From: Thermoplasmatota archaeon
Lineage (GTDB): Archaea; Thermoplasmatota; E2; JACPAO01; JAHFTW01
Direction of reading: 5' to 3'
DNA: 64,000 nt
NCBI GenBank assembly: GCA_041601615.1
Contig: JBFIHX010000003.1
Location: 1-64,000, forward strand
Below, in pieces: positions 1 to 64,000 of this stretch. The notes under the pieces are model-generated. The model had not been told where the DNA came from. It ran no database searches and worked only from the letters and a program-made list of their open reading frames with translations. Position 1 is the first letter of the stretch; each line of letters begins with the position of its first letter. Made by a program: the position numbers and the translations under genes.

Positions 1-268
1 AACTCGCGTAGCAAATCCTGCCCGCACCGGGAGCTCATGCATGGACAAATTGATCCGTGAGGTCGAGCGGAGCGAGTGCCTCACTTGATGCCGGATCGAC
101 CGAGGGCGGTCGCTCGATATGGGCGCGCTTCTTCGCGAAGTGGGTCCGCTCATGGGTGCGAAGGGCGGCGGGCGACCGGACTTTGCGCAGGGCGCTGGCT
201 CGGACCCAAGCCAACTCGACGCATGCCTCGCGGCTGCGGTGGCGGCGGTCAAGGCGAAGCTTGCCTAG
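1..268 (+). CDS. alaS: C-terminal fragment (DHHA1/C-Ala domain) of probable alanyl-tRNA synthetase; partial, reading frame disturbed upstream of nt 119
   Basis: Frame from ATG 119 reads MGALLREVGPLMGAKGGGRPDFAQGAG...KAKLA* (TAG 266-268), the GxGGGRxDFAQG motif of the AlaRS C-terminus; in-frame TGA at 86-88. Confidence 0.7.
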
Positions 269-870
269 GTGGTGGGTTCGGGTTCTGGCATTTGCCATTC
301 CTGGTTTTGGGTCTCGATGAACCCTTCGACCGAGTAGGCTTGTCGTGTCACATCCACGTACACGGATGGGTCGGTTCCGGCCTTGGGGCTTGGCCAGACG
401 ATGAGGTAGGCGGAGCCGTCGCCGGGGATGCCGGGGCCTTCGAGTTCCAGTGTCAGGTCTCCGGGGCCTTCGACGATGCCGAGCAGGGCGCCGGCGGCGT
501 CGTAGGCGGCAAACGCGAGGCCGAATTGTGTGGCGTCGGCGGGTGTCCAAGTGAGGTTGAAGGTGGCGCGGGTGAGATTGTGGTCAAACACGAGGGGGGC
601 GATGTGTTGGTTGTCGGGTTGGATTTGCTGGCCGGCGGGGCAATTGCCGGTGCCGTGGGGGCCGGTGCAGAGGAATGCGCCTTCCTTGGTGCGGCCGTCC
701 CAGGAAAAGGGGGTGCGGGCAAATACATCCACGAGCACTGGTTGTGCTTCGATGGTTTCGAGCGGGTCTTGATTGGCTTCGCTGTCTTCGGAGTTGGCGG
801 CGGGGGTGTTGCTGGTGCAGCCTGCCAGCAGGAGGGCGGCGACGACGATGAGGGTCAAGTTCCAGCGCAT
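265..870 (-). CDS. hypothetical lipoprotein
   Basis: Signal peptide with lipobox LLAGC; 201-aa ORF. Confidence 0.7.
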   Translation of the reverse strand: MRWNLTLIVVAALLLAGCTSNTPAANSEDSEANQDPLETIEAQPVLVDVFARTPFSWDGRTKEGAFLCTGPHGTGNCPAGQQIQPDNQHIAPLVFDHNLTRATFNLTWTPADATQFGLAFAAYDAAGALLGIVEGPGDLTLELEGPGIPGDGSAYLIVWPSPKAGTDPSVYVDVTRQAYSVEGFIETQNQEWQMPEPEPTT

Positions 871-971
871 TCATGGGGGACTTGGCAGCGGGGCCATAGG
901 TGTTGTGTCGCGCTCGTCGAACCCGTGTTTCTGGGGTTGGCGACCGTTTTTTGCCTTCGTCAAGCCCAACG

Positions 972-2417
972 TTAGACCATGGCGGGCTTTGAGGTGCTTT
1001 CTAGCTTCGTGCTGTGTGCCGTTTTTGCTTCCTTGGCGATGGCTCGGATGAGGTCGTGAAACAGCCAGCGGTGGATGGGGTAGAGGGCGTTCCAGTAGAG
1101 GAGGCCGGGGACTCCTTGTGGCTCGAAGAGGGCGGTTTGCACGAGGCGGCTGTGGTTGGCGTCGATGGGGGTGATGTGGAATTCTAGCCAGGCGCGGCCG
1201 GGTAAGCGCATTTCGGCGCGCAGGCGTAGGAGGTGCGGCACTTGGATGGCTTCCACGCGCCAGAAATCTAGGGTTTCGCCTTCGGCAATCAGGCCGTGTT
1301 TGGTGTTGCGTGGTGTGCGTCGCATGCCGGGGCCGCCAAGGAGGCGATCCACGGCGCCGCGGGCTTGCCATGCCCAATTCCAAGCAAGCCATCCTTGCGT
1401 GCCGCCGAGTCCGGCCACTACGGCAAAGAGTTGTTCGGCGGGGGCGTCCACTTGGATGCTGCGGGTCTCGCGTTTGTGGTTTTGTTCGTCTGCCAGTCGG
1501 TATTTGGAGGTCTCTGCTCCCTGCTGGGGGGTGCTGCTTAGGCTGTCTTGTTGGGTAAGTGCGAGTCGGACGGCTTCGGCGTAGCCACGGGGGTGGATGC
1601 CTGGAAAGATGCGATTTGCGGCGGCTAGGTTTGCGTGCAGTGGTGCGCGTGCGCCGTCGATGATGGGGACTGCGAGTCGGTTGGGGATGGGGGTTACGAA
1701 GCCGACCCAGCGGGCAGCTAGGCGTGGTGCCAGGAACGGTGTGGGAAGCAGGAGTCGGCGGCGTAGGCCGCGTAGCTCTGCGTATCGGCGCAGCATGTCG
1801 GCAAAGGAGAGCGTTTGGCCGCCGATGTCGACGATGCCGGCGGGGCCTTGTTGGAGGGCGGCGACGAGGTAGGCGGTTACGTCGTCGATGGCGATGCATT
1901 GGACGAGGTTGCGGGTCCAGCGTGGGGTGACCATGACGGGTAGGCGTTCGCTGAGGTATCGTACCATCTCGAAGCTGGTGCTGCCGCTGCCGATGATGGG
2001 GCCGGCGCGAAATTCGGTGGTGGGTAGGCCTTGGGCGAGGATGGTGCCGACGGTGGCGCGGCTGGCGAGGTGGGCACGGGCGTCGCGTTTTGGTTGTAGG
2101 CCGCCGAGGTAGATGCAATGGTCTGTGTGGACGTTGTTGGCGAAGTTGTGGGCGGAGGTTGCTTCGGCGTCTTGGAATGCGCCGGAGTCGGCCATGCTGT
2201 GGACGAGGTAGTAGGCGGCGTCAAAGTGGGGCAGTGTGGCAAGGCTGTCGGCGTTGAGAAGATCGCCTTGGTGCATGGTGACGTGGCTGCTCCAGCTTTG
2301 GTCGGCGGCGCGTTTAGGGTCGCGAACAAGGGCGTGGACTTCGTGGCGGGCTTCGAGCAGGAGGGGAATCAAGTTGCCGCCGACGTACCCGGTTGCGCCC
2401 GTGACGAGGATGCGCAT
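972..2417 (-). CDS. atypical SDR / NAD(P)-binding oxidoreductase with DUF2867 C-terminal domain (YbjT-like)
   Basis: ILVTGATGYVGG Rossmann motif, AYYLVHSM, C-terminal LDFWRVE...LRAEMRLPGRAWLEF. Confidence 0.88.
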   Translation of the reverse strand: MRILVTGATGYVGGNLIPLLLEARHEVHALVRDPKRAADQSWSSHVTMHQGDLLNADSLATLPHFDAAYYLVHSMADSGAFQDAEATSAHNFANNVHTDHCIYLGGLQPKRDARAHLASRATVGTILAQGLPTTEFRAGPIIGSGSTSFEMVRYLSERLPVMVTPRWTRNLVQCIAIDDVTAYLVAALQQGPAGIVDIGGQTLSFADMLRRYAELRGLRRRLLLPTPFLAPRLAARWVGFVTPIPNRLAVPIIDGARAPLHANLAAANRIFPGIHPRGYAEAVRLALTQQDSLSSTPQQGAETSKYRLADEQNHKRETRSIQVDAPAEQLFAVVAGLGGTQGWLAWNWAWQARGAVDRLLGGPGMRRTPRNTKHGLIAEGETLDFWRVEAIQVPHLLRLRAEMRLPGRAWLEFHITPIDANHSRLVQTALFEPQGVPGLLYWNALYPIHRWLFHDLIRAIAKEAKTAHSTKLESTSKPAMV

Positions 2418-2562
2418 GTGTTTGGTTGGTCGCGGCGGCTTTTCAGGGTTGGTTCAGGGTGGAATGCCCCATTGGGGTTGGCGCTTGGATGCTCGGGTGT
2501 TGGAGGCTTGGTCCGCTTGCTCGAACCGCCCCCTTCAAGCACGATGGGTTCAGTGGCTGCGT

Positions 2563-3144
2563 ATGCAGTACGCCGTCCTTTATGGATCGACTCGCAGCGA
2601 CCGTCAGGGCATCAAGGCTGCCCATTTCATCGTCCGGCACTTGAAGGCTCGTGGGCATGAGGCGACTTTGTTGGATGCTTGCGAATTGGATTTGCCCATG
2701 CTGGACAAGATGTACAAGCAGTTTGACGAGGGGGAGGCGCCGGAGCCGATGCAGCGGGCGCATGATGTATTGGAGGCGGCGGACGGTTTCGTGGTGGTAA
2801 GTGGGGAGTACAATCACTCGGTGCCCCCGGCGCTCAAGAATCTCCTGGACCATTTCCAGCGAGAGTATTTCTTCAAGCCGGGGGGCATTTGCACGTACTC
2901 GGCGGGGCCGTTTGCGGGTGCGCGGGTTTCTGTGCATTTGCGGGCGATTCTCGGGGAGTTGGGCATGACGACTCCGAGCATCATGTTTGGTGTCAGTCGT
3001 GTGGGGGCGGCTTTCACGGACGAGGGCGAGGATACTACGGAGGACGGTTCGTGGGATCGTCGGGTGCAGCGTTTCTTGGATGAATTGGACTGGCACACGG
3101 ATGCACTCAAGTCGAAGCGGGAGAAGGACGGCACGCCGTTTTGA
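2563..3144 (+). CDS. NADPH-dependent FMN reductase
   Basis: LYGSTR, ADGFVVVSGEYNHSVPPALKNLLD flavodoxin-like motif; start moved to ATG 2563 behind a TATA-like CTTCAAG. Confidence 0.9.
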   Translation: MQYAVLYGSTRSDRQGIKAAHFIVRHLKARGHEATLLDACELDLPMLDKMYKQFDEGEAPEPMQRAHDVLEAADGFVVVSGEYNHSVPPALKNLLDHFQREYFFKPGGICTYSAGPFAGARVSVHLRAILGELGMTTPSIMFGVSRVGAAFTDEGEDTTEDGSWDRRVQRFLDELDWHTDALKSKREKDGTPF

Positions 3145-3201
3145 GTGTCGGCCGGGCATCAGGGGGGAGAAGCATCAAGCGCGGTTGCCCATGTCGGCTG
3201 C

Positions 3202-4191
3202 ATGAAGGTCCACGCCCACGCCGCCCACACGCCCGGAGAATCACTGCGTCCCTTCGAGTATGACGCGTCCCCTGGTGCCGGCGAGGTGCTGATTCGTGTT
3301 TCGCATTGTGGCATTTGCCGCTCGGATGTGCATTTGGTGGATGGCGGCTGGGGCACGCAGGGTTTTCCGTTGGTTCCGGGCCATGAGGTAATCGGCACGG
3401 TGGAGGAGACGGGGGCGGGCGTCGAAGTTCACGAGGTGGGCGATCGCGTGGGTCTGGGGTGGCAGTGTGGTGCTTGTCATGCCTGCGAATATTGCTTGCG
3501 TGGTGATCAGAATTTGTGCAGCAAGAATCGGGCGACGGCGCGCAGTTTTGGTGGTTTTGCGGACTTGGTGCTTGCTGAGGCTCCGCTTGTGGTTCCCGTT
3601 CCGGATGGGCTTGACGCGGCGCGGACGGCCCCCTTGCTTTGTGGTGGAGTCACGACCTATTCGCCCATTCGGCGCTTAGCGCGTCCTGGTTCGCGTGTCG
3701 GGATTGTTGGGCTCGGTGGGTTGGGCCATCTTGGGGTGCAGTGGGCGGCGGCTATGGGGCACGATGTGACGGTGTTCAGTCATTCGCCTGCGAAGGCCGA
3801 CGAAGCGGAGCGGCTGGGGGCGGACACGTTTGTGGACAGCAACGATGCGGCGGCGGTGGCTGCGGCGCGCTGCGATTTGATTGTGCAAACCGTGGATGTG
3901 GACTTGAATTGGGGCGCCTATCTGCAGGCGCTTCGACCCAATGGCACGTTGTGCTTCGTGGGGGTGCCTCCCAGTCCCTTGTCGGTGCATGTGGGGAGTT
4001 TGTTGGGTGGCCAAAAGTCGGTGACGGCGAGTGCCATTGGCGGAGCGGCCATGATCAAGGACATGCTGGAGTTCGCGGAACGTCATGACGTGGGTGCTGT
4101 AGTGGAGCGAATGCCGATGGCGGAGGCGAATGCGGCGCTGGATCGCACGCGGCAGGGTAAGGCGCGCTACCGCATGGTTTTGGAAGCCTGA
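3202..4191 (+). CDS. Zn-dependent NAD(P) alcohol/aldehyde dehydrogenase (Ahr/CAD-like)
   Basis: CGICRSD, PGHEVIG, CGACHACEYC structural Zn site, GLGGLG, ARYRMVL. Confidence 0.92.
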   Translation: MKVHAHAAHTPGESLRPFEYDASPGAGEVLIRVSHCGICRSDVHLVDGGWGTQGFPLVPGHEVIGTVEETGAGVEVHEVGDRVGLGWQCGACHACEYCLRGDQNLCSKNRATARSFGGFADLVLAEAPLVVPVPDGLDAARTAPLLCGGVTTYSPIRRLARPGSRVGIVGLGGLGHLGVQWAAAMGHDVTVFSHSPAKADEAERLGADTFVDSNDAAAVAAARCDLIVQTVDVDLNWGAYLQALRPNGTLCFVGVPPSPLSVHVGSLLGGQKSVTASAIGGAAMIKDMLEFAERHDVGAVVERMPMAEANAALDRTRQGKARYRMVLEA

Positions 4192-4247
4192 CGGCAAAGG
4201 GGTCGGGGGCCGTGGTTTTATCGGCGGTGGCGTCGAACGGGTAGGGT

Positions 4248-4721
4248 ATGGAGGTGTTGGCCCGTGTGCAGGCGTGGTTGGAGGAGGACGGCTATGATGT
4301 TCGGGCCGAGGTGGGCACAGGCCGTGGTATGCTGGTGGTGCCGTTTTCTCCCAATCCGGAGGATGTAGGGCAGTGGCGACCGGAGATTCGTGTGGGTCGT
4401 GACACGGCTCGTCGCCGGTTGGTGGTGTCCCTTCAAGCGAGTCTTGTGGACGAGCATCATGAGTTGCTGAACGGGTCGAGCTTGGCGGCGTCTTCGGCGC
4501 GCAAGCACATTCGTCGAAATTTGTTCTTGCAGGGCTTGGGCATCTCCTTTCTTGGAGAAGGTGGCGTGGAGTCGTTGCTGGTGGATGATGTGCTGTACGA
4601 TGATGCGCCCATCACCAAGGATCTCGTGATGCGGACGCTGCGGCAGGTGTACGGGGCGATGCTGTTTATCGAGGATGTCTTGACGGCTGCGTGTCATCCG
4701 AGTGTGGAGTTGGATGTTTAG
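4248..4721 (+). CDS. hypothetical protein (possibly DUF2299/T3SS-chaperone-like fold)
   Basis: 157-aa ORF with normal composition; the N-terminal QAWLEEDGY resemblance is weak. Confidence 0.55.
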   Translation: MEVLARVQAWLEEDGYDVRAEVGTGRGMLVVPFSPNPEDVGQWRPEIRVGRDTARRRLVVSLQASLVDEHHELLNGSSLAASSARKHIRRNLFLQGLGISFLGEGGVESLLVDDVLYDDAPITKDLVMRTLRQVYGAMLFIEDVLTAACHPSVELDV

Positions 4722-4864
4722 TTGGGCCATGAGGGCGATGAGGGCCTTGGGGGCCATGTGGGCCGTTGGGTGATGGAGCGAACTGGACGCGACGCTTGGA
4801 GAGGACGAGGGCCCCAATCGGCATCGGGCCTGTGCTGCGTCGGCCTGGGATTGGCGGGTGCCGG

Positions 4865-5470
4865 TTACGGGGTCGGGGCTACCGAATTGGGCACGGTGAC
4901 GAAGATTGCGTGCACGGTGAACATCCTTGGTTCGATGTTTGCGGAAAGTGTCGGCGCATCCACTGGCGGTCGAGCCACGGGATTGTCGTTGATCCGCAAG
5001 ACTGGATGGACGTGCAGGTTGAGCTGGCCGTCGGGTGCGAGCCCGGCTTCTCTACCCAGGACAATCGTGGTTGGCCCGTCCGATTCAATGGTGGTGGCGT
5101 GACCGTCTTGTTCCATGGTCAAGATTAGGCCTTCGAGGTCGGCCGTTGGTTCCCAATCAAGTTGGAGCGTGAGTTCGACCACCGAGCCCGAGTAGTGCAG
5201 GATGGTGGTGTCTTCGCCCTGGTGCAAAAGAGGATTCTCAATACAGCTTCCATTGGCCGATGCTAGGCCGCAGATACGCACTCCATCGCTCGTGGAGCCT
5301 GTCCAGTCCACCACGGTCGTGCGCATGGTGGAGGGCACATCGGGACCTTTGGCGCCGGCTGGCTCTGGGCCGGACGAACTGCCGTTTCGTTCGGCTGGCT
5401 CGGTATTGTCCAGTGGCGTCGTGCAGCCTGCAAGTACCACGAGGAACGGCACGAGCCATGCTGGGCGCAT
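4865..5470 (-). CDS. hypothetical lipoprotein
   Basis: MRPAWLVPFLVVLAGC lipobox. Confidence 0.7.
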   Translation of the reverse strand: MRPAWLVPFLVVLAGCTTPLDNTEPAERNGSSSGPEPAGAKGPDVPSTMRTTVVDWTGSTSDGVRICGLASANGSCIENPLLHQGEDTTILHYSGSVVELTLQLDWEPTADLEGLILTMEQDGHATTIESDGPTTIVLGREAGLAPDGQLNLHVHPVLRINDNPVARPPVDAPTLSANIEPRMFTVHAIFVTVPNSVAPTP

Positions 5471-5618
5471 CAGAGGGACAAACCAGCCACATTCCTTGAG
5501 TGTTGTGCCGTGTTTCGCTACAATCCAATTTTTTCCAGCCCATTTTCTTGCGTTTTGGGCCGATTGAATGGACATGTTTGGCGACATCGGCCGGATATCG
5601 CTTCGCTATGGGATGCGG

Positions 5619-5651
5619 GGTGGTGGTGGTGGTGGTGGTGGTGGTGGTGGT
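5619..5651. repeat. (GGT)11 microsatellite, intergenic
   Basis: Read directly from the sequence. Confidence 0.95.
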
Positions 5652-5820
5652 TGGAGGGCTGCGCGAGCCCCTGCGCGACAGGATTGGGGATGTGTTGCCC
5701 AAGGGTATGGTGGGGTGCCAGATGGCACAGCAACAAGCCCTCCCAGGGCAGCTGGTATATTTTCTATATTAATGCCCCAGTCCTCGAACGGGAAGCGGCT
5801 CCTTCCGAGGGGACTGGACC

Positions 5821-5830
5821 CCTTAATACT
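5821..5830 (+). promoter_or_regulatory. TATA-like box (CCTTAATACT) about 25-30 nt upstream of ATG 5852; probably leaderless mRNA
   Basis: AT-rich element at archaeal TATA spacing in a GC-rich background. Confidence 0.55.
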
Positions 5831-5851
5831 CCTACTTGTGTAGTAAGTCCC

Positions 5852-6241
5852 ATGGCAGAAGCTAAGGCCCGCCGCACCACCATCGCCCTCTGGATTCTCA
5901 CAGGAATCCTGGGACTCGCATTCCTCGCCTCCGGCGCAGGAAAACTTTCCGGAAGCATGGACGAAACCCTCCTCGCGCTGAACGTTCCATCCTGGGCCAT
6001 TCCCCTCATCGGCTCACTGGAAATTGCCGGCGCCATCGCCCTCCTCATTCCCCGTGCCCGCTTCTGGGCCAGCACCGGCCTCACCGCCATCATGCTCGGC
6101 GCCATCGGAACACACTTCCTGAACGCCGACTGGGGCCCCAGCATCGCGCCGCTCGTACTGGCTGCCCTTGCCGGCACGCTCGCCTGGCACACCCGCCCCG
6201 AATGGGCCATCACGACCACCGCAAAGGGAAGTACCACATGA
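5852..6241 (+). CDS. DoxX family membrane protein
   Basis: Four TM segments; AFLASGAGKL, IGSLEIAGAIALLIP, MLGAIGTH. Confidence 0.85.
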   Translation: MAEAKARRTTIALWILTGILGLAFLASGAGKLSGSMDETLLALNVPSWAIPLIGSLEIAGAIALLIPRARFWASTGLTAIMLGAIGTHFLNADWGPSIAPLVLAALAGTLAWHTRPEWAITTTAKGSTT

Positions 6242-6813
6242 ACGCCGCACTCGAACACCGCACCGCCAGCGCCCCCATCGACCCCCGCTTCATGACACGC
6301 TGGAGCCCCCGCGCCTTCCACGAACGCGCCATCCCAGATACGGTCCTCGAAAGCCTCTTCGAAGCCGCCCGCTGGGCTCCCAGTTCCTTCAACGAACAAC
6401 CCTGGCACTTCCACATCACGACTCGCGGAGCCGCCCGGGACGAACTCAACGAGGCAATCTTCCCCTTCAACCGCGCCTGGAGTGACGCCGCGCCAGCCAT
6501 CATCTTCATCACCGCACGACGAACCCTAGCCGCCAACGGCAAACCCAACGCCCACGCATGGTTCGACGCCGGTGCTGCCACACTGCAACTCGTCATGCAA
6601 GCCCAAGAACACGGCCTCGTTGCCCACGCCATGGGTGGAATCGACGCCGCACGCGCCCACGCGCTTCTCAAGCTCGACGAGGACACCGAAGTGGTCGCCG
6701 CCCTCGCCATCGGCTTTGCCGGTGACCCCGCAGCACTCCCCGAAAACCTTCGAGAACGAGAACAACCAAGCACCCGAAAGCCCCTCCACGAGGTCTACAC
6801 CGAGGTCCAATGA
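6238..6813 (+). CDS. nitroreductase family protein
   Basis: RWSPRAF, EAARWAPSSFNEQPW, HAMGG; ATGA overlap with the doxX gene. Confidence 0.92.
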   Translation: MNAALEHRTASAPIDPRFMTRWSPRAFHERAIPDTVLESLFEAARWAPSSFNEQPWHFHITTRGAARDELNEAIFPFNRAWSDAAPAIIFITARRTLAANGKPNAHAWFDAGAATLQLVMQAQEHGLVAHAMGGIDAARAHALLKLDEDTEVVAALAIGFAGDPAALPENLREREQPSTRKPLHEVYTEVQ

Positions 6814-7499
6814 CCGTCACCCGCATCACCCGAAGCAACCAACGCGCCCACAAAAACCACGGCTGGCTCGACACCCACCACAGCTTCAGCTTTGCCGACT
6901 GGTACGACCCCACCCGCCTCAGCCACAGCAACCTCCGCGTCCTCAACCAAGACCGCATCCAACAAGGCACAGGATTCGGCGCCCACCCCCACAAGGACAT
7001 GGAAATCGTCAGCTACGTCCTCGAAGGCGCCCTCGGGCACCAAGACAACATGGGCAACCAACACACCATCCGCCCCGGCGACGTCCAACGCATGACCGCC
7101 GGCACCGGCATCGTCCACGCAGAACAAAACGCCCACCCCGGAACGACTGAATTTCTGCAAATGTGGATCATCCCCGACCAAACGGGGCTCCCGCCAAGCT
7201 ACGACCAAAAGAGCTTCGAGCTGCAAAACGGCTGGACCCTAGTTGCCGCACCCGCCAAGGAAGCACCCGCTTCCGCCGTGGGACTGAACGCGAACGCCCA
7301 CCTTTGGGCCGCCACTCCAGACCCCGGCGACGAACTGCAACTGGACATGCCCCGCCCCACCGGCTACCTCCACGTCGCCCGCGGCCACATCCAGATCGAC
7401 GGCGAAGACCTCCACGCAGGCGACGCCGCCATCGTGTCCGGAAACATCAACCTCAAAACCATCCAAGCAAGCAACCTCATCCTGTGGGGCCTCCCATGA
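6810..7499 (+). CDS. pirin family protein (YhhW-like)
   Basis: HSFSFADWYDP, GFGAHPHKDMEI, QRMTAGTGIVHAE. Confidence 0.92.
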   Translation: MTVTRITRSNQRAHKNHGWLDTHHSFSFADWYDPTRLSHSNLRVLNQDRIQQGTGFGAHPHKDMEIVSYVLEGALGHQDNMGNQHTIRPGDVQRMTAGTGIVHAEQNAHPGTTEFLQMWIIPDQTGLPPSYDQKSFELQNGWTLVAAPAKEAPASAVGLNANAHLWAATPDPGDELQLDMPRPTGYLHVARGHIQIDGEDLHAGDAAIVSGNINLKTIQASNLILWGLP

Positions 7500-8614
7500 C
7501 CACCCGAACCATCACTCACGTCCACACCGCCCAACGCCAACTCGAAGGCGCCGGCTTTGAAGTCCGCCGCCCCTTCCCCAGCGCCCTGGCCCGCATGGTC
7601 GACCCATTCATCCTCCTTGACCACATGGGCCCCAACACCTTCGGCCCCGGCGAAGGCGTCGGCGCCCCCGACCACCCCCACCGGGGCTTCGAAACCGTGA
7701 CCTACATCCTCGAGGGCACCTTCGAGCACCGCGACAGCGTCGGCAACCACGGAGTCCTGCGCGCGGGCGACGTACAATGGATGACCGCAGGCCGAGGCGT
7801 CGTACACAGCGAAATGCCCGAAGCCGAATTCAACGCCCAAGGCGGCACCCTGCAAGGCTTCCAACTCTGGGTCAACCTCCCCGCCGCCGACAAAATGATC
7901 CCACCGCGCTACCAAGACACCCCCGCAGCAGCCATGCCACTCGTGGAACTGCCCGACGGCGCCGGGACCGTGAAGATCATCGCCGGCCGCTCGCAAGGCC
8001 AAGAAGCCGTCATCGAAACCCGCACCCCCATCCTGTTCGTCCACGCAACCCTCGCCCCCGGCGGCCGCATGAGCCAAGAAGTGCCACAAGACCACGACGG
8101 CTTCCTGTACACCGTCCAAGGCGGGGGCGTTGCCGGCGGACGCACCATGACGGAAGGTCAAATCGGCCTCCTCGGACCCGGAGACACCGCCGACCTCGTC
8201 GCCGGCCCCGACGGCTGGAACGTCCTCCTCATCGCGGGTCGCCCCATCCGCGAACCCGTCGTCCAATGGGGCCCCTTCGTCATGAACACCGAAGCCGAGA
8301 TCCACCAAGCGATCCGCGACTACCAAGCAGGCCTTCTGGGCACCATTGACAAGACCACACGCAAGCCCCGCGTCCTCGTATTCGCCGCCGACCAAGCCAC
8401 CGCCACCGCCCTCGTGCGCCGCATGGACGGCAAAGGCCTCGACGTACAAGCCACCACAGACCCCGCCAGCGCCGAACGACGCCTGCGAGCCGGCGTTGAG
8501 CTGTACGTCCACGACCACCCCGGCGACCGGTTGCTTCGGCTTGCGGCCAGTAGTGGGGTGCGCATCGCGCGGGCTGTGGAGCTCGACGAGGCGCTCGCCC
8601 GGCTGCTCCCTTGA
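7496..8614 (+). CDS. pirin family protein with C-terminal extension
   Basis: DPFILLDH, DHPHRGFETVTY, QWMTAGRGVVHSE, GPFVMNT; about 85 extra C-terminal residues. Confidence 0.9.
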   Translation: MTTRTITHVHTAQRQLEGAGFEVRRPFPSALARMVDPFILLDHMGPNTFGPGEGVGAPDHPHRGFETVTYILEGTFEHRDSVGNHGVLRAGDVQWMTAGRGVVHSEMPEAEFNAQGGTLQGFQLWVNLPAADKMIPPRYQDTPAAAMPLVELPDGAGTVKIIAGRSQGQEAVIETRTPILFVHATLAPGGRMSQEVPQDHDGFLYTVQGGGVAGGRTMTEGQIGLLGPGDTADLVAGPDGWNVLLIAGRPIREPVVQWGPFVMNTEAEIHQAIRDYQAGLLGTIDKTTRKPRVLVFAADQATATALVRRMDGKGLDVQATTDPASAERRLRAGVELYVHDHPGDRLLRLAASSGVRIARAVELDEALARLLP

Positions 8615-8679
8615 TGTAGGGCCCCCGCCTCGAAGGCACCGTGGGCAAGGATCACGCACCCAGCCAAAGCCGCCGCATC

Positions 8680-10101
8680 ATGGCACGCGTCGACAGCTGG
8701 GACCTTCAGGAACTCGTCGAAGAAGCGCGCACCATCGAGCTACCCGGCTGGAAAGCCACAACGCTTGCCAAGCTCGCCACACGCGCCCACCCCCGCGACG
8801 CCGCCCAGATCTGGGAAGAAATCCGCGCCCTCCTCAAACAAATCAACCGCCCAAGCCGCCTTGCCGAAGTGCTCGCCGATCTTTTGAAGCTCGCCGACGA
8901 CCGCGTCCGCGCCCCCATCGTCGCCGAAGGCATCCGCCTCCTTGAAGCACAACCCGACGGCGAATGGACTGCCGCCTGCATTGCCGTCCTCGCCACCCAC
9001 GCCGACGGCACCGGCCGCCGCACCCTCCTTGCCCGCGCCCTACGCACCCCCGGCTTCGAAATCGAATGCGCACGCTCCGTCCTGCGCGCCGCCAGCCGCG
9101 CCGAAGTGCCCCACCTGCGCGCCACCATCGAAGGCATCCAAGACGCAGCCCTGCGCGCCCGCCTCCTCGGTTTTTTGGCCGCTCACAGCGACGCCGCAGC
9201 CGCCGCCTGGGCCATCGAAGACGCACCAGCCCGCGCCGAAGCCCTGCGCGTCCTCGCCTACCAAGCGCCCGCGACCGAACTCGACGCACTTGCCGCCAGC
9301 ACGGAAGGACGCGCCCCCGCCGACTCCGCCCGATTCCTATCCCAACTCGGAGCCCGCGCCGACAAACTACGCGACGCGCCCCGCACCCGAGAACTCCTAG
9401 CCCAGGCACTTACCGCCGCCAAGACCGTAGACGACCCCAAACAACGCGCAAAAGTCGCCGGAAAGCTCGCCCAAGCCCTCGAACGCGCCGACCTCGACCC
9501 CACCGAAGCCCTCGCCCTCGCAGAATCCACGCCCGAGGAAGCCGACGAAGGCCCCCGCGCCGCACCCACACAAGTCGTCGTGCGCGGTGGCAGCAAAGGC
9601 ACCGGCCGCCACACACTCGCCCTCGTAGACGGCTACAGCGGCGGCCTGCGCGCCCCCCACCTGCGCGCCATCGCCCGCGCCGCCCCTCTCTGCGTTGCCT
9701 TCGACCTCGACCTCGTACTCATGGGATTCCCAAGCGACGACGCCCAAGCGCTCGTTGCCGCCACCACCGCCGAAACCAACATCGGAGAAGGAGCCCGGTA
9801 CGCCGCCGAACTACTGGCCGAGGGACGCCTGAGCCTAGCCGGCATCAAAGACATGGACTGGGACCGCCTCGGAACCCCCGTGGCCACCACGCCGCACCCC
9901 GTCGCCGACCGCATCGTCACCGACCTCGCCGCCGTCCCCGCCCCCATCTGCCTGCTCGTCGGACTCGGACGCCAAGGCCTGCCCAAATTCCTCCTCAACA
10001 CCTCCGGCCACCACTACGAACTGACCGGACGCGGCATCAGCCTCGAAACCGCGACCGCGATGGGCATCCTGGCGGAGCGGCTGGGGCGCATCTCCGCCTA
10101 A
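8680..10101 (+). CDS. DUF531 (SPOUT-like) protein with long N-terminal helical region
   Basis: HLRAIARAAPLCVAFDLDLVLMGFP, ATTPHP, GLGRQGLP, ISLETATAMG. Confidence 0.75.
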   Translation: MARVDSWDLQELVEEARTIELPGWKATTLAKLATRAHPRDAAQIWEEIRALLKQINRPSRLAEVLADLLKLADDRVRAPIVAEGIRLLEAQPDGEWTAACIAVLATHADGTGRRTLLARALRTPGFEIECARSVLRAASRAEVPHLRATIEGIQDAALRARLLGFLAAHSDAAAAAWAIEDAPARAEALRVLAYQAPATELDALAASTEGRAPADSARFLSQLGARADKLRDAPRTRELLAQALTAAKTVDDPKQRAKVAGKLAQALERADLDPTEALALAESTPEEADEGPRAAPTQVVVRGGSKGTGRHTLALVDGYSGGLRAPHLRAIARAAPLCVAFDLDLVLMGFPSDDAQALVAATTAETNIGEGARYAAELLAEGRLSLAGIKDMDWDRLGTPVATTPHPVADRIVTDLAAVPAPICLLVGLGRQGLPKFLLNTSGHHYELTGRGISLETATAMGILAERLGRISA

Positions 10102-10164
10102 TTCGGCCCAGAACCATCGCCTACTGACCGATACGACCAAAGCGAACGGGGTCCATGGGCATTC

Positions 10165-10377
10165 GTGAAGGAATTTCCCGCCTGCCCCCGCTGCGCCAGC
10201 ATCAACCTACGCATGCCGGGAATCCGCGACGGCACCGTGTACTACTGGCAAAACCTCTCCGAGTACGCCTGCGAGGACTGCGAACTGCGTGCAGTCCCCC
10301 TCTGGTTCGAAGACCTCGAAGCGTTCCAAGAATTCCGGGACGAAAAAATCCGCGAACGGGCGAGTGCAAAGCCTTGA
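10165..10377 (+). CDS. small zinc-ribbon protein
   Basis: CPRC...CEDC; GTG start. Confidence 0.7.
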   Translation: MKEFPACPRCASINLRMPGIRDGTVYYWQNLSEYACEDCELRAVPLWFEDLEAFQEFRDEKIRERASAKP

Positions 10378-10574
10378 TCGAACTCCAAACCTGCCCCCGC
10401 TGCGGCAGCCACGACCTACGCATCCCAGCACTCGGCGAAGACGCCATTCCCGAAACCGGCCACTTTGCCGAATGGACCTGCGGTGACTGCGGGCTCAGCA
10501 CCAATCCCCTAGCAGTCCACGACGACGCCGCCTACCGCTCGTTCGTGCAAGCGTACACAGACTCAGATTCCTGA
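10374..10574 (+). CDS. small zinc-ribbon protein, paralog of the upstream gene
   Basis: TTG start overlapping TGA; CPRCGS...CGDCG. Confidence 0.7.
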   Translation: MIELQTCPRCGSHDLRIPALGEDAIPETGHFAEWTCGDCGLSTNPLAVHDDAAYRSFVQAYTDSDS

Positions 10575-10575
10575 T

Positions 10576-11058
10576 CTACGTGACCGTGAAGGTGCCCACC
10601 ATGCCATTGTCCCGGTGGCCCGGAATCGAGCAATAGAACGTGTACTCGCCCGGCACCGACGGCGCCGTAAACGTCACACTGGACGATTGACCATTGCCAA
10701 CACTCGCCGTCTGCGCCGTCTCCTCAAAGCCCTCCAAGGCCCAATCATGGTTCACGACCGGATTGATGTCGTCGTTGGTGAACGTCAGAGTCACAATGGT
10801 GCCTGCCGCAACCGACAACGACGAAGGCTGGTACGCGATGTTGACAGGATATGCGCCTTCCAAAGACACCGAAAACGTCACCTCCTCTGGAGGCGGCGTC
10901 ACGGTGCCATTGCCACCGCCATTCCCGCCACCATTACCGGCCCCATTCCCACCGCCCGTTCCATTGCCATTCGGGTCCCCATCACCGTTGCCGCCACCAT
11001 CGGAGCAACCGGCCAGCGAAACCATCAGCGATACGACCAAAACCTGCACCAGGCGCAT
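10576..11058 (-). CDS. cupredoxin (halocyanin/plastocyanin-like) lipoprotein
   Basis: Lipobox SLAGC, Gly/Asn linker, NHD...YCSIPGHRDNGMVG type-1 copper ligands. Confidence 0.88.
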   Translation of the reverse strand: MRLVQVLVVSLMVSLAGCSDGGGNGDGDPNGNGTGGGNGAGNGGGNGGGNGTVTPPPEEVTFSVSLEGAYPVNIAYQPSSLSVAAGTIVTLTFTNDDINPVVNHDWALEGFEETAQTASVGNGQSSSVTFTAPSVPGEYTFYCSIPGHRDNGMVGTFTVT

Positions 11059-11189
11059 GGAAATTGATACAACAACTCGAATGGAAAGCCCTTGCGTCCA
11101 GGGGTGGCGGGGACAGCGAGGTGTGCTGCTGGATGCGACCGTGCTTTTTATCCATCAGTCAGCCTCCGCACTCCCGTCGAGGGGCCTTG

Positions 11190-11582
11190 ATGTACCAACT
11201 TCGAGAAGGCCAGATCGCCTACATCTTGCACCGTGTCAGCGGTGTCGCGGTGATTCTGTTCCTGTTCGTTCATATCGTAGAGAACTTCTTCCTATTGATG
11301 GGGGAGGAGGCATACAACCAAGCCATCGGAATCTACCACACCTGGTACTTCCGCATCGGTGAAGTTGCACTGATCGCCGCCGTGGTCTACCACGCCCTGA
11401 ATGGCACCCGCATCGTCGCGGTGGACTTCTGGCAAGGCTCCACGAAATACCAGAAGCAAATGTGGTACGCCGTGATGATCATCACCGCTGCCATCATGCT
11501 CTGGATCGCCAAGATCATGCTCCTGGACTACCCCTGCTGGTTCTGGATGGACACCGCCGCTGTGGAGGCCTGCCACGCATGA
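11190..11582 (+). CDS. sdhC: succinate dehydrogenase cytochrome b556 subunit
   Basis: LHRVSG, FVHI, YHALNGTR; first gene of the sdh operon. Confidence 0.9.
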   Translation: MYQLREGQIAYILHRVSGVAVILFLFVHIVENFFLLMGEEAYNQAIGIYHTWYFRIGEVALIAAVVYHALNGTRIVAVDFWQGSTKYQKQMWYAVMIITAAIMLWIAKIMLLDYPCWFWMDTAAVEACHA

Positions 11583-11974
11583 GCAAAGATTTCGTCTCCT
11601 CCAGCGCCAAACCCATCGGCGGTTCGCGCCAAGAGGTCTTCTACTGGTACTACGCCCGCATCAGCGGCCTCGCGCTGGTCTTCCTGGCGTTCTTCCACCT
11701 GTACCTCAACCACATTCGCACGGATGTTGGCGAACTGGAATACAGCCTCGTCATCAGCCGCCTCACGGAGTTCCCACTCCTGCGCATCGCCGACTTCCTG
11801 CTGCTCTTTTTGGGTCTCAGCCACGGTGTGCTCGGCATCAAGAACCTCATCGACGACCACGCACACAAACCCAGCGAGCGCCTCTTCTGGCTGACCTTGC
11901 TGTATGTCGTGTTCAGCGTCTTCTTGGTCGCCGGAACCGCCGTCCTTTGGACCCTACCCCTGGGGGCCAACTGA
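11579..11974 (+). CDS. sdhD: succinate dehydrogenase membrane anchor subunit
   Basis: RISGL...FFHL, SHGVLG; three TM segments. Confidence 0.88.
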   Translation: MSKDFVSSSAKPIGGSRQEVFYWYYARISGLALVFLAFFHLYLNHIRTDVGELEYSLVISRLTEFPLLRIADFLLLFLGLSHGVLGIKNLIDDHAHKPSERLFWLTLLYVVFSVFLVAGTAVLWTLPLGAN

Positions 11975-13756
11975 ATGACCTACCACAAGTTTGACGCCGT
12001 CATCGTCGGCGCCGGCGGCGCCGGCCTCATGGCAGCCCTAGAACTCGCCAAGCACAAGGACCTCGACGTGGCGGTGCTGAGCAAACTCTACCCCGTCCGC
12101 AGCCACACCGGTGCCGCACAGGGCGGCATCTCCGCGAGCCTGGGCAACGTCAACCCGGACGACTGGGAAAACCACGCCTTTGACACCGTCAAGGGCAGCG
12201 ACTACCTAGGCGACCAAGACGCCATCGAAATCATGTGCAAGGACGCCGTCGACACGGTGATCCACCTCGAACACCTGGGTCTCCCCTTCGACCGCACCCC
12301 CGAAGGCAAGATCAGCCAACGGAAATTCGGCGGCCACACCGGACGCGGCCCCGTTGATCCCTACAAGAACCGCCCAAGCGTCGAACGCGCCTGCAACTCG
12401 GCCGACCGCACTGGCCACGCCATGCTGCACACGCTCTACCAACAGTGCATCCAGCACGGTGTTCGGTTCTTCAACGAATACCAGGTCATGGACCTCATCG
12501 ATGGCGACATGGAAGACGGCAGCAAAGCTGTCGCCGGCTGCATCGCCTACAAAATCGACGACGGCACCATGCACACCTTCCACGCCAAGGCCGTGATGTT
12601 CGCCACCGGCGGCTACGGACGCGCCTGGAAGGTCACCTCGAACGCCCACGCGCTCACCGGAGACGGCGTCGGCATCGCCATGCGCCACGGCATTCCGATC
12701 GAGGACCCGGAATTCTACCAATTCCACCCCACCGGCCTCTGGCGCATCGGCGTCCTCGTCTCCGAGGCCGTACGCGGCGAAGGCGGCATCCTGCGCAACT
12801 CCGACGGCGAGGCCTTCATGGCTCGCTACGCACCAACCGTCAAGGACCTCGCCAGCCGCGACGTCGTCAGCCGCGCCATCTACACCGAGATCCGCGCCGG
12901 CAAAGGCATCGGGCCCAAGGGCGACCAATACGTCCACCTGGACATCACCCACCTGGACCCCAAAATCATCGACGAAAAGCTCCCCGAGGTCACCGGCTTT
13001 GCCCGCACCTACCTCGGCGTCGAGCCCAAAACCGAGCCGATTCCGGTGGCTCCCACGGCGCACTATGCCATGGGCGGCATTCCGACCAACATCGACGGCA
13101 ACGTCGTCTACGACGCCAAAAACACGCCCGTACACGGCTTCTTTGCCGCCGGCGAATCCGCCTGCGTCTCCGTCCACGGCGCCAACCGCCTTGGCACCAA
13201 CAGCTTGCTGGACATCGTCGTCTTCGGCCGCCGCGGCGGCAAGAAAATGGCAGAGTTCTGCAAGAAAACCGACTTCATGCCCCTGCACGGCGAACCCTCG
13301 GAACTGGAAGCGCAAGTCGCCGCCAGCATCGAGGCCCTCAAGGCTGGCAGCGGCAAGGAACGCGTCTCGGACCTTCGCGACGAAATGCAGAAGGAAATGA
13401 TGGACCTCTGCGGCGTCTACCGCACCAAGGAAAGTCTGACCCAGTGCAAGAGCGTCATCGCAAACCTGCGCCGCCGCTACAAGGACGTGGCCGTCAGCGA
13501 CGGCGGCACCCTGTTCAACACCGAACTGCTCGAAGCAATGGAACTCGGCTACCTCCTGGACATCAGCGCCGCCGTGGTCGAATCTGCCCTCGCCCGCGAA
13601 GAAAGCCGTGGCGGCCACGCCCGCGACGACTTCCCCAAGCGCGACGACGAAAAGTTCCTGCAACACACCCTCGCAAGCCTCGACGGCGACGGCGTTGCCC
13701 TCGACTACAAGCCCGTGGTCATCACCCGGTACCAACCCATGGAGCGTGTCTACTAA
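11975..13756 (+). CDS. sdhA: succinate dehydrogenase flavoprotein subunit
   Basis: [16 protein letters not shown] (covalent FAD His), QFHPTG, HGANRLG, ESRGGH. Confidence 0.97.
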
Positions 13757-14472
13757 TGTCCACAGTCACCCTGCGCATCGCCCGCTTCGACCCCCAGAAG
13801 GGCGACACCAAGGCGCACTTCGAAACGCACAGTCTCGATGACGTCTTGCCCACGGACCGCGTCCTCGATCTTCTCAACCGCGTCAAGTGGGAGCAAGATG
13901 GCAGCCTCGTGTACCGCCGCAGCTGCGCCCATGGAATCTGCGGAAGCGACGCCATGGTCATCAACGGCAAAAACCGCCTAGCTTGCAAGATTCTTGCCAA
14001 GGATTTGCCCACCACCATCACCGTGGAACCGCTCAAGGGCTTGCCCGTAAAGCGCGACCTCGTGGTGGACATGGACCCGTTCTTTGCCAGCTACGAGAGT
14101 GTCATGCCGTTCCAAGTCGTCTCGCACGAACCAAGTGGCCGTGAACGCATCCAGAGTCACGAAGACCAGCAGAAAATCGACGACCAGGCCAAATGCATCC
14201 TTTGTGCGATCTGTACGACGAGCTGCCCCAGTTTCTGGGCCAACGACAAATTCGTCGGTCCCGCCGCCATCGTGCAAGCCAGCCGGTTTTTGTTCGACAC
14301 CCGCGACGAGGGCAACGATGAGCGCCTCAAGCGACTCAACGAGTACACCGGCGTATGGCGTTGCAGGACTATTTTTAACTGCGTTGAGGCCTGCCCCCAG
14401 GGAATTGACATCACAAAACACATTGGAAATGTCAAAAAGGCGCTCCTTCATGGACAAACGAATTTCATCTAA
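13756..14472 (+). CDS. sdhB: succinate dehydrogenase iron-sulfur subunit
   Basis: SCAHGICGSD, CILCAICTTSCP, WRCRTIFNCVEACP. Confidence 0.96.
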   Translation: MSTVTLRIARFDPQKGDTKAHFETHSLDDVLPTDRVLDLLNRVKWEQDGSLVYRRSCAHGICGSDAMVINGKNRLACKILAKDLPTTITVEPLKGLPVKRDLVVDMDPFFASYESVMPFQVVSHEPSGRERIQSHEDQQKIDDQAKCILCAICTTSCPSFWANDKFVGPAAIVQASRFLFDTRDEGNDERLKRLNEYTGVWRCRTIFNCVEACPQGIDITKHIGNVKKALLHGQTNFI

Positions 14473-14700
14473 AACTAAGGGTTCCAGTTAAATATAACGT
14501 TCACCCACAGTGATTATTTCTCCCCCTATTTCCATAAATATATTGTTCATAATAATAACTATGAATCCAATTCTCGGAATCACCCGCCAATAATTCACAA
14601 TTCCTAGATGATTTACTTGTAATTTTGATTAATAAATTAATATCATAAGAATTATATTATTACAAAGCCCCAACATTTATTTCAGCCACTGCGCTCCCTT
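14473..14700. promoter_or_regulatory. strongly AT-rich intergenic tract with short inverted repeats
   Basis: TTCATA-N8-TATGAA (14546-14565), GTTA-N4-TAAC, ATTAATAAATTAAT. Confidence 0.5.
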
Positions 14701-14706
14701 GCTGCG

Positions 14707-16578
14707 GTGGACACAGGGCGCTGGATACGGCTTCTGTTGGTGGTACTGTGCGTACTTCCCAGCGTCGGCGCCGCCGAATCCGTCCACGGACACATCGAAC
14801 ACCACGGAGCCACAACCCTCCAAGGCAACGTGCAGATGCACACACAAGCATCCGTGTTCTGGCGCGAACCCACGGCACTCGAACCCTGGGCCGTCCAGAT
14901 GGACCTCGACAACGCCGTCGCCCGCCTCTACAACACCCCAACCCACCGCATCACCCAACCACTATCCCCCGAAGATTCGATTGCCAATACCTACACCACC
15001 GCACCCGAACAATACGAAGTCTGGAACCAAACCACCACGACCCTGACCGCAACCAGCAACGGCGGCGCCTTCCGAACATTCCCATTACACCCCTCCGCAG
15101 GCACCTTTGAACTTGCCACCACACTCGTAGAACTGTCCGCACCCGCCCCAACACCCACCATGGTCGAAGATTCGGCCCTAGGATTCGCAGACCGAATCGG
15201 CGGAATCCGAGTCCGACCCATCGGCACCCACGCCGCCATCACCACACCCCACTGGCCCACGCAGGAACTCAATGGCCAATTCGTAACCTTCGTACTCGCA
15301 GACCAACTGGAACTCGACGGCAAAACCGTCCGCACAGGCACCTTCCTCAACCACCAAAAAAGCATCATCGACCCAGTCACTGGAAACGGCCTGTACGTCT
15401 ACGACAACCTCGTCCTCGCCATCGAATTTCAAACCGCACAAATCCACGTCAGCCAAGGTCCTGGGTGGAGCTTGGCAAGCACAACCATGTCCGGATCGGT
15501 GGACGGCGAAGCCACATGGCGCGACGTGGCCACCGCCATCGAAGCCGGCGGCCAAGAACTTCCCCGCGACCAACACATCCTGACCATGCAAGGCACGATC
15601 GGATTCAACGCCACCCTGCAAGGCAGCCGCACCGTCTGGGACGTAGAAGGAACAGCCGCAACCATCCTTGTCGACACCATCCCCATCCTAGACGCGACCA
15701 TCATCGGAGCCACCACCGCCGGCCTGCTTGCCCTACTCCTACTCGCACTCACCGAACCCGGCCGCAACCTCCTAGCCACCCTCATAGGCCGCGTCACCCC
15801 CCGCCTCGTCAAGGCACAACCACTGGGCAACTCGAACCGCCGAAAACTGATGCAAATCATCCACGAGCACCAACCCCTTCGCCAAAAAGACCTCGTCGCC
15901 CGCTCCGGCCTCGCCAAAACCACCGTCGCCTACCACCTCCGCGTCCTCTTGGCCCACGACATCCTCCAAACCGCCTGGAGCGGCGACCAACGAGGCTCCG
16001 CCTACATGCTCAACAGCGGCAGCCTCATGTTCCAAAGCCGCGCCCTCTGCGAGGAACACACCGACTCTGAACCCGAAGCAGGACTCCGCCCAGGTGAAGT
16101 GCTCGCCGTCGTCAACGGCCACCCACTGCGCCGCGACTTCTTCGCCGCCATCCAAGAACACGGCCCCCTAGACCTCCCTACATTGCAACGCCACATGGCA
16201 CATCGGCACAGTCCCATTCCCGCCAGCACCGCAAGTCGCCACTTGATCCACCTCGAAAAAATCCGCGCCATCCACTCACAAACCAAAGACCGACGCAAGA
16301 TCTACCAAGCCAACATCGACCCCGCGCAAGCAAGGCGCGAACAATACCTGCGATACCTAGAACACCACGGCCTCACCACCCTCGTGGAGACCCTAGCGCG
16401 CGATGGCCCCTGCGCTCCCCAAGAACTTGCAGAAACCCTTGGCGCCGGGCCCCGCATCGTTTTTCGATCCCTGCGCAAACTCGTCGGACTAGGACTCGTG
16501 GACCAACTACCCGGGAACCGCTATGCCGTTGCAAGCGTCCTGCCCCTGCCTCCAGGGGCAAGGTCAGCCCATGCATAG
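14707..16578 (+). CDS. membrane-anchored transcriptional regulator: signal peptide, extracellular domain, TM helix, tandem winged-HTH domains
   Basis: Hydrophobic N-terminus, TM IIGATTAGLLALLLLAL, HTH-like segments QKDLVARSGLAKTTVAYHLRVL, ASTASRHL, QELAETLG...FRSLRKL. Confidence 0.78.
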   Translation: MDTGRWIRLLLVVLCVLPSVGAAESVHGHIEHHGATTLQGNVQMHTQASVFWREPTALEPWAVQMDLDNAVARLYNTPTHRITQPLSPEDSIANTYTTAPEQYEVWNQTTTTLTATSNGGAFRTFPLHPSAGTFELATTLVELSAPAPTPTMVEDSALGFADRIGGIRVRPIGTHAAITTPHWPTQELNGQFVTFVLADQLELDGKTVRTGTFLNHQKSIIDPVTGNGLYVYDNLVLAIEFQTAQIHVSQGPGWSLASTTMSGSVDGEATWRDVATAIEAGGQELPRDQHILTMQGTIGFNATLQGSRTVWDVEGTAATILVDTIPILDATIIGATTAGLLALLLLALTEPGRNLLATLIGRVTPRLVKAQPLGNSNRRKLMQIIHEHQPLRQKDLVARSGLAKTTVAYHLRVLLAHDILQTAWSGDQRGSAYMLNSGSLMFQSRALCEEHTDSEPEAGLRPGEVLAVVNGHPLRRDFFAAIQEHGPLDLPTLQRHMAHRHSPIPASTASRHLIHLEKIRAIHSQTKDRRKIYQANIDPAQARREQYLRYLEHHGLTTLVETLARDGPCAPQELAETLGAGPRIVFRSLRKLVGLGLVDQLPGNRYAVASVLPLPPGARSAHA

Positions 16579-17320
16579 ACAAATCGCACTCTACCTCGCC
16601 ACCATTGCACTGATGGCCGGGTGCCTGGACATCGGGCCGGGCGCCGGCGAACAAGCGGACCTCAACCTATCGAACCCAGAAATCCAAGAAGAACGAATCT
16701 GGCATGGCGCGTGCGCATCATGGACAGTCCCCGTTTCGATCTCGAAGGAGGCCGCAGCAGCAAAACTTCCACCAGGCTACGAGCCGCACGGCCCCACCCT
16801 AGCAACCCTCCTCCTTGTCGTGGACCAATGTGGGTCGATGACTCGGGGCACCGCCACCCTCGAGCTGGAGCGCTTCCTAGCGTTCACCTGCATTGAACTC
16901 TCCACCACCACCACCACCACCACCACCGTCGGCCACACCGATTGCTACCTCCTGGAATGGTTCACCGACGCGCCACCACTTCTTGCCGACCTCACCGCGC
17001 ACGGGCTACCGGTCCACGAAGCCACCATACTCAGCACCCAATCCACCATCGGCGCACGCATCGAGCTTCGATCGGTCGCGCAACTGCTCCGCCTAACCTC
17101 CGGCGTTCTCGAAGACTTCTCGGACGCAAGCCAACGGAACGTATTGTTGATTTTTGAAGAGCTGCGGGTGTCTCACAGATTCGACCCCTTAGCGCAATCG
17201 TCCCGAGCCGCGACCCTCGTCCAGGCGGAAGGCGGAGCTGCAGCAGAGCTGATGCCCGGTGCTGCATCAGTCACCTTTGCAGCCGTAGATCATGGGTCTC
17301 TCCGGCTCGAACTGATTTGA
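16571..17320 (+). CDS. hypothetical lipoprotein
   Basis: Lipobox LMAGC; overlaps the upstream stop; contains a Thr8 run. Confidence 0.65.
   Translation: MHRQIALYLATIALMAGCLDIGPGAGEQADLNLSNPEIQEERIWHGACASWTVPVSISKEAAAAKLPPGYEPHGPTLATLLLVVDQCGSMTRGTATLELERFLAFTCIELSTTTTTTTTVGHTDCYLLEWFTDAPPLLADLTAHGLPVHEATILSTQSTIGARIELRSVAQLLRLTSGVLEDFSDASQRNVLLIFEELRVSHRFDPLAQSSRAATLVQAEGGAAAELMPGAASVTFAAVDHGSLRLELI
16904..16927 (+). repeat. (ACC)8 in-frame microsatellite (poly-Thr)
   Basis: Read directly from the sequence. Confidence 0.9.
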
Positions 17321-17388
17321 CACCTTCTATCGAACAATTGGGCCCATTCATCGACAACAACGATTTGTAAAACATCATTGCCTCCTCT

Positions 17389-17610
17389 ATGGAGCGCAAA
17401 ATCATTGCCTTCGTTGTTTTAGGCATACTACTGAACCTCGTTTCCGCTGCACAAGCCGAAACGTTCGCCCGCACGCACGAGGAATGTTATGGAAATACAG
17501 AATCAGGCCCATTCGACATCGATCCGGAGCTGGGCCCCGGGCTCGTGGTCGCCGTGACCATCCGCACAGAAAACGGCGGACACCGAGTCAGCACCGGCTG
17601 CATCGTCTGA
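17389..17610 (+). CDS. small secreted protein with two Cys
   Basis: MERKIIAFVVLGILLNLVSAAQA signal peptide; AT-rich TTTGTAAA upstream. Confidence 0.6.
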   Translation: MERKIIAFVVLGILLNLVSAAQAETFARTHEECYGNTESGPFDIDPELGPGLVVAVTIRTENGGHRVSTGCIV

Positions 17611-17726
17611 CGAACGCAACCCCTAAGACCGCTGCATCGTTTTTGGGGACCGCTTGCGCCGGATGCCAACGGCATTCCCATTCCGGGACGAAACATCCCA
17701 TACCTCTCCCCCCTTTTCAGGCACCG

Positions 17727-18206
17727 ATGCAAGGTCCCCTCCTCTTTCCCACACGACCCTCGGGGGAAGACCACACGGTCCGACAATGCATGCTGCGCCA
17801 CATCCTGGACAAACCCGGCGTCAACAAATCCCAGATGTGCATTCGATTCGACATCGCCTGGGGCACCTGTACCTACCACGTTGAGGTACTGGAGCGGACC
17901 CGACGCATCCGCCGCGTCGCCCTCGGCCGACAAGTCCACCTCTTCGGCGCAAGCATCGACTACGTCTCGGCCCAACGTCGATCTGCCCTCCTGCAACCCC
18001 ACGCCCGCGACGTCGTCCTCGCCCTCGGCGCCGACCGCCAATCCTGCGTCAAGGACATCATGGACCGCAGCCACCTCAGCCGAAGACTCGTCACCAACCG
18101 GCTGCGCGAATTGCAGAAAGCAGGCCTCGTCGAATGCTACGGCGACGGCCGCAAACGCTACCGCGCAAGCCCACTCGCCTGCCGACTCGCCCAGGAGATT
18201 CCATGA
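17727..18206 (+). CDS. double winged-HTH transcriptional regulator
   Basis: PGVNKSQM...WGTCTYHVEVLE and LSRRLVTNRLRELQKAGLV. Confidence 0.75.
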   Translation: MQGPLLFPTRPSGEDHTVRQCMLRHILDKPGVNKSQMCIRFDIAWGTCTYHVEVLERTRRIRRVALGRQVHLFGASIDYVSAQRRSALLQPHARDVVLALGADRQSCVKDIMDRSHLSRRLVTNRLRELQKAGLVECYGDGRKRYRASPLACRLAQEIP

Positions 18207-18643
18207 CCCAGGACAAAAACGCCGGCCAAACGCAAGCAAGCATCCTGCACCTCATCCAAGCCCACCCCGGCATCCACAAATCAAGAATCCAACGACGACT
18301 GGGCCTCGGTTGGGGCACCATCTGCTTCCACGCCGACCGCCTCCTAGAAGCCAAAACAATCCACGCCGTATCCGAAGGCGCCCGCGTGCACCTATTTGCC
18401 GGCCCCAGACCCGGCCAAAACGCACGAAGAGCCGTCGCCGTGCAACAACGCCACAGCCGAGAAATCCTCGAACTCCTGCGCCACCGACCCCTCTCCAGCG
18501 TCTCAAGCCTTGCTCGCGCCACCGGGGCCGCACGTCGCACCATACGCATTCGACTCTTGGACCTCCAAAGCGTTGGGTTGGTGCAAGCATCGCAGCCTCC
18601 CTCCGTTCGGTACACGCTCGGACCCGAAGCAAAGCACGACTAG
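18203..18643 (+). CDS. double winged-HTH transcriptional regulator (paralog)
   Basis: HPGIHKSRIQRRLGLGWGTICFH and LARATG...IRLLDLQSVGLV; ATGA overlap. Confidence 0.78.
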   Translation: MTQDKNAGQTQASILHLIQAHPGIHKSRIQRRLGLGWGTICFHADRLLEAKTIHAVSEGARVHLFAGPRPGQNARRAVAVQQRHSREILELLRHRPLSSVSSLARATGAARRTIRIRLLDLQSVGLVQASQPPSVRYTLGPEAKHD

Positions 18644-18851
18644 CTGCCGCCTCGTTCATGGCTGCCGCGTTGAACCAGAACAGCACGGTGCGAAGAAAAT
18701 CCCTGAATCAGCATCCGTCGGGGGGGGGGTCGCAGACACGAGGGGAATCCCCCCATTCAGGCGAAACATAAGCCAAAGCACCACGGCCACAATAGGGCGT
18801 AAGAACGACGCAAGGAATGGAAAGAGAGGGCAAAGAGGAGTCATTCAAGAA

Positions 18852-20645
18852 TTAGGGGCTGCTCTTGCAAGACTGCGAAGTCGTGCGCGTGTTGCCTGCG
18901 CTGTCGTTCGCCTTCGTGACAAAACAGTACGTGCCAGGCTGAAGCCCGGAGTACGTGCAGGTATCGCTGTGGCTCGACGAGGACGTGTAGTGCGTGCAAA
19001 CCGTGCCCGTGCTCGTCGTGCCCAACAAGTTCGTGAACGAATAGGTGGTTTGAACGGAGGTAAGTTGGCTTCCATAGTCACTTGCCGAGTGGTAGATGCT
19101 GAATTGAACTCCCGTTGTTCCCGTGCTCTTGGACACGCTCTGGTACACGGAAGGCAGGGTTCCATCCACGCGGACTTGACTTCCTCGCAAGTAGCCACGA
19201 TTGCTGGTGGAGGACTCGTCAAGCTCATTCACGTCGCTGTGCGGATCAATGATCCAACCGATGTAGTACACGCCGTCCGAAACACTGCTTGGCAAGGAGA
19301 CACTGAAGTGCATTTGGTCCGAGCCCAGCGCATTCGCGTAGCCGTTCCACACCGTGGCAACATATTCGTCATCCGAGTCGCCGAGAATGCTATCGGTTGT
19401 CAGATAGTAATCCACATCAAAGTATCCGGAGGCTTGGCTGCCCACGTTGCGAACCGTTGTGCCGCCGGTAAGGGTCTGGCCGGGGCGAATCAGCGTCTGT
19501 CCCAACGCAGAGTATCCGGATTGATCTGGGCTCGACAGTGTGCCCGTTTTGCCCACCTTCTCCACAAGGTCCGCCAAATCTGGCGTGGTTGTGTCCGAGG
19601 ACATCCAGCTGACGATGTTGTCGTACTTGCCGCTCGTAATCCGGGTGTTCATGTTCGAACAAGCCTGGCGGAAGGAGTCCTGGTGGTCTCCATTCGAGTT
19701 GTAGTGAGCAACGGTGCGGCTCACCACACTGTAGACGTAGTTCGTGCTCCCGCTTGTGTACCACGTCGGGCTGCCGCTTTGGCCACCGGTCATGTCCATG
19801 CTGTGCTTGTGCGTGTAGGTGCTCGAACTGCACGAGTCTGCGTATACGTAGTACATGTTGCGGCCGTTGTCCAACATACTGGGGTATCCTGCGGTGCGGC
19901 TGGATCCCGTGAAGTACGAACTACTGGTGCTCAGCGATTTCGCGGTGAAGCTGCCAACATTGTCGCCCAATTGCCGATCAATGCGAATGAGCGCAAAATC
20001 GTGGTCGTAGTTGCCATCGTTGTTCCAGCCGCTGTAGGTGTGGAACGTGACGGCTTTGGCTGCGCCATACTCGTTCATGAGGAGGGGCTTCTGGTCGAAT
20101 CCGTAGGTGTAGAAACCGTCGTTCATGCCAGGAAGGACCCAGACGTCGGTGTAGTAGGAAGAGCTGCCGCCCTCACGCACACAGTGGCCGGCGGTGAGGA
20201 CATGGTAGTCTCCAACCAGCGCCCCGGAGCACATAGCGTACGTCGAACTGTCCTTTTTGAAGTAGATTTTGACGATGCTGTCGTAGGGCGTCGAGCCGGT
20301 GTTTGTAATTCTGTATCGATTGTCCGACCCAATGACTCCGCCCTCGCCCGAAACGAGGTACTCCACATCCAAGTCGTAGAAGTCTTGCTTGAATGGTTCA
20401 GCCATGATTTCAATCAGGGCTGGGCTGATTTTCGACCCATTGAGGACGCCCCATTCGGTTCCGGTGGCGACATCGTAGGTGATGGGGATGGTTGCAAGCG
20501 GGTGGTCCGAGGGGAGGCGGTGCGAGAGGTGCATGCCTTCGGGTGGCGTTTCTTCTGTTTCCTGTCCATCCTGGGCCACGGTTGGGAGTGGCATGGTGAT
20601 GATCAGAAAAAGAGCAAGTATTCCTATGACGACGAGACGTGTCAT
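18852..20645 (-). CDS. secreted trypsin-like (S1/V8-type) serine protease with CARDB/Ig-like C-terminal domains
   Basis: Signal peptide; catalytic triad LTAGHC, HDFALI, GGQSGSP; IDPHSDVNELDE CARDB-like motif. Confidence 0.88.
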   Translation of the reverse strand: MTRLVVIGILALFLIITMPLPTVAQDGQETEETPPEGMHLSHRLPSDHPLATIPITYDVATGTEWGVLNGSKISPALIEIMAEPFKQDFYDLDVEYLVSGEGGVIGSDNRYRITNTGSTPYDSIVKIYFKKDSSTYAMCSGALVGDYHVLTAGHCVREGGSSSYYTDVWVLPGMNDGFYTYGFDQKPLLMNEYGAAKAVTFHTYSGWNNDGNYDHDFALIRIDRQLGDNVGSFTAKSLSTSSSYFTGSSRTAGYPSMLDNGRNMYYVYADSCSSSTYTHKHSMDMTGGQSGSPTWYTSGSTNYVYSVVSRTVAHYNSNGDHQDSFRQACSNMNTRITSGKYDNIVSWMSSDTTTPDLADLVEKVGKTGTLSSPDQSGYSALGQTLIRPGQTLTGGTTVRNVGSQASGYFDVDYYLTTDSILGDSDDEYVATVWNGYANALGSDQMHFSVSLPSSVSDGVYYIGWIIDPHSDVNELDESSTSNRGYLRGSQVRVDGTLPSVYQSVSKSTGTTGVQFSIYHSASDYGSQLTSVQTTYSFTNLLGTTSTGTVCTHYTSSSSHSDTCTYSGLQPGTYCFVTKANDSAGNTRTTSQSCKSSP

Positions 20646-20752
20646 AAAATATGTGAATAAAATATTTTATATTAGGATTTTGCAGCGTGGCGAAAGTAGC
20701 TAGTTATGTTGGGAAAATAACAGAAGATTATATATAATATGCCATGAAATCC

Positions 20753-21049
20753 ATGAAAGTGCACCGAGCATGGCTCGCATGCTTCCTGTTTCTGGCACTC
20801 CCGCCAGGCTGCGCCGAGCCAGCAACCTACAACCTCAACGGGAGCTTTTCGCACGACCCAAGCGATGACGAACAGCAATGGTTCTCCAGAGCCCTCGAAG
20901 GCGCAAATCGCGTGGACTGGCTTCTCTCCTCCCCGCCCGGATTCGCAGCATTTGGAATGACGCTGCCCGACTGCGAGAGATCCCAACAGAACCTACGCGC
21001 ACTCAGCTTCATCCAATCCGTAGGCGAATGCCGAGCAGCGATAACATGA
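20753..21049 (+). CDS. small hypothetical (lipo)protein
   Basis: Hydrophobic N-terminus ending PPGC; AT-rich promoter region upstream; alternative start 20744. Confidence 0.5.
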   Translation: MKVHRAWLACFLFLALPPGCAEPATYNLNGSFSHDPSDDEQQWFSRALEGANRVDWLLSSPPGFAAFGMTLPDCERSQQNLRALSFIQSVGECRAAIT

Positions 21050-21125
21050 CTGCAAGGAATCGCCGTAGCACTGGCCTGCCCCATCAGCCTCGCTTAAGTC
21101 GCGCCTCCAACTGGCAACGACGCCC

Positions 21126-22799
21126 ATGTGCGGCATCGCAGGCCTCCTAGGCCGAGAAGACAAGAGCCTCGTCGGCGCCATGTGCGACCGCATCGCCCAC
21201 CGCGGACCAGACGGACACGGCACCTGGGCCGACCAAGGCGTAACGCTCGGCCACCGACGACTCAGCATCATCGACATCGACGGCGGCGCCCAACCCATGG
21301 AGTCCCACGACGGACGCTACTGCATCGTCTACAACGGCGAAATCTACAACCACAAAGCCCTACGAGCGGCCCTCGAAACTGCAGGCGCCACGTTCCAAAG
21401 CGACCACTCCGACACCGAAGTTATCCTCGAAGGCTACCGACGCTGGGGCGCAGACGTGGTGACACACCTCGAAGGCATGTTCGCATTCGCCCTCTGGGAC
21501 ACCCAAGAACGAACCCTGTTTTTGGCCCGCGACCCATTCGGAATCAAGCCCCTCTTCTACGCCTGCGCCGACGGCGACTGGATCTTCGCCTCCGAGCAAA
21601 AAGCACTCTTTGCGCACCCCGCGCTCGCGCGCGTTCCAGATCTCGACCGCATCAAGGAACGCGCCGCCCTGGAATTTTTGACCGGCCAAGCAACCCTGTT
21701 TGCCGGCGTCCACCAACTCCCACCCGGCACCCACGCAACACTCCGAGCCAATCGCAAAGCCGAATGCCACATCAACTGGCAACCCTATTACCACGTCCCC
21801 GTCGAACGCTTCGGAAGCCTCGAAGCAACCGTGCAAGCCGTGCGCGACCGCTTTATTGAGAGCGTCGACGAACAACTCATGGCCGACGTGCCCCTCGGCG
21901 TCATCCTCAGCGGCGGCCTCGACTCCGCCGCCGTCGCAGCCGTACACCAAAGCCTGCTCTCGGACACCCCCATCCACACCTTCACCATCGCAGAATCGGA
22001 AGAAGTGCAGGACTTCAAGGAAGCCCGACGCCTCGCCGCACACCTCGGCACCGACCACCACGAGACCTTCTTCGACGTGGACGACGTCATCCGCGACCTG
22101 CCACGCTACACCTGGCACAACGAGAACATCAACTACACCGAATTCTTCTTCCTACCCCTCTTTGAATTCATGCGAAAAAGCGTCACGGTCGGCCTCTGCG
22201 GCCAAGGCAGCGACGAACTCTGGGGCGGCTACGACCGCTACAAGGACCCCCTGCCGCTCGCCCGCGACCGCATCGCCCGCCTGCGCGCCGCCGCCCCCGC
22301 CCACGAAGAAACCCTCTCCACGCAAGTGGCCCTGACCCACATGAGCGGCAGCAGCCTCGCCGAATGGGACCAAAACGGCGGCCAACTCAACAACTTCCAG
22401 CTCCGGCTCGTCGACCGCAACAGCATGGCCGCCTCCCTCGAAGTGCGCGTTCCGTTCCTGAGCCGCCCCCTGCACAACGCCAGCCGCGCCACTGCCTGGG
22501 GCGACAAACTACGCGACGGCGTCGAAAAATGGGTGCTGCGCAAAGCCCTCGAAGACGTCGGCATGCCACACGACCTCGTCTGGCGCAAGAAAGTCCCCGC
22601 CGGCCGCGCCACCGGCCCCCGCGTCATGGACCAATTCGAAGAATACGCCGCCAAACTCGTCACCCCCGCCGCCATGAAGCGGCATCCGCTCGCCGGCTCC
22701 TTCCAGCGACCCGCCGAGCAACTACTGTTTGACCTCTGGCACGAGGTTTTCATCGAACAAGACGGACACCGCGGCCTATCCATGGAGGACCTCGTTTGA
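21126..22799 (+). CDS. asnB: asparagine synthase-like glutamine amidotransferase
   Basis: MCGIAG Ntn Cys, HRGPD, NGEIYN, SGGLDS, GQGSDELWGGY, SLEVRVPFL. Confidence 0.9.
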   Translation: MCGIAGLLGREDKSLVGAMCDRIAHRGPDGHGTWADQGVTLGHRRLSIIDIDGGAQPMESHDGRYCIVYNGEIYNHKALRAALETAGATFQSDHSDTEVILEGYRRWGADVVTHLEGMFAFALWDTQERTLFLARDPFGIKPLFYACADGDWIFASEQKALFAHPALARVPDLDRIKERAALEFLTGQATLFAGVHQLPPGTHATLRANRKAECHINWQPYYHVPVERFGSLEATVQAVRDRFIESVDEQLMADVPLGVILSGGLDSAAVAAVHQSLLSDTPIHTFTIAESEEVQDFKEARRLAAHLGTDHHETFFDVDDVIRDLPRYTWHNENINYTEFFFLPLFEFMRKSVTVGLCGQGSDELWGGYDRYKDPLPLARDRIARLRAAAPAHEETLSTQVALTHMSGSSLAEWDQNGGQLNNFQLRLVDRNSMAASLEVRVPFLSRPLHNASRATAWGDKLRDGVEKWVLRKALEDVGMPHDLVWRKKVPAGRATGPRVMDQFEEYAAKLVTPAAMKRHPLAGSFQRPAEQLLFDLWHEVFIEQDGHRGLSMEDLV

Positions 22800-24112
22800 C
22801 CCCCGAAACCCCCGAAACCACGCACATCCGCGAAGCCGACGAAACCGGCCCCTTGCGCGAACTGGACCGCATCATGGTCGACGGAGCCGCCAAAATCGAA
22901 GACCTCCTTGCCTACCACCGCAACCAAGTCCTCTGCCCCGTCTACACCAGCGTAGACATCCGCCGCAACAGCCACAAAGCCGCCGTCGTCGACGCCAACG
23001 CCTTCCCCGCCGGCTTCAACAACCTCGCCCACCGCAGCCACGAGGCTGCCGCCGACGCCATCCGGGGCTACATGGCCAAGGTCTACCCCGACGCCAAAGA
23101 ACTCCTGATTCTGGCCGAAAACCACACGCGCAACAAGTGGTACTTCCAGAACATCAAGACCCTCCAAGACCTCTTTGCAAGCGCCGGATACACCGTCACG
23201 CTGGGCACCCTGAATGAAGAGCTGTTTCCTGAAGCCACCGTCGAAACCGCCCTCGGAGACACCATCACCCTCCATGGAGTTCTGCGCGAAGGCGACGCGC
23301 TGATTGCCGACGGCATGGTCCACGACGTCATCATTCTCAACAACGACCTGAGCACCGGCACCCCCGGCATCCTCGACGGCCTCGACCAACCAGTCACCCC
23401 GCCGCCCGCCATGGGCTGGCACCGCCGCCGCAAATCCGAACACTTCCGCATCGTCAACGAATTGTCCCGGCAGCTTGGCGAATACGTCGGCTTCGACCCC
23501 TGGCTTGTCAGCGCCGAATTTCGCAAAGTGGACGGCGTGGACTTCAAGGGCCGCGAAGGCCTCGAAGCCGTCGCCAGCGCCGTGGACGAAGTGCTCGAAG
23601 TCGTGCGCGCCAAGTACCAACACTACGGCGTCCAACGGGAACCGCACGTCTTCGTGAAAGCCGACGCCGGCACCTACGGCATGGGCGTCATGAGTGTCGC
23701 CAGTGGCGAAGAATTCCTGCGCCTCAACAGCAAGGGACGAGAGAAAATGGCCAAAGGCAAAGAGGGCGTCAAGACCACAAGCGTCATCGTCCAAGAAGGT
23801 GTGCACACCAGCCTACGCGCCGGCACTGGAGTCGCCGAACCCGTGATGTACATGGTCTGCGGCCGCGTTGTTGGCGGCTTCAACCGCGTGCACCTTGGTA
23901 AAGCCGACACGGAGAGCCTCAACGCGCCCGGAAGCACCTTCGAACCGTTGGCGTTTACGACACACGGGGGCACACCTGGCGATGACGAAACCGTGCTCGA
24001 CGAAGTTTCGGCGCACGTGTATCAGGTGCTTGGCGAAATTGCGAGCATCGCTACGGGGTATGAACTGCGGTTTGCCGAGGATGTTGGGGCAGAGTTGCCG
24101 AGCTACCCATAG
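22796..24112 (+). CDS. gshA: divergent glutamate--cysteine ligase (GshA, PF08886-type ATP-grasp-like)
   Basis: PVYTSVDIR...DANAFPAGFNNL, IILNNDLS, GWHRRRKSEHF, VKADAGTYGMGV, IVQEGV, SLNAPG. Confidence 0.82.
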   Translation: MTPETPETTHIREADETGPLRELDRIMVDGAAKIEDLLAYHRNQVLCPVYTSVDIRRNSHKAAVVDANAFPAGFNNLAHRSHEAAADAIRGYMAKVYPDAKELLILAENHTRNKWYFQNIKTLQDLFASAGYTVTLGTLNEELFPEATVETALGDTITLHGVLREGDALIADGMVHDVIILNNDLSTGTPGILDGLDQPVTPPPAMGWHRRRKSEHFRIVNELSRQLGEYVGFDPWLVSAEFRKVDGVDFKGREGLEAVASAVDEVLEVVRAKYQHYGVQREPHVFVKADAGTYGMGVMSVASGEEFLRLNSKGREKMAKGKEGVKTTSVIVQEGVHTSLRAGTGVAEPVMYMVCGRVVGGFNRVHLGKADTESLNAPGSTFEPLAFTTHGGTPGDDETVLDEVSAHVYQVLGEIASIATGYELRFAEDVGAELPSYP

Positions 24113-24151
24113 ACCAGGCGTGCGCGGGCCACCGATTCAGGGCTGCCCCAA

Positions 24152-25078
24152 CTATACAACGGCCCGGAACGCCACCTGATCCACCATCAACACCACGAGC
24201 AAGAGCCCGAGGTACTGGATGGTAAACAGGAAGAATTTCCTGTACGCCTTCGGATTCGGCGTCCGCATCAATCCGTCTGCGCCGCGAACGAGGGGGATGC
24301 CGAGCGCGAAGGCACCGGCCACATAGACCCAGCCGGCAACACCGAGCGGATATACCAACAACAACGACCCGAGCACGGTTAGAATGCTGTAGAACAAGAT
24401 CTGCTTGCGCGTTGCTTCCTCGCCCTTGACGTTGGGGTACATGGGGTAGTCGGCGGCGGCGTAGTCGTGCTTGTACAGCAGAGCCAGGCTCCAGAAGTGC
24501 GGCGGCGTCCAGAGGAAGACGAGTCCGGCGATGACCCAGGCGGGCCAGCCGACGGTGCCGGTCATGGCGGACCAGCCGATGAGCGCCGGGAAGCTGCCGG
24601 CGAATCCACCGATGACGATGTTTTGCGGCGTCGTGGGCTTGAGCCAGACAGTGTAGACCACGATGTAGTAGACGATGGCACCGAGGGTCAAGGCGGCGGC
24701 GAGCCACTTGTCAATCACGGCAAGCGCTGCGACCGACAGAACCGTGGAGGCCGAGGCGTACACGAGGGCAGCGCGGACACTGATGCGGCCGGATGCGACG
24801 GGGCGGCTGGCGGTGCGTCCCATGCGGCTGTCGCGTTCCTTTTCGATGACGTGGTTGAATGCCCCGGCGGCGGCGGTGCTCAGGATGCCAGCGGCGGTTA
24901 CGGCCAAAAACGGTACCAGCGGCGGCAGGCCTCGGTCGGCCACAAACATCGCCGACCATGCAACCACCAACAGCAGCAGCATAATGCGCGGCTTGCTGAT
25001 TTCCATGAAGTCCTTGGCGATGGCGCCGAACGGACGAGCGGCCGCGGCAGCGGCGGGCGGGGCGGTGCTGGCCGTCAT
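24152..25078 (-). CDS. ctaB: protoheme IX farnesyltransferase (heme O synthase)
   Basis: KPRI, DSRMGRTASRP, NIVIGG, WTPPHFWSLA. Confidence 0.93.
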   Translation of the reverse strand: MTASTAPPAAAAAARPFGAIAKDFMEISKPRIMLLLLVVAWSAMFVADRGLPPLVPFLAVTAAGILSTAAAGAFNHVIEKERDSRMGRTASRPVASGRISVRAALVYASASTVLSVAALAVIDKWLAAALTLGAIVYYIVVYTVWLKPTTPQNIVIGGFAGSFPALIGWSAMTGTVGWPAWVIAGLVFLWTPPHFWSLALLYKHDYAAADYPMYPNVKGEEATRKQILFYSILTVLGSLLLVYPLGVAGWVYVAGAFALGIPLVRGADGLMRTPNPKAYRKFFLFTIQYLGLLLVVLMVDQVAFRAVV

Positions 25079-25689
25079 GGATTTGGACTCCGGTGCGGCA
25101 ACGTGGGCGGCGGTTGCTGGGCGTCTTCGCCAGGAAACACCGCATGGGAATCGGCCAGCGCTGCGACCGTCGGGCCAACAGGTAGAGGCTGGAGCCAGGC
25201 AAACATGGTCGCCATGGTCACGAGCATGAAAAACAGAGTCGCGGTGGCCAGGTGCAAGGTTGTGGTGAGGGCGGGATTGCCCTGCAAGACGGTGGCGGCA
25301 CCAATGCCAATTTGGGTCAGCAACACGAAGCCCGCGGCGGCTGGAAGCACGCGCACGGCGAGGTGCAGTTCGCGGTTGAAGAACGCCAAGGCTGCAAATG
25401 TCAACATAACGGGTGCCAGAAGTGTCACGAGGAACCGGTGGCCCCACTCGTACAACACCTGCGCTTGGCTGTAGGCGTCCGCGTGGTCCACGGCGTCCGG
25501 GTCGATGCCGCCGGTCTCCGCGGACGGGAACGGCGGCAGCCATTCGCCGTAGCATTGCGGCCAATCTGGACAGGAGAGTCCACTTCCCGTCGCTTTGACC
25601 CACGAACCGGCCACCATGATGGAGAACGTGAGCACAACGACCACGACGCCTAGGCGGCGGACCCACTGGATGCGCGTTTGCGTGTCCAT
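25075..25689 (-). CDS. ctaA: heme A synthase (COX15/CtaA), short single-module type
   Basis: GSGLSCPDWPQC, EWGHR, QIGIGA, LHLA; only about 204 aa. Confidence 0.85.
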   Translation of the reverse strand: MDTQTRIQWVRRLGVVVVVLTFSIMVAGSWVKATGSGLSCPDWPQCYGEWLPPFPSAETGGIDPDAVDHADAYSQAQVLYEWGHRFLVTLLAPVMLTFAALAFFNRELHLAVRVLPAAAGFVLLTQIGIGAATVLQGNPALTTTLHLATATLFFMLVTMATMFAWLQPLPVGPTVAALADSHAVFPGEDAQQPPPTLPHRSPNP

Positions 25690-25733
25690 GACCCTGGCAG
25701 CGCTGACCCGTGGCGTGATTTGAAGGTTGGGGG

Positions 25734-26330
25734 TTACTTGTTGCAGGGGTCGCCGTATTCGGCGTTGGTTGCGGCGATGAGTGCTGCGGCGGCTTCCTGG
25801 TCCACTGGGCGCTGAACATGGATCTCGGCGCCAGCTCCAATCTCCAATCCAGATACCGATGTGGTCCATGTGGTGGCAAAGCAATCGTGAGTCGTTAGAA
25901 TTCGGAAACTCTTGTCGAAGGACCGTTCCTCGCCTATGCATCGCGTAATCTCGTAGTTGCCCCAAGGTAGCTCATGGTGCGCGCCGTCGCCTTTGACGGT
26001 GACGAGGGGTCCATCGGCCACGGGCAGGACCGAAGTGCTCGGGCACTCGGTAAAATTTCGAATCTCGAGCAAGACGGGCATTTCGGAGCCTTCGAGATTG
26101 ATTTCGAACCAGGTCTCGGTGGTGCCTGGCGTGATTGCAATTTCATGAGATTCCACGTCTTCCCACGAGACGTGGAGCACGGGGTGGATGTTGAAGCCCC
26201 CTCGGGAACTTTTGGACGAATCGTTCATGCCGTCCTGGTCCGAGCCTTCCAGCGGGGAGGAGTTGGCATCCGAATCGAGGCAGCCGGCTAAGAGCATCAT
26301 GATGGACAAGGCCAAGGCGAACAAGCGCAT
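25734..26330 (-). CDS. hypothetical lipoprotein
   Basis: Lipobox LLAGC. Confidence 0.65.
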   Translation of the reverse strand: MRLFALALSIMMLLAGCLDSDANSSPLEGSDQDGMNDSSKSSRGGFNIHPVLHVSWEDVESHEIAITPGTTETWFEINLEGSEMPVLLEIRNFTECPSTSVLPVADGPLVTVKGDGAHHELPWGNYEITRCIGEERSFDKSFRILTTHDCFATTWTTSVSGLEIGAGAEIHVQRPVDQEAAAALIAATNAEYGDPCNK

Positions 26331-26441
26331 GTACAATCCACAGGCCTACGCCTATAGTAGAAATTGGATAGAGTGTTTGATGAACTGATGCTGGCCAAGA
26401 AACACTTTCACAACCTGCCCATACATTCCAATGCTTGCAAT

Positions 26442-27617
26442 CTAACTTTGGGGGATTTGGGTGGGTTGCGCGGCATTTGTTTTGCTGCCTCGCAAATTCC
26501 ATCCGACGGCTGTCGCAACTGCCACCGCCAACCCCGCCAACACCATCATCGCAATCCACGGCGTAGCTGCGAGTGCGCCCGCCACGACGCCGGCCACGAA
26601 CGTTCCGCCGTAGCTGACGATGTTCTGGATTCCGTGTCCTGTCCCGCCCGAACGACCCGCAAGGCGACTCACCTGGCTGGGCAAGACCGCAGAGAGCGTC
26701 GCGTGGGCGGCAAAGAACAGGGTTCCTGCAAGCCACAGCAGCGGCTTGTCCGTCAGTACCGCCCCGGCGGCTCCGAGTGCCAGCAAGGGCAGAAGGGCGG
26801 CAATCGGTTGCCACGTGAGGCCCCGTTTGTCCACGGCACGGCTTGCACCACCCATCACCATGAGCGCGATGATGAGCATGGGCAACAGGAGGGCCCAGCC
26901 GGTACGGTCGGCGGCGCCCAGGAAAAACAGGACCGTGACGAGGGCGTAGTTCATCGTGAACCCCGCAAGCGCTAGCCCCACCACCGGCGCAGTCAGGCTG
27001 CGGCGCGTGGCAGCCACCGGAGCCAACAAGGGTTCAGGAATCCGGAGCCAAAGCATCGGCAATAGTGCCGCGGCGCCTACCACGGCCGTGACCCAGAACA
27101 GTCCTGCGACACCGATGACCGGGGAAAGAAGCGGTCCTGCCATCATGCCGAAGAAGAAACCCATGCCGGCCGGAACCCCTACGATGGCCATGGCCACGGT
27201 GCGGCGCTCCGCAGGCACAGACTCGCCCACGAGCGCCATGGCCGTGCTGCTGATGGCACCCATTCCTTGCAGAAGCCTCGCTGCCAAGAGCTGCTCAATG
27301 GAAGGCGCCAACGCGGCCCACGCGGAGCCCGCGACGAACAATGCGGTGCCGGCCACGAGCACGGGGCGCCGGCCCATGTGGTCGCTGAGCCATCCCATGG
27401 GCAATTGCATCAAGGCAAGCGTCAAGCCGTACGCGACGAACGCCGTTCCGACCAGGACATCCGAGTCCGTCAAGGTGCGCCCGTAGGAGACAAAATCGGG
27501 CAACACGAGGCTCATGCCGAACACGCGGCTGAACACCAGCGCCGCCGCCGTCAACACGAGGGCGAGTTGGCGCCGCGTGAACCCGAGCACAGGGGGCGGG
27601 TCCGGCTTTTGGGGCAT
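26442..27617 (-). CDS. MFS transporter (YajR-like)
   Basis: GWLSDHMGRRPV motif A, ARLLQGMGA; about 12 TM segments. Confidence 0.88.
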   Translation of the reverse strand: MPQKPDPPPVLGFTRRQLALVLTAAALVFSRVFGMSLVLPDFVSYGRTLTDSDVLVGTAFVAYGLTLALMQLPMGWLSDHMGRRPVLVAGTALFVAGSAWAALAPSIEQLLAARLLQGMGAISSTAMALVGESVPAERRTVAMAIVGVPAGMGFFFGMMAGPLLSPVIGVAGLFWVTAVVGAAALLPMLWLRIPEPLLAPVAATRRSLTAPVVGLALAGFTMNYALVTVLFFLGAADRTGWALLLPMLIIALMVMGGASRAVDKRGLTWQPIAALLPLLALGAAGAVLTDKPLLWLAGTLFFAAHATLSAVLPSQVSRLAGRSGGTGHGIQNIVSYGGTFVAGVVAGALAATPWIAMMVLAGLAVAVATAVGWNLRGSKTNAAQPTQIPQS

Positions 27618-27740
27618 AAAGGTTGGGCCTGGCCGGTTTCGTCGCCTGATTCTGCATCGTCGACGCGGTTGTGGGTCTTGCATTTTTTGCATCCAATGTC
27701 ATAGTACCAGAGTTTTAGGCCGCCTTGCTCATCGCGCACA

Positions 27741-28664
27741 GTGGAGGATTCTCAGGCGGTGGCCGAGCAGCAGGTTCGACAGGCGAACATGTTGTTGACG
27801 CAGGGCCGAGCTGCGGACGCCTTGCAGTTGGCGCAAAAATCCAGTCAAGGTCTGCCAGACGATCCTCGGCCCTACGGCATCATGGCGCTGGCTGCTGCGT
27901 CCCTTCGTCGAAAGGATGCCGTGTCGTTGGCGAAAACTGCCGTCGGCAAGGACCCAGAAAACGCACGCTGGCACGATGTTCTGGGCATGGCGCACCTTCG
28001 CACCGGGCGGGCTCGTGCCGGCCTCGCGTCGTTTCAGCGAGCCGTGGAACTTGAGCCCACGGACCCGGATTACCGCGTCAACCTCGGTGCATGCTTCATG
28101 GAAATGGGGCAATGGAAAGAAGCGCGCAGCCACATGGAAACCGCGATTTCTTGGCAGCCTCAAAACGGTCAAGCACACCACAACATGAGCATCATTCTGG
28201 AACGACTGGGAGACAAGGAGGGCTCCGATCGGCACCTAGCCCATGCGCTCAAGGAGTCACCAGAAGACGCGGAGACCCGAACGCTGCTTGGCCAAAACCA
28301 CCTATCTGCTGGTCGAGTGGACCAGGCGGGACATGCGTTTCGCGGCGCGCTTCGATTGGATCCCACCTATTTGCCTGCCAAGACCGGTTTGGTGATGGTC
28401 ACGCGGCGTCGCAGTCCGATCTTTGGGCTCTACTGTTGGTTCACGTTGATGGCGCAACGACTGCCGCCCCGGTTTCGGTTGATTGTGACGTTCGCGCCTC
28501 TGTTTGCATTTCGAGGTGCTCGCAGCGTGGTTCGCGTCATGGATGGAAACCTTCTCTGGCTGGCTGCGGCGGCCGTGCTGTACATGGCGTTCGTGCTGTA
28601 CCTCTGGACCTCGGGAACGATTCTGAACAAGCTCATTCAGCGAGGCTCGTTGGATGTCCGCTGA
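27741..28664 (+). CDS. TPR-repeat protein with C-terminal membrane segments
   Basis: Multiple TPR units (AVELEP, ALRLDP); hydrophobic C-terminus. Confidence 0.82.
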   Translation: MEDSQAVAEQQVRQANMLLTQGRAADALQLAQKSSQGLPDDPRPYGIMALAAASLRRKDAVSLAKTAVGKDPENARWHDVLGMAHLRTGRARAGLASFQRAVELEPTDPDYRVNLGACFMEMGQWKEARSHMETAISWQPQNGQAHHNMSIILERLGDKEGSDRHLAHALKESPEDAETRTLLGQNHLSAGRVDQAGHAFRGALRLDPTYLPAKTGLVMVTRRRSPIFGLYCWFTLMAQRLPPRFRLIVTFAPLFAFRGARSVVRVMDGNLLWLAAAAVLYMAFVLYLWTSGTILNKLIQRGSLDVR

Positions 28665-30012
28665 TACGATGGATTTGCTGCGCAGGCTTGCCCGAGATCG
28701 GCCCGCAGACTCGGAGACGCGGGTGCACTTGGCGCGCATGTTGCACTTGGACGGCGAAGCGGCGGAGGCCCTGGTCTGGCTGGAAGAGGTGCTCGCTTTG
28801 GATGCGGATCACTTGGAGGCGCTGCGGGCATCGGCCAACCTCCTGGCCGGTGCCGGTCGGCGCCGGGAAGCCCTGACGCGGCTCAATCGAGCGCAAGCGC
28901 TTGGTGGACCGGAGGCTCAATCGTCGCTTTTGATGGCCAAGCTGCTGTTGGACGAGGGAGACCGGGCGGCAGCAGAGAACGCATACCATCAGGCAGTGGG
29001 GCTCCAGCCCAATCTTGAGGACGCACATTTTCTTGCAGAAATTCTTGGACCTTCCTTGGATGCAGGCGCAGACGCCAAGCCGACGCCGGCCGGTGCTGAG
29101 CAACGTCTCCGAGTGGCCACCACGGACCCAAGGGGAGCCTTGACGTTTGAACCCGAACGCGCATCCATTGACTTTGGCGACGTGGGCGGCATGGAGGAAG
29201 TCAAGGAAGCGCTGCGAATGAACATCATCCTGCCCATCGAGAAACCGGACCTGTTTCGCAGCTACGGAAAAAAACTCGGAGGTGGGCTGTTGATGTACGG
29301 CCCGCCCGGCGTCGGGAAGTCCTACCTAGCGAAGGCGACGGCCGGAGAATGCGGCGCCAGTTTCTTCATGGTGGGCTTGCACGAAATTCTCGACATGTAC
29401 GTGGGCCAGAGCGAGAAAAATCTGAACGCCTTGTTCGCAGAAGTGCGCCGCCAGGCGCCCTCGGTGCTGTTTTTGGACGAAATCGATGCCTTGGGCTCCA
29501 AGCGCGGCGGGCACCAGTCGTCGGCGCTGCGTGGCACGGTCAACCAGTTGTTGGTGGAATTGGATCGAATCAGTCAAAACGATGAGCCCGTGCTGGTTGT
29601 GGGAGCCACGAATACGCCTTGGAGCCTGGATACGGCCCTCAAGCGGCCGGGCCGGTTTGATCGCATTTTGTTCGTCCCGCCACCGGATCTGAAGGCTAGA
29701 GAGGAGATCCTGCGGCTCCATTTGCGCAAGCGACCCACCGAAGGCACGGACCTTGCCAAAGTGGCGCGCAAAACGCCTCGGTTTTCCGGCGCGGACCTGA
29801 AGGCGGTCGTGGAGCGAGCTACGGAAGCGGCCCTGCACCAGGCGATGAAAACGGGGCGCACCCAACCGATCACCACCAAGATGCTCCTGGAGGCGGCCAG
29901 CATGGTACCCAGCACAGGAGAATGGCTCTCGACGGCCCGGGACTACGCTCGATACAGCGACGAATCGGGCATGTATGCGCCCGTGACGGAATACCTAGCC
30001 AAGAAGGAGTAA
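28654..30012 (+). CDS. TPR-domain AAA+ ATPase (single AAA module, Cdc48/Vps4-like clade)
   Basis: Walker A GPPGVGKS, Walker B FLDEID, SRH ATNTPWSLDTALKRPGRFD. Confidence 0.9.
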   Translation: MSADTMDLLRRLARDRPADSETRVHLARMLHLDGEAAEALVWLEEVLALDADHLEALRASANLLAGAGRRREALTRLNRAQALGGPEAQSSLLMAKLLLDEGDRAAAENAYHQAVGLQPNLEDAHFLAEILGPSLDAGADAKPTPAGAEQRLRVATTDPRGALTFEPERASIDFGDVGGMEEVKEALRMNIILPIEKPDLFRSYGKKLGGGLLMYGPPGVGKSYLAKATAGECGASFFMVGLHEILDMYVGQSEKNLNALFAEVRRQAPSVLFLDEIDALGSKRGGHQSSALRGTVNQLLVELDRISQNDEPVLVVGATNTPWSLDTALKRPGRFDRILFVPPPDLKAREEILRLHLRKRPTEGTDLAKVARKTPRFSGADLKAVVERATEAALHQAMKTGRTQPITTKMLLEAASMVPSTGEWLSTARDYARYSDESGMYAPVTEYLAKKE

Positions 30013-30053
30013 GTCCTCCGGGCAAGTTTGGGGTGGAGCGAGCGGAGAACGGG

Positions 30054-30791
30054 TTAGACGCCAAGCCCGGCCAGCGTGTACTCCAACCGCTGCGTCCCCT
30101 TGCCCTTCGACTTCGTGCGAAGAATTTCCACTTCGCCAATTTCTCCTGTGTTGCGAACGTGGGTGCCGGCGCAGGGGCAAAGATCGATGTCGTCGCCGAT
30201 GCGGACGACGCGGAGCTCTTGCACGGAGCGCGGCAAGAGGTCCATGTTGGTGCGCGCTTCGGGCATGAGCGCGTTGATTTCGTCGCGGGTCATGGTGACC
30301 GCTTCAATGGGGCGCTTGGCTTGGATGATGTCGTTGGTGGCCGAAGCCAGGTCCGACAGCATTTCGGGCGTGAAGTTGACGGGATTGAAGTCGATGCGGC
30401 TGCGCTCGGCGTGGATTTGATTGCCGACGGTGCGAGCGCCGTCAAACAACTCGTAGGCGATGCCGCTGACAAGGTGCTGGGCCGTGTGCATGCGCATGTG
30501 GGCAAAGCGCCGCTCCCAGTCGATGGTGCCCGTGAGTTTGCTGCCCGCTTCGATGCCGTGCCCTTCGCCCACGACGTGCTTGATGGGTCCGCGCTTGGTA
30601 ACTTCGGTCACGGCCACTTGGGCGCCGTCTTCCGTTTCCAGGATTCCCGTGTCCCAATTCTGGCCGCCGCCTAGAGGATAGAACAGCGTCCGGTCCAAGA
30701 GGAGCCAGTCGGAGCGCGTTTCTTGGACCGTCGCCTCAAAGCGTTGCTCGTAGCACGCCTCGATGCTGTCCATGTAGAGCAGTTTGGTCAT
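30054..30791 (-). CDS. alaX: AlaX trans-editing protein (AlaX-M type)
   Basis: FYPLGGGQNWDTG, RMHTAQHL, CAGTH zinc ligands. Confidence 0.9.
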   Translation of the reverse strand: MTKLLYMDSIEACYEQRFEATVQETRSDWLLLDRTLFYPLGGGQNWDTGILETEDGAQVAVTEVTKRGPIKHVVGEGHGIEAGSKLTGTIDWERRFAHMRMHTAQHLVSGIAYELFDGARTVGNQIHAERSRIDFNPVNFTPEMLSDLASATNDIIQAKRPIEAVTMTRDEINALMPEARTNMDLLPRSVQELRVVRIGDDIDLCPCAGTHVRNTGEIGEVEILRTKSKGKGTQRLEYTLAGLGV

Positions 30792-30867
30792 GCACGACGA
30801 TGGCAAGGGGCCAATGATGAGATTTTGCCCCGTCACGGCTTTCAATCTTGCCAACCCATGCAAGTGC

Positions 30868-31785
30868 GTGCGCGGCCACCTGCTGCTCGTATTGCTTCTC
30901 GCATCGACATTCGCCTCACCCATGGTGCTTGGCCAAAGTGCAGATGATTTGGTGCAGATCTCGGTGGAACCAAACGCCACGAGCGTCGCAGTCGGCGTCG
31001 ACAGCCCCGGCTCCTTCACGGCAGACATCACGTATGATAGCTCGAACCCCCTGGACGACGTGCAGGATCGGACGATTCTCGTTGACCTTGAGGGCGTTCC
31101 CGACGGCTGGACCGCCAACGTCGAACCGGCCCACTTTTCCTTGGCAAACCACGCCACCATGTCGGTCACGGTTACCGTCGCCGTAACACCTGGCGCCGCC
31201 GCCGACGACATGCAAGTTGTGATCAACGCCCGGCTCATGCCTCGGGGGGTTGCGGATGTTCCAAGTGTGGGGGGCCAGATAGAGCCGGAAGAAACCGCCA
31301 GCGCCTCCGTGGATGTCCTGCGCGAGGACCCGTTGACTCGTGAGGCCTTGGAGGCCGTCGGCCCGTGGCTCTGGCTCGTACTTGCAGCCGCCTTGGTGCT
31401 CGCCATCATCGCCGCGAAGCTCGTCTACGACACCCGTCGCACCGCCGTCAAATTGCACTGCAAAGTCACAGAGGCTGCCGTACTCCCCGGCGGCCGCGTG
31501 GCCGTGCCGATGCGCGTCGAAAACGTCACTCGCGTGGAAGACACGATTGTGTTCCACGTTGCTCCCATGCCCGACGGCTGGTCCGCGCACTTGCCTGTGC
31601 CGGAACTGGACCTGGACGGACACCAATCGGAGGAACTGCACTTGATCATCCAGGCGCCCGCCAATGCTCGCGCCGGGGACCGCCACAACGTCGGTGTGAG
31701 CGCCCACAGCGCCCAGGCTCCCAAGCGCGCCGCCGAATTGGTGCTCGCAGCCGTAGTGGACTCCGACGAACCAGCCAAATCATAG
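30868..31785 (+). CDS. membrane protein with two Ig-like (COG1470/NEW3-like) domains flanking a TM helix
   Basis: Signal peptide, VPDGWTA, TM WLWLVLAAALVLAII, MPDGWSA; start uncertain. Confidence 0.65.
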   Translation: MRGHLLLVLLLASTFASPMVLGQSADDLVQISVEPNATSVAVGVDSPGSFTADITYDSSNPLDDVQDRTILVDLEGVPDGWTANVEPAHFSLANHATMSVTVTVAVTPGAAADDMQVVINARLMPRGVADVPSVGGQIEPEETASASVDVLREDPLTREALEAVGPWLWLVLAAALVLAIIAAKLVYDTRRTAVKLHCKVTEAAVLPGGRVAVPMRVENVTRVEDTIVFHVAPMPDGWSAHLPVPELDLDGHQSEELHLIIQAPANARAGDRHNVGVSAHSAQAPKRAAELVLAAVVDSDEPAKS

Positions 31786-31926
31786 ACGCGCCAAAGCGAA
31801 CGCCAACGGCAGCGCCACCAATGCCATGGGGCCTCCTTTGAGGGATGGATGAACGGCCCAGACGAGATTGGCCGAATCCGAACCTTTGCCTAGAAAATAA
31901 AAATAGCAAAAGCGGAATCGAAACGC

Positions 31927-32490
31927 ATGATTCGTGCCACGCACCTATTCCAAGTCCTCGTTCTTACCCTCGCTTTGACGCTCTCTGGCTGCACGGGGGA
32001 CACAGGGGACGATTCCTCCGAACTCACAACCTCCACGGACAACGCAAAGGGCTCGGCGCCCAACTCTGGGTCAGCAGGAACCACCAACGTGACCCCCACC
32101 GAGCAGTCCTTCGAGTGGGAAGGCACTCTCAGCAATTTGGCCGCTGCCTGCGTTGTCATCACCTGCGTCGCTCAGGGATCAGGAAATTGGGATGGCGCTA
32201 CCAAGCTCACCGACCTCACCGCAGCCAAATTCACGCTCTCTTGGGACGACACCACGGCCCCGGAATTGGGCTTTGGCCTCGCCTCCGCTTGCGATGGCTC
32301 GTGCGAGTTCGTCCAATACGCCCAATCGAGTTCTCCGGTGACCTTGGACTTGGGAAACCTTGACCCTGTGATGACGTACACCCTCGTTGCTTGGCACCCG
32401 TACCATTGCATTCCCGTGGTCTGTCTGATCGGCACCCAAATCGGCGCCCAGACGGACTTTCAGGTTGCAGGCACCCTCATGGTCGTCTGA
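31927..32490 (+). CDS. hypothetical lipoprotein
   Basis: Lipobox LSGC; Ser/Thr linker. Confidence 0.7.
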   Translation: MIRATHLFQVLVLTLALTLSGCTGDTGDDSSELTTSTDNAKGSAPNSGSAGTTNVTPTEQSFEWEGTLSNLAAACVVITCVAQGSGNWDGATKLTDLTAAKFTLSWDDTTAPELGFGLASACDGSCEFVQYAQSSSPVTLDLGNLDPVMTYTLVAWHPYHCIPVVCLIGTQIGAQTDFQVAGTLMVV

Positions 32491-33091
32491 AAACACCACG
32501 AACACTGGACCGCGTCACGAGTTCGCCTCGAAGCCTAGGCGTGCGGCGTGACACTTCCAGAGCTTCGGCGACGAACCCCGCCACCTCTCGCTCCATTCGC
32601 AGGTCCGTTTCGTCGCTGCAATGCGTCGTGCGTCCATCCTCCAAGCGCCACGTTCCCGCCTCCACTGGCTCGCCCTTGCCGGCCCGCAGGTCATCCGGTG
32701 CAAGCCGCTCCACGACGCACACGCCCCCCGGCCGCAGGACCCGGAACGCCTCCTTGGCTGCCTGCGCCCGCCCCGCTGCCAGAAGGTGCCCTGTGCAATG
32801 AATGTCCAGCACCGCCGAAAACGACCCATCGGCAAACGGCAGAACGGCCGCGTCCGCCAACACCCGTGCCGGTGCATCCAGCCGCTCCAGGACATTGAAC
32901 GAAACATCCAGACCCACCACATCCACGCCCGCCTTCACGAGCGGACCCAGGAGCTTGCCGTTGCCCACACCCAACTCCAAGACCGGGCCCGAACCAAGCA
33001 AAGGCATCAAGTCCAGCACCGGCCGCTCGCCGCGCCACGGCGCCTGCTGGAACCGATAGAACCGATCCCATGCATTCGGCGCACGCTGCAC
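32477..33091 (-). CDS. class I SAM-dependent methyltransferase
   Basis: VLELGVGNGK motif I, LPFADGSF, RVLRPGG. Confidence 0.85.
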   Translation of the reverse strand: MQRAPNAWDRFYRFQQAPWRGERPVLDLMPLLGSGPVLELGVGNGKLLGPLVKAGVDVVGLDVSFNVLERLDAPARVLADAAVLPFADGSFSAVLDIHCTGHLLAAGRAQAAKEAFRVLRPGGVCVVERLAPDDLRAGKGEPVEAGTWRLEDGRTTHCSDETDLRMEREVAGFVAEALEVSRRTPRLRGELVTRSSVRGVFRRP

Positions 33092-33141
33092 GCGCTGCCG
33101 ACCCCCGGCACCCTGATAAGCGGCATCCGCGTCGAAAAATC

Positions 33142-33573
33142 GTGGCCAAACGGCGCAACAAGGGCGAGGAGAAGCAGACCGCCCGCAAGCGCATTGCCAT
33201 CCTGTTGCGGACTGCCCGAGCCGAAGCGCTCGGACCCGACAAGGACCTTGCCCACGCCCACGGAGGGCTCGCCCTGCGCGTTGCCCGCCGCTACCAAGTT
33301 CCCCTCCACGCCGACCAGAAGGCGCAGGTGTGTCGAAAATGCGGCGCCTACCGCACCCACGACGCCTGCCGCGTTCGTTTGCGTGCCGGCCGCATCACCA
33401 CCACGTGCTTGGCTTGCGGACACGTCCACCGACGCCCCTTGCACCATGCCCGTGCAACAGGCTCGGCCCCGGCCCCGGCCCTGGCTTCTGCACCGGCTTC
33501 TGTTGGTTCGAACAAGCCACAGTCAGCTTCCAACCCATCCATTCCTGCCCCCACGCCCGAGGCATCCTCATGA
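33142..33573 (+). CDS. rnp4: ribonuclease P protein component 4 (Rpp21)
   Basis: ARKRIAILL, CRKC...CLACG zinc ribbon; directly upstream of yhbY. Confidence 0.85.
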   Translation: MAKRRNKGEEKQTARKRIAILLRTARAEALGPDKDLAHAHGGLALRVARRYQVPLHADQKAQVCRKCGAYRTHDACRVRLRAGRITTTCLACGHVHRRPLHHARATGSAPAPALASAPASVGSNKPQSASNPSIPAPTPEASS

Positions 33574-33851
33574 AACCGCTCACCACCAAGCAGATCTACG
33601 AAAAACGCGCCGAGGCCCAGAAACTCGCCGTGGCCGTCACCGTCGGCAAGAACGGCATCACCGACGCCACCCTCACGGAGTTGGAGCGGCACCTCAAGAA
33701 GGATAAGATGGTGAAAGTCCGCCTCTTGCGCAGCGCGACCGAAGGCGGCGAAAACACATTGGAAGCAGAGCAGGCCGCGAAGCTTGCCGAGGCCACTAAT
33801 TCGGTGATCGTGGACCGACGCGGCCACACGGCCGTCTTTTGGCGACGCTAG
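33570..33851 (+). CDS. YhbY/CRM-domain RNA-binding protein
   Basis: VGKNGIT, MVKVRLL, RRGHTAVF. Confidence 0.85.
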   Translation: MKPLTTKQIYEKRAEAQKLAVAVTVGKNGITDATLTELERHLKKDKMVKVRLLRSATEGGENTLEAEQAAKLAEATNSVIVDRRGHTAVFWRR

Positions 33852-33986
33852 AAAGCGGCGCGCCCGGCAAGATTGCTTCCTGAACTCAGGGTGTCACGGG
33901 CGCCGTCACATGCGAGAGGGCGTCGCCTGCCAGCGCGATGAAGCTGGTGCGGACCCGTGAAACGTGGGGCCGCACCGCGCTGTTGC

Positions 33987-34475
33987 TTACCGGGTGTGGC
34001 ATAACGCATTCCACGGTTGGGCTGCCAAGGCATCCTCGATGTGGATCACACAGCTGAAATCATACGATATGCCGTCGAGCGGAACGAGATTGGCATTGCC
34101 ACCAGGGGTGGTGAATCCGATGTCGATCGAACTGGTGCCGCAAATTCCGGTGACTTCCATGATGGTCGAGGCGGTGGTAGTGCCGGGTCCTGCTTGGCCA
34201 CTGATGATGGCGCCCCAGCAATAGCCAGCGCCATTGGGCCGGACGACTCCATGGCAATCAACGGTGATGTTCACGGCGGGTGCAACGGCGTTGTCGGAAT
34301 CGGTGCAGATTCAGTATGGAGACGCGGGTGTCAGGATGGTGGGACTCGGATCGCCCACGTTTTGGAAGGCGAAAATGGTACCGGGAAATTGCGTGGAGGC
34401 TGCTTCGACCACGGGGGCCGATGGAATAGCGACAACAATCAGGAGGCTGGCGACGGCGACGGCTGCGAGGCGCAT
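33987..34475 (-). pseudogene. secreted-protein paralog 1 with internal in-frame TGA (34311-34313)
   Basis: Colinear with 34641..35195; PY-TGA-ICT aligns to PYWSCT. Confidence 0.7.
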
Positions 34476-34510
34476 CGACAAGTAACAACCACAAGAGTAC
34501 TTGACTTGCA

Positions 34511-34522
34511 ACGGGGAACAAA
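34511..34522 (-). promoter_or_regulatory. conserved motif TTTGTTCCCCGT, copy 1
   Basis: Identical 12-mer 35-36 nt upstream of each paralog ATG. Confidence 0.7.
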
Positions 34523-34640
34523 ACAACGAAAAATCATCAGATTAAGCATCTTTAGTGCTGATAAAAGAAAAACAATGGGCAAAAGAGGGGGAGGTAGAAC
34601 GCTAGGTGCCTAGTGCTGCACGATTTGCATCAACGGAAGC

Positions 34641-35195
34641 CTACTCGTTGCCGTAACAGAATGCGTTCCACGGCTGGGCGCCAACGGCCATGTCGATGTG
34701 GATGACGCAGGTGAACTCGTCGGACCAGTTGGCGGGGCCGGTGTCGGCGCGGGAGCCGGGCGTGATGTAGGAGACGCTGGACCAGCCGGTGCCGCAAAAG
34801 CCGCTCACTTGCATGAGCGTGGACGTGCCGACGGGGTTGATGCCCTCGGGGGGCGCAATGATGGGGCTGATCAGGTCAGAAACCGTCGGGTCCATGGGGA
34901 ATCCCGCACCGCTTTGGGCTCCGACGCGAACACCGGTGCAGGCGCCGGCTCCCGCAGGCAGAACGGTTCCTACGCAGTCCACGGTGATGTCCACGGCGGG
35001 AGCGACCGATGTGTCGGTGGTGGTGCAGCTCCAGTACGGGGCTGCAAAGGCCATGACGGTCACGGAAACATCCCCGACGTTCTGGTACGCGACGATGACT
35101 GGATGGACGGCTGTGGATGCCGCTTCGACCACGGGGGCCGTGGGAATGGCGACGACGGTCAGAAGTGTGGCGACGGCGAAAGCTGCGAGACGCAT
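34641..35195 (-). CDS. secreted Cys-containing protein, paralog 2
   Basis: Signal peptide ending VVEAA; shared GAQSG, TPG, PWNAFC. Confidence 0.75.
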   Translation of the reverse strand: MRLAAFAVATLLTVVAIPTAPVVEAASTAVHPVIVAYQNVGDVSVTVMAFAAPYWSCTTTDTSVAPAVDITVDCVGTVLPAGAGACTGVRVGAQSGAGFPMDPTVSDLISPIIAPPEGINPVGTSTLMQVSGFCGTGWSSVSYITPGSRADTGPANWSDEFTCVIHIDMAVGAQPWNAFCYGNE

Positions 35196-35230
35196 CGGCC
35201 TGAAACCGCTAGAGGGGTACTTGACCGGCG

Positions 35231-35242
35231 ACGGGGAACAAA
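35231..35242 (-). promoter_or_regulatory. conserved motif TTTGTTCCCCGT, copy 2
   Basis: Same 12-mer, same spacing to ATG 35195. Confidence 0.7.
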
Positions 35243-35393
35243 GCGACTCCCAAGGGACTGAGAAAGGAGCTGGGTCTGGACATGCAGGGGCTGAGTGCAA
35301 TCGTACAATCCAGAAGCTCAGAAGGGAAGAGGGGAGAGAAGATCGGGCCCATCAAGGCCTGGCAGGGTTGAAACCAAGCAAGCGCCGCGAAAC

Positions 35394-35969
35394 CTAGGCG
35401 GCGCCGAGGCAGAAGGCGTTCCAGGGGTATGCCTTGGCTCCATCATCGATGTGCAGCGTGCACTGGAATGTCGTGCCGGTGCCCACATCGCTGGCGGCGT
35501 TGGCGCCGGGCGTGTAGAATCCGGCGTTGGCGTGCGCCGTGGGTCCGCAGGTGCCATCGATTTCCATCCAGGTCTCGCCTGCCAGTGCGTTCACGACGGG
35601 GGCCGGCGGCGCCATGACGGGCGCGATCAAATCAAGCACGAGTGCGGAAGCCTGGGGGTCGGAGCCGCTCTGGGCGCCGACGCGAATGCCGCGGCAGCGG
35701 CCCTCGAAGTTCGACAGAGTTTGGCTGGTGCAGCTTACGGTCACGTCGACAACGACACCTGGGGGCGAAGTGGCGATGTTGCAGTTCCAAGCCTCGCCAT
35801 CCGGAGTAGCCGATGAAATGAGGATGCCGGGCGGCGTCACGGTCCCGGTGCTGTAAATGTACACAAAGGAAGGCACGGGGTGGCGGGCCGCTGCCTCCGC
35901 ACTTGGCGCCTCCAGGGGTAGGACGACGACGGTCAGTAACAAGGCGACAGCGACAGCAAATGCACGCAT
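35394..35969 (-). CDS. secreted Cys-containing protein, paralog 3
   Basis: Signal peptide; GIRVGAQSG, YTPG, YPWNAFC. Confidence 0.75.
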   Translation of the reverse strand: MRAFAVAVALLLTVVVLPLEAPSAEAAARHPVPSFVYIYSTGTVTPPGILISSATPDGEAWNCNIATSPPGVVVDVTVSCTSQTLSNFEGRCRGIRVGAQSGSDPQASALVLDLIAPVMAPPAPVVNALAGETWMEIDGTCGPTAHANAGFYTPGANAASDVGTGTTFQCTLHIDDGAKAYPWNAFCLGAA

Positions 35970-36003
35970 GATGCCGGAATTGGGCCGATGCTCTTAACGA
36001 GCG

Positions 36004-36015
36004 ACGGGGAACAAA
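36004..36015 (-). promoter_or_regulatory. conserved motif TTTGTTCCCCGT, copy 3
   Basis: Same 12-mer, followed by TATA-like GTTAAGA. Confidence 0.7.
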
Positions 36016-36355
36016 CCGAAGCCTACTGCACAAGTCACCTCCGCTTCCCTCCGCGTCTATCCGTTTCTCCCCGCTTCCCTCGCCTCCTCTCTGTCTCCCC
36101 GTGTCGCTCCTCCATGCCTGCTTCTGCGCGCCTCGCATCCCCTCCGCTCCCCGCCTAGCCCCTCCGTACGCCTCCCAAACTCCCCCAAACCACCGAAGAC
36201 ACCATATGCCCCGCCAGCTCAGACCGACCACCGGGCGCCATCGGGGGCGCCCCCCGCCCTGTACTCGTACAACAGGGCCAAGAAGCCAACAGCCGCCGCA
36301 ACTGGTATATACCGTACCCTTGTCGCCGACTTTTGCTTCCCCGGGAGAGAGGCTA

Positions 36356-36808
36356 ATGACCACAGTCTATGATGTCCCCGCAAACCAGCTCATCACCGAG
36401 GTCGCTTCGGAGCTCCGTAAGAACAAGAGCATCGAAGCCCCCGAGTGGGCGTCCTTCGTAAAGACGGGCATCCACAAGGAAAAACCCCCGGTCGATGACA
36501 ACTGGTGGCACACGCGCGTCGCCGCCGTGCTGCGCAAGGTATACGTCGAAGGTCCCATCGGGACCGAGCGCCTACGCCAGCACTTCGGTGGCACCCGCGA
36601 CCGTGGCGCCAAGCCAAACAAGGCCGCAAGTGGCTCCGGTAGCATCGCCCGCAAGGCGCTGCAACAACTGGAAGCCGCAGGACTTGTTCAGAACGTACAG
36701 AGCCAAGGACGCGTCGTCTCGCCGCAGGGACGCAGCCTCCTGGACAACACCGCACACTCCGTGCGGCAAGTGCTCCAGAAGGAAATCCCCACGCTCAAGA
36801 ACTACTAA
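36356..36808 (+). CDS. rps19e: 30S ribosomal protein S19e
   Basis: [32 protein letters not shown]. Confidence 0.97.
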
Positions 36809-36816
36809 GGAGAAAC

Positions 36817-37161
36817 ATGGACGACTTGGAGGCAGCCCGACAACGGCGACTCCAGGAACTCCAACGGCGGCAAGCCGAACTCGCCGGCACTCCTGACGCC
36901 AAGGCGCAAGCCGAGGCCGCCAGAGCCGAGCAAGAGGCTGCCGTCGAACGGGTCCTCCAGCAAATCCTGGAACCCGAGGCGCGCGAGCGTCTCACTCGCA
37001 TCCGCATGAGCCGACCCGATTTTGCCGAGTCCGTCACGAGACAACTCGTGTCCCTCGCGCAATCGGGACGGGTCGCTCGTCGCATCAATGACGAGGACCT
37101 GCGCCAGATTCTGGCACAGCTCACCCCCAAGCAACGAGACATCAACATCACCCGCAAATGA
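36817..37161 (+). CDS. DNA-binding protein, PDCD5/TFAR19 family
   Basis: [19 protein letters not shown]; conserved position after rps19e. Confidence 0.92.
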
Positions 37162-37185
37162 CGCCCCGAGAGGGGAGGAAGAGAC

Positions 37186-37341
37186 ATGGCTAGCAAGAAA
37201 CCGATCGCGAAGAAACTCCGCCTTATGCGCGCGGAGAAGAGCAACCGCCGAGTGCCGGCGTGGATTATGATCCGCACCAGCCGACGGTTCGTCGCGCACC
37301 CGAAGCGCCGCAACTGGCGCCGGAACCGCCTGAAGCAATGA
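37186..37341 (+). CDS. rpl39e: 50S ribosomal protein L39e (not in the ORF track)
   Basis: [31 protein letters not shown]...[14 protein letters not shown]. Confidence 0.95.
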
Positions 37342-37350
37342 GGTATTCCC

Positions 37351-37953
37351 ATGGCTGACAATGTCTCTGAACTCGAACGCGTTTACACCATCCCCCTGCG
37401 CGACGCCCACCACGGCAAACGCAGCAAGCGCGCGGACCGTGCCGTCCGCAACGTCCGCACTTTCCTGACGCGCCACATGAAATCCAGCAACATCTGGATC
37501 TCTGGCGATGTCAACGAGACCCTCTGGGCTCGTGGCAAGTACACCATCCCGTCCAAGATTCGCGTCCGTGCGACGCGCTTTGCCGACGGTGTCGTGGAAG
37601 TCACGCTGCCCGAGATGGAATCCGTTGGATCCGTGCGCGAACAAATCGCCGAACGCCAGGAGAAGAAGGCCGAGTCCCCGGTCCTTGCCCCCATGGGTAT
37701 GGAAGACGAGGGCGAGGAAGTCTCCGAGGCCGCCCGCCAGCCCGTCACCACTGTGACTGGCATTGGTCCCGCTACTGCCGAGAAGCTCGAAAAGATCGAG
37801 ATCGAGACGGTGGGCGACCTGGCAGCGGCCAGTCCTGCGGCGGTCGCCGAGGCGCTGGGCAAGGATGTCGACGCAGTGATGCCCTGGATCACGGCAGCTC
37901 AAGAGCTGGCCGCGGTCGAGGCTGCCCCTGCCGACGACTCCGAAGAGGAGTAA
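37351..37953 (+). CDS. rpl31e: 50S ribosomal protein L31e with acidic linker and C-terminal HhH domain
   Basis: ERVYTIPLR, KRADRAV, VNETLWARG; C-terminal TGIGPATAEKL. Confidence 0.92.
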   Translation: MADNVSELERVYTIPLRDAHHGKRSKRADRAVRNVRTFLTRHMKSSNIWISGDVNETLWARGKYTIPSKIRVRATRFADGVVEVTLPEMESVGSVREQIAERQEKKAESPVLAPMGMEDEGEEVSEAARQPVTTVTGIGPATAEKLEKIEIETVGDLAAASPAAVAEALGKDVDAVMPWITAAQELAAVEAAPADDSEEE

Positions 37954-37969
37954 ATCGGAGCCCGGTCCC

Positions 37970-38638
37970 GTGTTCAAACGCCTTGATCCCTTTGGGAACC
38001 CCAACGTAGGCGTCTACGCACGGGCCACCTCTACCCACCTTTTCCTGCCTCCCGGCTTGACTGACCAGAATGTGTCGGACTTCAAGGAGGCGCTCGGACT
38101 GGACGCGGTCCGCGTGACCATTGGCGGCAGCACCCTCGTGGGCAGCTTGCTGGTGGGCAACAAAAATGGCATCGTCGCTGCGGATTTCGTGCGCGAGTCG
38201 GAACTGGAGATCCTTCGTTCGACGGGTCTTGAGGTGCTTCGGCTCAAGAGCGCGCGGTTCAATGCGGCGGGCAACAACGTCCTGTGCAACGACAAGGGTG
38301 CAATTTGCCACCCGGACCTGACGAAGGGTGCGTTCAATGCGATGCAGGACGCGCTCGGTGTCGAGGTGGTGCGCGGCGAGATTGCCGGCATTTCTACGAT
38401 GGGCACGGCTGCGGTTGCAACCAATCGCGGTGTCTTGTGCCATCCTCTGACTACGGACGAGGAACTTAGTTTCATCAAGGGGGCGCTTCATGTGCCCGCC
38501 CGGATCGGGACCGTCAACCATGGCCACGGCCTTGTTGGTGCTGGACTCAGCGCCAACGACGTGGGTGTGGTGAGCGGTACTCGTACGACCGGCATCGAAC
38601 TGGGGCGTATTGAAGACGCCCTCGGATTCCTGGAGTAA
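37970..38638 (+). CDS. eif6: translation initiation factor aIF-6
   Basis: GNPNVGVY, GNNVLCND, GTVNHG, TTGIELGRIEDALG. Confidence 0.95.
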   Translation: MFKRLDPFGNPNVGVYARATSTHLFLPPGLTDQNVSDFKEALGLDAVRVTIGGSTLVGSLLVGNKNGIVAADFVRESELEILRSTGLEVLRLKSARFNAAGNNVLCNDKGAICHPDLTKGAFNAMQDALGVEVVRGEIAGISTMGTAAVATNRGVLCHPLTTDEELSFIKGALHVPARIGTVNHGHGLVGAGLSANDVGVVSGTRTTGIELGRIEDALGFLE

Positions 38639-38643
38639 TCACC

Positions 38644-38865
38644 ATGAGCAAAAACGCGTACAAGGTCGACGGCGACTTCCAGATGGGTCGCATCCGCCAG
38701 CACTTCGCCATCGAGGTCGTCGGAGCCGACGAGGATGCAGCCCGCGAGGCCGCTTACACGGACCTCGGCAGCCGCCACAGTGCCAAGCGCCGTGATGTAA
38801 CCATCACGGGCGTGGCGCAGATCCCGAAGGACCAAGCTGACCCCATCACCCAAAAGCGCTTGTGA
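38644..38865 (+). CDS. rpl18a: 50S ribosomal protein L18Ae/LX
   Basis: YTDLGSRHSAKRR; conserved synteny. Confidence 0.88.
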   Translation: MSKNAYKVDGDFQMGRIRQHFAIEVVGADEDAAREAAYTDLGSRHSAKRRDVTITGVAQIPKDQADPITQKRL

Positions 38866-39269
38866 GCGCCGAGGAGGACCCGCAGCAGGTCATCGCCCAA
38901 TACGAGGCGACCCAAGCGCAGCTTCAGCAATTGGACGGTCGTTTGAGCCGGCTGGAGGAGGTTCTTTTGGAGCTTCGGCGCTCCAAGAGTACCTTGGAGT
39001 CGCTTGAGGGCGATCAGGAGGCTTTGGTGCCCATTGGTGCGGGCTTGCATGTGCGTGCTCGCATTGCGGGCGCGGCGCCTGTGGTGACGCCGGTTGGCGC
39101 TGGCTATGCTGCGGACAAATCCGTGGACGATGCCAAGGCGATGCTGGATGCGCAAATGGCGGAGACCAGTGCGGCCATGGAGTCTTCGTCGGCACAGGCG
39201 GAGCGATTGGCTCGGTCGATGCAGGCGTTGACGCAGAAGTTGCAGTCGATGCAGCAAGATTCTTCCTAA
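38862..39269 (+). CDS. pfdA: prefoldin alpha subunit
   Basis: Coiled coils with LVPIGAG and VGAGYA beta hairpins. Confidence 0.9.
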   Translation: MSAEEDPQQVIAQYEATQAQLQQLDGRLSRLEEVLLELRRSKSTLESLEGDQEALVPIGAGLHVRARIAGAAPVVTPVGAGYAADKSVDDAKAMLDAQMAETSAAMESSSAQAERLARSMQALTQKLQSMQQDSS

Positions 39270-39294
39270 TCTCTTTCCCTCTCGCTTTGCAGAC

Positions 39295-39365
39295 GCGCCT
39301 GTGGTCTAATGGTATGACGGTAGCTTCCCAAGCTACCTGCCCGGGTTCGATTCCCGGCGGGCGCA
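39295..39365 (+). tRNA. tRNA-Gly (CCC)
   Basis: Acceptor GCGCCTG/CGGGCGC, anticodon stem GTAGC-TTCCCAA-GCTAC, T-loop GGTTCGATTCC; CCA not encoded. Confidence 0.95.
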
Positions 39366-39482
39366 TTTCTTGGGCTGGCGAGTGGGCGCGCCGTGGATTG
39401 ACGGTTGGGTGGGATTGTGGTTTGATTTGTTTGACAGGCTCCGCCCCGAGCCCTTAAGATATGGGCCCCGCTCCGCGCCACA

Positions 39483-39641
39483 ATGGCTGAAAGTCAGCGC
39501 AAGGTGGAAGAGGTGAAGGCGGCCACGGATGATGACGCACAGCGCGCTCGTGATCGCCGCAACTTGGTCATCATGTTCATCGGTGGCGCCCTCGTCGTCG
39601 TGGCGATGATCTTCATCTCCAAGTTCCTGAGCGGCCAATAA
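39483..39641 (+). CDS. small single-TM protein (52 aa, not in the ORF track)
   Basis: MAESQRKVEE...NLVIMFIGGALVVVAMIFISKFLSGQ; TATA-like CTTAAGA about 28 nt upstream. Confidence 0.6.
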   Translation: MAESQRKVEEVKAATDDDAQRARDRRNLVIMFIGGALVVVAMIFISKFLSGQ

Positions 39642-39741
39642 GTTCCGTTCTCCTCGTTTGCTTGGAGGGTTTGGGGTTGTTCGGTTCGTAGGGTAGCGGA
39701 TGCTGGGCTTGGGGCTGGTTTGGGCTGTTTGTTTCTGCGTG

Positions 39742-40659
39742 TTACTGCGGTAGCGCGGGTGATCCTTGTTCGACGAAGGTCCATCCGGGTTCGGGTGTAA
39801 AGCCGTAGAAGATGGTGGTGAAGTGCGTGAAACGTTGGTCGAAGGTGGCTCCGGCGGTGTCGCCGCTTCCGGCTGCTGCGGCGGAGAAGACGCGCACGAT
39901 GAGTGGTTGTGTTTCGTCGTAGCCGGCGGCCTCGATTTGTGTGGTGTTGCTGACGACGGCGAGGGGGCTTGTGCCGCTGACGCCGTTGTCGCAGAGGAAG
40001 CCGTCGTTGGTGGTGCATTCCCAGGAGTGGAGCAGTTCGAGGTCGTCTCCTAGTGGTTGGGTGCTGTCCCAGACCATTTCGGTTTGGATCCACTGGGGTT
40101 GGCGTTCTAGTTCGTATTCAATGAGGGGTTCGTCGATGGGTTGTCCGGTGATGTCGAGGATGCTGCATACGTTGCCGCCGACACTACCGATGCCGGGGGC
40201 TCCGGCGCGGGCGCTGCATTGCAGGAAGCCTTCGAATTGGTATTGTTGAATGAAGGGGCGGGTTTCGAGGTCGTGTTCGATCATCATTTTGAGGATGGGT
40301 GGGCGGTCCACTCCTGCGGCGACGTTGGTGCTGGTTTGTGCGGAGGCGTATCCGAGTTTGCTGACTTCGACGAAGTAGGTGCCGGGGGTGAGGTCTTCGA
40401 ACCAGAATTGGCCGTCGGCGTCGGTGGTGGTGCTGGCGCCTCCTGGGATTTGCACGGTGGCGTTGGGTACGGGGACGATGCTGGGGTCGATGACGATGCC
40501 TCGGATGACGCCGGTGGTGTCGGTGGCTTGCACTTCGGCGCCGAAGCCGTCCTCTTCGGTGGGGGGTGCGGGGTCGCTTGCGCAGCCGGCCAGTGCGACG
40601 AGGATTAGGGTTAGGGCGGTGGTGGTGATGGACGCGACGCGTGGGGGGCCCGTGTGCAT
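39742..40659 (-). CDS. lipoprotein with carboxypeptidase-regulatory-like (Cna-B/transthyretin-like) domain
   Basis: Lipobox ALAGC; GVIRGIVID...TTDADGQF...PGTYFVEVSKLGY. Confidence 0.78.
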   Translation of the reverse strand: MHTGPPRVASITTTALTLILVALAGCASDPAPPTEEDGFGAEVQATDTTGVIRGIVIDPSIVPVPNATVQIPGGASTTTDADGQFWFEDLTPGTYFVEVSKLGYASAQTSTNVAAGVDRPPILKMMIEHDLETRPFIQQYQFEGFLQCSARAGAPGIGSVGGNVCSILDITGQPIDEPLIEYELERQPQWIQTEMVWDSTQPLGDDLELLHSWECTTNDGFLCDNGVSGTSPLAVVSNTTQIEAAGYDETQPLIVRVFSAAAAGSGDTAGATFDQRFTHFTTIFYGFTPEPGWTFVEQGSPALPQ

Positions 40660-40728
40660 GGGCCGTTCTTGGTTGGGGTGTTTCTAGGACCCTGCGCCGG
40701 TCCCGTTTTGGCTCTTGCTTGGGGGTTT

Positions 40729-42009
40729 TTATGGGCGGCGTCGGGCAAGGACGAGGCCGGCGGCGAGGAGGCCTAGGAGGATGGTGCCGGTGGGTGCGGC
40801 GGGGCTGTCTTTTTTGGGTCCTGTGGCGTGGATGCGCTCGGTGCAGGCGTCGGGTCCGGGGCCTTGGCAGGATACGACGCGGCCGGTTCCGAGTTCGAAG
40901 TGGGCGGTGCCGGTGGCGGTGTCGCCGTGGAGGTTTTTGGCTTCCAAGTGGACGGTGTGGGGCGCTTTGTCGGGGGTGAGGTTCCAGGTCCAGGTGGGTG
41001 GTGGCAGGGGGCGCAGTGCGCGGTGGGTGGTGGGGGTTCCGGCGGGCTCGTCGTCGGTGGTGAGGGTGGGTGCGGCGAGGTCGTGGGCGCCCCAGGGGCT
41101 GGCGGCGATGGCGTGGATTTGGACGGTGCCATTGGCGGTTGGCGTAGGGCGTAGTTCTTGGATCCAGAGGGGGTTTTGGACGCCGAGGGTGAGGCTGGGG
41201 CGGAATGCGGGTGCGGTGTAGAGTCCGAGGAGATCGGGCATGAGGGTTGCTTCGTCGGGTCGGTCGCAGGTGGGAAAGTCGATGTAGACGTCGACGCGCA
41301 GGTTGAAGGCGGTGCTTGCTTGGATGGTGGGTTGGTTGGTGCGCCATTCCAGGGGGAGCCGGAAGGTGTAGACGGGGGCGTCGTCGGTTTCGTGGTAGGA
41401 GACGTTGGGGTGGCCTGCCAAGAGGGGGCTGAGGGTGGCGGGGCGGGTTTGTGCTTGGGCCAGGAGGGTGCCGGTGTCAAGGCTGTGGTGGCCGACGCTG
41501 ACGGCGCTGTCTTCGCGGAGGGTGGCGCGCAGTACAACGTTGGGGAGCACCATGGCGTCGGAGGGGGGTGGGACTCCGTCGATGGTGGTGGAGGTGCGGC
41601 CGGCTAGGTGCCAGACGAGGGTGGGTTGTTTTTCAAGGTCTAGTTCGAGGTTGAAGGCGAGGCCGCGGTCGATGAGGTCGGGGCCGGGGCGGTATGCGAC
41701 GGGGCCGGGCACGCCGTACCATGTGTGGTGGTTGCCGTAGAGTAGGGGCGGCGCTGGGGGGCCGACTAGACAGCGGTTGCTGTGGGTGAGGGCGTTGAGT
41801 CCGTACGTTGCGCGGTGGCTGTCGGGTACGGTTTGTGGGCTCATGGCGAAGTCTTGGATTCCGTCCACGTGGAGCCAGAGGGTGGTGTCGGTGGGGGGCG
41901 CGGGGTGGGTTTCTTGGGCGTTGGTGGCGGGTGCTAGGAGGGCCAGCAAGAGCAGGGTTGCTACCAGGGAGCGCGACCGCACCTTTCGGGAGTGTGCGTG
42001 GGGCTTCAT
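40729..42009 (-). CDS. cell-surface protein, paralog A (diverged), C-terminal TM plus basic tail
   Basis: Shares HHTWYG, RGL, PNVVLRATLRE, SPWG with its neighbours; ends LVLARRRP. Confidence 0.75.
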   Translation of the reverse strand: MKPHAHSRKVRSRSLVATLLLLALLAPATNAQETHPAPPTDTTLWLHVDGIQDFAMSPQTVPDSHRATYGLNALTHSNRCLVGPPAPPLLYGNHHTWYGVPGPVAYRPGPDLIDRGLAFNLELDLEKQPTLVWHLAGRTSTTIDGVPPPSDAMVLPNVVLRATLREDSAVSVGHHSLDTGTLLAQAQTRPATLSPLLAGHPNVSYHETDDAPVYTFRLPLEWRTNQPTIQASTAFNLRVDVYIDFPTCDRPDEATLMPDLLGLYTAPAFRPSLTLGVQNPLWIQELRPTPTANGTVQIHAIAASPWGAHDLAAPTLTTDDEPAGTPTTHRALRPLPPPTWTWNLTPDKAPHTVHLEAKNLHGDTATGTAHFELGTGRVVSCQGPGPDACTERIHATGPKKDSPAAPTGTILLGLLAAGLVLARRRP

Positions 42010-42165
42010 GGTTCTTGTGGACTTGTTCACGGTGCTAGCAAGAGAGGGGTCGGAGATGTGGGCGGGGGATGGGGGATGGGCAGACGAATGGGTGGGGGAA
42101 GGGAGAGACGAAGAGGCGAAGGAAGGAGTGGAGGAAGGGGGTTGAGGGTGCCCAGGAACTTGGGG

Positions 42166-43530
42166 CTAGGTTCGACGCCGCAGGCTCACGGCGAGGGTGC
42201 CAAGGGCGAGCATCAGCAATCCGATGGGAGCAGCGGGGGTGGGGTTGGTCGGGCCGATAGGATCGTCGCAGGTTTCGGTACCGTCGGCGCCGGTGGAGCA
42301 AATGGGGCGGTTGTGTTCGCCGATTTCGAATTTGGCGATGGCGACGCTTTGGGCGGTTTCCTGGTCGTTGCTTACGCGAAGGGTGACGGTGTAGATGCCG
42401 GGGCGGGCGGATTCGGCTTTGTAGGGCCAGATCCAGCTGGCGGCGACGGCGTCGGTGTGGTGGTCGTGGTCGAGGGTGGCGGCGTCGAAGAAGCCCAGGT
42501 GCAGGTTGACGGGGACGCTTGGGCCGGTCACTTCGATGTTGTAGCTGCCGTTTTCGGAGGGTTGGTCGCCGCGCACGTCGTAGTTGCCCCAGGGGCTGTT
42601 GGCGGAGGTGTGGATGATCAGTTCGTCGCCGATGAATTGCGGGTGCAGGGATTCGATGCGGACGGCTTGTTCCACGTCCCAGGTGAAGCGGGGGCGGTGG
42701 CCAACGCTGCTGTGCAGGCGCACGGTGTTGGGCATCAGTTTCTCCTCGGAGCCGGGGTCGGCGCACTGGGGGTTTTCCATGTACAGGTCGATGCGCAGGT
42801 TGTAGGATTCGACGGCTTTGATCTGCGGGGAGCGACCGAGTTCGTCGAAGGGTACGTCGAGGGCGAATTCGTAGACGTGTTTTGTTTCGCCATCTTGGGT
42901 GATGGGCATGTAGGTGACTTGCGGGTGGTCGGGGGTGGCGGGGCCGACAAGAAGCGCTGGCGTGGTGGTGGCTTGGGCGATGATGCGGCCAATGTTGAGT
43001 GCCTCGTGTCCGACGCTGATGGCGTCTCCTTCACGGAACGTGGCGCGCAGGGCGACGTTGGGGGTGATGGAGGGCGCTGAGTTGACGTTGATGTCGTTGC
43101 TGAGGTATTGGCTTTCGACGTACCAGACGAGTCGGATGGGTTTGTCGGTGTCGAAGTCGATGTTGTAGCTGAGGCCGCGTTCGGGGTGGATGCGGGGGCT
43201 GCCGCCCATGTCCACGTCGTAATGGACGTAGCCGGGGCTGCTGTAGCCATACCAAGAATGGCGGTCGCCGCGCACGAGGCCGGGCACTTCGTCGGGGACA
43301 CAGGTGTTGGTCGTGGTTGTGAATCCTTGTCCTTGGCTGACTCCGTAGCGGTCGTCTGGTTGTTGGGTGTTGATGGGGTAGTCTTGGGGCAGTCCGAGGT
43401 GGACGAACATGGTCGTCGGGGCGGCGTTGGCCGGATTTTGGATGCCGGGCCATCCTTCGGTGGTTGCGGGGGAGGCGAGACCGGTTGGAGCCAGAAACAG
43501 GAGTACGAGTACGAAGACCCACGTTCGCAT
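42166..43530 (-). CDS. cell-surface protein, paralog B
   Basis: Signal peptide; YGYSSPGYV, HPERG, LHPQFIGD, NSPWGNYDV; TM plus RRRT. Confidence 0.8.
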   Translation of the reverse strand: MRTWVFVLVLLFLAPTGLASPATTEGWPGIQNPANAAPTTMFVHLGLPQDYPINTQQPDDRYGVSQGQGFTTTTNTCVPDEVPGLVRGDRHSWYGYSSPGYVHYDVDMGGSPRIHPERGLSYNIDFDTDKPIRLVWYVESQYLSNDINVNSAPSITPNVALRATFREGDAISVGHEALNIGRIIAQATTTPALLVGPATPDHPQVTYMPITQDGETKHVYEFALDVPFDELGRSPQIKAVESYNLRIDLYMENPQCADPGSEEKLMPNTVRLHSSVGHRPRFTWDVEQAVRIESLHPQFIGDELIIHTSANSPWGNYDVRGDQPSENGSYNIEVTGPSVPVNLHLGFFDAATLDHDHHTDAVAASWIWPYKAESARPGIYTVTLRVSNDQETAQSVAIAKFEIGEHNRPICSTGADGTETCDDPIGPTNPTPAAPIGLLMLALGTLAVSLRRRT

Positions 43531-43640
43531 GATGGTATCAGCGACGTCTGAGGCTTATAGATGCGATGGACACGTTGGCAAACGAATCTGGAAGTTCAAA
43601 AAATCGGCACAAGGGCGCGATGGAAACCAAGGACGGGACG

Positions 43641-43690
43641 AAAGGCAATGGAGGGCAATGGAAGGGGTTGGAAAGGATTGGAAGAGGGAT
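43641..43690. repeat. degenerate 10-bp tandem repeat in a purine-rich spacer
   Basis: AAAGGCAATG GAGGGCAATG GAAGGGGTTG GAAAGGATTG GAAGAGGGAT. Confidence 0.5.
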
Positions 43691-43724
43691 GGAGTGGAAG
43701 GAGGAGGGTTGTGGGCGCAGGGGC

Positions 43725-45122
43725 CTACTTGCGGCGGCGCAGGGCCACGAGTGCGGCTCCGAGCACGGCGAGCACAGAGACGAAGCCAATGCCGGGGCTT
43801 TCTTGGTTCGCCTTGGCGCCGTCCTTCTGGACCGTCTCGTCGCAGTCAACCTTCTCGCCGGTGGCTTGGTTGCCGCAGCCGACGATCTTGCCGCTGCCGA
43901 TTTCGAATTGGGCCACCGCGATTGCTTCGGTGGTTTCTTGGTCGTTCTTGGCAGAGAACGTCACGGTGTAGAGGCCATCGCGGGCGCCGTCTTTCTTGTA
44001 TTCCCAGACCCAGGTTGCGTCCACCGCTTCTGTGTGGTGGTCGTGTTCGTGGGTGCGGGCCGTCAGGGCGACGCGGTTGATGCTCACGGGGACACTGGGG
44101 CCGGTAACGGTCACGGTGAGGCCGCCTTGGTCCTCGGAGGTTTGGTCGCCACGCACGTCGTAGTTGCCCCAGGGGCTGTTGGTGGACGTGTGCAGGACGA
44201 GGTCGTCGCCGATGAACTGCGGGTGCAGGTACTCGATGCGCAGCGGGTTGAAGATGTGCCAGGTGAAGCCGGGGCGGTTCTCCGGGCTGGTGTGCACGCG
44301 CAGGAAGTCAGGCATCAGGTAGTTGTCCTCTTGCGGTTTGTCGCAGGTGCCGGGCAGCGTCTCCATGTAGAAGTCGATGCGGGCGTTGTAGGACTCCATG
44401 GCGTCGATGGTGGTGCGTTGGTATTCGAGGGGGACGCGGAACTCGTAGATCGGAGCGCCGTTGCTGGCGGGACCGACGTAGTTGACGTTCGGGCTCGAGG
44501 TGCCGGCTCCTTGCAGGAGTGCAGGTTCCGTTTGGCCTTGGGCGATGATTTCGCCGGTGTTGAAGGCGGTGTGGCCGGGGCTGATTTGGTCGCCTTCGCG
44601 GATGGTGGCGCGCATGACGACGTTGGGCAACGGCGGGCTCAGGGAGTGGACGGGGACGCCGGCAGTGTCGCCGCCGGTGGCTTGTCCTTGCATGTACCAG
44701 ACGAAGTCGACGGGCTTGGAGGCGTCCATCTTGACGTCGAAACTGATGCCGCGTTCGGGGTGGTAGCGCGGTTCGCCGCCTTGGTCTACGTCGTATTGGA
44801 CGTATCCGGGGCTGCTGAAGCCGTAGTAGGTGTGCCGGGCGCCGCGCACGAGGGCGGGCACGGTCGGGTCGTTGACGCAGCCTTGGGAGTGCGTGGCGAG
44901 GCCGACGGGGACGTCCGAGGCGTAGCGGTCGTCGGGCTTCTGGGTGTTGATGGGGACATCCTGGAGCCCATTGATGTGGAAGTACATCTGGATGGGCGTG
45001 GAGGCGTTGGGATTGTAGATGCCCGGGGCCCGGGCGTCTTGTGCTGCGGCGCCGGTTGCGCCGAGCAAGAAGAGCCCTACGCAAAGGACTGTCAGGGTAC
45101 GGGACAGGAACATGGTGACCAT
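43725..45122 (-). CDS. cell-surface protein, paralog C, PGF-CTERM-like sorting signal
   Basis: Same motifs as paralog B; ends ESPGIGFVSVLAVLGAALVALRRRK. Confidence 0.82.
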   Translation of the reverse strand: MVTMFLSRTLTVLCVGLFLLGATGAAAQDARAPGIYNPNASTPIQMYFHINGLQDVPINTQKPDDRYASDVPVGLATHSQGCVNDPTVPALVRGARHTYYGFSSPGYVQYDVDQGGEPRYHPERGISFDVKMDASKPVDFVWYMQGQATGGDTAGVPVHSLSPPLPNVVMRATIREGDQISPGHTAFNTGEIIAQGQTEPALLQGAGTSSPNVNYVGPASNGAPIYEFRVPLEYQRTTIDAMESYNARIDFYMETLPGTCDKPQEDNYLMPDFLRVHTSPENRPGFTWHIFNPLRIEYLHPQFIGDDLVLHTSTNSPWGNYDVRGDQTSEDQGGLTVTVTGPSVPVSINRVALTARTHEHDHHTEAVDATWVWEYKKDGARDGLYTVTFSAKNDQETTEAIAVAQFEIGSGKIVGCGNQATGEKVDCDETVQKDGAKANQESPGIGFVSVLAVLGAALVALRRRK

Positions 45123-45305
45123 TCTCGGACGACTCGGCAGATGGCTTAACCCTTGTGGCACCGGCGACGAAACGTTCGGACGCCTTACCAAGGGCGTCTC
45201 GGAAGGGGGTGTGGGGGCAAACGGTTCACCCTGGGATGTTCAAGACAAAATAAGGGAGAAATGGCGGATCGTGGAGGGTGTTTCTCTGTTGTATGCCTGT
45301 GGGCT

Positions 45306-45425
45306 TTAGCAGAATGGACCGAAGTCGTGCACACAGGCGATGGGTAGGTCTCCGACGGCGTTGGCGTTGCCGGCGGCGGCGAGGAGGACCAGTACGAGCA
45401 TGGGGGCGTAGCGAAGGAAACGCAT
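45306..45425 (-). CDS. 39-aa secreted peptide precursor (not in the ORF track)
   Basis: MRFLRYAPMLVLVLLAAAGNANA-VGDLPIACVHDFGPFC*; host-like codons; TATA-like element upstream. Confidence 0.6.
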   Translation of the reverse strand: MRFLRYAPMLVLVLLAAAGNANAVGDLPIACVHDFGPFC

Positions 45426-45471
45426 GGCTGCGGATTTGACGCTGCAAACTTAGTGTTTGGCTTCTCCAGTG

Positions 45472-45837
45472 TTACAGGGCAAAAAGGAGCAATGCGACGA
45501 TGGCCACTTCGACGACCCAGGAGAGGTGCTGGGCCCGCGACACCACGAGGGTAAGCAGCGCGGCGGCGGCGAAGGTTGTTGCCATGATCCACAACATTGG
45601 GTCCGTTGGGTCGGCGAGCATCAGCGCGGCCAGTGCCCATGCAAGGAGGGTCATAATGTGCCAAGCGAAGCGGAGTGTCCGTTTGGTGAAGGCATCGGAG
45701 CCAAACAGATGCGGCTGGTCTCGTCGAAGCACTCTGCGGATGATGTAGCGCTCGCCAAGGACGCTGTGCGCGGTGCCCAATAGGAAGGTGAGGCCTGCGG
45801 CGGTGGCAAGGAGGGGGTCCATGGCGGTGATTTGCAT
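45472..45837 (-). CDS. small four-TM membrane protein
   Basis: GTAHSVLGERYI, TLRFAWH; start 45837 or 45822. Confidence 0.65.
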   Translation of the reverse strand: MQITAMDPLLATAAGLTFLLGTAHSVLGERYIIRRVLRRDQPHLFGSDAFTKRTLRFAWHIMTLLAWALAALMLADPTDPMLWIMATTFAAAALLTLVVSRAQHLSWVVEVAIVALLLFAL

Positions 45838-46028
45838 GCTGGTGCTGTGGGAAAGTGCCTTGGGTGGCGAGATGGGCGCGACAAAATCCGAGGTCGGGGC
45901 CGAGGGCGGCCCAGGTTTGCACCGCGATATCGACGGCGGCCGTGGGTCAAAAAATTGCAAAATTGGATACTATTTTCCCTTCGCAAAACCTCCATCACTG
46001 GGCGGATGTAGTCGGCGGTGGGTATTCT

Positions 46029-46868
46029 ATGCTCACATCCATCAAGACCCTGACCACAATCTGTCTGCTGCTCGCCATTCTCCTGGCGCCTGCCGCGCAA
46101 GCAGAAGCGGAACCCGACGCCGCAATTCGTCCCGACTGTGAGCTGTCGCCTATGTGGCCCAGCGGCGGATTCGGCTGCCAAGTCGGCTCGCTGTGGGTTG
46201 GTTGCACGCACTACACCGGTGCCCTTCTGTTGCATGACCGTGACTCAATTGCTTGTGGCGTCTTCGGCTGCCCCTACATTGGGCAAGGCGAAGTGGGCCG
46301 CTCCGTGTACGCGGGCTTTGACGACTGCGTCGTGTACGCTGGGCACACGGGCTTGGACGATGTGAAATCGGCCCTCGCTGAGATTGTTGCGGATCCTGCC
46401 ACTCAATCGGATGCTTCCCCGGTTTCGTGCACCGCCAACCCCACAGCCCACGGCTGCACCGTTGACGTCACCGGCCGCGACACGGGAGTCCGCTGCGGCG
46501 TTCTATCCGTTGGCTACCAATGTGGCCTCCTTGGCTTCGATTGTGCCTCGGTTCTCTGGGGCATACACAACCCCGACTTCGTCGTCGGCGGCAACAACGG
46601 CTGCCATGCCAAAGTATGGGTCGGATTCCTACAACTTGGAGCCGCCCGGCCTGTTGACTGCACGCTGACTCCTGAAGCCCACGGCTGCACCAAGGAAATC
46701 GGCGGCCGAGATACGGGGGTCTACTGCGGAGCCATCACGGTTGGGTACAACTGCGGAATCAGGGGCTTCGACTGCACCCAGGCGCACTGGGGCATCCACC
46801 AGCCCGGCCTCGTAGTCGGCGGCTACAACGGCTGCCATGTCATGGCGTGGGTTGGCCTCCAAAGCTAA
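46029..46868 (+). CDS. secreted Cys/Gly-rich protein with internal repeats
   Basis: Signal peptide ending AQA; two ~70-aa six-Cys repeats plus a diverged N-terminal unit. Confidence 0.72.
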   Translation: MLTSIKTLTTICLLLAILLAPAAQAEAEPDAAIRPDCELSPMWPSGGFGCQVGSLWVGCTHYTGALLLHDRDSIACGVFGCPYIGQGEVGRSVYAGFDDCVVYAGHTGLDDVKSALAEIVADPATQSDASPVSCTANPTAHGCTVDVTGRDTGVRCGVLSVGYQCGLLGFDCASVLWGIHNPDFVVGGNNGCHAKVWVGFLQLGAARPVDCTLTPEAHGCTKEIGGRDTGVYCGAITVGYNCGIRGFDCTQAHWGIHQPGLVVGGYNGCHVMAWVGLQS

Positions 46869-47085
46869 CGCGAGTAGGCGCTGTTTTCCTTTTTTCCCGA
46901 CTTGGCTGGGTCGCTGCGAAACGGGGCACAGGTCGTGCGTGACCCCTTCGGATTTCTTTGCTATGCTTCGAGGATTCGTCGGCACTCGGCGAGGATTTTG
47001 CTTTCGTCGGGCAGTCGCCAGCCCTTCGCTCGGGCAAGCTCCCACCGGACGAGTCCGATTTTGGCCTAGCCTTGGAATCTCTTCG

Positions 47086-48162
47086 CTACGCTGCGAGAAT
47101 CCTGCGGCATTCGGCCAAAATCTTGGACTCATCCGGCATATACCAGTGCTCACGCGCCAGCAAGGGCGTGTGGACATCGGGTGCGGCGACGAAGCCGACG
47201 GGGGCTTCGAGGGCGTAGAAGGCGTCGGATTCGTTGATGCGGCGGGTGATTTCGCTGCCCCAGCCACCGGAGCGGGGGGCTTCCTGGACGATGACGACCT
47301 TGCCGGTTTTCTTGACGGAGGCGATGATGGTTTCGCTGTCCATCGGGCTGATGGTTTGCAAGTCGAGGTAGTCGACGCTGACGCCATCGGCTTCCAGTTG
47401 GGCGACGGCCTTGTCGCAGAACCAGCGCATGGCGCCCCAGGTCACGAGCGTGAGGTCGGTGCCTTCCTGGACCACTTCGGTCTTCCTGAGTTCGGCTACT
47501 TCTTCGTCGAGGGGGACGGCTTCACGGTACTTGCGGTACAGGAACTTGGGCTCCATGAAGATCACGGGCTCGTCGCTGCGGATGGCGGCCTTCAGGAGGG
47601 CGCGTGCGTTGCGCGGGGTGCTTGGCATGACCACGGTGAGGCCGGGCGTGTGGGCGTAGTACGCTTCGCGCGACTCGCTGTGGTGTTCTAGGGCGCGGAC
47701 ACCGGCTCCGTAGGGCATGTGGATGACCATGGGGAGTTTGTGGCGGCCGTTGGTGCGCTTGAGGTAGCGGGCCATGTGCGATTCGTAGTGGTGCATCGCG
47801 TTGTAGGCGAAGCCACTGAATTGCATCTCGCCGATGGGGCGGTAGCCGGCGATGGCGAGGCCGGTGGCAGCACCCGCGATGGCCATTTCGCTAATCGGGG
47901 TGTCGAAGACGCGGTCGCGGCCGTATTTGTCAAAGAGGCCGTCGGTGAGGCGGAAGATGCCGCCGTCGCGTCCGACGTCTTCGCCGAGGATCATCACTTT
48001 GGGGTCACGGGCCATTTCTTCGTCGAAGGCCATGTTCATGGCTTCGATGAGGTTCAGTTCGACGGCGCCGGCTTCGTCGCATTCCTTCTGCTTCTTTTCG
48101 TATTGGACCTGCCAGGTGGGCTTGGTGTAGAATGGGTCCTCTTCTGCGTGAACCAAAGCCAT
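47086..48162 (-). CDS. pdhB: 2-oxoacid (pyruvate/branched-chain) dehydrogenase E1 beta
   Basis: GEDVG...GGIFR, FDTPISE, EMQFSGF, EHHSES. Confidence 0.9.
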   Translation of the reverse strand: MALVHAEEDPFYTKPTWQVQYEKKQKECDEAGAVELNLIEAMNMAFDEEMARDPKVMILGEDVGRDGGIFRLTDGLFDKYGRDRVFDTPISEMAIAGAATGLAIAGYRPIGEMQFSGFAYNAMHHYESHMARYLKRTNGRHKLPMVIHMPYGAGVRALEHHSESREAYYAHTPGLTVVMPSTPRNARALLKAAIRSDEPVIFMEPKFLYRKYREAVPLDEEVAELRKTEVVQEGTDLTLVTWGAMRWFCDKAVAQLEADGVSVDYLDLQTISPMDSETIIASVKKTGKVVIVQEAPRSGGWGSEITRRINESDAFYALEAPVGFVAAPDVHTPLLAREHWYMPDESKILAECRRILAA

Positions 48163-49268
48163 TAGTGAGCCCCCTCAGGTAGTCCGTGCTTTTCGAAATG
48201 AGCCAGAAGTTGCTCTTTTTGCCATGTCAAGTAGGGCGGCTCGTCGATGTAGGCGTTCTCGAACATGTAATCGGGAGTGCGGAGGGTTTTGGCCTTGGTC
48301 TCGAAGTCTTCGATGGCCTGGTCGATCTTGGCGTTGATGCGGGCGTCCATTTCTTCTTGCTTCTTGGCGTTCCACCAGCGTTTCTTGGTGAGGTACTTTT
48401 GGACGCGGTCGATGGGGTCTTTCTGGGCCCATTCTTCTTCCAGTGCCTTGGGTCGGTACTTGGAGGGGTCGTCCGCAGTGGTGTGGACGTTCATGCGGAA
48501 GGTCACGGCTTCGATGAGGGTGGGTCCTTCGCCGGCGCGGGCGCGGGCCACGGCGTCGCTTGTGGCTTTGATCATGGCCAGGAGGTCGTTGCCGTCCACT
48601 TGGATGCTGGGGATGCCGTAGGCGACTGCCTTTTGCGCGATGGTTTCGCTGACGGTTTGCCACTTGCGCGGGACGCTGATGGCCCATTGGTTGTTTTGGA
48701 TGACGAAGACGACGGGGGCCTTCAGGACGGCGGCCATGTTGATGGCTTCGTGGAAGTCGCCTTCGCTGGTGCTGCCGTCGCCGCCGTAGGTGATGGCGAT
48801 GTTCTTGGTGCCGTTTTTGACTTCGGCCCAGGCGGTGCCCAGTGCGTGGGTATACTGGGTGCCGATGGGGATGCAGATGGGGAGTACCTTGGCGTCGGGG
48901 GCGATGTTCATGCCCTCTTCGAATCCGGCGGCGTACAGCAGGTCGTCGACGGGGTCGGCGCCGCGGTGGAGGTAGCAGACGGATTCACGGAAGCTGGGGC
49001 AGAGCCAGTCGTCGTTGGTGGTGCAGTAGATGCTGCCTGCTTGGGCGGCTTCTTGGCCGTGGGCGGGGGCGAAGGTGCCAATGCGGCCTTGGCGTTGGAG
49101 CTTGAGGCGGCGGTGGTCCCATTGGCGGCTGAAGCTCATCAGTTCGTAGAGCTGTAGCAGGTCTTCTTTGGGCACCTTGGGGTCGAGTTTCGCGTCGACG
49201 GTGCCGTCGGCTGCGAGGATCGATAGGTGTTGAATCGGGGGTGGCGCGTACGCGGTCGTGATGGGCAT
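48162..49268 (-). CDS. pdhA: 2-oxoacid dehydrogenase E1 alpha
   Basis: QRQGRIG, GQEA, TPP motif GDGSTSEGDFHE...QNNQWAIS, HTTADDP. Confidence 0.9.
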   Translation of the reverse strand: MPITTAYAPPPIQHLSILAADGTVDAKLDPKVPKEDLLQLYELMSFSRQWDHRRLKLQRQGRIGTFAPAHGQEAAQAGSIYCTTNDDWLCPSFRESVCYLHRGADPVDDLLYAAGFEEGMNIAPDAKVLPICIPIGTQYTHALGTAWAEVKNGTKNIAITYGGDGSTSEGDFHEAINMAAVLKAPVVFVIQNNQWAISVPRKWQTVSETIAQKAVAYGIPSIQVDGNDLLAMIKATSDAVARARAGEGPTLIEAVTFRMNVHTTADDPSKYRPKALEEEWAQKDPIDRVQKYLTKKRWWNAKKQEEMDARINAKIDQAIEDFETKAKTLRTPDYMFENAYIDEPPYLTWQKEQLLAHFEKHGLPEGAH

Positions 49269-49440
49269 GAGGAGTGTCCTCCGCGAGGCGGTCGGCCGAG
49301 GGTGTTCGCGGGGGTCCGCGACCTGCCCCAGGCTGTCGGGCGGGCGCCGACACAGCGGGGTCTATTTCAAGCAAACTGGAAGGGGTTGCAGTGGACTCGA
49401 ACATGTTCGAGTTTGACTGTGCGGATGTGTGCAGTGGTGT

Positions 49441-49932
49441 TCAGGTGTCTGTGGCTGGGGGGGAGCGGTAGGCGGTGCAGAGGAGGGCTGCAAACAGGCC
49501 GAGTGCGCCCAGAAGCAGGAGCACGTTGCCGGTGGCGGGGTGGTCCCAGCGCAGGTAGGCGCCAAGTGCTGCGAGGATGCCAGCGGCAAGGGCGGGGCGG
49601 GCCCAGGGCCAGAGCACGAGTGCGGTGCCGAGGTGGACGAGGCTGGGGCCGGTGAGGGCGATTGCGTCGAGGGGGAGTCGGGGGACGACGTTGTGGCCGA
49701 TGAGCGCGGTGGCGGCGCCGGCGACCACGAATGGGAATGCGAGGTAGCCATAGCGGGAGGTGGCGGCCAGGATCATGCCGAGGCCGGAGAGGGTGCCTCC
49801 GAGGGCAAAGAAGATCCAGTAGAATCCTGGTTCGGCGGTGTCTGTGAGTGCGAGGGTGGCGCGGACGGCGACCACGAGCGGGGCCAGCGTCATCATCCAA
49901 AGGCCGGGGGCAAGAAGCCGGGTTCGGTCCAC
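49441..49932 (-). CDS. hypothetical membrane protein
   Basis: About five hydrophobic segments; start uncertain (49932 or 49896). Confidence 0.55.
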   Translation of the reverse strand: MDRTRLLAPGLWMMTLAPLVVAVRATLALTDTAEPGFYWIFFALGGTLSGLGMILAATSRYGYLAFPFVVAGAATALIGHNVVPRLPLDAIALTGPSLVHLGTALVLWPWARPALAAGILAALGAYLRWDHPATGNVLLLLGALGLFAALLCTAYRSPPATDT

Positions 49933-49958
49933 GGTTGGGCGCGAGTCGGACAGGGTCT

Positions 49959-50594
49959 TCAGCTTGCCGTGCCGGTGTCGCTGCGGGCAATACGGTCGAG
50001 GACAAGGCGGGCAAGCTCCTCGTTTTGGCGAAGGGTGGTTTGGTCGGCGCGTTGGCCTTGCCAGACTGTGTCGATCGTGCCGTTGGCGTCGATGAAGAGG
50101 GTGACGGGTTGGTATTCGACTTGCAAGAGTGGCCGAATGTGGTCGTCGGGGTCCCACCATTGGGTACCGGGAGCTTCGGCTGCTTCCTTGCGCATGGCGT
50201 CTTCGAATCGATTTGAGTCGATGCTGACGCTGATGAAGTCCACGCGGTCGCCGTATTCGGAAAAGAGTCGGTGCATGGAGGGTTCTTCGGCCTCGCAAAC
50301 GGCGCACCAGCTGGCCCAGATATGCAACAGCACTGGGCGGCCCTTGTGGTCGGCAAGTGTGACCTCGTTGCCGTCCAAATCTTGGCTTATGTAGGGTGGC
50401 GCGGCTTGCCCTTCGAGTGCATGGCCGGAGCGGCCCAGCGTCTCGGCTGGTGGCATGGGGTCCGAGATTGGATTGGGCTGTGTGCATCCTGAGAGCGCGA
50501 GAACCAAGGCCAAGGTCCAACCAAGGAGGGGCGCCACGATGGGAGCAGCCGAACGCGGGACGGGCACCCTCGAACTTTGCGCTGCGCATCCCAT
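49959..50594 (-). CDS. TlpA/ResA-like thiol-disulfide oxidoreductase lipoprotein
   Basis: WASWCAVC, cis-Pro YQPVT, lipobox LSGC; true start probably further downstream. Confidence 0.85.
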   Translation of the reverse strand: MGCAAQSSRVPVPRSAAPIVAPLLGWTLALVLALSGCTQPNPISDPMPPAETLGRSGHALEGQAAPPYISQDLDGNEVTLADHKGRPVLLHIWASWCAVCEAEEPSMHRLFSEYGDRVDFISVSIDSNRFEDAMRKEAAEAPGTQWWDPDDHIRPLLQVEYQPVTLFIDANGTIDTVWQGQRADQTTLRQNEELARLVLDRIARSDTGTAS

Positions 50595-50801
50595 AATCGT
50601 TGCCCCAACTACGAGGGGTGGGTGCCGACGCCTCGACCAAGTTTGGTCGTTGATGCTGAGGGAAGGCTATATGTTTCGAATCGACGCCGTATTTTTTGTT
50701 TGAGCTGCGGGGGGCGGGTAATGAAATGGCTAGAGGTGCATAATTCGATGATAAGGAAACGTTGCGCCGGTACTAAATTGCCCGCAGATGGTATCGGGCC
50801 G

Positions 50802-51701
50802 ATGAACGCAAAACACTTCATCCTCGCCATGACGCTGATGCTCGTGGGCCTCGGTTCGCCCCTCATCAATGCGTCTCCCCTGACGACTACCTCGGAGTAT
50901 CACGAATACATCCTGAACGACATGGACACGGGACACATTGATGTCATCATCATCCCGTCCGCCAGCCCCTGGGCGCTGCGCGACATCAGCACCATCGAAG
51001 ACGCCCTGCAAGGCTGGGAAGATGGCATCCAAAGCAGCCTCAGTCCTGCCTGGCTCTCCAGCGGCTTCAGCATGGACATTTACACGCTCGGCTACGACGA
51101 CATCCCATCCGATGCCCTCTCGGACCCCGAAATCGTTGTGGTGGCCGCTGAAGTCAACCCCTTCCTGTTGTTCGGCATCGGCTACGGCGTCCCCATCGGC
51201 TTCTGCAGCGCCTTCAACCCTCTGGACCCGAGCATCTGGCAGCAGCACACCGGCAGTGACTGGGCCTACGCCAGCGCCGCCTGCAAGAGCGGTGGCAACC
51301 AGTGCATTGCGCTCAACACCAACTTCCTCCACATGGACGGTCCCTTTGTCACCATCAACGGCGGCAAGGGCGAGCGCCGCATGTACGACCTCGTCGCCCA
51401 CGAAATCGGCCACTGCCTCGGCATTGGTCACGTCGGAGACGCACTGGACTTCAGCACCACGATCTTCCCGAACAAGGACATCATGAGCTACCAGTACAAC
51501 AGCAACCAAGTGTTCTGCGTCAGCAGCCTCAACATCAAGAGCCTGCAAGGAGTCTACGCGGACGCCATCCCCGGCGCCCCCAGCTCCGCGACTCAGCCGC
51601 GCTACACCGGCGGCGAATTCGTCCACCTGCCTGTCGGGGACTACAGCCAAGTATCGTGCAGCAACCCGGACAACCTCAACGATCTTCCGCCCCTCCTCTG
51701 A
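50802..51701 (+). CDS. secreted metzincin zinc metalloprotease, paralog 1 (Sec/SPI subtype)
   Basis: HEIGHCLGIGH plus Met-turn DIMSY. Confidence 0.8.
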   Translation: MNAKHFILAMTLMLVGLGSPLINASPLTTTSEYHEYILNDMDTGHIDVIIIPSASPWALRDISTIEDALQGWEDGIQSSLSPAWLSSGFSMDIYTLGYDDIPSDALSDPEIVVVAAEVNPFLLFGIGYGVPIGFCSAFNPLDPSIWQQHTGSDWAYASAACKSGGNQCIALNTNFLHMDGPFVTINGGKGERRMYDLVAHEIGHCLGIGHVGDALDFSTTIFPNKDIMSYQYNSNQVFCVSSLNIKSLQGVYADAIPGAPSSATQPRYTGGEFVHLPVGDYSQVSCSNPDNLNDLPPLL

Positions 51702-52392
51702 GTCATGGAACACCACTCCCTCACCCTCCTTCTCCCCTTTGCCATCCGCAATTTTTAATGAATTGAGAGATAAAATAACCGGGTAATGATGGGGTTAGTT
51801 ACGATTGACAACAGGGTAAAGCCTCCACCCATCGGCCCTATATCGTCAGTGCATTCTCGACCTTTGATGCAGCCACGAGCCAACATGCTCGCTTCAACCT
51901 TCCACTTGCCCGCAGCCACGACGCTCGCCCATCGGGCCGTGCAACGCGGCTCCAACACTGTCTACGCGTCCAGCGGCAACGCCGACCCCGCGTACAGTCC
52001 CAAGTTCTAACACACTGTCCCTGCCCAGAAACGACGAAAAAACCATCCTGTGGAACGCATCGAACCACCCACTGTTTCCCCCCACGGGCGATGCCTTCCA
52101 GCCTCCACCCCCTTTCCCACCACGGCCGCACCCCTCCCGCGCCGAGGCGATTTGCCTCAGGTTTCCCCCACCGAACCTGGAACGTGCGCCACCGCCACGC
52201 TATGCTCCCAGCGCCGCCTCTCCCATCGGTCCCGTCCCTGATTCTTCATCGAGGCAATCCCGTCCTCCCCCATTCTCCCTCCGGCTCCACCCTCCTCTAA
52301 CCAGTCCCCATTTGGCCGATGGGACGCACCCCATACCTGATATAGAAAGAAACGTCGGACCACACGCCGGGGCCCGCCTCGGAAGGTCCCCG

Positions 52393-53955
52393 ATGCGCTT
52401 CGATGAACTCCCCCTAGACGCCGCCACCCTCGCCGCCCTCGAATCGATGGGCTTTGAGGAAGCCACCCCCGTGCAGGCAGAAACCTTGCCCGCCCTCCTA
52501 GAAGGCCGCGACGTCATCGCCCAGGCGCAGACCGGAACCGGCAAGACCGCCGCCTTCGGCATCCCGCTCGTAGAAGCCGCCCGCAAAGGCCACCGCGGCA
52601 TCGTGCTCACTCCCACGCGAGAACTCGCCAAGCAAGTGCAACGCGAAATGCAAAGCATCGGCAAAGGCAGCCCCTTCGACGTCATCTGCCTCATCGGCGG
52701 CGCAAGCTTCCCGGACCAAGTGCGCGCACTCAACCGCCACCCCAACGCCACCCTCGTAGCCACCCCCGGCCGCGTCGTGGACCACATCGGACGCGGCACC
52801 CTCGACCTCTCTGCCATGGACATCCTTGTTCTGGACGAAGCCGACGAAATGCTCAGCATGGGCTTCCAAGACGAACTCGACCAAATCGTCGCAGCCCTCC
52901 CAGCCGAGCGCCAAACCCTCCTCTTCACCGCAACCCTCCCGCCGGCCATCGAGAAACTCGCCCGCCGAGCCCTCAAGGACCCCGTCACCATTCGCGCCAG
53001 CGGCGGCAGCGGACGCGGCCCCGCCAAGACCGTCCAGCAATGCTTCGCGCTGGTGCGCCACTCCGACCGCCCCGAAGCCGTGCGCCGCATTCTGCTGGCC
53101 GACGAACCCAAAGCCGCCCTCCTGTTTTGCAAGACCCGCGGCCGCGTCGATGACCTCGCCGAAGCCCTACGCGACGCCGGCGCCGAAGCGCTCCACGGCG
53201 GCATGAACCAAGGCCAACGCGACTCCGTCATGCAGCGATTCCGCGACGGCAAAAGCAAGCTCCTAGTCGCCACGGACGTAGCCAGCCGCGGCCTCGACGT
53301 CGAAAACGTGGAACTCGTCATCCACGACGAACCGGCCCAGGACGTAGAAACCTACATTCACCGTGTTGGCCGCACCGGTCGCGCCGGACGCGAAGGCCGC
53401 AGCATCCTCATGCTCGGCCCCGGCGGCATGCGCAAACTCAGCGCCATCCAACACGTCGCCGGACACATCCAAAAAATCGAGATCCCCACCGACGCCGATC
53501 TCTTGGCCATGCGCGCCAACCGACTCGTGGCAGATCTCGCCGAACTGGAACCCGGACCCAATGCCCAGAGCCTCCTCGACCGCGCCCTCGGCGCCGGCAT
53601 GGACTTGCGCGGCGTTGCGCTGCGTGCCCTCGAAATGCTCGTCGCAGTCGCCGCCGAACCCGAATCCGACGCCGCCGACACCGTCGACGACAACGCCACT
53701 GCCGCCCTGTGCCTCAAAGTCGGACTTGTTGACGACCTACGCCCCGGCGACATCGTCGGCATGCTCGCCAACGAAGGCGGCTTGCGAGGCGACCAAGTGG
53801 GCCGCATCGACCTCCTGCCCCGCATGAGCGTCGTCGAAGTCCCCGCCCGCGAAATGCCCCGGTTGCTTGGACAATTGGAACGCACCAAGATGCGCGGCCA
53901 ATGGATTCGACCCCGCGAGGCCGAGGACTGGCGCTTCAAGAACGCCCCCCGCTAG
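52393..53955 (+). CDS. DEAD-box RNA helicase with DbpA-type RNA-binding domain (DeaD/CsdA-like)
   Basis: AQTGTGKT, PTRELA, DEAD, HRVGRTGRAG, LRPGDIVG. Confidence 0.93.
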   Translation: MRFDELPLDAATLAALESMGFEEATPVQAETLPALLEGRDVIAQAQTGTGKTAAFGIPLVEAARKGHRGIVLTPTRELAKQVQREMQSIGKGSPFDVICLIGGASFPDQVRALNRHPNATLVATPGRVVDHIGRGTLDLSAMDILVLDEADEMLSMGFQDELDQIVAALPAERQTLLFTATLPPAIEKLARRALKDPVTIRASGGSGRGPAKTVQQCFALVRHSDRPEAVRRILLADEPKAALLFCKTRGRVDDLAEALRDAGAEALHGGMNQGQRDSVMQRFRDGKSKLLVATDVASRGLDVENVELVIHDEPAQDVETYIHRVGRTGRAGREGRSILMLGPGGMRKLSAIQHVAGHIQKIEIPTDADLLAMRANRLVADLAELEPGPNAQSLLDRALGAGMDLRGVALRALEMLVAVAAEPESDAADTVDDNATAALCLKVGLVDDLRPGDIVGMLANEGGLRGDQVGRIDLLPRMSVVEVPAREMPRLLGQLERTKMRGQWIRPREAEDWRFKNAPR

Positions 53956-54022
53956 GCTCGCGCTCGGTAGGTTCAACGCCCCTACCAGAACGCATTAACC
54001 TTCGCAGTGCGCCGTTGGGTTC

Positions 54023-54955
54023 ATGCGCGCAGTGATCTCCACCCTGCTCATGCTCATCGTGGTCGCCGCTTCCGGCTGCCTCGACGAAGAAACAGGCACC
54101 GACAGCCAAGATGGCACCACGGACCCAACGCAGGACATGGCCGATCCCGGCAGCGAACGCCGCGCCGCGTTTCTAGCCGACCATCCGACGTTCTGTGATG
54201 AAGAAGCCACCTGCGACTTCTGGGACGACGAATACCACCAATACGTCGTCTACAACCTCGACACCACCGTCATCGACGTAGTCATCGTGCCCCCCGCCGG
54301 CGGCAGCACACCCGACAACATCGCCGCAAGCCGCCTCGCCGTGCAAGCCTGGAGCGACGGCATCGAAGCCCAAGGAGCCGCCTGGTTTGCCGACAACTTC
54401 ACCATGAACGTCTACGCAGTCGGCATCGACATTCCCAGCCTCGACGCCATCGAGGACCCCGAAATCGTCGTCCTTTCTACGAGTGCGCAAAAACTCGTCG
54501 GCATCGGACTGGAGCCCAAGCAATTCGGCTGCCAAATCCTGAACCAAGGCGTCGTTGCAGACCTCGGCGGCCACGAGCACAACGGCAACCAAATCTTCGC
54601 CCAAGACTGCACCGGCATCGGCTTTACTTGCTTTGCAATCAACGTCGGAGACCTAAATGGCATTGCACTGCAAGATCTCATCGCACATGAAGTGGGCCAC
54701 TGCCTCGGCGGCGGACACGTCGGGGACGCACTCGACTTCCGAGCCCGCTACGCACCCATCGAGGACATCATGAGCTACCAGGACGACCCCACGCACGTCC
54801 ACTGTGTCAGCAATTTCGACGTGCGCGTGCTTGAAGGCGTCTATGCGCACCTGCTTGACCGCCCCGAGGAAGAATGGCTGCCCCGCGGCTCCTTCCTGCC
54901 CATGGACCCGCTGGAATACGATGCGGGCGAATGCGACAACCCGCCTGGGGTCTAG
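54023..54955 (+). CDS. metzincin zinc metalloprotease lipoprotein, paralog 2
   Basis: Lipobox ASGC; HEVGHCLGGGH, DIMSY. Confidence 0.8.
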   Translation: MRAVISTLLMLIVVAASGCLDEETGTDSQDGTTDPTQDMADPGSERRAAFLADHPTFCDEEATCDFWDDEYHQYVVYNLDTTVIDVVIVPPAGGSTPDNIAASRLAVQAWSDGIEAQGAAWFADNFTMNVYAVGIDIPSLDAIEDPEIVVLSTSAQKLVGIGLEPKQFGCQILNQGVVADLGGHEHNGNQIFAQDCTGIGFTCFAINVGDLNGIALQDLIAHEVGHCLGGGHVGDALDFRARYAPIEDIMSYQDDPTHVHCVSNFDVRVLEGVYAHLLDRPEEEWLPRGSFLPMDPLEYDAGECDNPPGV

Positions 54956-55049
54956 TCGGCCAAACAGCGCGCCTCTTGCCCCCGCGGCCGGGGCAACACT
55001 CCAACACCTCTACCAGAATCCTTTACCTCTTAGCAACGGCGTTGGGATT

Positions 55050-55958
55050 GTGCGAAACTCGCTGACCATGCTCCTCCTACTCCTGGCGCCCTTCCTCTCC
55101 GGTTGTCTTGGAGGAGCCAGCACTCTCGAAGCACTGGACGCGCCACGGGACGCCGAACGAGAGCGCAGCGAATTTCTTGCCAATCATCCCACATTTTGCT
55201 TCCTGCAATCCACCTGCAACTACTGGGACGACATGTACCACGAACGCGTCGTTTACGATCTAGACACCACCGTCCTAGACATTGTCATTGTACCTCCCGT
55301 CAACGCCCCCAATGACCAAACCGGCGCCGCCAGCCGCCTCGCGGTCCAAGCCTGGATGGATGGCATCCGAGCCCTCGGTGCCTCCTGGCTTGCAGACAAC
55401 CTCACCATGAACATCTACGTCGTCGGCGAAGACATCCCAAGCGTCGACGCAATCCCTGACCCCGAAATCATCGTGACTTCCGCAAGCCTCACCCTCACCA
55501 ACGGCATCGGGCTCGAACCCGTACAAGCCGGATGCTACGAGCTAGGCCAACTCGTCGACCAAGAGCTAGGCGGCCACGAGCACAACGGCAACCGCATCTT
55601 TGCCCAGCGCTGCGCGGAAACCAAATTCACCTGCTTTGCCATCAACGTCGGCGAACCCGAAAACATCGCCATGCAAGACCTCATCGCGCACGAAGTCGGC
55701 CACTGCCTCGGCATCGGACACGTCGGCGACGCCCGCGACTTCAAAGCCCGCTACGCCCCGATTGCGGACATCATGAGCTACCAAAACAACCCGGAGCATG
55801 TGCACTGTGTCAGCAACCTCAACGTGCGCACACTCGAAGGCGTCTACGCGCATTTGCTTGGCCGACCCGAATCCGAATGGATGCCTGCACACACCTACTT
55901 GGACATGGACCCGCTCGAATACGATGCGGGCCAATGCGACAACGCGCCTGGCGCCTAG
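55050..55958 (+). CDS. metzincin zinc metalloprotease lipoprotein, paralog 3
   Basis: Lipobox LSGC; HEVGHCLGIGH, DIMSY; closest to paralog 2. Confidence 0.8.
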   Translation: MRNSLTMLLLLLAPFLSGCLGGASTLEALDAPRDAERERSEFLANHPTFCFLQSTCNYWDDMYHERVVYDLDTTVLDIVIVPPVNAPNDQTGAASRLAVQAWMDGIRALGASWLADNLTMNIYVVGEDIPSVDAIPDPEIIVTSASLTLTNGIGLEPVQAGCYELGQLVDQELGGHEHNGNRIFAQRCAETKFTCFAINVGEPENIAMQDLIAHEVGHCLGIGHVGDARDFKARYAPIADIMSYQNNPEHVHCVSNLNVRTLEGVYAHLLGRPESEWMPAHTYLDMDPLEYDAGQCDNAPGA

Positions 55959-55987
55959 CGCAACCGTACGATCGCACGGGCACCCGC

Positions 55988-57151
55988 TTATTTCGCCCCG
56001 ATCCGATTGCGCCAAAACGGCGACGCCGCCCACCGACGCTCCAATCCATAGACGTGATGCCGGTTCTCGCGGTAAGCATCGTATTGTCGATCGACGTATG
56101 AAGCAAAATCCACCGGCACTGGCGCAGATGCCAACCTAGCCGCCACAACGCGCCCCGCAATTAGACCGTGGTTGAGGCCCTTGTAGATGCCTTGGGCCGC
56201 CACAGGATCGAAGCTGGCCGCGGCATCACCAACGGCCATCCAATCCACACCTGCCACCACGGGTAACCGCCCAGTACGGATGGACCGGGTGTGGTACGTT
56301 CGGTCTTCAAGGTCGAGCTGATTAGTGCTGGGTCCCACGAAGGAAGTCTGAGACAAGGCCTCCTCAAACCCCGCATAGTTGCCGGACCGCAGCCTGGGCA
56401 CGAACTCCTTCTCCGTCACCACCATGCTTACCACCCTGCTACTTGGCAGACGTGCATGGTACCACCACCCGTCCCGAGCTGCTTCCAATTGGACCTGCCT
56501 GGTGCCGCTCCCCTCCAAGACCGTGGCGAACCGGACCGTGGCATACAACCAGTCATCGACGACCTTGTGGATGCCCATGGCCTGGGCAAACCGCGCCTCG
56601 GGTCCAGTGGCATCCACCACAAATCGTGCATGGACCAGCTGCGCTTCTGTGCCCGCATGGTCGAGGTTGGTGCCCTGTACGGAGCTCCCACGCGCAAGCC
56701 GCAGAGCATACCCATGGCCCCCCAAGGGCTGACTCCGTTCCTCGATGCCTTGGAAACGAGTGGACCACGCCACCTGCACCCCGAGCGCTTGCGCCCGATC
56801 CAGCAGCATAGCATCGAATAGCCGCCGGTCGAGCCGCCAGGACGGCCCAAGCGGATTGACGATGAAGTCGTTGTACCCCACGCGGTCGCTGCCCCACATA
56901 GAAGCGTATCCGGGACAAGGCTCGTGGGTGGAGTTTCGAAACGCCTCAAGCACACCCAATCGATCCAGAGGTAGGACCACGTCAGGAGGGCAACTTTCGC
57001 CCATGCGTTCTTGTTCACGGGGCCCGGCGTCCACGACGAGAACAGACGCATTGGTCTCTTGGCGCACAGATATGGCGGTTGCAAGGCCGGCGGGGCCACC
57101 ACCAAGAACGACCACGTCGTACTTGGAGTTCAAGCTCGGTGGACCGGACAC
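55988..57151 (-). CDS. lodB: LodB/GoxB-like FAD-dependent CTQ maturation flavoprotein
   Basis: VVVLGGGPAG, GESCPP, LDRRLFD, VDATG, GWWY, VGDAAASFDPVAAQGI; directly downstream of lodA. Confidence 0.82.
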   Translation of the reverse strand: MSGPPSLNSKYDVVVLGGGPAGLATAISVRQETNASVLVVDAGPREQERMGESCPPDVVLPLDRLGVLEAFRNSTHEPCPGYASMWGSDRVGYNDFIVNPLGPSWRLDRRLFDAMLLDRAQALGVQVAWSTRFQGIEERSQPLGGHGYALRLARGSSVQGTNLDHAGTEAQLVHARFVVDATGPEARFAQAMGIHKVVDDWLYATVRFATVLEGSGTRQVQLEAARDGWWYHARLPSSRVVSMVVTEKEFVPRLRSGNYAGFEEALSQTSFVGPSTNQLDLEDRTYHTRSIRTGRLPVVAGVDWMAVGDAAASFDPVAAQGIYKGLNHGLIAGRVVAARLASAPVPVDFASYVDRQYDAYRENRHHVYGLERRWAASPFWRNRIGAK

Positions 57152-59235
57152 CCTTTCATCTTCTTGGGCGGGTTGGCATTGAACGGCCATTTCGGAACAG
57201 GCACGCTGGCATCGCCTGCGCGGCTGAGTTTGCTCTGGACCTCCAGGTACAACTTGGGCGAAAACGGCCCCTCACAGCAATCCACATTGGTTCCTTGCAC
57301 AATGATGCCGATCTTCTCCCAATCCGTCACCGACTGCAACGGGTCCTGGAACGTGGCTGCCGTGGCGGGATTGACAGCGTAGGTGCCGGGGCCCCGAATG
57401 GACCACTTCTGGGCCGGCAGCACATTCTTGACAACCTCCTCGGCAACATACACAGCGTCAGGACGCTGGGATGGCCACGACCAGTATAGGGTGGTGTCGG
57501 CGCCGTTGCTCCTGTTGACCCCGTCCGTGTTGATGGCGGTAGCGTGGATGGAGCAAGAGTTGTAATCCGTCTGCCACGGGATGGCCATGAATTTGGAGAT
57601 GTCCCCCGGTTCCAATCCGTCTGTCATGCCATGCAAGGGAATCCAGCCGATCCGGAGGAACGGTTTGCCCTTCTGCAATTTCTCGTAGTCCAACGGAGTC
57701 TGCTTGATGCGGAACGGACCGGCGCCCGTCGTCTTCCAGTCTTGCTGGTAAAGCTCCGGGTCCATGATGGTGTAGCTGACCTCGATGCCAGGCACATAAC
57801 GGCCGCCGAGGCAATTGGAGAGCGAGGCCATATCAAGGAATTCTCCGGGGCCAAGCCCTCGTGGCGCCCCCTTCTCAAACCGCTTCCGACTCCATTGCTC
57901 TAGGAAGAAATACTGCGTCTTGGTGACGGTCATGAAAGACGTGCCCGCCGCACCCAGGGACATGGGCATGAGCGGCAGACCGATGTTGGTCTCGTCCCTT
58001 CCCTCGAGCCACTCAGCCGGTTGTCGAATGAACGTGAGCGCCGCCATGACCGTCCGGTCGGGGTCGTCGTCTGCGGTGATTGCCTCCACGGCATCGTGGG
58101 CGCGTAAAGCCATCTCGGGGAGGTTGGCGGTCCAGCGTTGCAAGTTGGAGGCGATGAACAACGGCTTGATGTGCCGTTCAAAATTGGGCAGATACTCAGG
58201 ATTGTATTTTTTACGATCATCCGTTGGCCGAGTGGACGGTCCGAGAAAGAGGTCGGGCTGCAATTCCAACTGGCGCACGAACATGTCGTACACGTCGTCC
58301 CAAACAGACACCACGTTGCGGATCTGGGGGGCATAGGAAGGATCACCACACACCACCCATGCGCCGAATGCCTCCTCTGCGCTGCCGTCGTCGAAAACCA
58401 ACGTTACGTTCACGGGGCCATCAGAGGCCGAGTCGTACCAGCCAACATTGTTGAGGTCTCCCGTCATTTGAATCGGCACGCCGTATTCGTCGTACTGCCC
58501 AACGGCGTTGCCGGAGCTTGGCAGAACAAGCAATCGGCCTTGCTCGTCCGTGCGCAGTCCCCCAAGAGTGTCCAGCGGACCGCTGGGTTCGAACAGTTCG
58601 TCATTCATGTCTGCCGGGAAGCGGATGGGGTAGTCGGGAAGCTGCTTGATGGCGCCGGGCGATTGGACATAGGATGCTCCGGAGCATCGATCGAACTCGG
58701 CCGTTTGCTTCTCCTGCGCGCTGATGGCTCTGGGGCCGGCGTCGATCATTAAGTGCATCAATCGGTTCTCCGAGTTGATGTCCCCATGCACCTCTGGGTT
58801 TCGAACTTGAGGCACGTTGCCGTCCGCATAGGCCAAAATGCCCTTGTTGTTGACTACGTTGTATGCGGCGGCCTTCTTATTGGCCAAATGGCCCGACCAA
58901 AGCAGGTCCACCACCTCGCGTCCGTCAGGCAGCTTCGTTCCGAGGGTGACCTCCATGCCATCGCCGCTAGGGTACGCGCCGGCTCCTTCCGCGTCGTAGG
59001 CGTAGATGCGGAAGCGGGCTGCCTGCTTCTTGAGGTTCCCGTCATCGTCACGCAGTTCGGAGCTTCGAACCGGCTCATTCTCCGTTCCCGGCCGAATGGG
59101 AAGTCCGCCTGTGACATCGGTGCCCTCTTGCGGCAAACCTGCACTGGTTTCTGGCGAAAGGACAAATTCCTCGCTTGTACCAAAGCGCGCAAAATTGATG
59201 GTCGGGTGGACTCGGAAGACTGGCTTCCTGTTCAC
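57130..59235 (-). CDS. lodA: LodA/GoxA family CTQ-dependent amino-acid oxidase
   Basis: FRVHPTINFARFG, LKKQAARFRIY, HLANKKAA, GRLLVL, PGIE, MAIPWQTDYNSC (Asp/Cys), WSWPSQRP (Trp). Confidence 0.88.
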   Translation of the reverse strand: MNRKPVFRVHPTINFARFGTSEEFVLSPETSAGLPQEGTDVTGGLPIRPGTENEPVRSSELRDDDGNLKKQAARFRIYAYDAEGAGAYPSGDGMEVTLGTKLPDGREVVDLLWSGHLANKKAAAYNVVNNKGILAYADGNVPQVRNPEVHGDINSENRLMHLMIDAGPRAISAQEKQTAEFDRCSGASYVQSPGAIKQLPDYPIRFPADMNDELFEPSGPLDTLGGLRTDEQGRLLVLPSSGNAVGQYDEYGVPIQMTGDLNNVGWYDSASDGPVNVTLVFDDGSAEEAFGAWVVCGDPSYAPQIRNVVSVWDDVYDMFVRQLELQPDLFLGPSTRPTDDRKKYNPEYLPNFERHIKPLFIASNLQRWTANLPEMALRAHDAVEAITADDDPDRTVMAALTFIRQPAEWLEGRDETNIGLPLMPMSLGAAGTSFMTVTKTQYFFLEQWSRKRFEKGAPRGLGPGEFLDMASLSNCLGGRYVPGIEVSYTIMDPELYQQDWKTTGAGPFRIKQTPLDYEKLQKGKPFLRIGWIPLHGMTDGLEPGDISKFMAIPWQTDYNSCSIHATAINTDGVNRSNGADTTLYWSWPSQRPDAVYVAEEVVKNVLPAQKWSIRGPGTYAVNPATAATFQDPLQSVTDWEKIGIIVQGTNVDCCEGPFSPKLYLEVQSKLSRAGDASVPVPKWPFNANPPKKMKGCPVHRA

Positions 59236-60290
59236 GCCTCCACCTCCTGCTCCTTCACTGCGACCTGCCTAGCATCGCTGAATTTGGGTGTCACGCCGTT
59301 GATCCAGCAATTGTTGATGGCTGCTCCGACCCCTGCCATTGTTGGGAAAAAATCACCAGGATTCTCTCCACCAAACAGAGATTCAAGCAGCATGGTAAGC
59401 TCCGAAAATTGCGCAACGAGGATGTTCTGCAACCGCTGCCCATTCTCAGACTGTTCGGCCGCCGGGTCTGCCATGTGGATGTCCACGGGCTGCTTTGTTG
59501 GATCGACCAAGAAAGCCCGTCGAAGACCTCGGAACTTTTCAAAGTGGTCCTCATGAGGCTCTTTGTCGTCCGCCGTGTTCTGGAAGGCCTTGGGAACCGT
59601 CGGGTCGGATTTGGATTGCCCTTCGCCCTGGTCCATGATGAGTTGGATGAGCAACGCGACTTGGTGGAATCCAGCCGCGCCGGACTCCGTAATGGTCAGG
59701 CTTGGGGCGTTTCGGTAGAACGCAGAAAAATAGTCAATTTGGCGAACACCTCCACGGATTTGATTCTGCAACAGTTCAGCACCGTGGTAGATGGCCGTGT
59801 ACAGGGCTCCAATGGTTGGATAGTCTGCCACGTTGCTGTGAAGCAGCACACGCCGTTTGGAGACATGCTGGAGTAGGACATCCCCCACGCCGTCGGCGTC
59901 GTCTATGAATTCAGGCAACTCCACGAGGCACATGGCGTTGATGTGCTCCAAGTCAAGCGGGCCGATTTGCGCCACGTATGGTGTGAATTTCGCAGTCACT
60001 GCCGGGTTATCCTTGCCAAAATCCAAGTGTGGGACCTTCTTTCCTTCGTAGGTCGGTGGCGACACCGTGGGGGAAAATCCGTATGCGTTGGCGAGGTTTG
60101 CTGCACACTGTAGATGCAGCATCTCTTGGTTGACTACCGTGCGGATCATTTGGTACGCCGGGGTGGAACGATCTTTGACGGAATACATCGCGGACATGTA
60201 GAATGGGATCGTCCAAAGCTCGAGGTCGAATGCCGCTTGGATGTGTTCACGGAGATTCTGGATTGTCCAGTTTTCATTGTGCAGTTGCAT
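59232..60290 (-). CDS. ferritin-like (VioB/RebD-type) di-iron domain protein
   Basis: LELWTIPFYMSAMYS, QEMLHL, TIGALY, IMDQGEG, HFEKF; GTGA overlap with lodA. Confidence 0.8.
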   Translation of the reverse strand: MQLHNENWTIQNLREHIQAAFDLELWTIPFYMSAMYSVKDRSTPAYQMIRTVVNQEMLHLQCAANLANAYGFSPTVSPPTYEGKKVPHLDFGKDNPAVTAKFTPYVAQIGPLDLEHINAMCLVELPEFIDDADGVGDVLLQHVSKRRVLLHSNVADYPTIGALYTAIYHGAELLQNQIRGGVRQIDYFSAFYRNAPSLTITESGAAGFHQVALLIQLIMDQGEGQSKSDPTVPKAFQNTADDKEPHEDHFEKFRGLRRAFLVDPTKQPVDIHMADPAAEQSENGQRLQNILVAQFSELTMLLESLFGGENPGDFFPTMAGVGAAINNCWINGVTPKFSDARQVAVKEQEVEA

Positions 60291-60713
60291 GGATTGATTC
60301 CCCTACCGCCGCCAACAATGACCGATTCGAACCAAGCGAATACGAAACTAGAAGGTTGAAAAGCGGATTCATCAAGACGCAGCCTGTAGGTTTATTTGAA
60401 TCTAATCGCATGTATGCAAAGGGCCGATGGTTTCAGATTTCTAAACACGAAGATGCGGACATGCTCTCCAGCCCATCCTGAAATTCCCGGGCAAAATTCG
60501 ATGAAGGGACTTGTTGGAAATGGTTGGGGCTCCGCGACAAAAAAGGGGGTCTGCCTTTCCATCGCGCAGAGGTGCCCAGTTCCCATAGCCCAATGTGTCC
60601 AGGCTCCTCAGGCAACTTGGCTTCCAGAGCTTCTTTGCCACCTGCCCTCGTTTTGACTTCCCATCAATGGCTTCACCAGAACGCATAAGCACTCACCCAC
60701 CGCCCCGCGTCCG

Positions 60714-61754
60714 ATGCGTTTCGTGGCCTCCGCCCTTCTGCTTCTTACTCTGACCTTCTCCGGTTGCCTCCAAGCAGGGAACGGCAACGGCTCGGACGCC
60801 CTAGACCGTCCCGGTGGATTGCCCCGGGACGGATGGACCGATTCCCAATTCGATTGGACCGGCCTCAATACCACCTACCCCTATGATGCACTGGTGCAAT
60901 ACTGCGTGGACGCCGGCAACTGCACCTACTGGGACGGCCAATTCCACGAAGGCGTCGTCTACGAACTTGACACCCTCATCATGGACGCCGTCGTCCTGCC
61001 TGTACCTGGTGTAGACACCATGGCGGCTACCCGCGCCGCCGGACAAGCGACCGCCGCCTGGGCCGACGTCAATCAGTTTGCCGCCCCCTGGTTCGTGGAC
61101 GCCTGGCACCTCAATACCTACGTTGTGGGCGACGGCATTCCCAGCGCCGATTTTGTCACGGACCCCGAGATCATCGTGGTCAGCGAATCCGGCCAACGCA
61201 GCACCAGTATCGGACTCAACCCCGAACAAGTCGCATGCACCGTGCTCAACGATTTCCCACTCCCACCCGTTTCACCGCCCCTTGAACCCGGCACCCTCGC
61301 CACCAAAGTTTACCCCGTCCACGAACACGACGGCATGGCAATCTTTGCCGCCGAATGCATCACAGGTGGTTTCCGCTGCGCCGCGCTGAACTTTGCTAGT
61401 GCACTTGGAGGCACCAACGGCCTATACGGCCTCGTGGCGCACGAAGTCGGCCACTGTCTGGGCCTCAGCCACGTTGGCGACGCTCTGGACTTCAACAGCC
61501 GCTTCGTTCCCACTACGGACATCATGAGCTACGCAAACAACCCAAGCAAAGTGCCCTGTGTTAGCACCCTCAATGCCCGCGTCATGGAAGGAATCTACGC
61601 CGAACTTGCCGGACAAGAAGCGCCGGAATGGATCCAGAACGGAACGCGCTTTGCCATGGGCCCGTGGGACTTCAAGACCGTGGATTGCAAGAACCCCGAA
61701 CCGGCCATCATTTGCTGCAACGATGAGCCCCGCCCCGAGCGCGGCCACGCCTGA
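60714..61754 (+). CDS. metzincin zinc metalloprotease lipoprotein, paralog 4
   Basis: Lipobox FSGC; HEVGHCLGLSH, DIMSY. Confidence 0.8.
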   Translation: MRFVASALLLLTLTFSGCLQAGNGNGSDALDRPGGLPRDGWTDSQFDWTGLNTTYPYDALVQYCVDAGNCTYWDGQFHEGVVYELDTLIMDAVVLPVPGVDTMAATRAAGQATAAWADVNQFAAPWFVDAWHLNTYVVGDGIPSADFVTDPEIIVVSESGQRSTSIGLNPEQVACTVLNDFPLPPVSPPLEPGTLATKVYPVHEHDGMAIFAAECITGGFRCAALNFASALGGTNGLYGLVAHEVGHCLGLSHVGDALDFNSRFVPTTDIMSYANNPSKVPCVSTLNARVMEGIYAELAGQEAPEWIQNGTRFAMGPWDFKTVDCKNPEPAIICCNDEPRPERGHA

Positions 61755-62016
61755 AGCGCTCCGCAGAGCCTCCTCTTTCGCCTCCTAGCTCCTTGGCCCA
61801 CGCCCCACAACGGCCCCGCCTAGCGAGAGCTGCATCAAGCACTCCGCGACCCCGAGTCCCCGATCCAATCCCGCCCTTGTTCGCGTAATGGACACCTTGA
61901 TTGCAACCCTGCACCAATTCAAATCCATCTGGTTCAGTAAATAATTGATTGGCCCAATACACATTATCGTTCATCCCGAGATTTGTGTTAAATGCTATAG
62001 GCCAATCATCCTGGGC

Positions 62017-62919
62017 ATGTATACACGTACATCCATCGCCGCAGCGTGCCTGCTGACCGTGGCCTTTGCCGCCCCCGTCCTCGCAGCCACCTTCAACGAC
62101 AACAACTACCACGAATACATCCTGTACAACGTGGACACGCCCGAAATCGATGTCCTCATCGTCCCGCCCGCCTCCCCCTACTACGCCCGCGACATCCACA
62201 ACATCGAGCAATCGGTGCAAGCCTGGGAAGACGGCATCAACGAATTGGCCCCCGCATGGCTCGCCGACGGCCTCAACATCCACTACTACACCCTCGGATA
62301 CGACGACGTGCCCGAAGCCGCCCTCGCCGACCCCGAGATCGTCATCTTCAGCGCCGAATACAACCCCGTCCTGCTGTTGGGCATCGGCCTCGCCGCCCCC
62401 GTAAACCTGTGCCACGGCCTCGATCTCTTCGAATCCGCAGCACTGCACCAACACGAAGGCAGCCCCTGGGGCGTATTCCACAGCGAATGCCGCGCAGGAG
62501 GCTACCAATGCACCGTCGTCAACACCAACTTCCTCTGGCTCCCAAACGCCGGCAACGAACGCGAGATGTACGACCTCAATAGCCACGAATTCGGCCACTG
62601 CCTCGGCATCGGACACGTCGGCGACGCACTCGACTTCTCAGCCCAAAACTACCCCTCGTCGGACATCATGAGCTACCAACAAAACCCCAACCAAGTACAC
62701 TGCGTCAGCTCCCTCAACATCCTCGCACTCGAAGCCGTCTACGGCGCCTTGCTTGGACACTCCAGCCTGCACAAGCACTCCGGGAGCTACGTCCACATGA
62801 GTCCAGGTGGCTACGAGCAAGTAGACTGCAAGAACCCCACAAATCCAGCACTCACCAACATCGCCGCAGCCACACCGCTAGGCCACTCGCACCCGACGCC
62901 CGGAAGCACCATCTGGTAA
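62017..62919 (+). CDS. secreted metzincin zinc metalloprotease, paralog 5 (Sec/SPI subtype)
   Basis: HEFGHCLGIGH, DIMSY; YHEYIL and ERxMYDL shared with paralog 1. Confidence 0.8.
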   Translation: MYTRTSIAAACLLTVAFAAPVLAATFNDNNYHEYILYNVDTPEIDVLIVPPASPYYARDIHNIEQSVQAWEDGINELAPAWLADGLNIHYYTLGYDDVPEAALADPEIVIFSAEYNPVLLLGIGLAAPVNLCHGLDLFESAALHQHEGSPWGVFHSECRAGGYQCTVVNTNFLWLPNAGNEREMYDLNSHEFGHCLGIGHVGDALDFSAQNYPSSDIMSYQQNPNQVHCVSSLNILALEAVYGALLGHSSLHKHSGSYVHMSPGGYEQVDCKNPTNPALTNIAAATPLGHSHPTPGSTIW

Positions 62920-63133
62920 CCAATCAAGGCCGCACGAAAACCAAAACACTCCACCTCCTTTCTCCCTCTTTGCAACGCGCCGCATGTGGCACCGTGACGG
63001 GCCCGCCCCGGCTGGCGCACAAAATGGGCTACAAAGCTCCTCAAAAATAGCCAAGCATCAAAGCCGATACAGCGCAAAATCAGCGCCGAAGCAAGCCACA
63101 ACGAAGCCGACCCTTAGGCCGGCACGCGTACGT

Positions 63134-63523
63134 TCAGCGCATGTGCGCGCCCAGCATCGACTCCAGCGAGCCGCGCGCTTCGGGCTCCCGGCGCTCCTCC
63201 CGGCCGCTCCAAAATTCCTGGTAGTCGCCAAGATACTTGGCCACCGTCTCCATCGGGTTGGCCTGCAAATGGCAGTGGCGCGTACGGCCCCGCTTCTCCG
63301 TCACCACAAGCCCCGCATCCTCCAGCACACGCAGGTGCTTTTGGACCGCAGGCAAGCTCATCGGCAATGGATCAGCCAACTCGCTCACGGTGTGGTCGCC
63401 GTCTTTGAGAGTCTCCAAGAGACGGCGGCGGGTTGGATCCGAGAGTGCAGAGAAGCACTGGTCGAGGCTTGGTAGGCCATTGGCTTGAAGCGCATCAGGG
63501 GATTGTGGGAAGTCGGGCAGCAT
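63134..63523 (-). CDS. ArsR/SmtB family transcriptional regulator
   Basis: FSALSDPTRRRLL, VSELA...SLPAVQKHLRVLEDAGLV...KRGR. Confidence 0.88.
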   Translation of the reverse strand: MLPDFPQSPDALQANGLPSLDQCFSALSDPTRRRLLETLKDGDHTVSELADPLPMSLPAVQKHLRVLEDAGLVVTEKRGRTRHCHLQANPMETVAKYLGDYQEFWSGREERREPEARGSLESMLGAHMR

Positions 63524-64000
63524 GGGGCATCAACAGAATTGTCCGTCCTGGAACCGGTAGGCCTGGTCACTCCAGGTACCCAAAGGCGTCGAACTTCCGA
63601 ACCTCACGGGGAGGGCCGTGGGCGCAACGTGAAGGGGCGATGACACAGACACGAAACATGCAAGACCCGGACCTAGGATGGAGGTTGCGCGAGGGTTCTC
63701 TTTTATCTAGACACTTCAGATAAGATTCATTCTTGTAGTTCAACCGCCCAATCTGGCCTTATTTGAACATTGCTAGGGTGTGGCGGGCTTGCTCGGTCAT
63801 GATTTACACGCTCCATTGCAAAAAGCCCAATGGGCCCAATTGCAAACCAAATGTGCACAGAGCCAAAATCGAGCCAGATTGGTGTTTGCAGCGGCTCGAA
63901 AGGCCCCGTCTGCATGCGCCCGCTCCGCTCCGGCCAAGTAGGCCATGCACCTCGCACAGCTCATGCCCCGAGACCTTGAACCCGTCCCCATGAGCCAGTC

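Follow-up and report, generated by a model that had tools for sequence, protein, structure and literature searches.

Introduction

LodA/LodB of Marinomonas mediterranea combine an L-lysine epsilon-oxidase with its flavoprotein maturase (PDB 2YMW, 3WEU). The characterised lod operon consists of lodA and lodB, a ferritin-like gene being absent by description. In LodA and GoxA, the first tryptophan hydroxylation precedes the action of LodB and is believed to proceed autocatalytically with the help of copper. GoxA/GoxB, a glycine oxidase system (PDB 6BYW and others), also lacks a ferritin-like partner. In Caulobacter, genes CC_0555-0557 are arranged in the order ferritin-like, LodA-like and LodB-like; CC_0556 is a 'group IB' LodA-like gene and CC_0557 encodes a ferritin-like protein (PDB 3HL1). 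A PF12902 gene was already recorded beside fungal lodA-like genes, and this is the sole mention of such a gene next to lodA-like/lodB-like genes that was found in the literature, as given in passages of PMC4417212.

The locus described here has the Caulobacter gene order and is carried by a Thermoplasmatota archaeon. The window, i.e. the whole stretch of DNA analysed, comprised 64,000 nt of contig JBFIHX010000003.1 (GCA_041601615.1). The cassette is genuine, was acquired horizontally and belongs to a three-component LodA subfamily that is still uncharacterised. Taken as a whole, it is likely a self-contained bacterial three-gene module that a marine archaeon, itself uncultured, received by horizontal transfer into its chromosome, where it separates two native paralogues of a tandem family.

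Results

Organization of the locus

The operon and its 5′ region comprise the following features:

55988-57190, minus strand: LodB-like FAD flavoprotein gene (400 aa), presumed CTQ maturase
57130-59235, minus strand: LodA-like CTQ quinoprotein oxidase gene (701 aa, GTG start)
59232-60290, minus strand: ferritin-like protein gene (352 aa), operon gene 1, PF12902, CC_0557/3HL1 type
60291-60713: non-coding stretch (423 bp) separating the operon from the divergent gene on its right flank

The three overlapping ORFs, all on the minus strand, were found where the first-pass annotation had placed a ferritin-like/LodA/LodB operon, and the Pfam and NCBIfam assignments agreed with it. The GTG start of the LodA-like gene overlaps the stop of the upstream ferritin-like gene by 4 nt, and the LodB-like and LodA-like genes overlap by 61 nt. 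The operon promoter is presumably located within the 423-bp stretch. The last ~30 nt of this stretch matched intergenic DNA of a same-genus relative (G002) by sequence comparison, and no blastn match to it was obtained in 61 bacterial loci or elsewhere in its own genome. The GC content was 0.50 in the interval 60000-60499, which covers part of the stretch.

The LodA-like protein matched the Pfam families LodA_N (E 3.8e-51) and LodA_C (E 6.1e-36). Its best NCBIfam match was LodA, with 259 bits for an equivalog cut-off of 600; GoxA gave 144.7 bits (cut-off 750). The LodB-like protein matched FAD-binding and Trp-halogenase-type Pfam families, NCBIfam maturase_LodB (3.6e-61, 207 bits, cut-off 400), GoxB (2.9e-49) and QhpG (1.7e-36), and, in the PDB, halogenases, CmlS and QhpG (7ctq). 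Its residues 30-35 form a GxGxxG motif and all the family-invariant residues were kept in an alignment with 26 orthologues. As none of the LodA, GoxA and LodB scores comes near its NCBIfam equivalog cut-off, functions were assigned at the family level only.

Assembly and host

The host is an archaeon, as the first-pass annotation had proposed: an archaeal SSU fragment is present on contig C2, no bacterial SSU was matched, and the aIF6 and DUF531 genes lie in the same window as the cassette. The assembly is of the metagenome type, in 30 contigs, and the closest homologues of the cassette are bacterial, as would be the case if the archaeal location were an assembly or binning chimera. This is extremely improbable. 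The cassette lies at 56-60 kb inside a 346-kb contig of uniform GC that carries aIF6, and the DNA on either side of it is collinear with that of a same-genus genome. At the junctions, whose read continuity the annotation had singled out for verification, independently built Logan contigs from three other samples (X2, X3 and X4) run through on both sides without a mismatch at the junctions, and word depth is flat at 26.8 across both of them in X1, the possible source sample, which belongs to the same study.

Insertion and bacterial ancestry

The inserted DNA and the genes on either side are as follows:

54804-55958, plus strand: left-flank native gene, tandem-family predicted lipoprotein metzincin-like protein, HEVGHCLGIGH
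55959-60690: inserted DNA, approximate extent (~4.7 kb), absent from same-genus genome G002
60714-61754, plus strand: right-flank native gene, paralogue of the left-flank gene, lipobox-like N-terminus, HEVGHCLGLSH

G002 (contig C67) aligned to positions 52367-55898 and 60873-61618 of the window with 77% DNA identity. Between these collinear blocks there are ~230 bp in G002 versus ~4975 bp in the cassette-bearing genome. Genome G001 is also devoid of the cassette. Homologues of the left and right flank genes were found in 29 and 30, respectively, of 32 genomes of the family. Metzincin Pfam matches of both flank proteins were sub-threshold, and translation of the left-flank gene probably begins inside the annotated frame, near residue 89. 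The insertion is marked neither by a target-site duplication or inverted repeat nor by a mobility gene.

The closest homologues of the LodA-like protein, at the top of the 120 matches listed, share 72-76% identity with it; every organism name among these 120 is bacterial, most rows being nameless. The LodA tree places the archaeal protein within a clade of nine rows from five bacterial phyla (SH-aLRT 100), and of 401 genomes sampled from the archaeal phylum, this one alone has a LodA of the ferritin-linked type. The cassette was thus acquired horizontally and is of bacterial ancestry, in agreement with the transfer suggested by the first-pass annotation.

Its compositional foreignness is modest: the cassette GC (0.582) is within the lowest 8.5% of genome windows and the tetranucleotide distance is at the 85th percentile. 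The less biased codon usage noticed earlier was recovered relative to the immediate flanks, C3/(C3+G3) being 0.48-0.55 in the cassette and 0.74-0.82 in the eight genes around it. The cassette is not alone in this within the window, because three other native genes (aIF6, AAA ATPase and ADH) score 0.36-0.56. LodA-like genes in archaea are not restricted to this cassette. A second LodA/LodB pair is present on another contig of the same genome, LodA-like genes occur in two genomes of the same archaeal family, and a Nitrosopumilus-labelled bin contains a distant LodA/LodB pair.

Conservation of the module in bacteria

In a survey of 61 genomic loci, a full-length ferritin-like gene was found just upstream of LodA in 48 and a LodB match downstream of LodA in 58 (two of them partial). 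When metagenomic loci were examined from the ferritin-like side, LodA was directly downstream in 57/60 and LodB was present in 33/33. The ferritin-like gene is linked to LodA elsewhere and is a clade-specific third component. No further flanking gene was conserved beside the trio across 46 loci, and this includes tailoring, export and resistance genes. The trio is not an archaeal invention: a large clade of bacterial LodAs, Caulobacter (CC_0557, 3HL1) among them, has this arrangement as its usual one.

CTQ residues and substrate of the oxidase

LodA of the PDB was matched by the LodA-like protein with E 4e-45 (single sequence) and 1e-117 (profile). Both the D-x3-C motif and the downstream tryptophan pointed out in the first-pass annotation are present, in WQTDYNSC (residues 554-561) and WSWPSQRP (residues 585-592). 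D557 and C561 align with Asp512 and Cys516 of LodA and, in the profile alignment, W587 aligns with Trp581; all three were invariant in 29/29 aligned LodA-like sequences. From these alignments, C561 and W587 are identified as the CTQ-forming residues, with D557 conserved beside them.

Residues Cys448, Gln519 and Lys530 of LodA hold lysine (PMC10851380). The aligned positions are V481, H564 and R575, and R575 is not conserved within the ferritin-linked clade. The archaeal protein groups with those of Caulobacter and Marinomonas MED121 ('group IB'), and an unpublished observation quoted in PMC4417212 reports no lysine oxidase activity in group IB cultures. The substrate is probably neither L-lysine nor glycine, because of this grouping and of the absence of the lysine-holding residues.

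Ferritin-like protein and predicted binding to LodA

The ferritin-like protein matched PF12902 (E 1.1e-33) and, by sequence, PDB 3HL1 (E 1e-79). Its AF2 model (pLDDT 88.5) was similar to 3HL1 with both Foldseek (E 5e-23) and VIA-align (Z 36.8, rmsd 1.7 over 279 residues). Residues E24, E56, H59, E124, E223 and H249, putative metal ligands, were invariant among 25 orthologues. The protein is probably an iron-type di-metal four-helix-bundle protein. An archaeon-specific 14-residue insertion of low pLDDT is located at 130-143. In Caulobacter, CC0556-57 are down-regulated when iron is limiting and when fur is mutated (PMC3751524). Carbon-starved cells of a sigT mutant also show altered expression of both genes, by factors of 2.78 and 2.00, given with no direction for each gene (PMC3073932).

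Complex prediction for the LodA-like and ferritin-like proteins gave ipSAE values of 0.76, 0.77 and 0.75 in three runs (best control, 0.00), a score that expresses model confidence and is not a measurement. Contacts agreed by at least 67% between runs and partner pLDDT was at least 79. The mark applied is reached by 116/157 solved complexes and 2/215 mismatched pairs, counts that hold only roughly because self-made alignments were used. PDB searches with the two sequences retrieved no common entry, although other chains of an entry are not listed; this speaks against the prediction being a copy of a solved complex. On the LodA side, the interface segment around TIMAGL (393-402) has an identity of 0.52 in ferritin-linked LodAs versus 0.57 overall, and of 0.18 versus 0.35 overall in LodAs without a ferritin-like partner; by this comparison, it is conserved in ferritin-linked LodAs. 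A 5-residue insertion of the archaeal LodA-like protein (407-411) lies inside the predicted interface. The models suggest that the ferritin-like protein probably binds the oxidase and, with the conserved linkage, make the third component proposed by the first-pass annotation plausible.

Discussion

By extension from LodA/LodB and GoxA/GoxB, the LodB-like flavoprotein would complete the oxygenation of Trp587 in the LodA-like precursor and cross-link it to Cys561 to give cysteine tryptophylquinone. The mature oxidase would then convert the primary amine of an amino acid or a related compound into an aldehyde, ammonium and H2O2. The ferritin-like protein, docked on the oxidase as predicted, may handle its oxygen/peroxide chemistry at the enzyme, removing or using H2O2. 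This role is preferred but unproven and is proposed by analogy with other LodA-like proteins, in which a catalase domain is fused to the oxidase. It is hard to square with the Caulobacter homologue, which reportedly contributes to H2O2 production in biofilms (as cited in PMC4417212).

The ferritin-like protein could instead serve cofactor biogenesis, as a di-metal oxygenase that binds the precursor of LodA and adds the first hydroxyl to Trp587. Its predicted direct binding to LodA, the six invariant Glu/His on its bundle and its strict linkage to one LodA clade are in line with such a role, as is the LodB/GoxB substrate, a mono-hydroxy-Trp precursor whose origin is without an assigned enzyme (PMC7876137). 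However, LodA and GoxA mature without such a partner, the clade has kept as an invariant residue the Asp to which autocatalytic biogenesis is ascribed (D557), and hydroxylation of a protein side chain by a PF12902 protein has no biochemical precedent; we regard this alternative as rather unlikely. A biosynthetic module, in which the imine or aldehyde made by LodA is coupled or oxidised by the ferritin-like protein in the manner of VioA/VioB or RebO/RebD, is clearly less probable. An amino-acid oxidase and a PF12902 protein are indeed paired as in VioA/VioB, PF12902 clusters are auto-named 'iminophenyl-pyruvate dimer synthase domain', and a template search for VioB had 3HL1 as its closest result, with 19.85% identity (PMC9705886). 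Yet the ferritin-like protein is a single-domain protein of 352 aa, a search for longer fused forms gave one weak match and no such form, and the trio is not accompanied by conserved tailoring, export or resistance genes. VioB is a haem b protein (PMC9705886), whereas the invariant residues found here suggest a carboxylate-bridged metal site.

The cassette might also be silent or decaying passenger DNA, unexpressed from archaeal promoters. Its presence in a single sampled genome of the phylum, its codon usage, which differs from that of its neighbours, and the insertions unique to the archaeal ferritin-like protein (14 aa) and LodA (5 aa, in the predicted interface) are compatible with this, but the three frames are intact and all the family-invariant residues are retained. 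The terminal LodA branch (0.28) does not exceed those of its bacterial clade mates (0.15-0.28), and the DNA identity of only 70-73% to the nearest bacterial loci implies that the genes have either stayed long in the archaeon or come from a donor outside the sample, and that they have not decayed. Inert DNA is therefore unlikely, somewhat less so than the biosynthetic module.

Comparison with known systems

The archaeal oxidase has the same two Pfam domains as LodA of M. mediterranea. It can be aligned with LodA over residues 7-587, with Asp512/Cys516/Trp581 conserved, and a lodB-type gene is directly downstream in both. The oxidase differs from LodA by its bit score, well under the equivalog cut-off, and by V, H and R in place of Cys448, Gln519 and Lys530. 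Family and CTQ residues are also shared with GoxA/GoxB, the match to GoxA being far weaker. Tat signals are frequent in GoxA-group proteins (PMC4417212) and none is evident in the archaeal LodA-like protein.

In VioA/VioB and RebO/RebD, an amino-acid oxidase is likewise paired with a PF12902-containing chromopyrrolic-acid-type synthase. The archaeal oxidase is a quinoprotein, not a flavoprotein, its PF12902 protein is small and single-domain, and downstream pathway genes are absent beside the trio. The analogy with VioB rests on the common Pfam domain, the sole shared feature. Some LodA-like proteins carry a catalase-like (PF00199) or a PF14518 iron-redox domain in the same chain; the oxidase is thereby permanently tied to a haem/iron redox module, for which immediate H2O2 detoxification was proposed (PMC4417212; bioRxiv 10.64898/2026.03.27.714854). 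In the archaeon, the iron-type module has a ferritin-like fold and is a separate polypeptide, no fusion having been found. The fungal 'group V' genes, by their description (Campillo-Brocal et al. 2015, PMC4417212), resemble the cassette by the neighbouring PF12902 gene, but are separate, with lodB in the opposite orientation, unlike the archaeal operon. The Caulobacter locus is in a bacterial host and its proteins lack the extra archaeal insertions. CC_0556 and the archaeal protein nevertheless belong to the same ferritin-linked LodA clade, and the two loci share 46% identity for LodA and ~43% for the ferritin-like protein.

Gene layout and family assignment

The cassette consists of three overlapping, co-directional ORFs on the minus strand of the window, between positions 55988 and 60290. 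The first-pass annotation had placed a ferritin-like/LodA/LodB operon at these coordinates; both the positions and the gene content were correct, as judged from Pfam and NCBIfam families, overlapping genes and intact cofactor residues. The genes are as follows.

59232-60290, minus strand: P0001, ferritin-like protein of 352 aa, first gene of the operon.
57130-59235, minus strand: P0002, LodA-like oxidase of 701 aa, with a GTG start and a 4-nt overlap with the upstream stop.
55988-57190, minus strand: P0003, LodB-like flavoprotein of 400 aa, with a 61-nt overlap with the 3' end of the LodA gene.

P0001 was assigned by Pfam to PF12902 (Ferritin-like) as a single-domain protein (E 1.1e-33; 117.4 bits, cut-off 22.3). 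P0002 contains LodA_N (PF17990; 174.6 bits, E 3.8e-51) and LodA_C (PF18417; 123.8 bits, E 6.1e-36), both over their Pfam cut-offs, and with the cysteine tryptophylquinone (CTQ) residues and the adjoining lodB-like gene it has the characters of the LodA/GoxA family. P0003 is a FAD protein of the Trp-halogenase/FAD_binding_3 kind (Pfam) with a GxGxxG motif at residues 30-35, kept along with other residues invariant across 26 LodB-like sequences. Its closest solved structures in a PDB search were flavin halogenases, CmlS and the Trp dihydroxylase QhpG (7ctq); it thus joins the CmlS/QhpG-type FAD-binding fold to an operon with a LodA-like gene, as defines LodB/GoxB maturases. The top NCBIfam models were LodA for P0002 (equivalog NF038172, 259.4 bits against a cut-off of 600) and the maturase LodB for P0003 (207 bits against 400), followed for the latter by GoxB and QhpG. 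Because these scores lie under the equivalog cut-offs, both proteins are best classed, from their sequences, as family-level members and not as equivalogs of the characterised enzymes.

Archaeal host and insertion site

The host genome, 2.79 Mb in 30 contigs and an estimated 93% complete, contains an archaeal SSU fragment, and the bacterial SSU model found nothing in it. The window, the first 64 kb of a 346-kb contig, also has genes for aIF6 and a DUF531 protein. Both flanking genes are members of a tandem family that was found in 29/32 and 30/32 genomes of the same archaeal family.

An empty site was present in a genome of the same genus (G002:C67), with about 77% DNA identity to window positions 52367-55898 and 60873-61618. 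The aligned blocks are separated there by about 230 bp, versus about 4975 bp in the window. In a second same-genus genome (G001), the cassette was absent beside the right-flank gene. Continuity was checked with independently built Logan contigs from four sequencing runs of one study (X1-X4, of which X1 may be the source of the window DNA). These contigs span 55703-61500. The left junction was bridged by records from X2 (55703-56678) and X3 (55696-56267), and the right junction by records from X2 (60423-60726), X3 (60435-61500) and X4 (60449-60814). No mismatch was seen at the junctions and X1 word depth was flat. A chimeric assembly is very unlikely because of the collinearity with the empty site and the zero-mismatch Logan contigs across both junctions; the continuity of the contig, which the first-pass annotation had left to be confirmed, is well supported.

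The junction regions share no direct or inverted repeat of at least 8 nt. Upstream of the operon lies a spacer of 423 bp (60291-60713) that matched neither the bacterial loci nor any other part of the genome. It is non-coding, lower in GC (about 0.50), and on the minus strand has a run of C and then a run of T near 60540-60560. Five tandem paralogues, all on the plus strand, lie around the cassette (50895-51617, 54023-54955, 54804-55958, 60714-61754 and 61945-62919); the start of the 54804 ORF is probably an internal Met. The encoded proteins share a lipobox-like N-terminus and the motif HEVGHCLGxxH, with metzincin Pfam matches below threshold, and from these sequence features they may be secreted zinc peptidases. 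At the corresponding G001 locus (G001:C305, 4640-9119 of L081), a DEAD-box helicase gene lies between two paralogues, so that the local gene order is rearranged compared with the window and with G002.

Bacterial ancestry of the cassette

Among the 120 listed LodA homologues of P0002, all organism names given by the sources were bacterial, most rows being without a name. The best identities were 72-76%. Homologues include Acaryochloris, Litoribacillus, Litoribrevibacter, Hahella and Tenacibaculum, and Pontibacter, Shewanella, Endozoicomonas, Marinomonas MED121 and others were also named among the top rows. In a quick tree of 56 rows, P0002 fell within an SH-aLRT-100 clade of nine rows from five bacterial phyla. 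This clade is not resolved internally, so the donor cannot be named; the closest loci are only 70-73% identical at the DNA level.

Among 401 sampled genomes of the phylum, this type of cassette was found in the host genome only, two others giving short weak matches. PF17990 was detected in 3/61 relatives including the host, and the other two proteins resemble the second LodA/LodB pair on host contig C8. The 2015 survey, in the text available, counted LodA-like genes in 0 of 602 archaeal genomes (PMC4417212). In the portions of the literature searched, including that from 2015 onward, no report of an archaeal LodA-like member was found. The horizontal acquisition proposed by the first-pass annotation is well supported by the empty site in G002, the bacterial homologues and the placement of P0002 within the bacterial clade.

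Composition was rejected as proof of transfer, its signal being only modest, and the case was therefore built on synteny and phylogeny. By GC content (0.582) the cassette ranks in the lowest 8.5% of windows, and by tetranucleotide distance it reaches the 85th percentile. Its genes have C3/(C3+G3) values of 0.48-0.55, versus 0.74-0.82 in eight neighbours. The weaker codon bias reported earlier thus holds against these neighbours but is not unique to the cassette, three other native genes having values of 0.36-0.56. Window-wide, Pfam-supported native genes fall into strongly C-ending (0.74-0.82) and balanced or G-ending (0.36-0.56) third-position classes, as with 3145-4191, 28654-30012 and 37970-38638 contrasted with 21126-24112 and 47086-49268.

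Two insertions in the archaeal copy were absent in all aligned bacterial orthologues: P0001 130-143, an acidic 14-residue loop of low model confidence, and P0002 407-411, a 5-residue AEWLE insert within the predicted interface segment described below. The C8 pair (about 29.7-33.2 kb of the contig; 5673-9196 of L070, minus strand) is about 30% identical to P0002; its LodA-like frame is 800 aa long, with LodA_N beginning at residue 173, and a ferritin-like gene is absent. Two genomes from a different genus of the same family, G012 and G017, carry similar genes, and the LodA-like frame of G017 reaches 1046 aa, with an N-terminal extension of about 400 aa that has no Pfam match. A bin titled Nitrosopumilus sp. 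(L066, 75-3030) carries a LodA-like/LodB-like pair 27%/25% identical to P0002/P0003, on a contig of 8.8 kb whose thaumarchaeal origin is given by the bin label alone.

Conservation of the three-gene module in bacteria

Sixty-one genomic loci, among them that of Caulobacter (L049), were collected with P0002. A full-length ferritin-like gene was directly upstream on the same strand in 48 of the 61, and one more was partial. Two of the 12 loci without it have no upstream sequence and the other ten hold the remotest LodA relatives (27-46% identity). A LodB match was found downstream in 58/61 loci (two partial). When metagenome contigs were searched from the ferritin-like protein, LodA was directly downstream in 57/60 and LodB in 33/33 loci with room for it, in a set that is not representative of all PF12902 because it was fished with motifs of the LodA-linked subfamily. 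No fourth conserved neighbour was found across 46 loci; the three genes are therefore the unit, which fits the size of the archaeal insertion.

The co-occurrence survey envisaged in the first-pass annotation thus bore out the linkage. The same counts did not sustain its view of a novel system: the locus is an archaeal copy of a widespread, uncharacterised three-component LodA subfamily. In the available text of the 2015 survey, a PF12902 neighbour is noted only for five fungal lodA-like genes (PMC4417212).

Presence of the ferritin-like gene requires two changes on the tree, one of which involves long branches of unsure placement. The long-branch C8 paralogue, a Thermoanaerobaculia protein and the Nitrosopumilus-labelled protein fall in the ferritin-linked clade, with their placement flagged as unsure. 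In a Lysobacteraceae bin (L062, 5986-9166), a LodA just outside this clade has a similar interface segment (TILGGL) and no ferritin-like gene within 6 kb upstream; this could reflect a recent loss or an unlinked partner.

Cofactor residues and substrate

D557 and C561 of P0002 aligned with LodA Asp512 and Cys516 in a pairwise HMMER comparison with the LodA crystal-structure sequence, and W587 (the Trp of 'ywsWP') aligned with Trp581 in a profile of 29 LodA-like sequences. All three residues are invariant in 29/29 aligned sequences; the CTQ residues are thus intact, as had been read from the window alone.

To our knowledge, only two enzymes have been characterised among LodA-type quinoproteins, and P0002 was rejected as an equivalog of either. 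As a strict L-lysine epsilon-oxidase LodA ('group IA'), it would have to pass the cut-off of 600 bits of which it reaches 259.4, and the lysine-binding positions are replaced: those of LodA Cys448, Gln519 and Lys530 are V481, H564 and R575, and R575 has no conservation inside its clade. These LodA residues hold the lysine or gate the active site, according to the part of a review available (PMC10851380). As a glycine oxidase GoxA (equivalog NF038173), P0002 reaches 144.7 of the 750 bits required. The available text of PMC4417212 puts the Caulobacter and Marinomonas MED121 LodA-like proteins in 'group IB', in which lysine oxidase activity was not detectable. P0002 is 69% identical to a protein that one source names MED121_12495 and shares an SH-aLRT-95 clade with the Caulobacter protein, in a tree without groups IA, IC and ID that was our own and not built on the reference set of Campillo-Brocal et al. 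2015.

Fold and predicted complex of the ferritin-like protein

P0001 matches PDB entry 3HL1, the ferritin like protein CC_0557 of Caulobacter vibrioides, by sequence (E 1e-79), and its AF2 model (pLDDT 88.5) superposes on it with Z 36.8 and an rmsd of 1.7 over 279 residues. By both Pfam and fold, it is of the PF12902 CC_0557 (3HL1) type. Residues E24, E56, H59, E124, E223 and H249, putative ligands of a Glu/His site such as di-iron or other di-metal carboxylate proteins have, are invariant across 25 orthologues, which also share an NTA motif (238-240) and C328-W329. Against bacterioferritin, Dps and Mn-catalase the model gave Z 9-11.4, where about 13 is advised for helical bundles (VIA search), and its likeness to these proteins is suggestive. 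Foldseek hits beyond 3HL1 were chance-level helical membrane proteins only.

The prediction of a complex between LodA (5-672) and the ferritin-like protein (8-338) gave ipSAE values of 0.76, 0.77 and 0.75, versus 0.00 for the best control, with at least 67% of contacts common to the runs and a partner pLDDT of at least 79. The ipSAE mark is reached by 116/157 solved complexes and 2/215 mismatched pairs, counts that are approximate here because our own alignments were supplied. No PDB entry was common to the LodA and ferritin-like sequence searches (the entries' other chains being outside the listing), evidence against the model having reproduced a solved structure. On LodA the predicted interface is 373-422, with the 'TIMAGL' segment, which is conserved in ferritin-linked LodAs and diverged in the nine without the partner: interface identity is 0.52 versus 0.18 (overall 0.57 versus 0.35). 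The ferritin side includes 240-241, A240 being part of the invariant NTA motif. Stretches within the predicted contact surface are LodA 393-402 and residues 286-294 and 319-327 of the ferritin-like protein. The model supports binding of the two proteins. A search among longer proteins for a ferritin-LodA fusion, which is weak evidence, returned none, with one weak match (a 669-aa PF12902 protein, 22% of the query).

Proposed function and comparison with known systems

From the LodA/GoxA literature (PMC7876137, available part), LodB would take a precursor with mono-hydroxy-Trp587 through the remaining oxygenation and the cross-link to give CTQ. The mature oxidase would then convert a primary amine into an aldehyde, ammonium and H2O2. 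For the first hydroxylation of the cofactor we know of no enzyme in LodA and GoxA.

Three candidate roles were weighed for the ferritin-like protein and ranked tentatively. Oxygen or peroxide handling at the enzyme ranks first, by analogy with catalase-domain fusions and with a proposal in bioRxiv 10.64898/2026.03.27.714854 (available part). Placing the first hydroxyl onto the cofactor Trp ranks second. VioB-like coupling chemistry, which the first-pass annotation had suggested as an alternative to peroxide self-protection, ranks third, and P0001 was rejected as a VioB/RebD/StaD-type imine-dimer (chromopyrrolic acid) synthase: it is a 352-aa single domain with a quinoprotein partner, and the searches gave no long fused relatives and no conserved pathway genes.

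Beyond this ranking, a broader reading is put forward tentatively, as one that we hold to be rather unlikely in full. The ferritin-linked clade would be a distinct three-component quinoprotein system with a di-metal ferritin-like subunit bound to the CTQ oxidase. The subunit would install the first cofactor hydroxyl, or a two-cofactor (CTQ and di-iron) enzyme would consume its own H2O2 in a second reaction. All three genes would move together from one bacterial phylum to another and into the archaeon, and fungi would have the same gene association.

The locus is a clean and sharply delimited transfer of a complete module from bacteria to an archaeon. It also points to a large LodA subfamily, as yet uncharacterised, that is invariably accompanied by a ferritin-like protein with a solved structure (3HL1). 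Its most interesting feature is this conserved subunit, a predicted LodA binder. The predicted complex bears on two questions: by what route the first oxygen reaches the CTQ Trp, and how cytoplasmic oxidases that release H2O2 are kept harmless. Through the Caulobacter orthologues, the subfamily is open to experiment in a standard laboratory organism. Transcriptome papers list Caulobacter CC0556-57 as a pair, with lower expression under iron limitation and in a fur mutant (PMC3751524) and altered expression in a sigT mutant (PMC3073932), according to the available parts of these papers; no bacterial literature linking the ferritin-like protein to LodA function was found.

The module differs from two kinds of known system. 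VioB/RebD/StaD synthases are large multi-domain haem proteins that work with a flavin L-Trp oxidase in a pathway cluster (for VioB, the available part of PMC9705886). Other LodA-like proteins are instead fused to catalase-like or PF14518 iron-redox domains, as described in the available text of PMC4417212.
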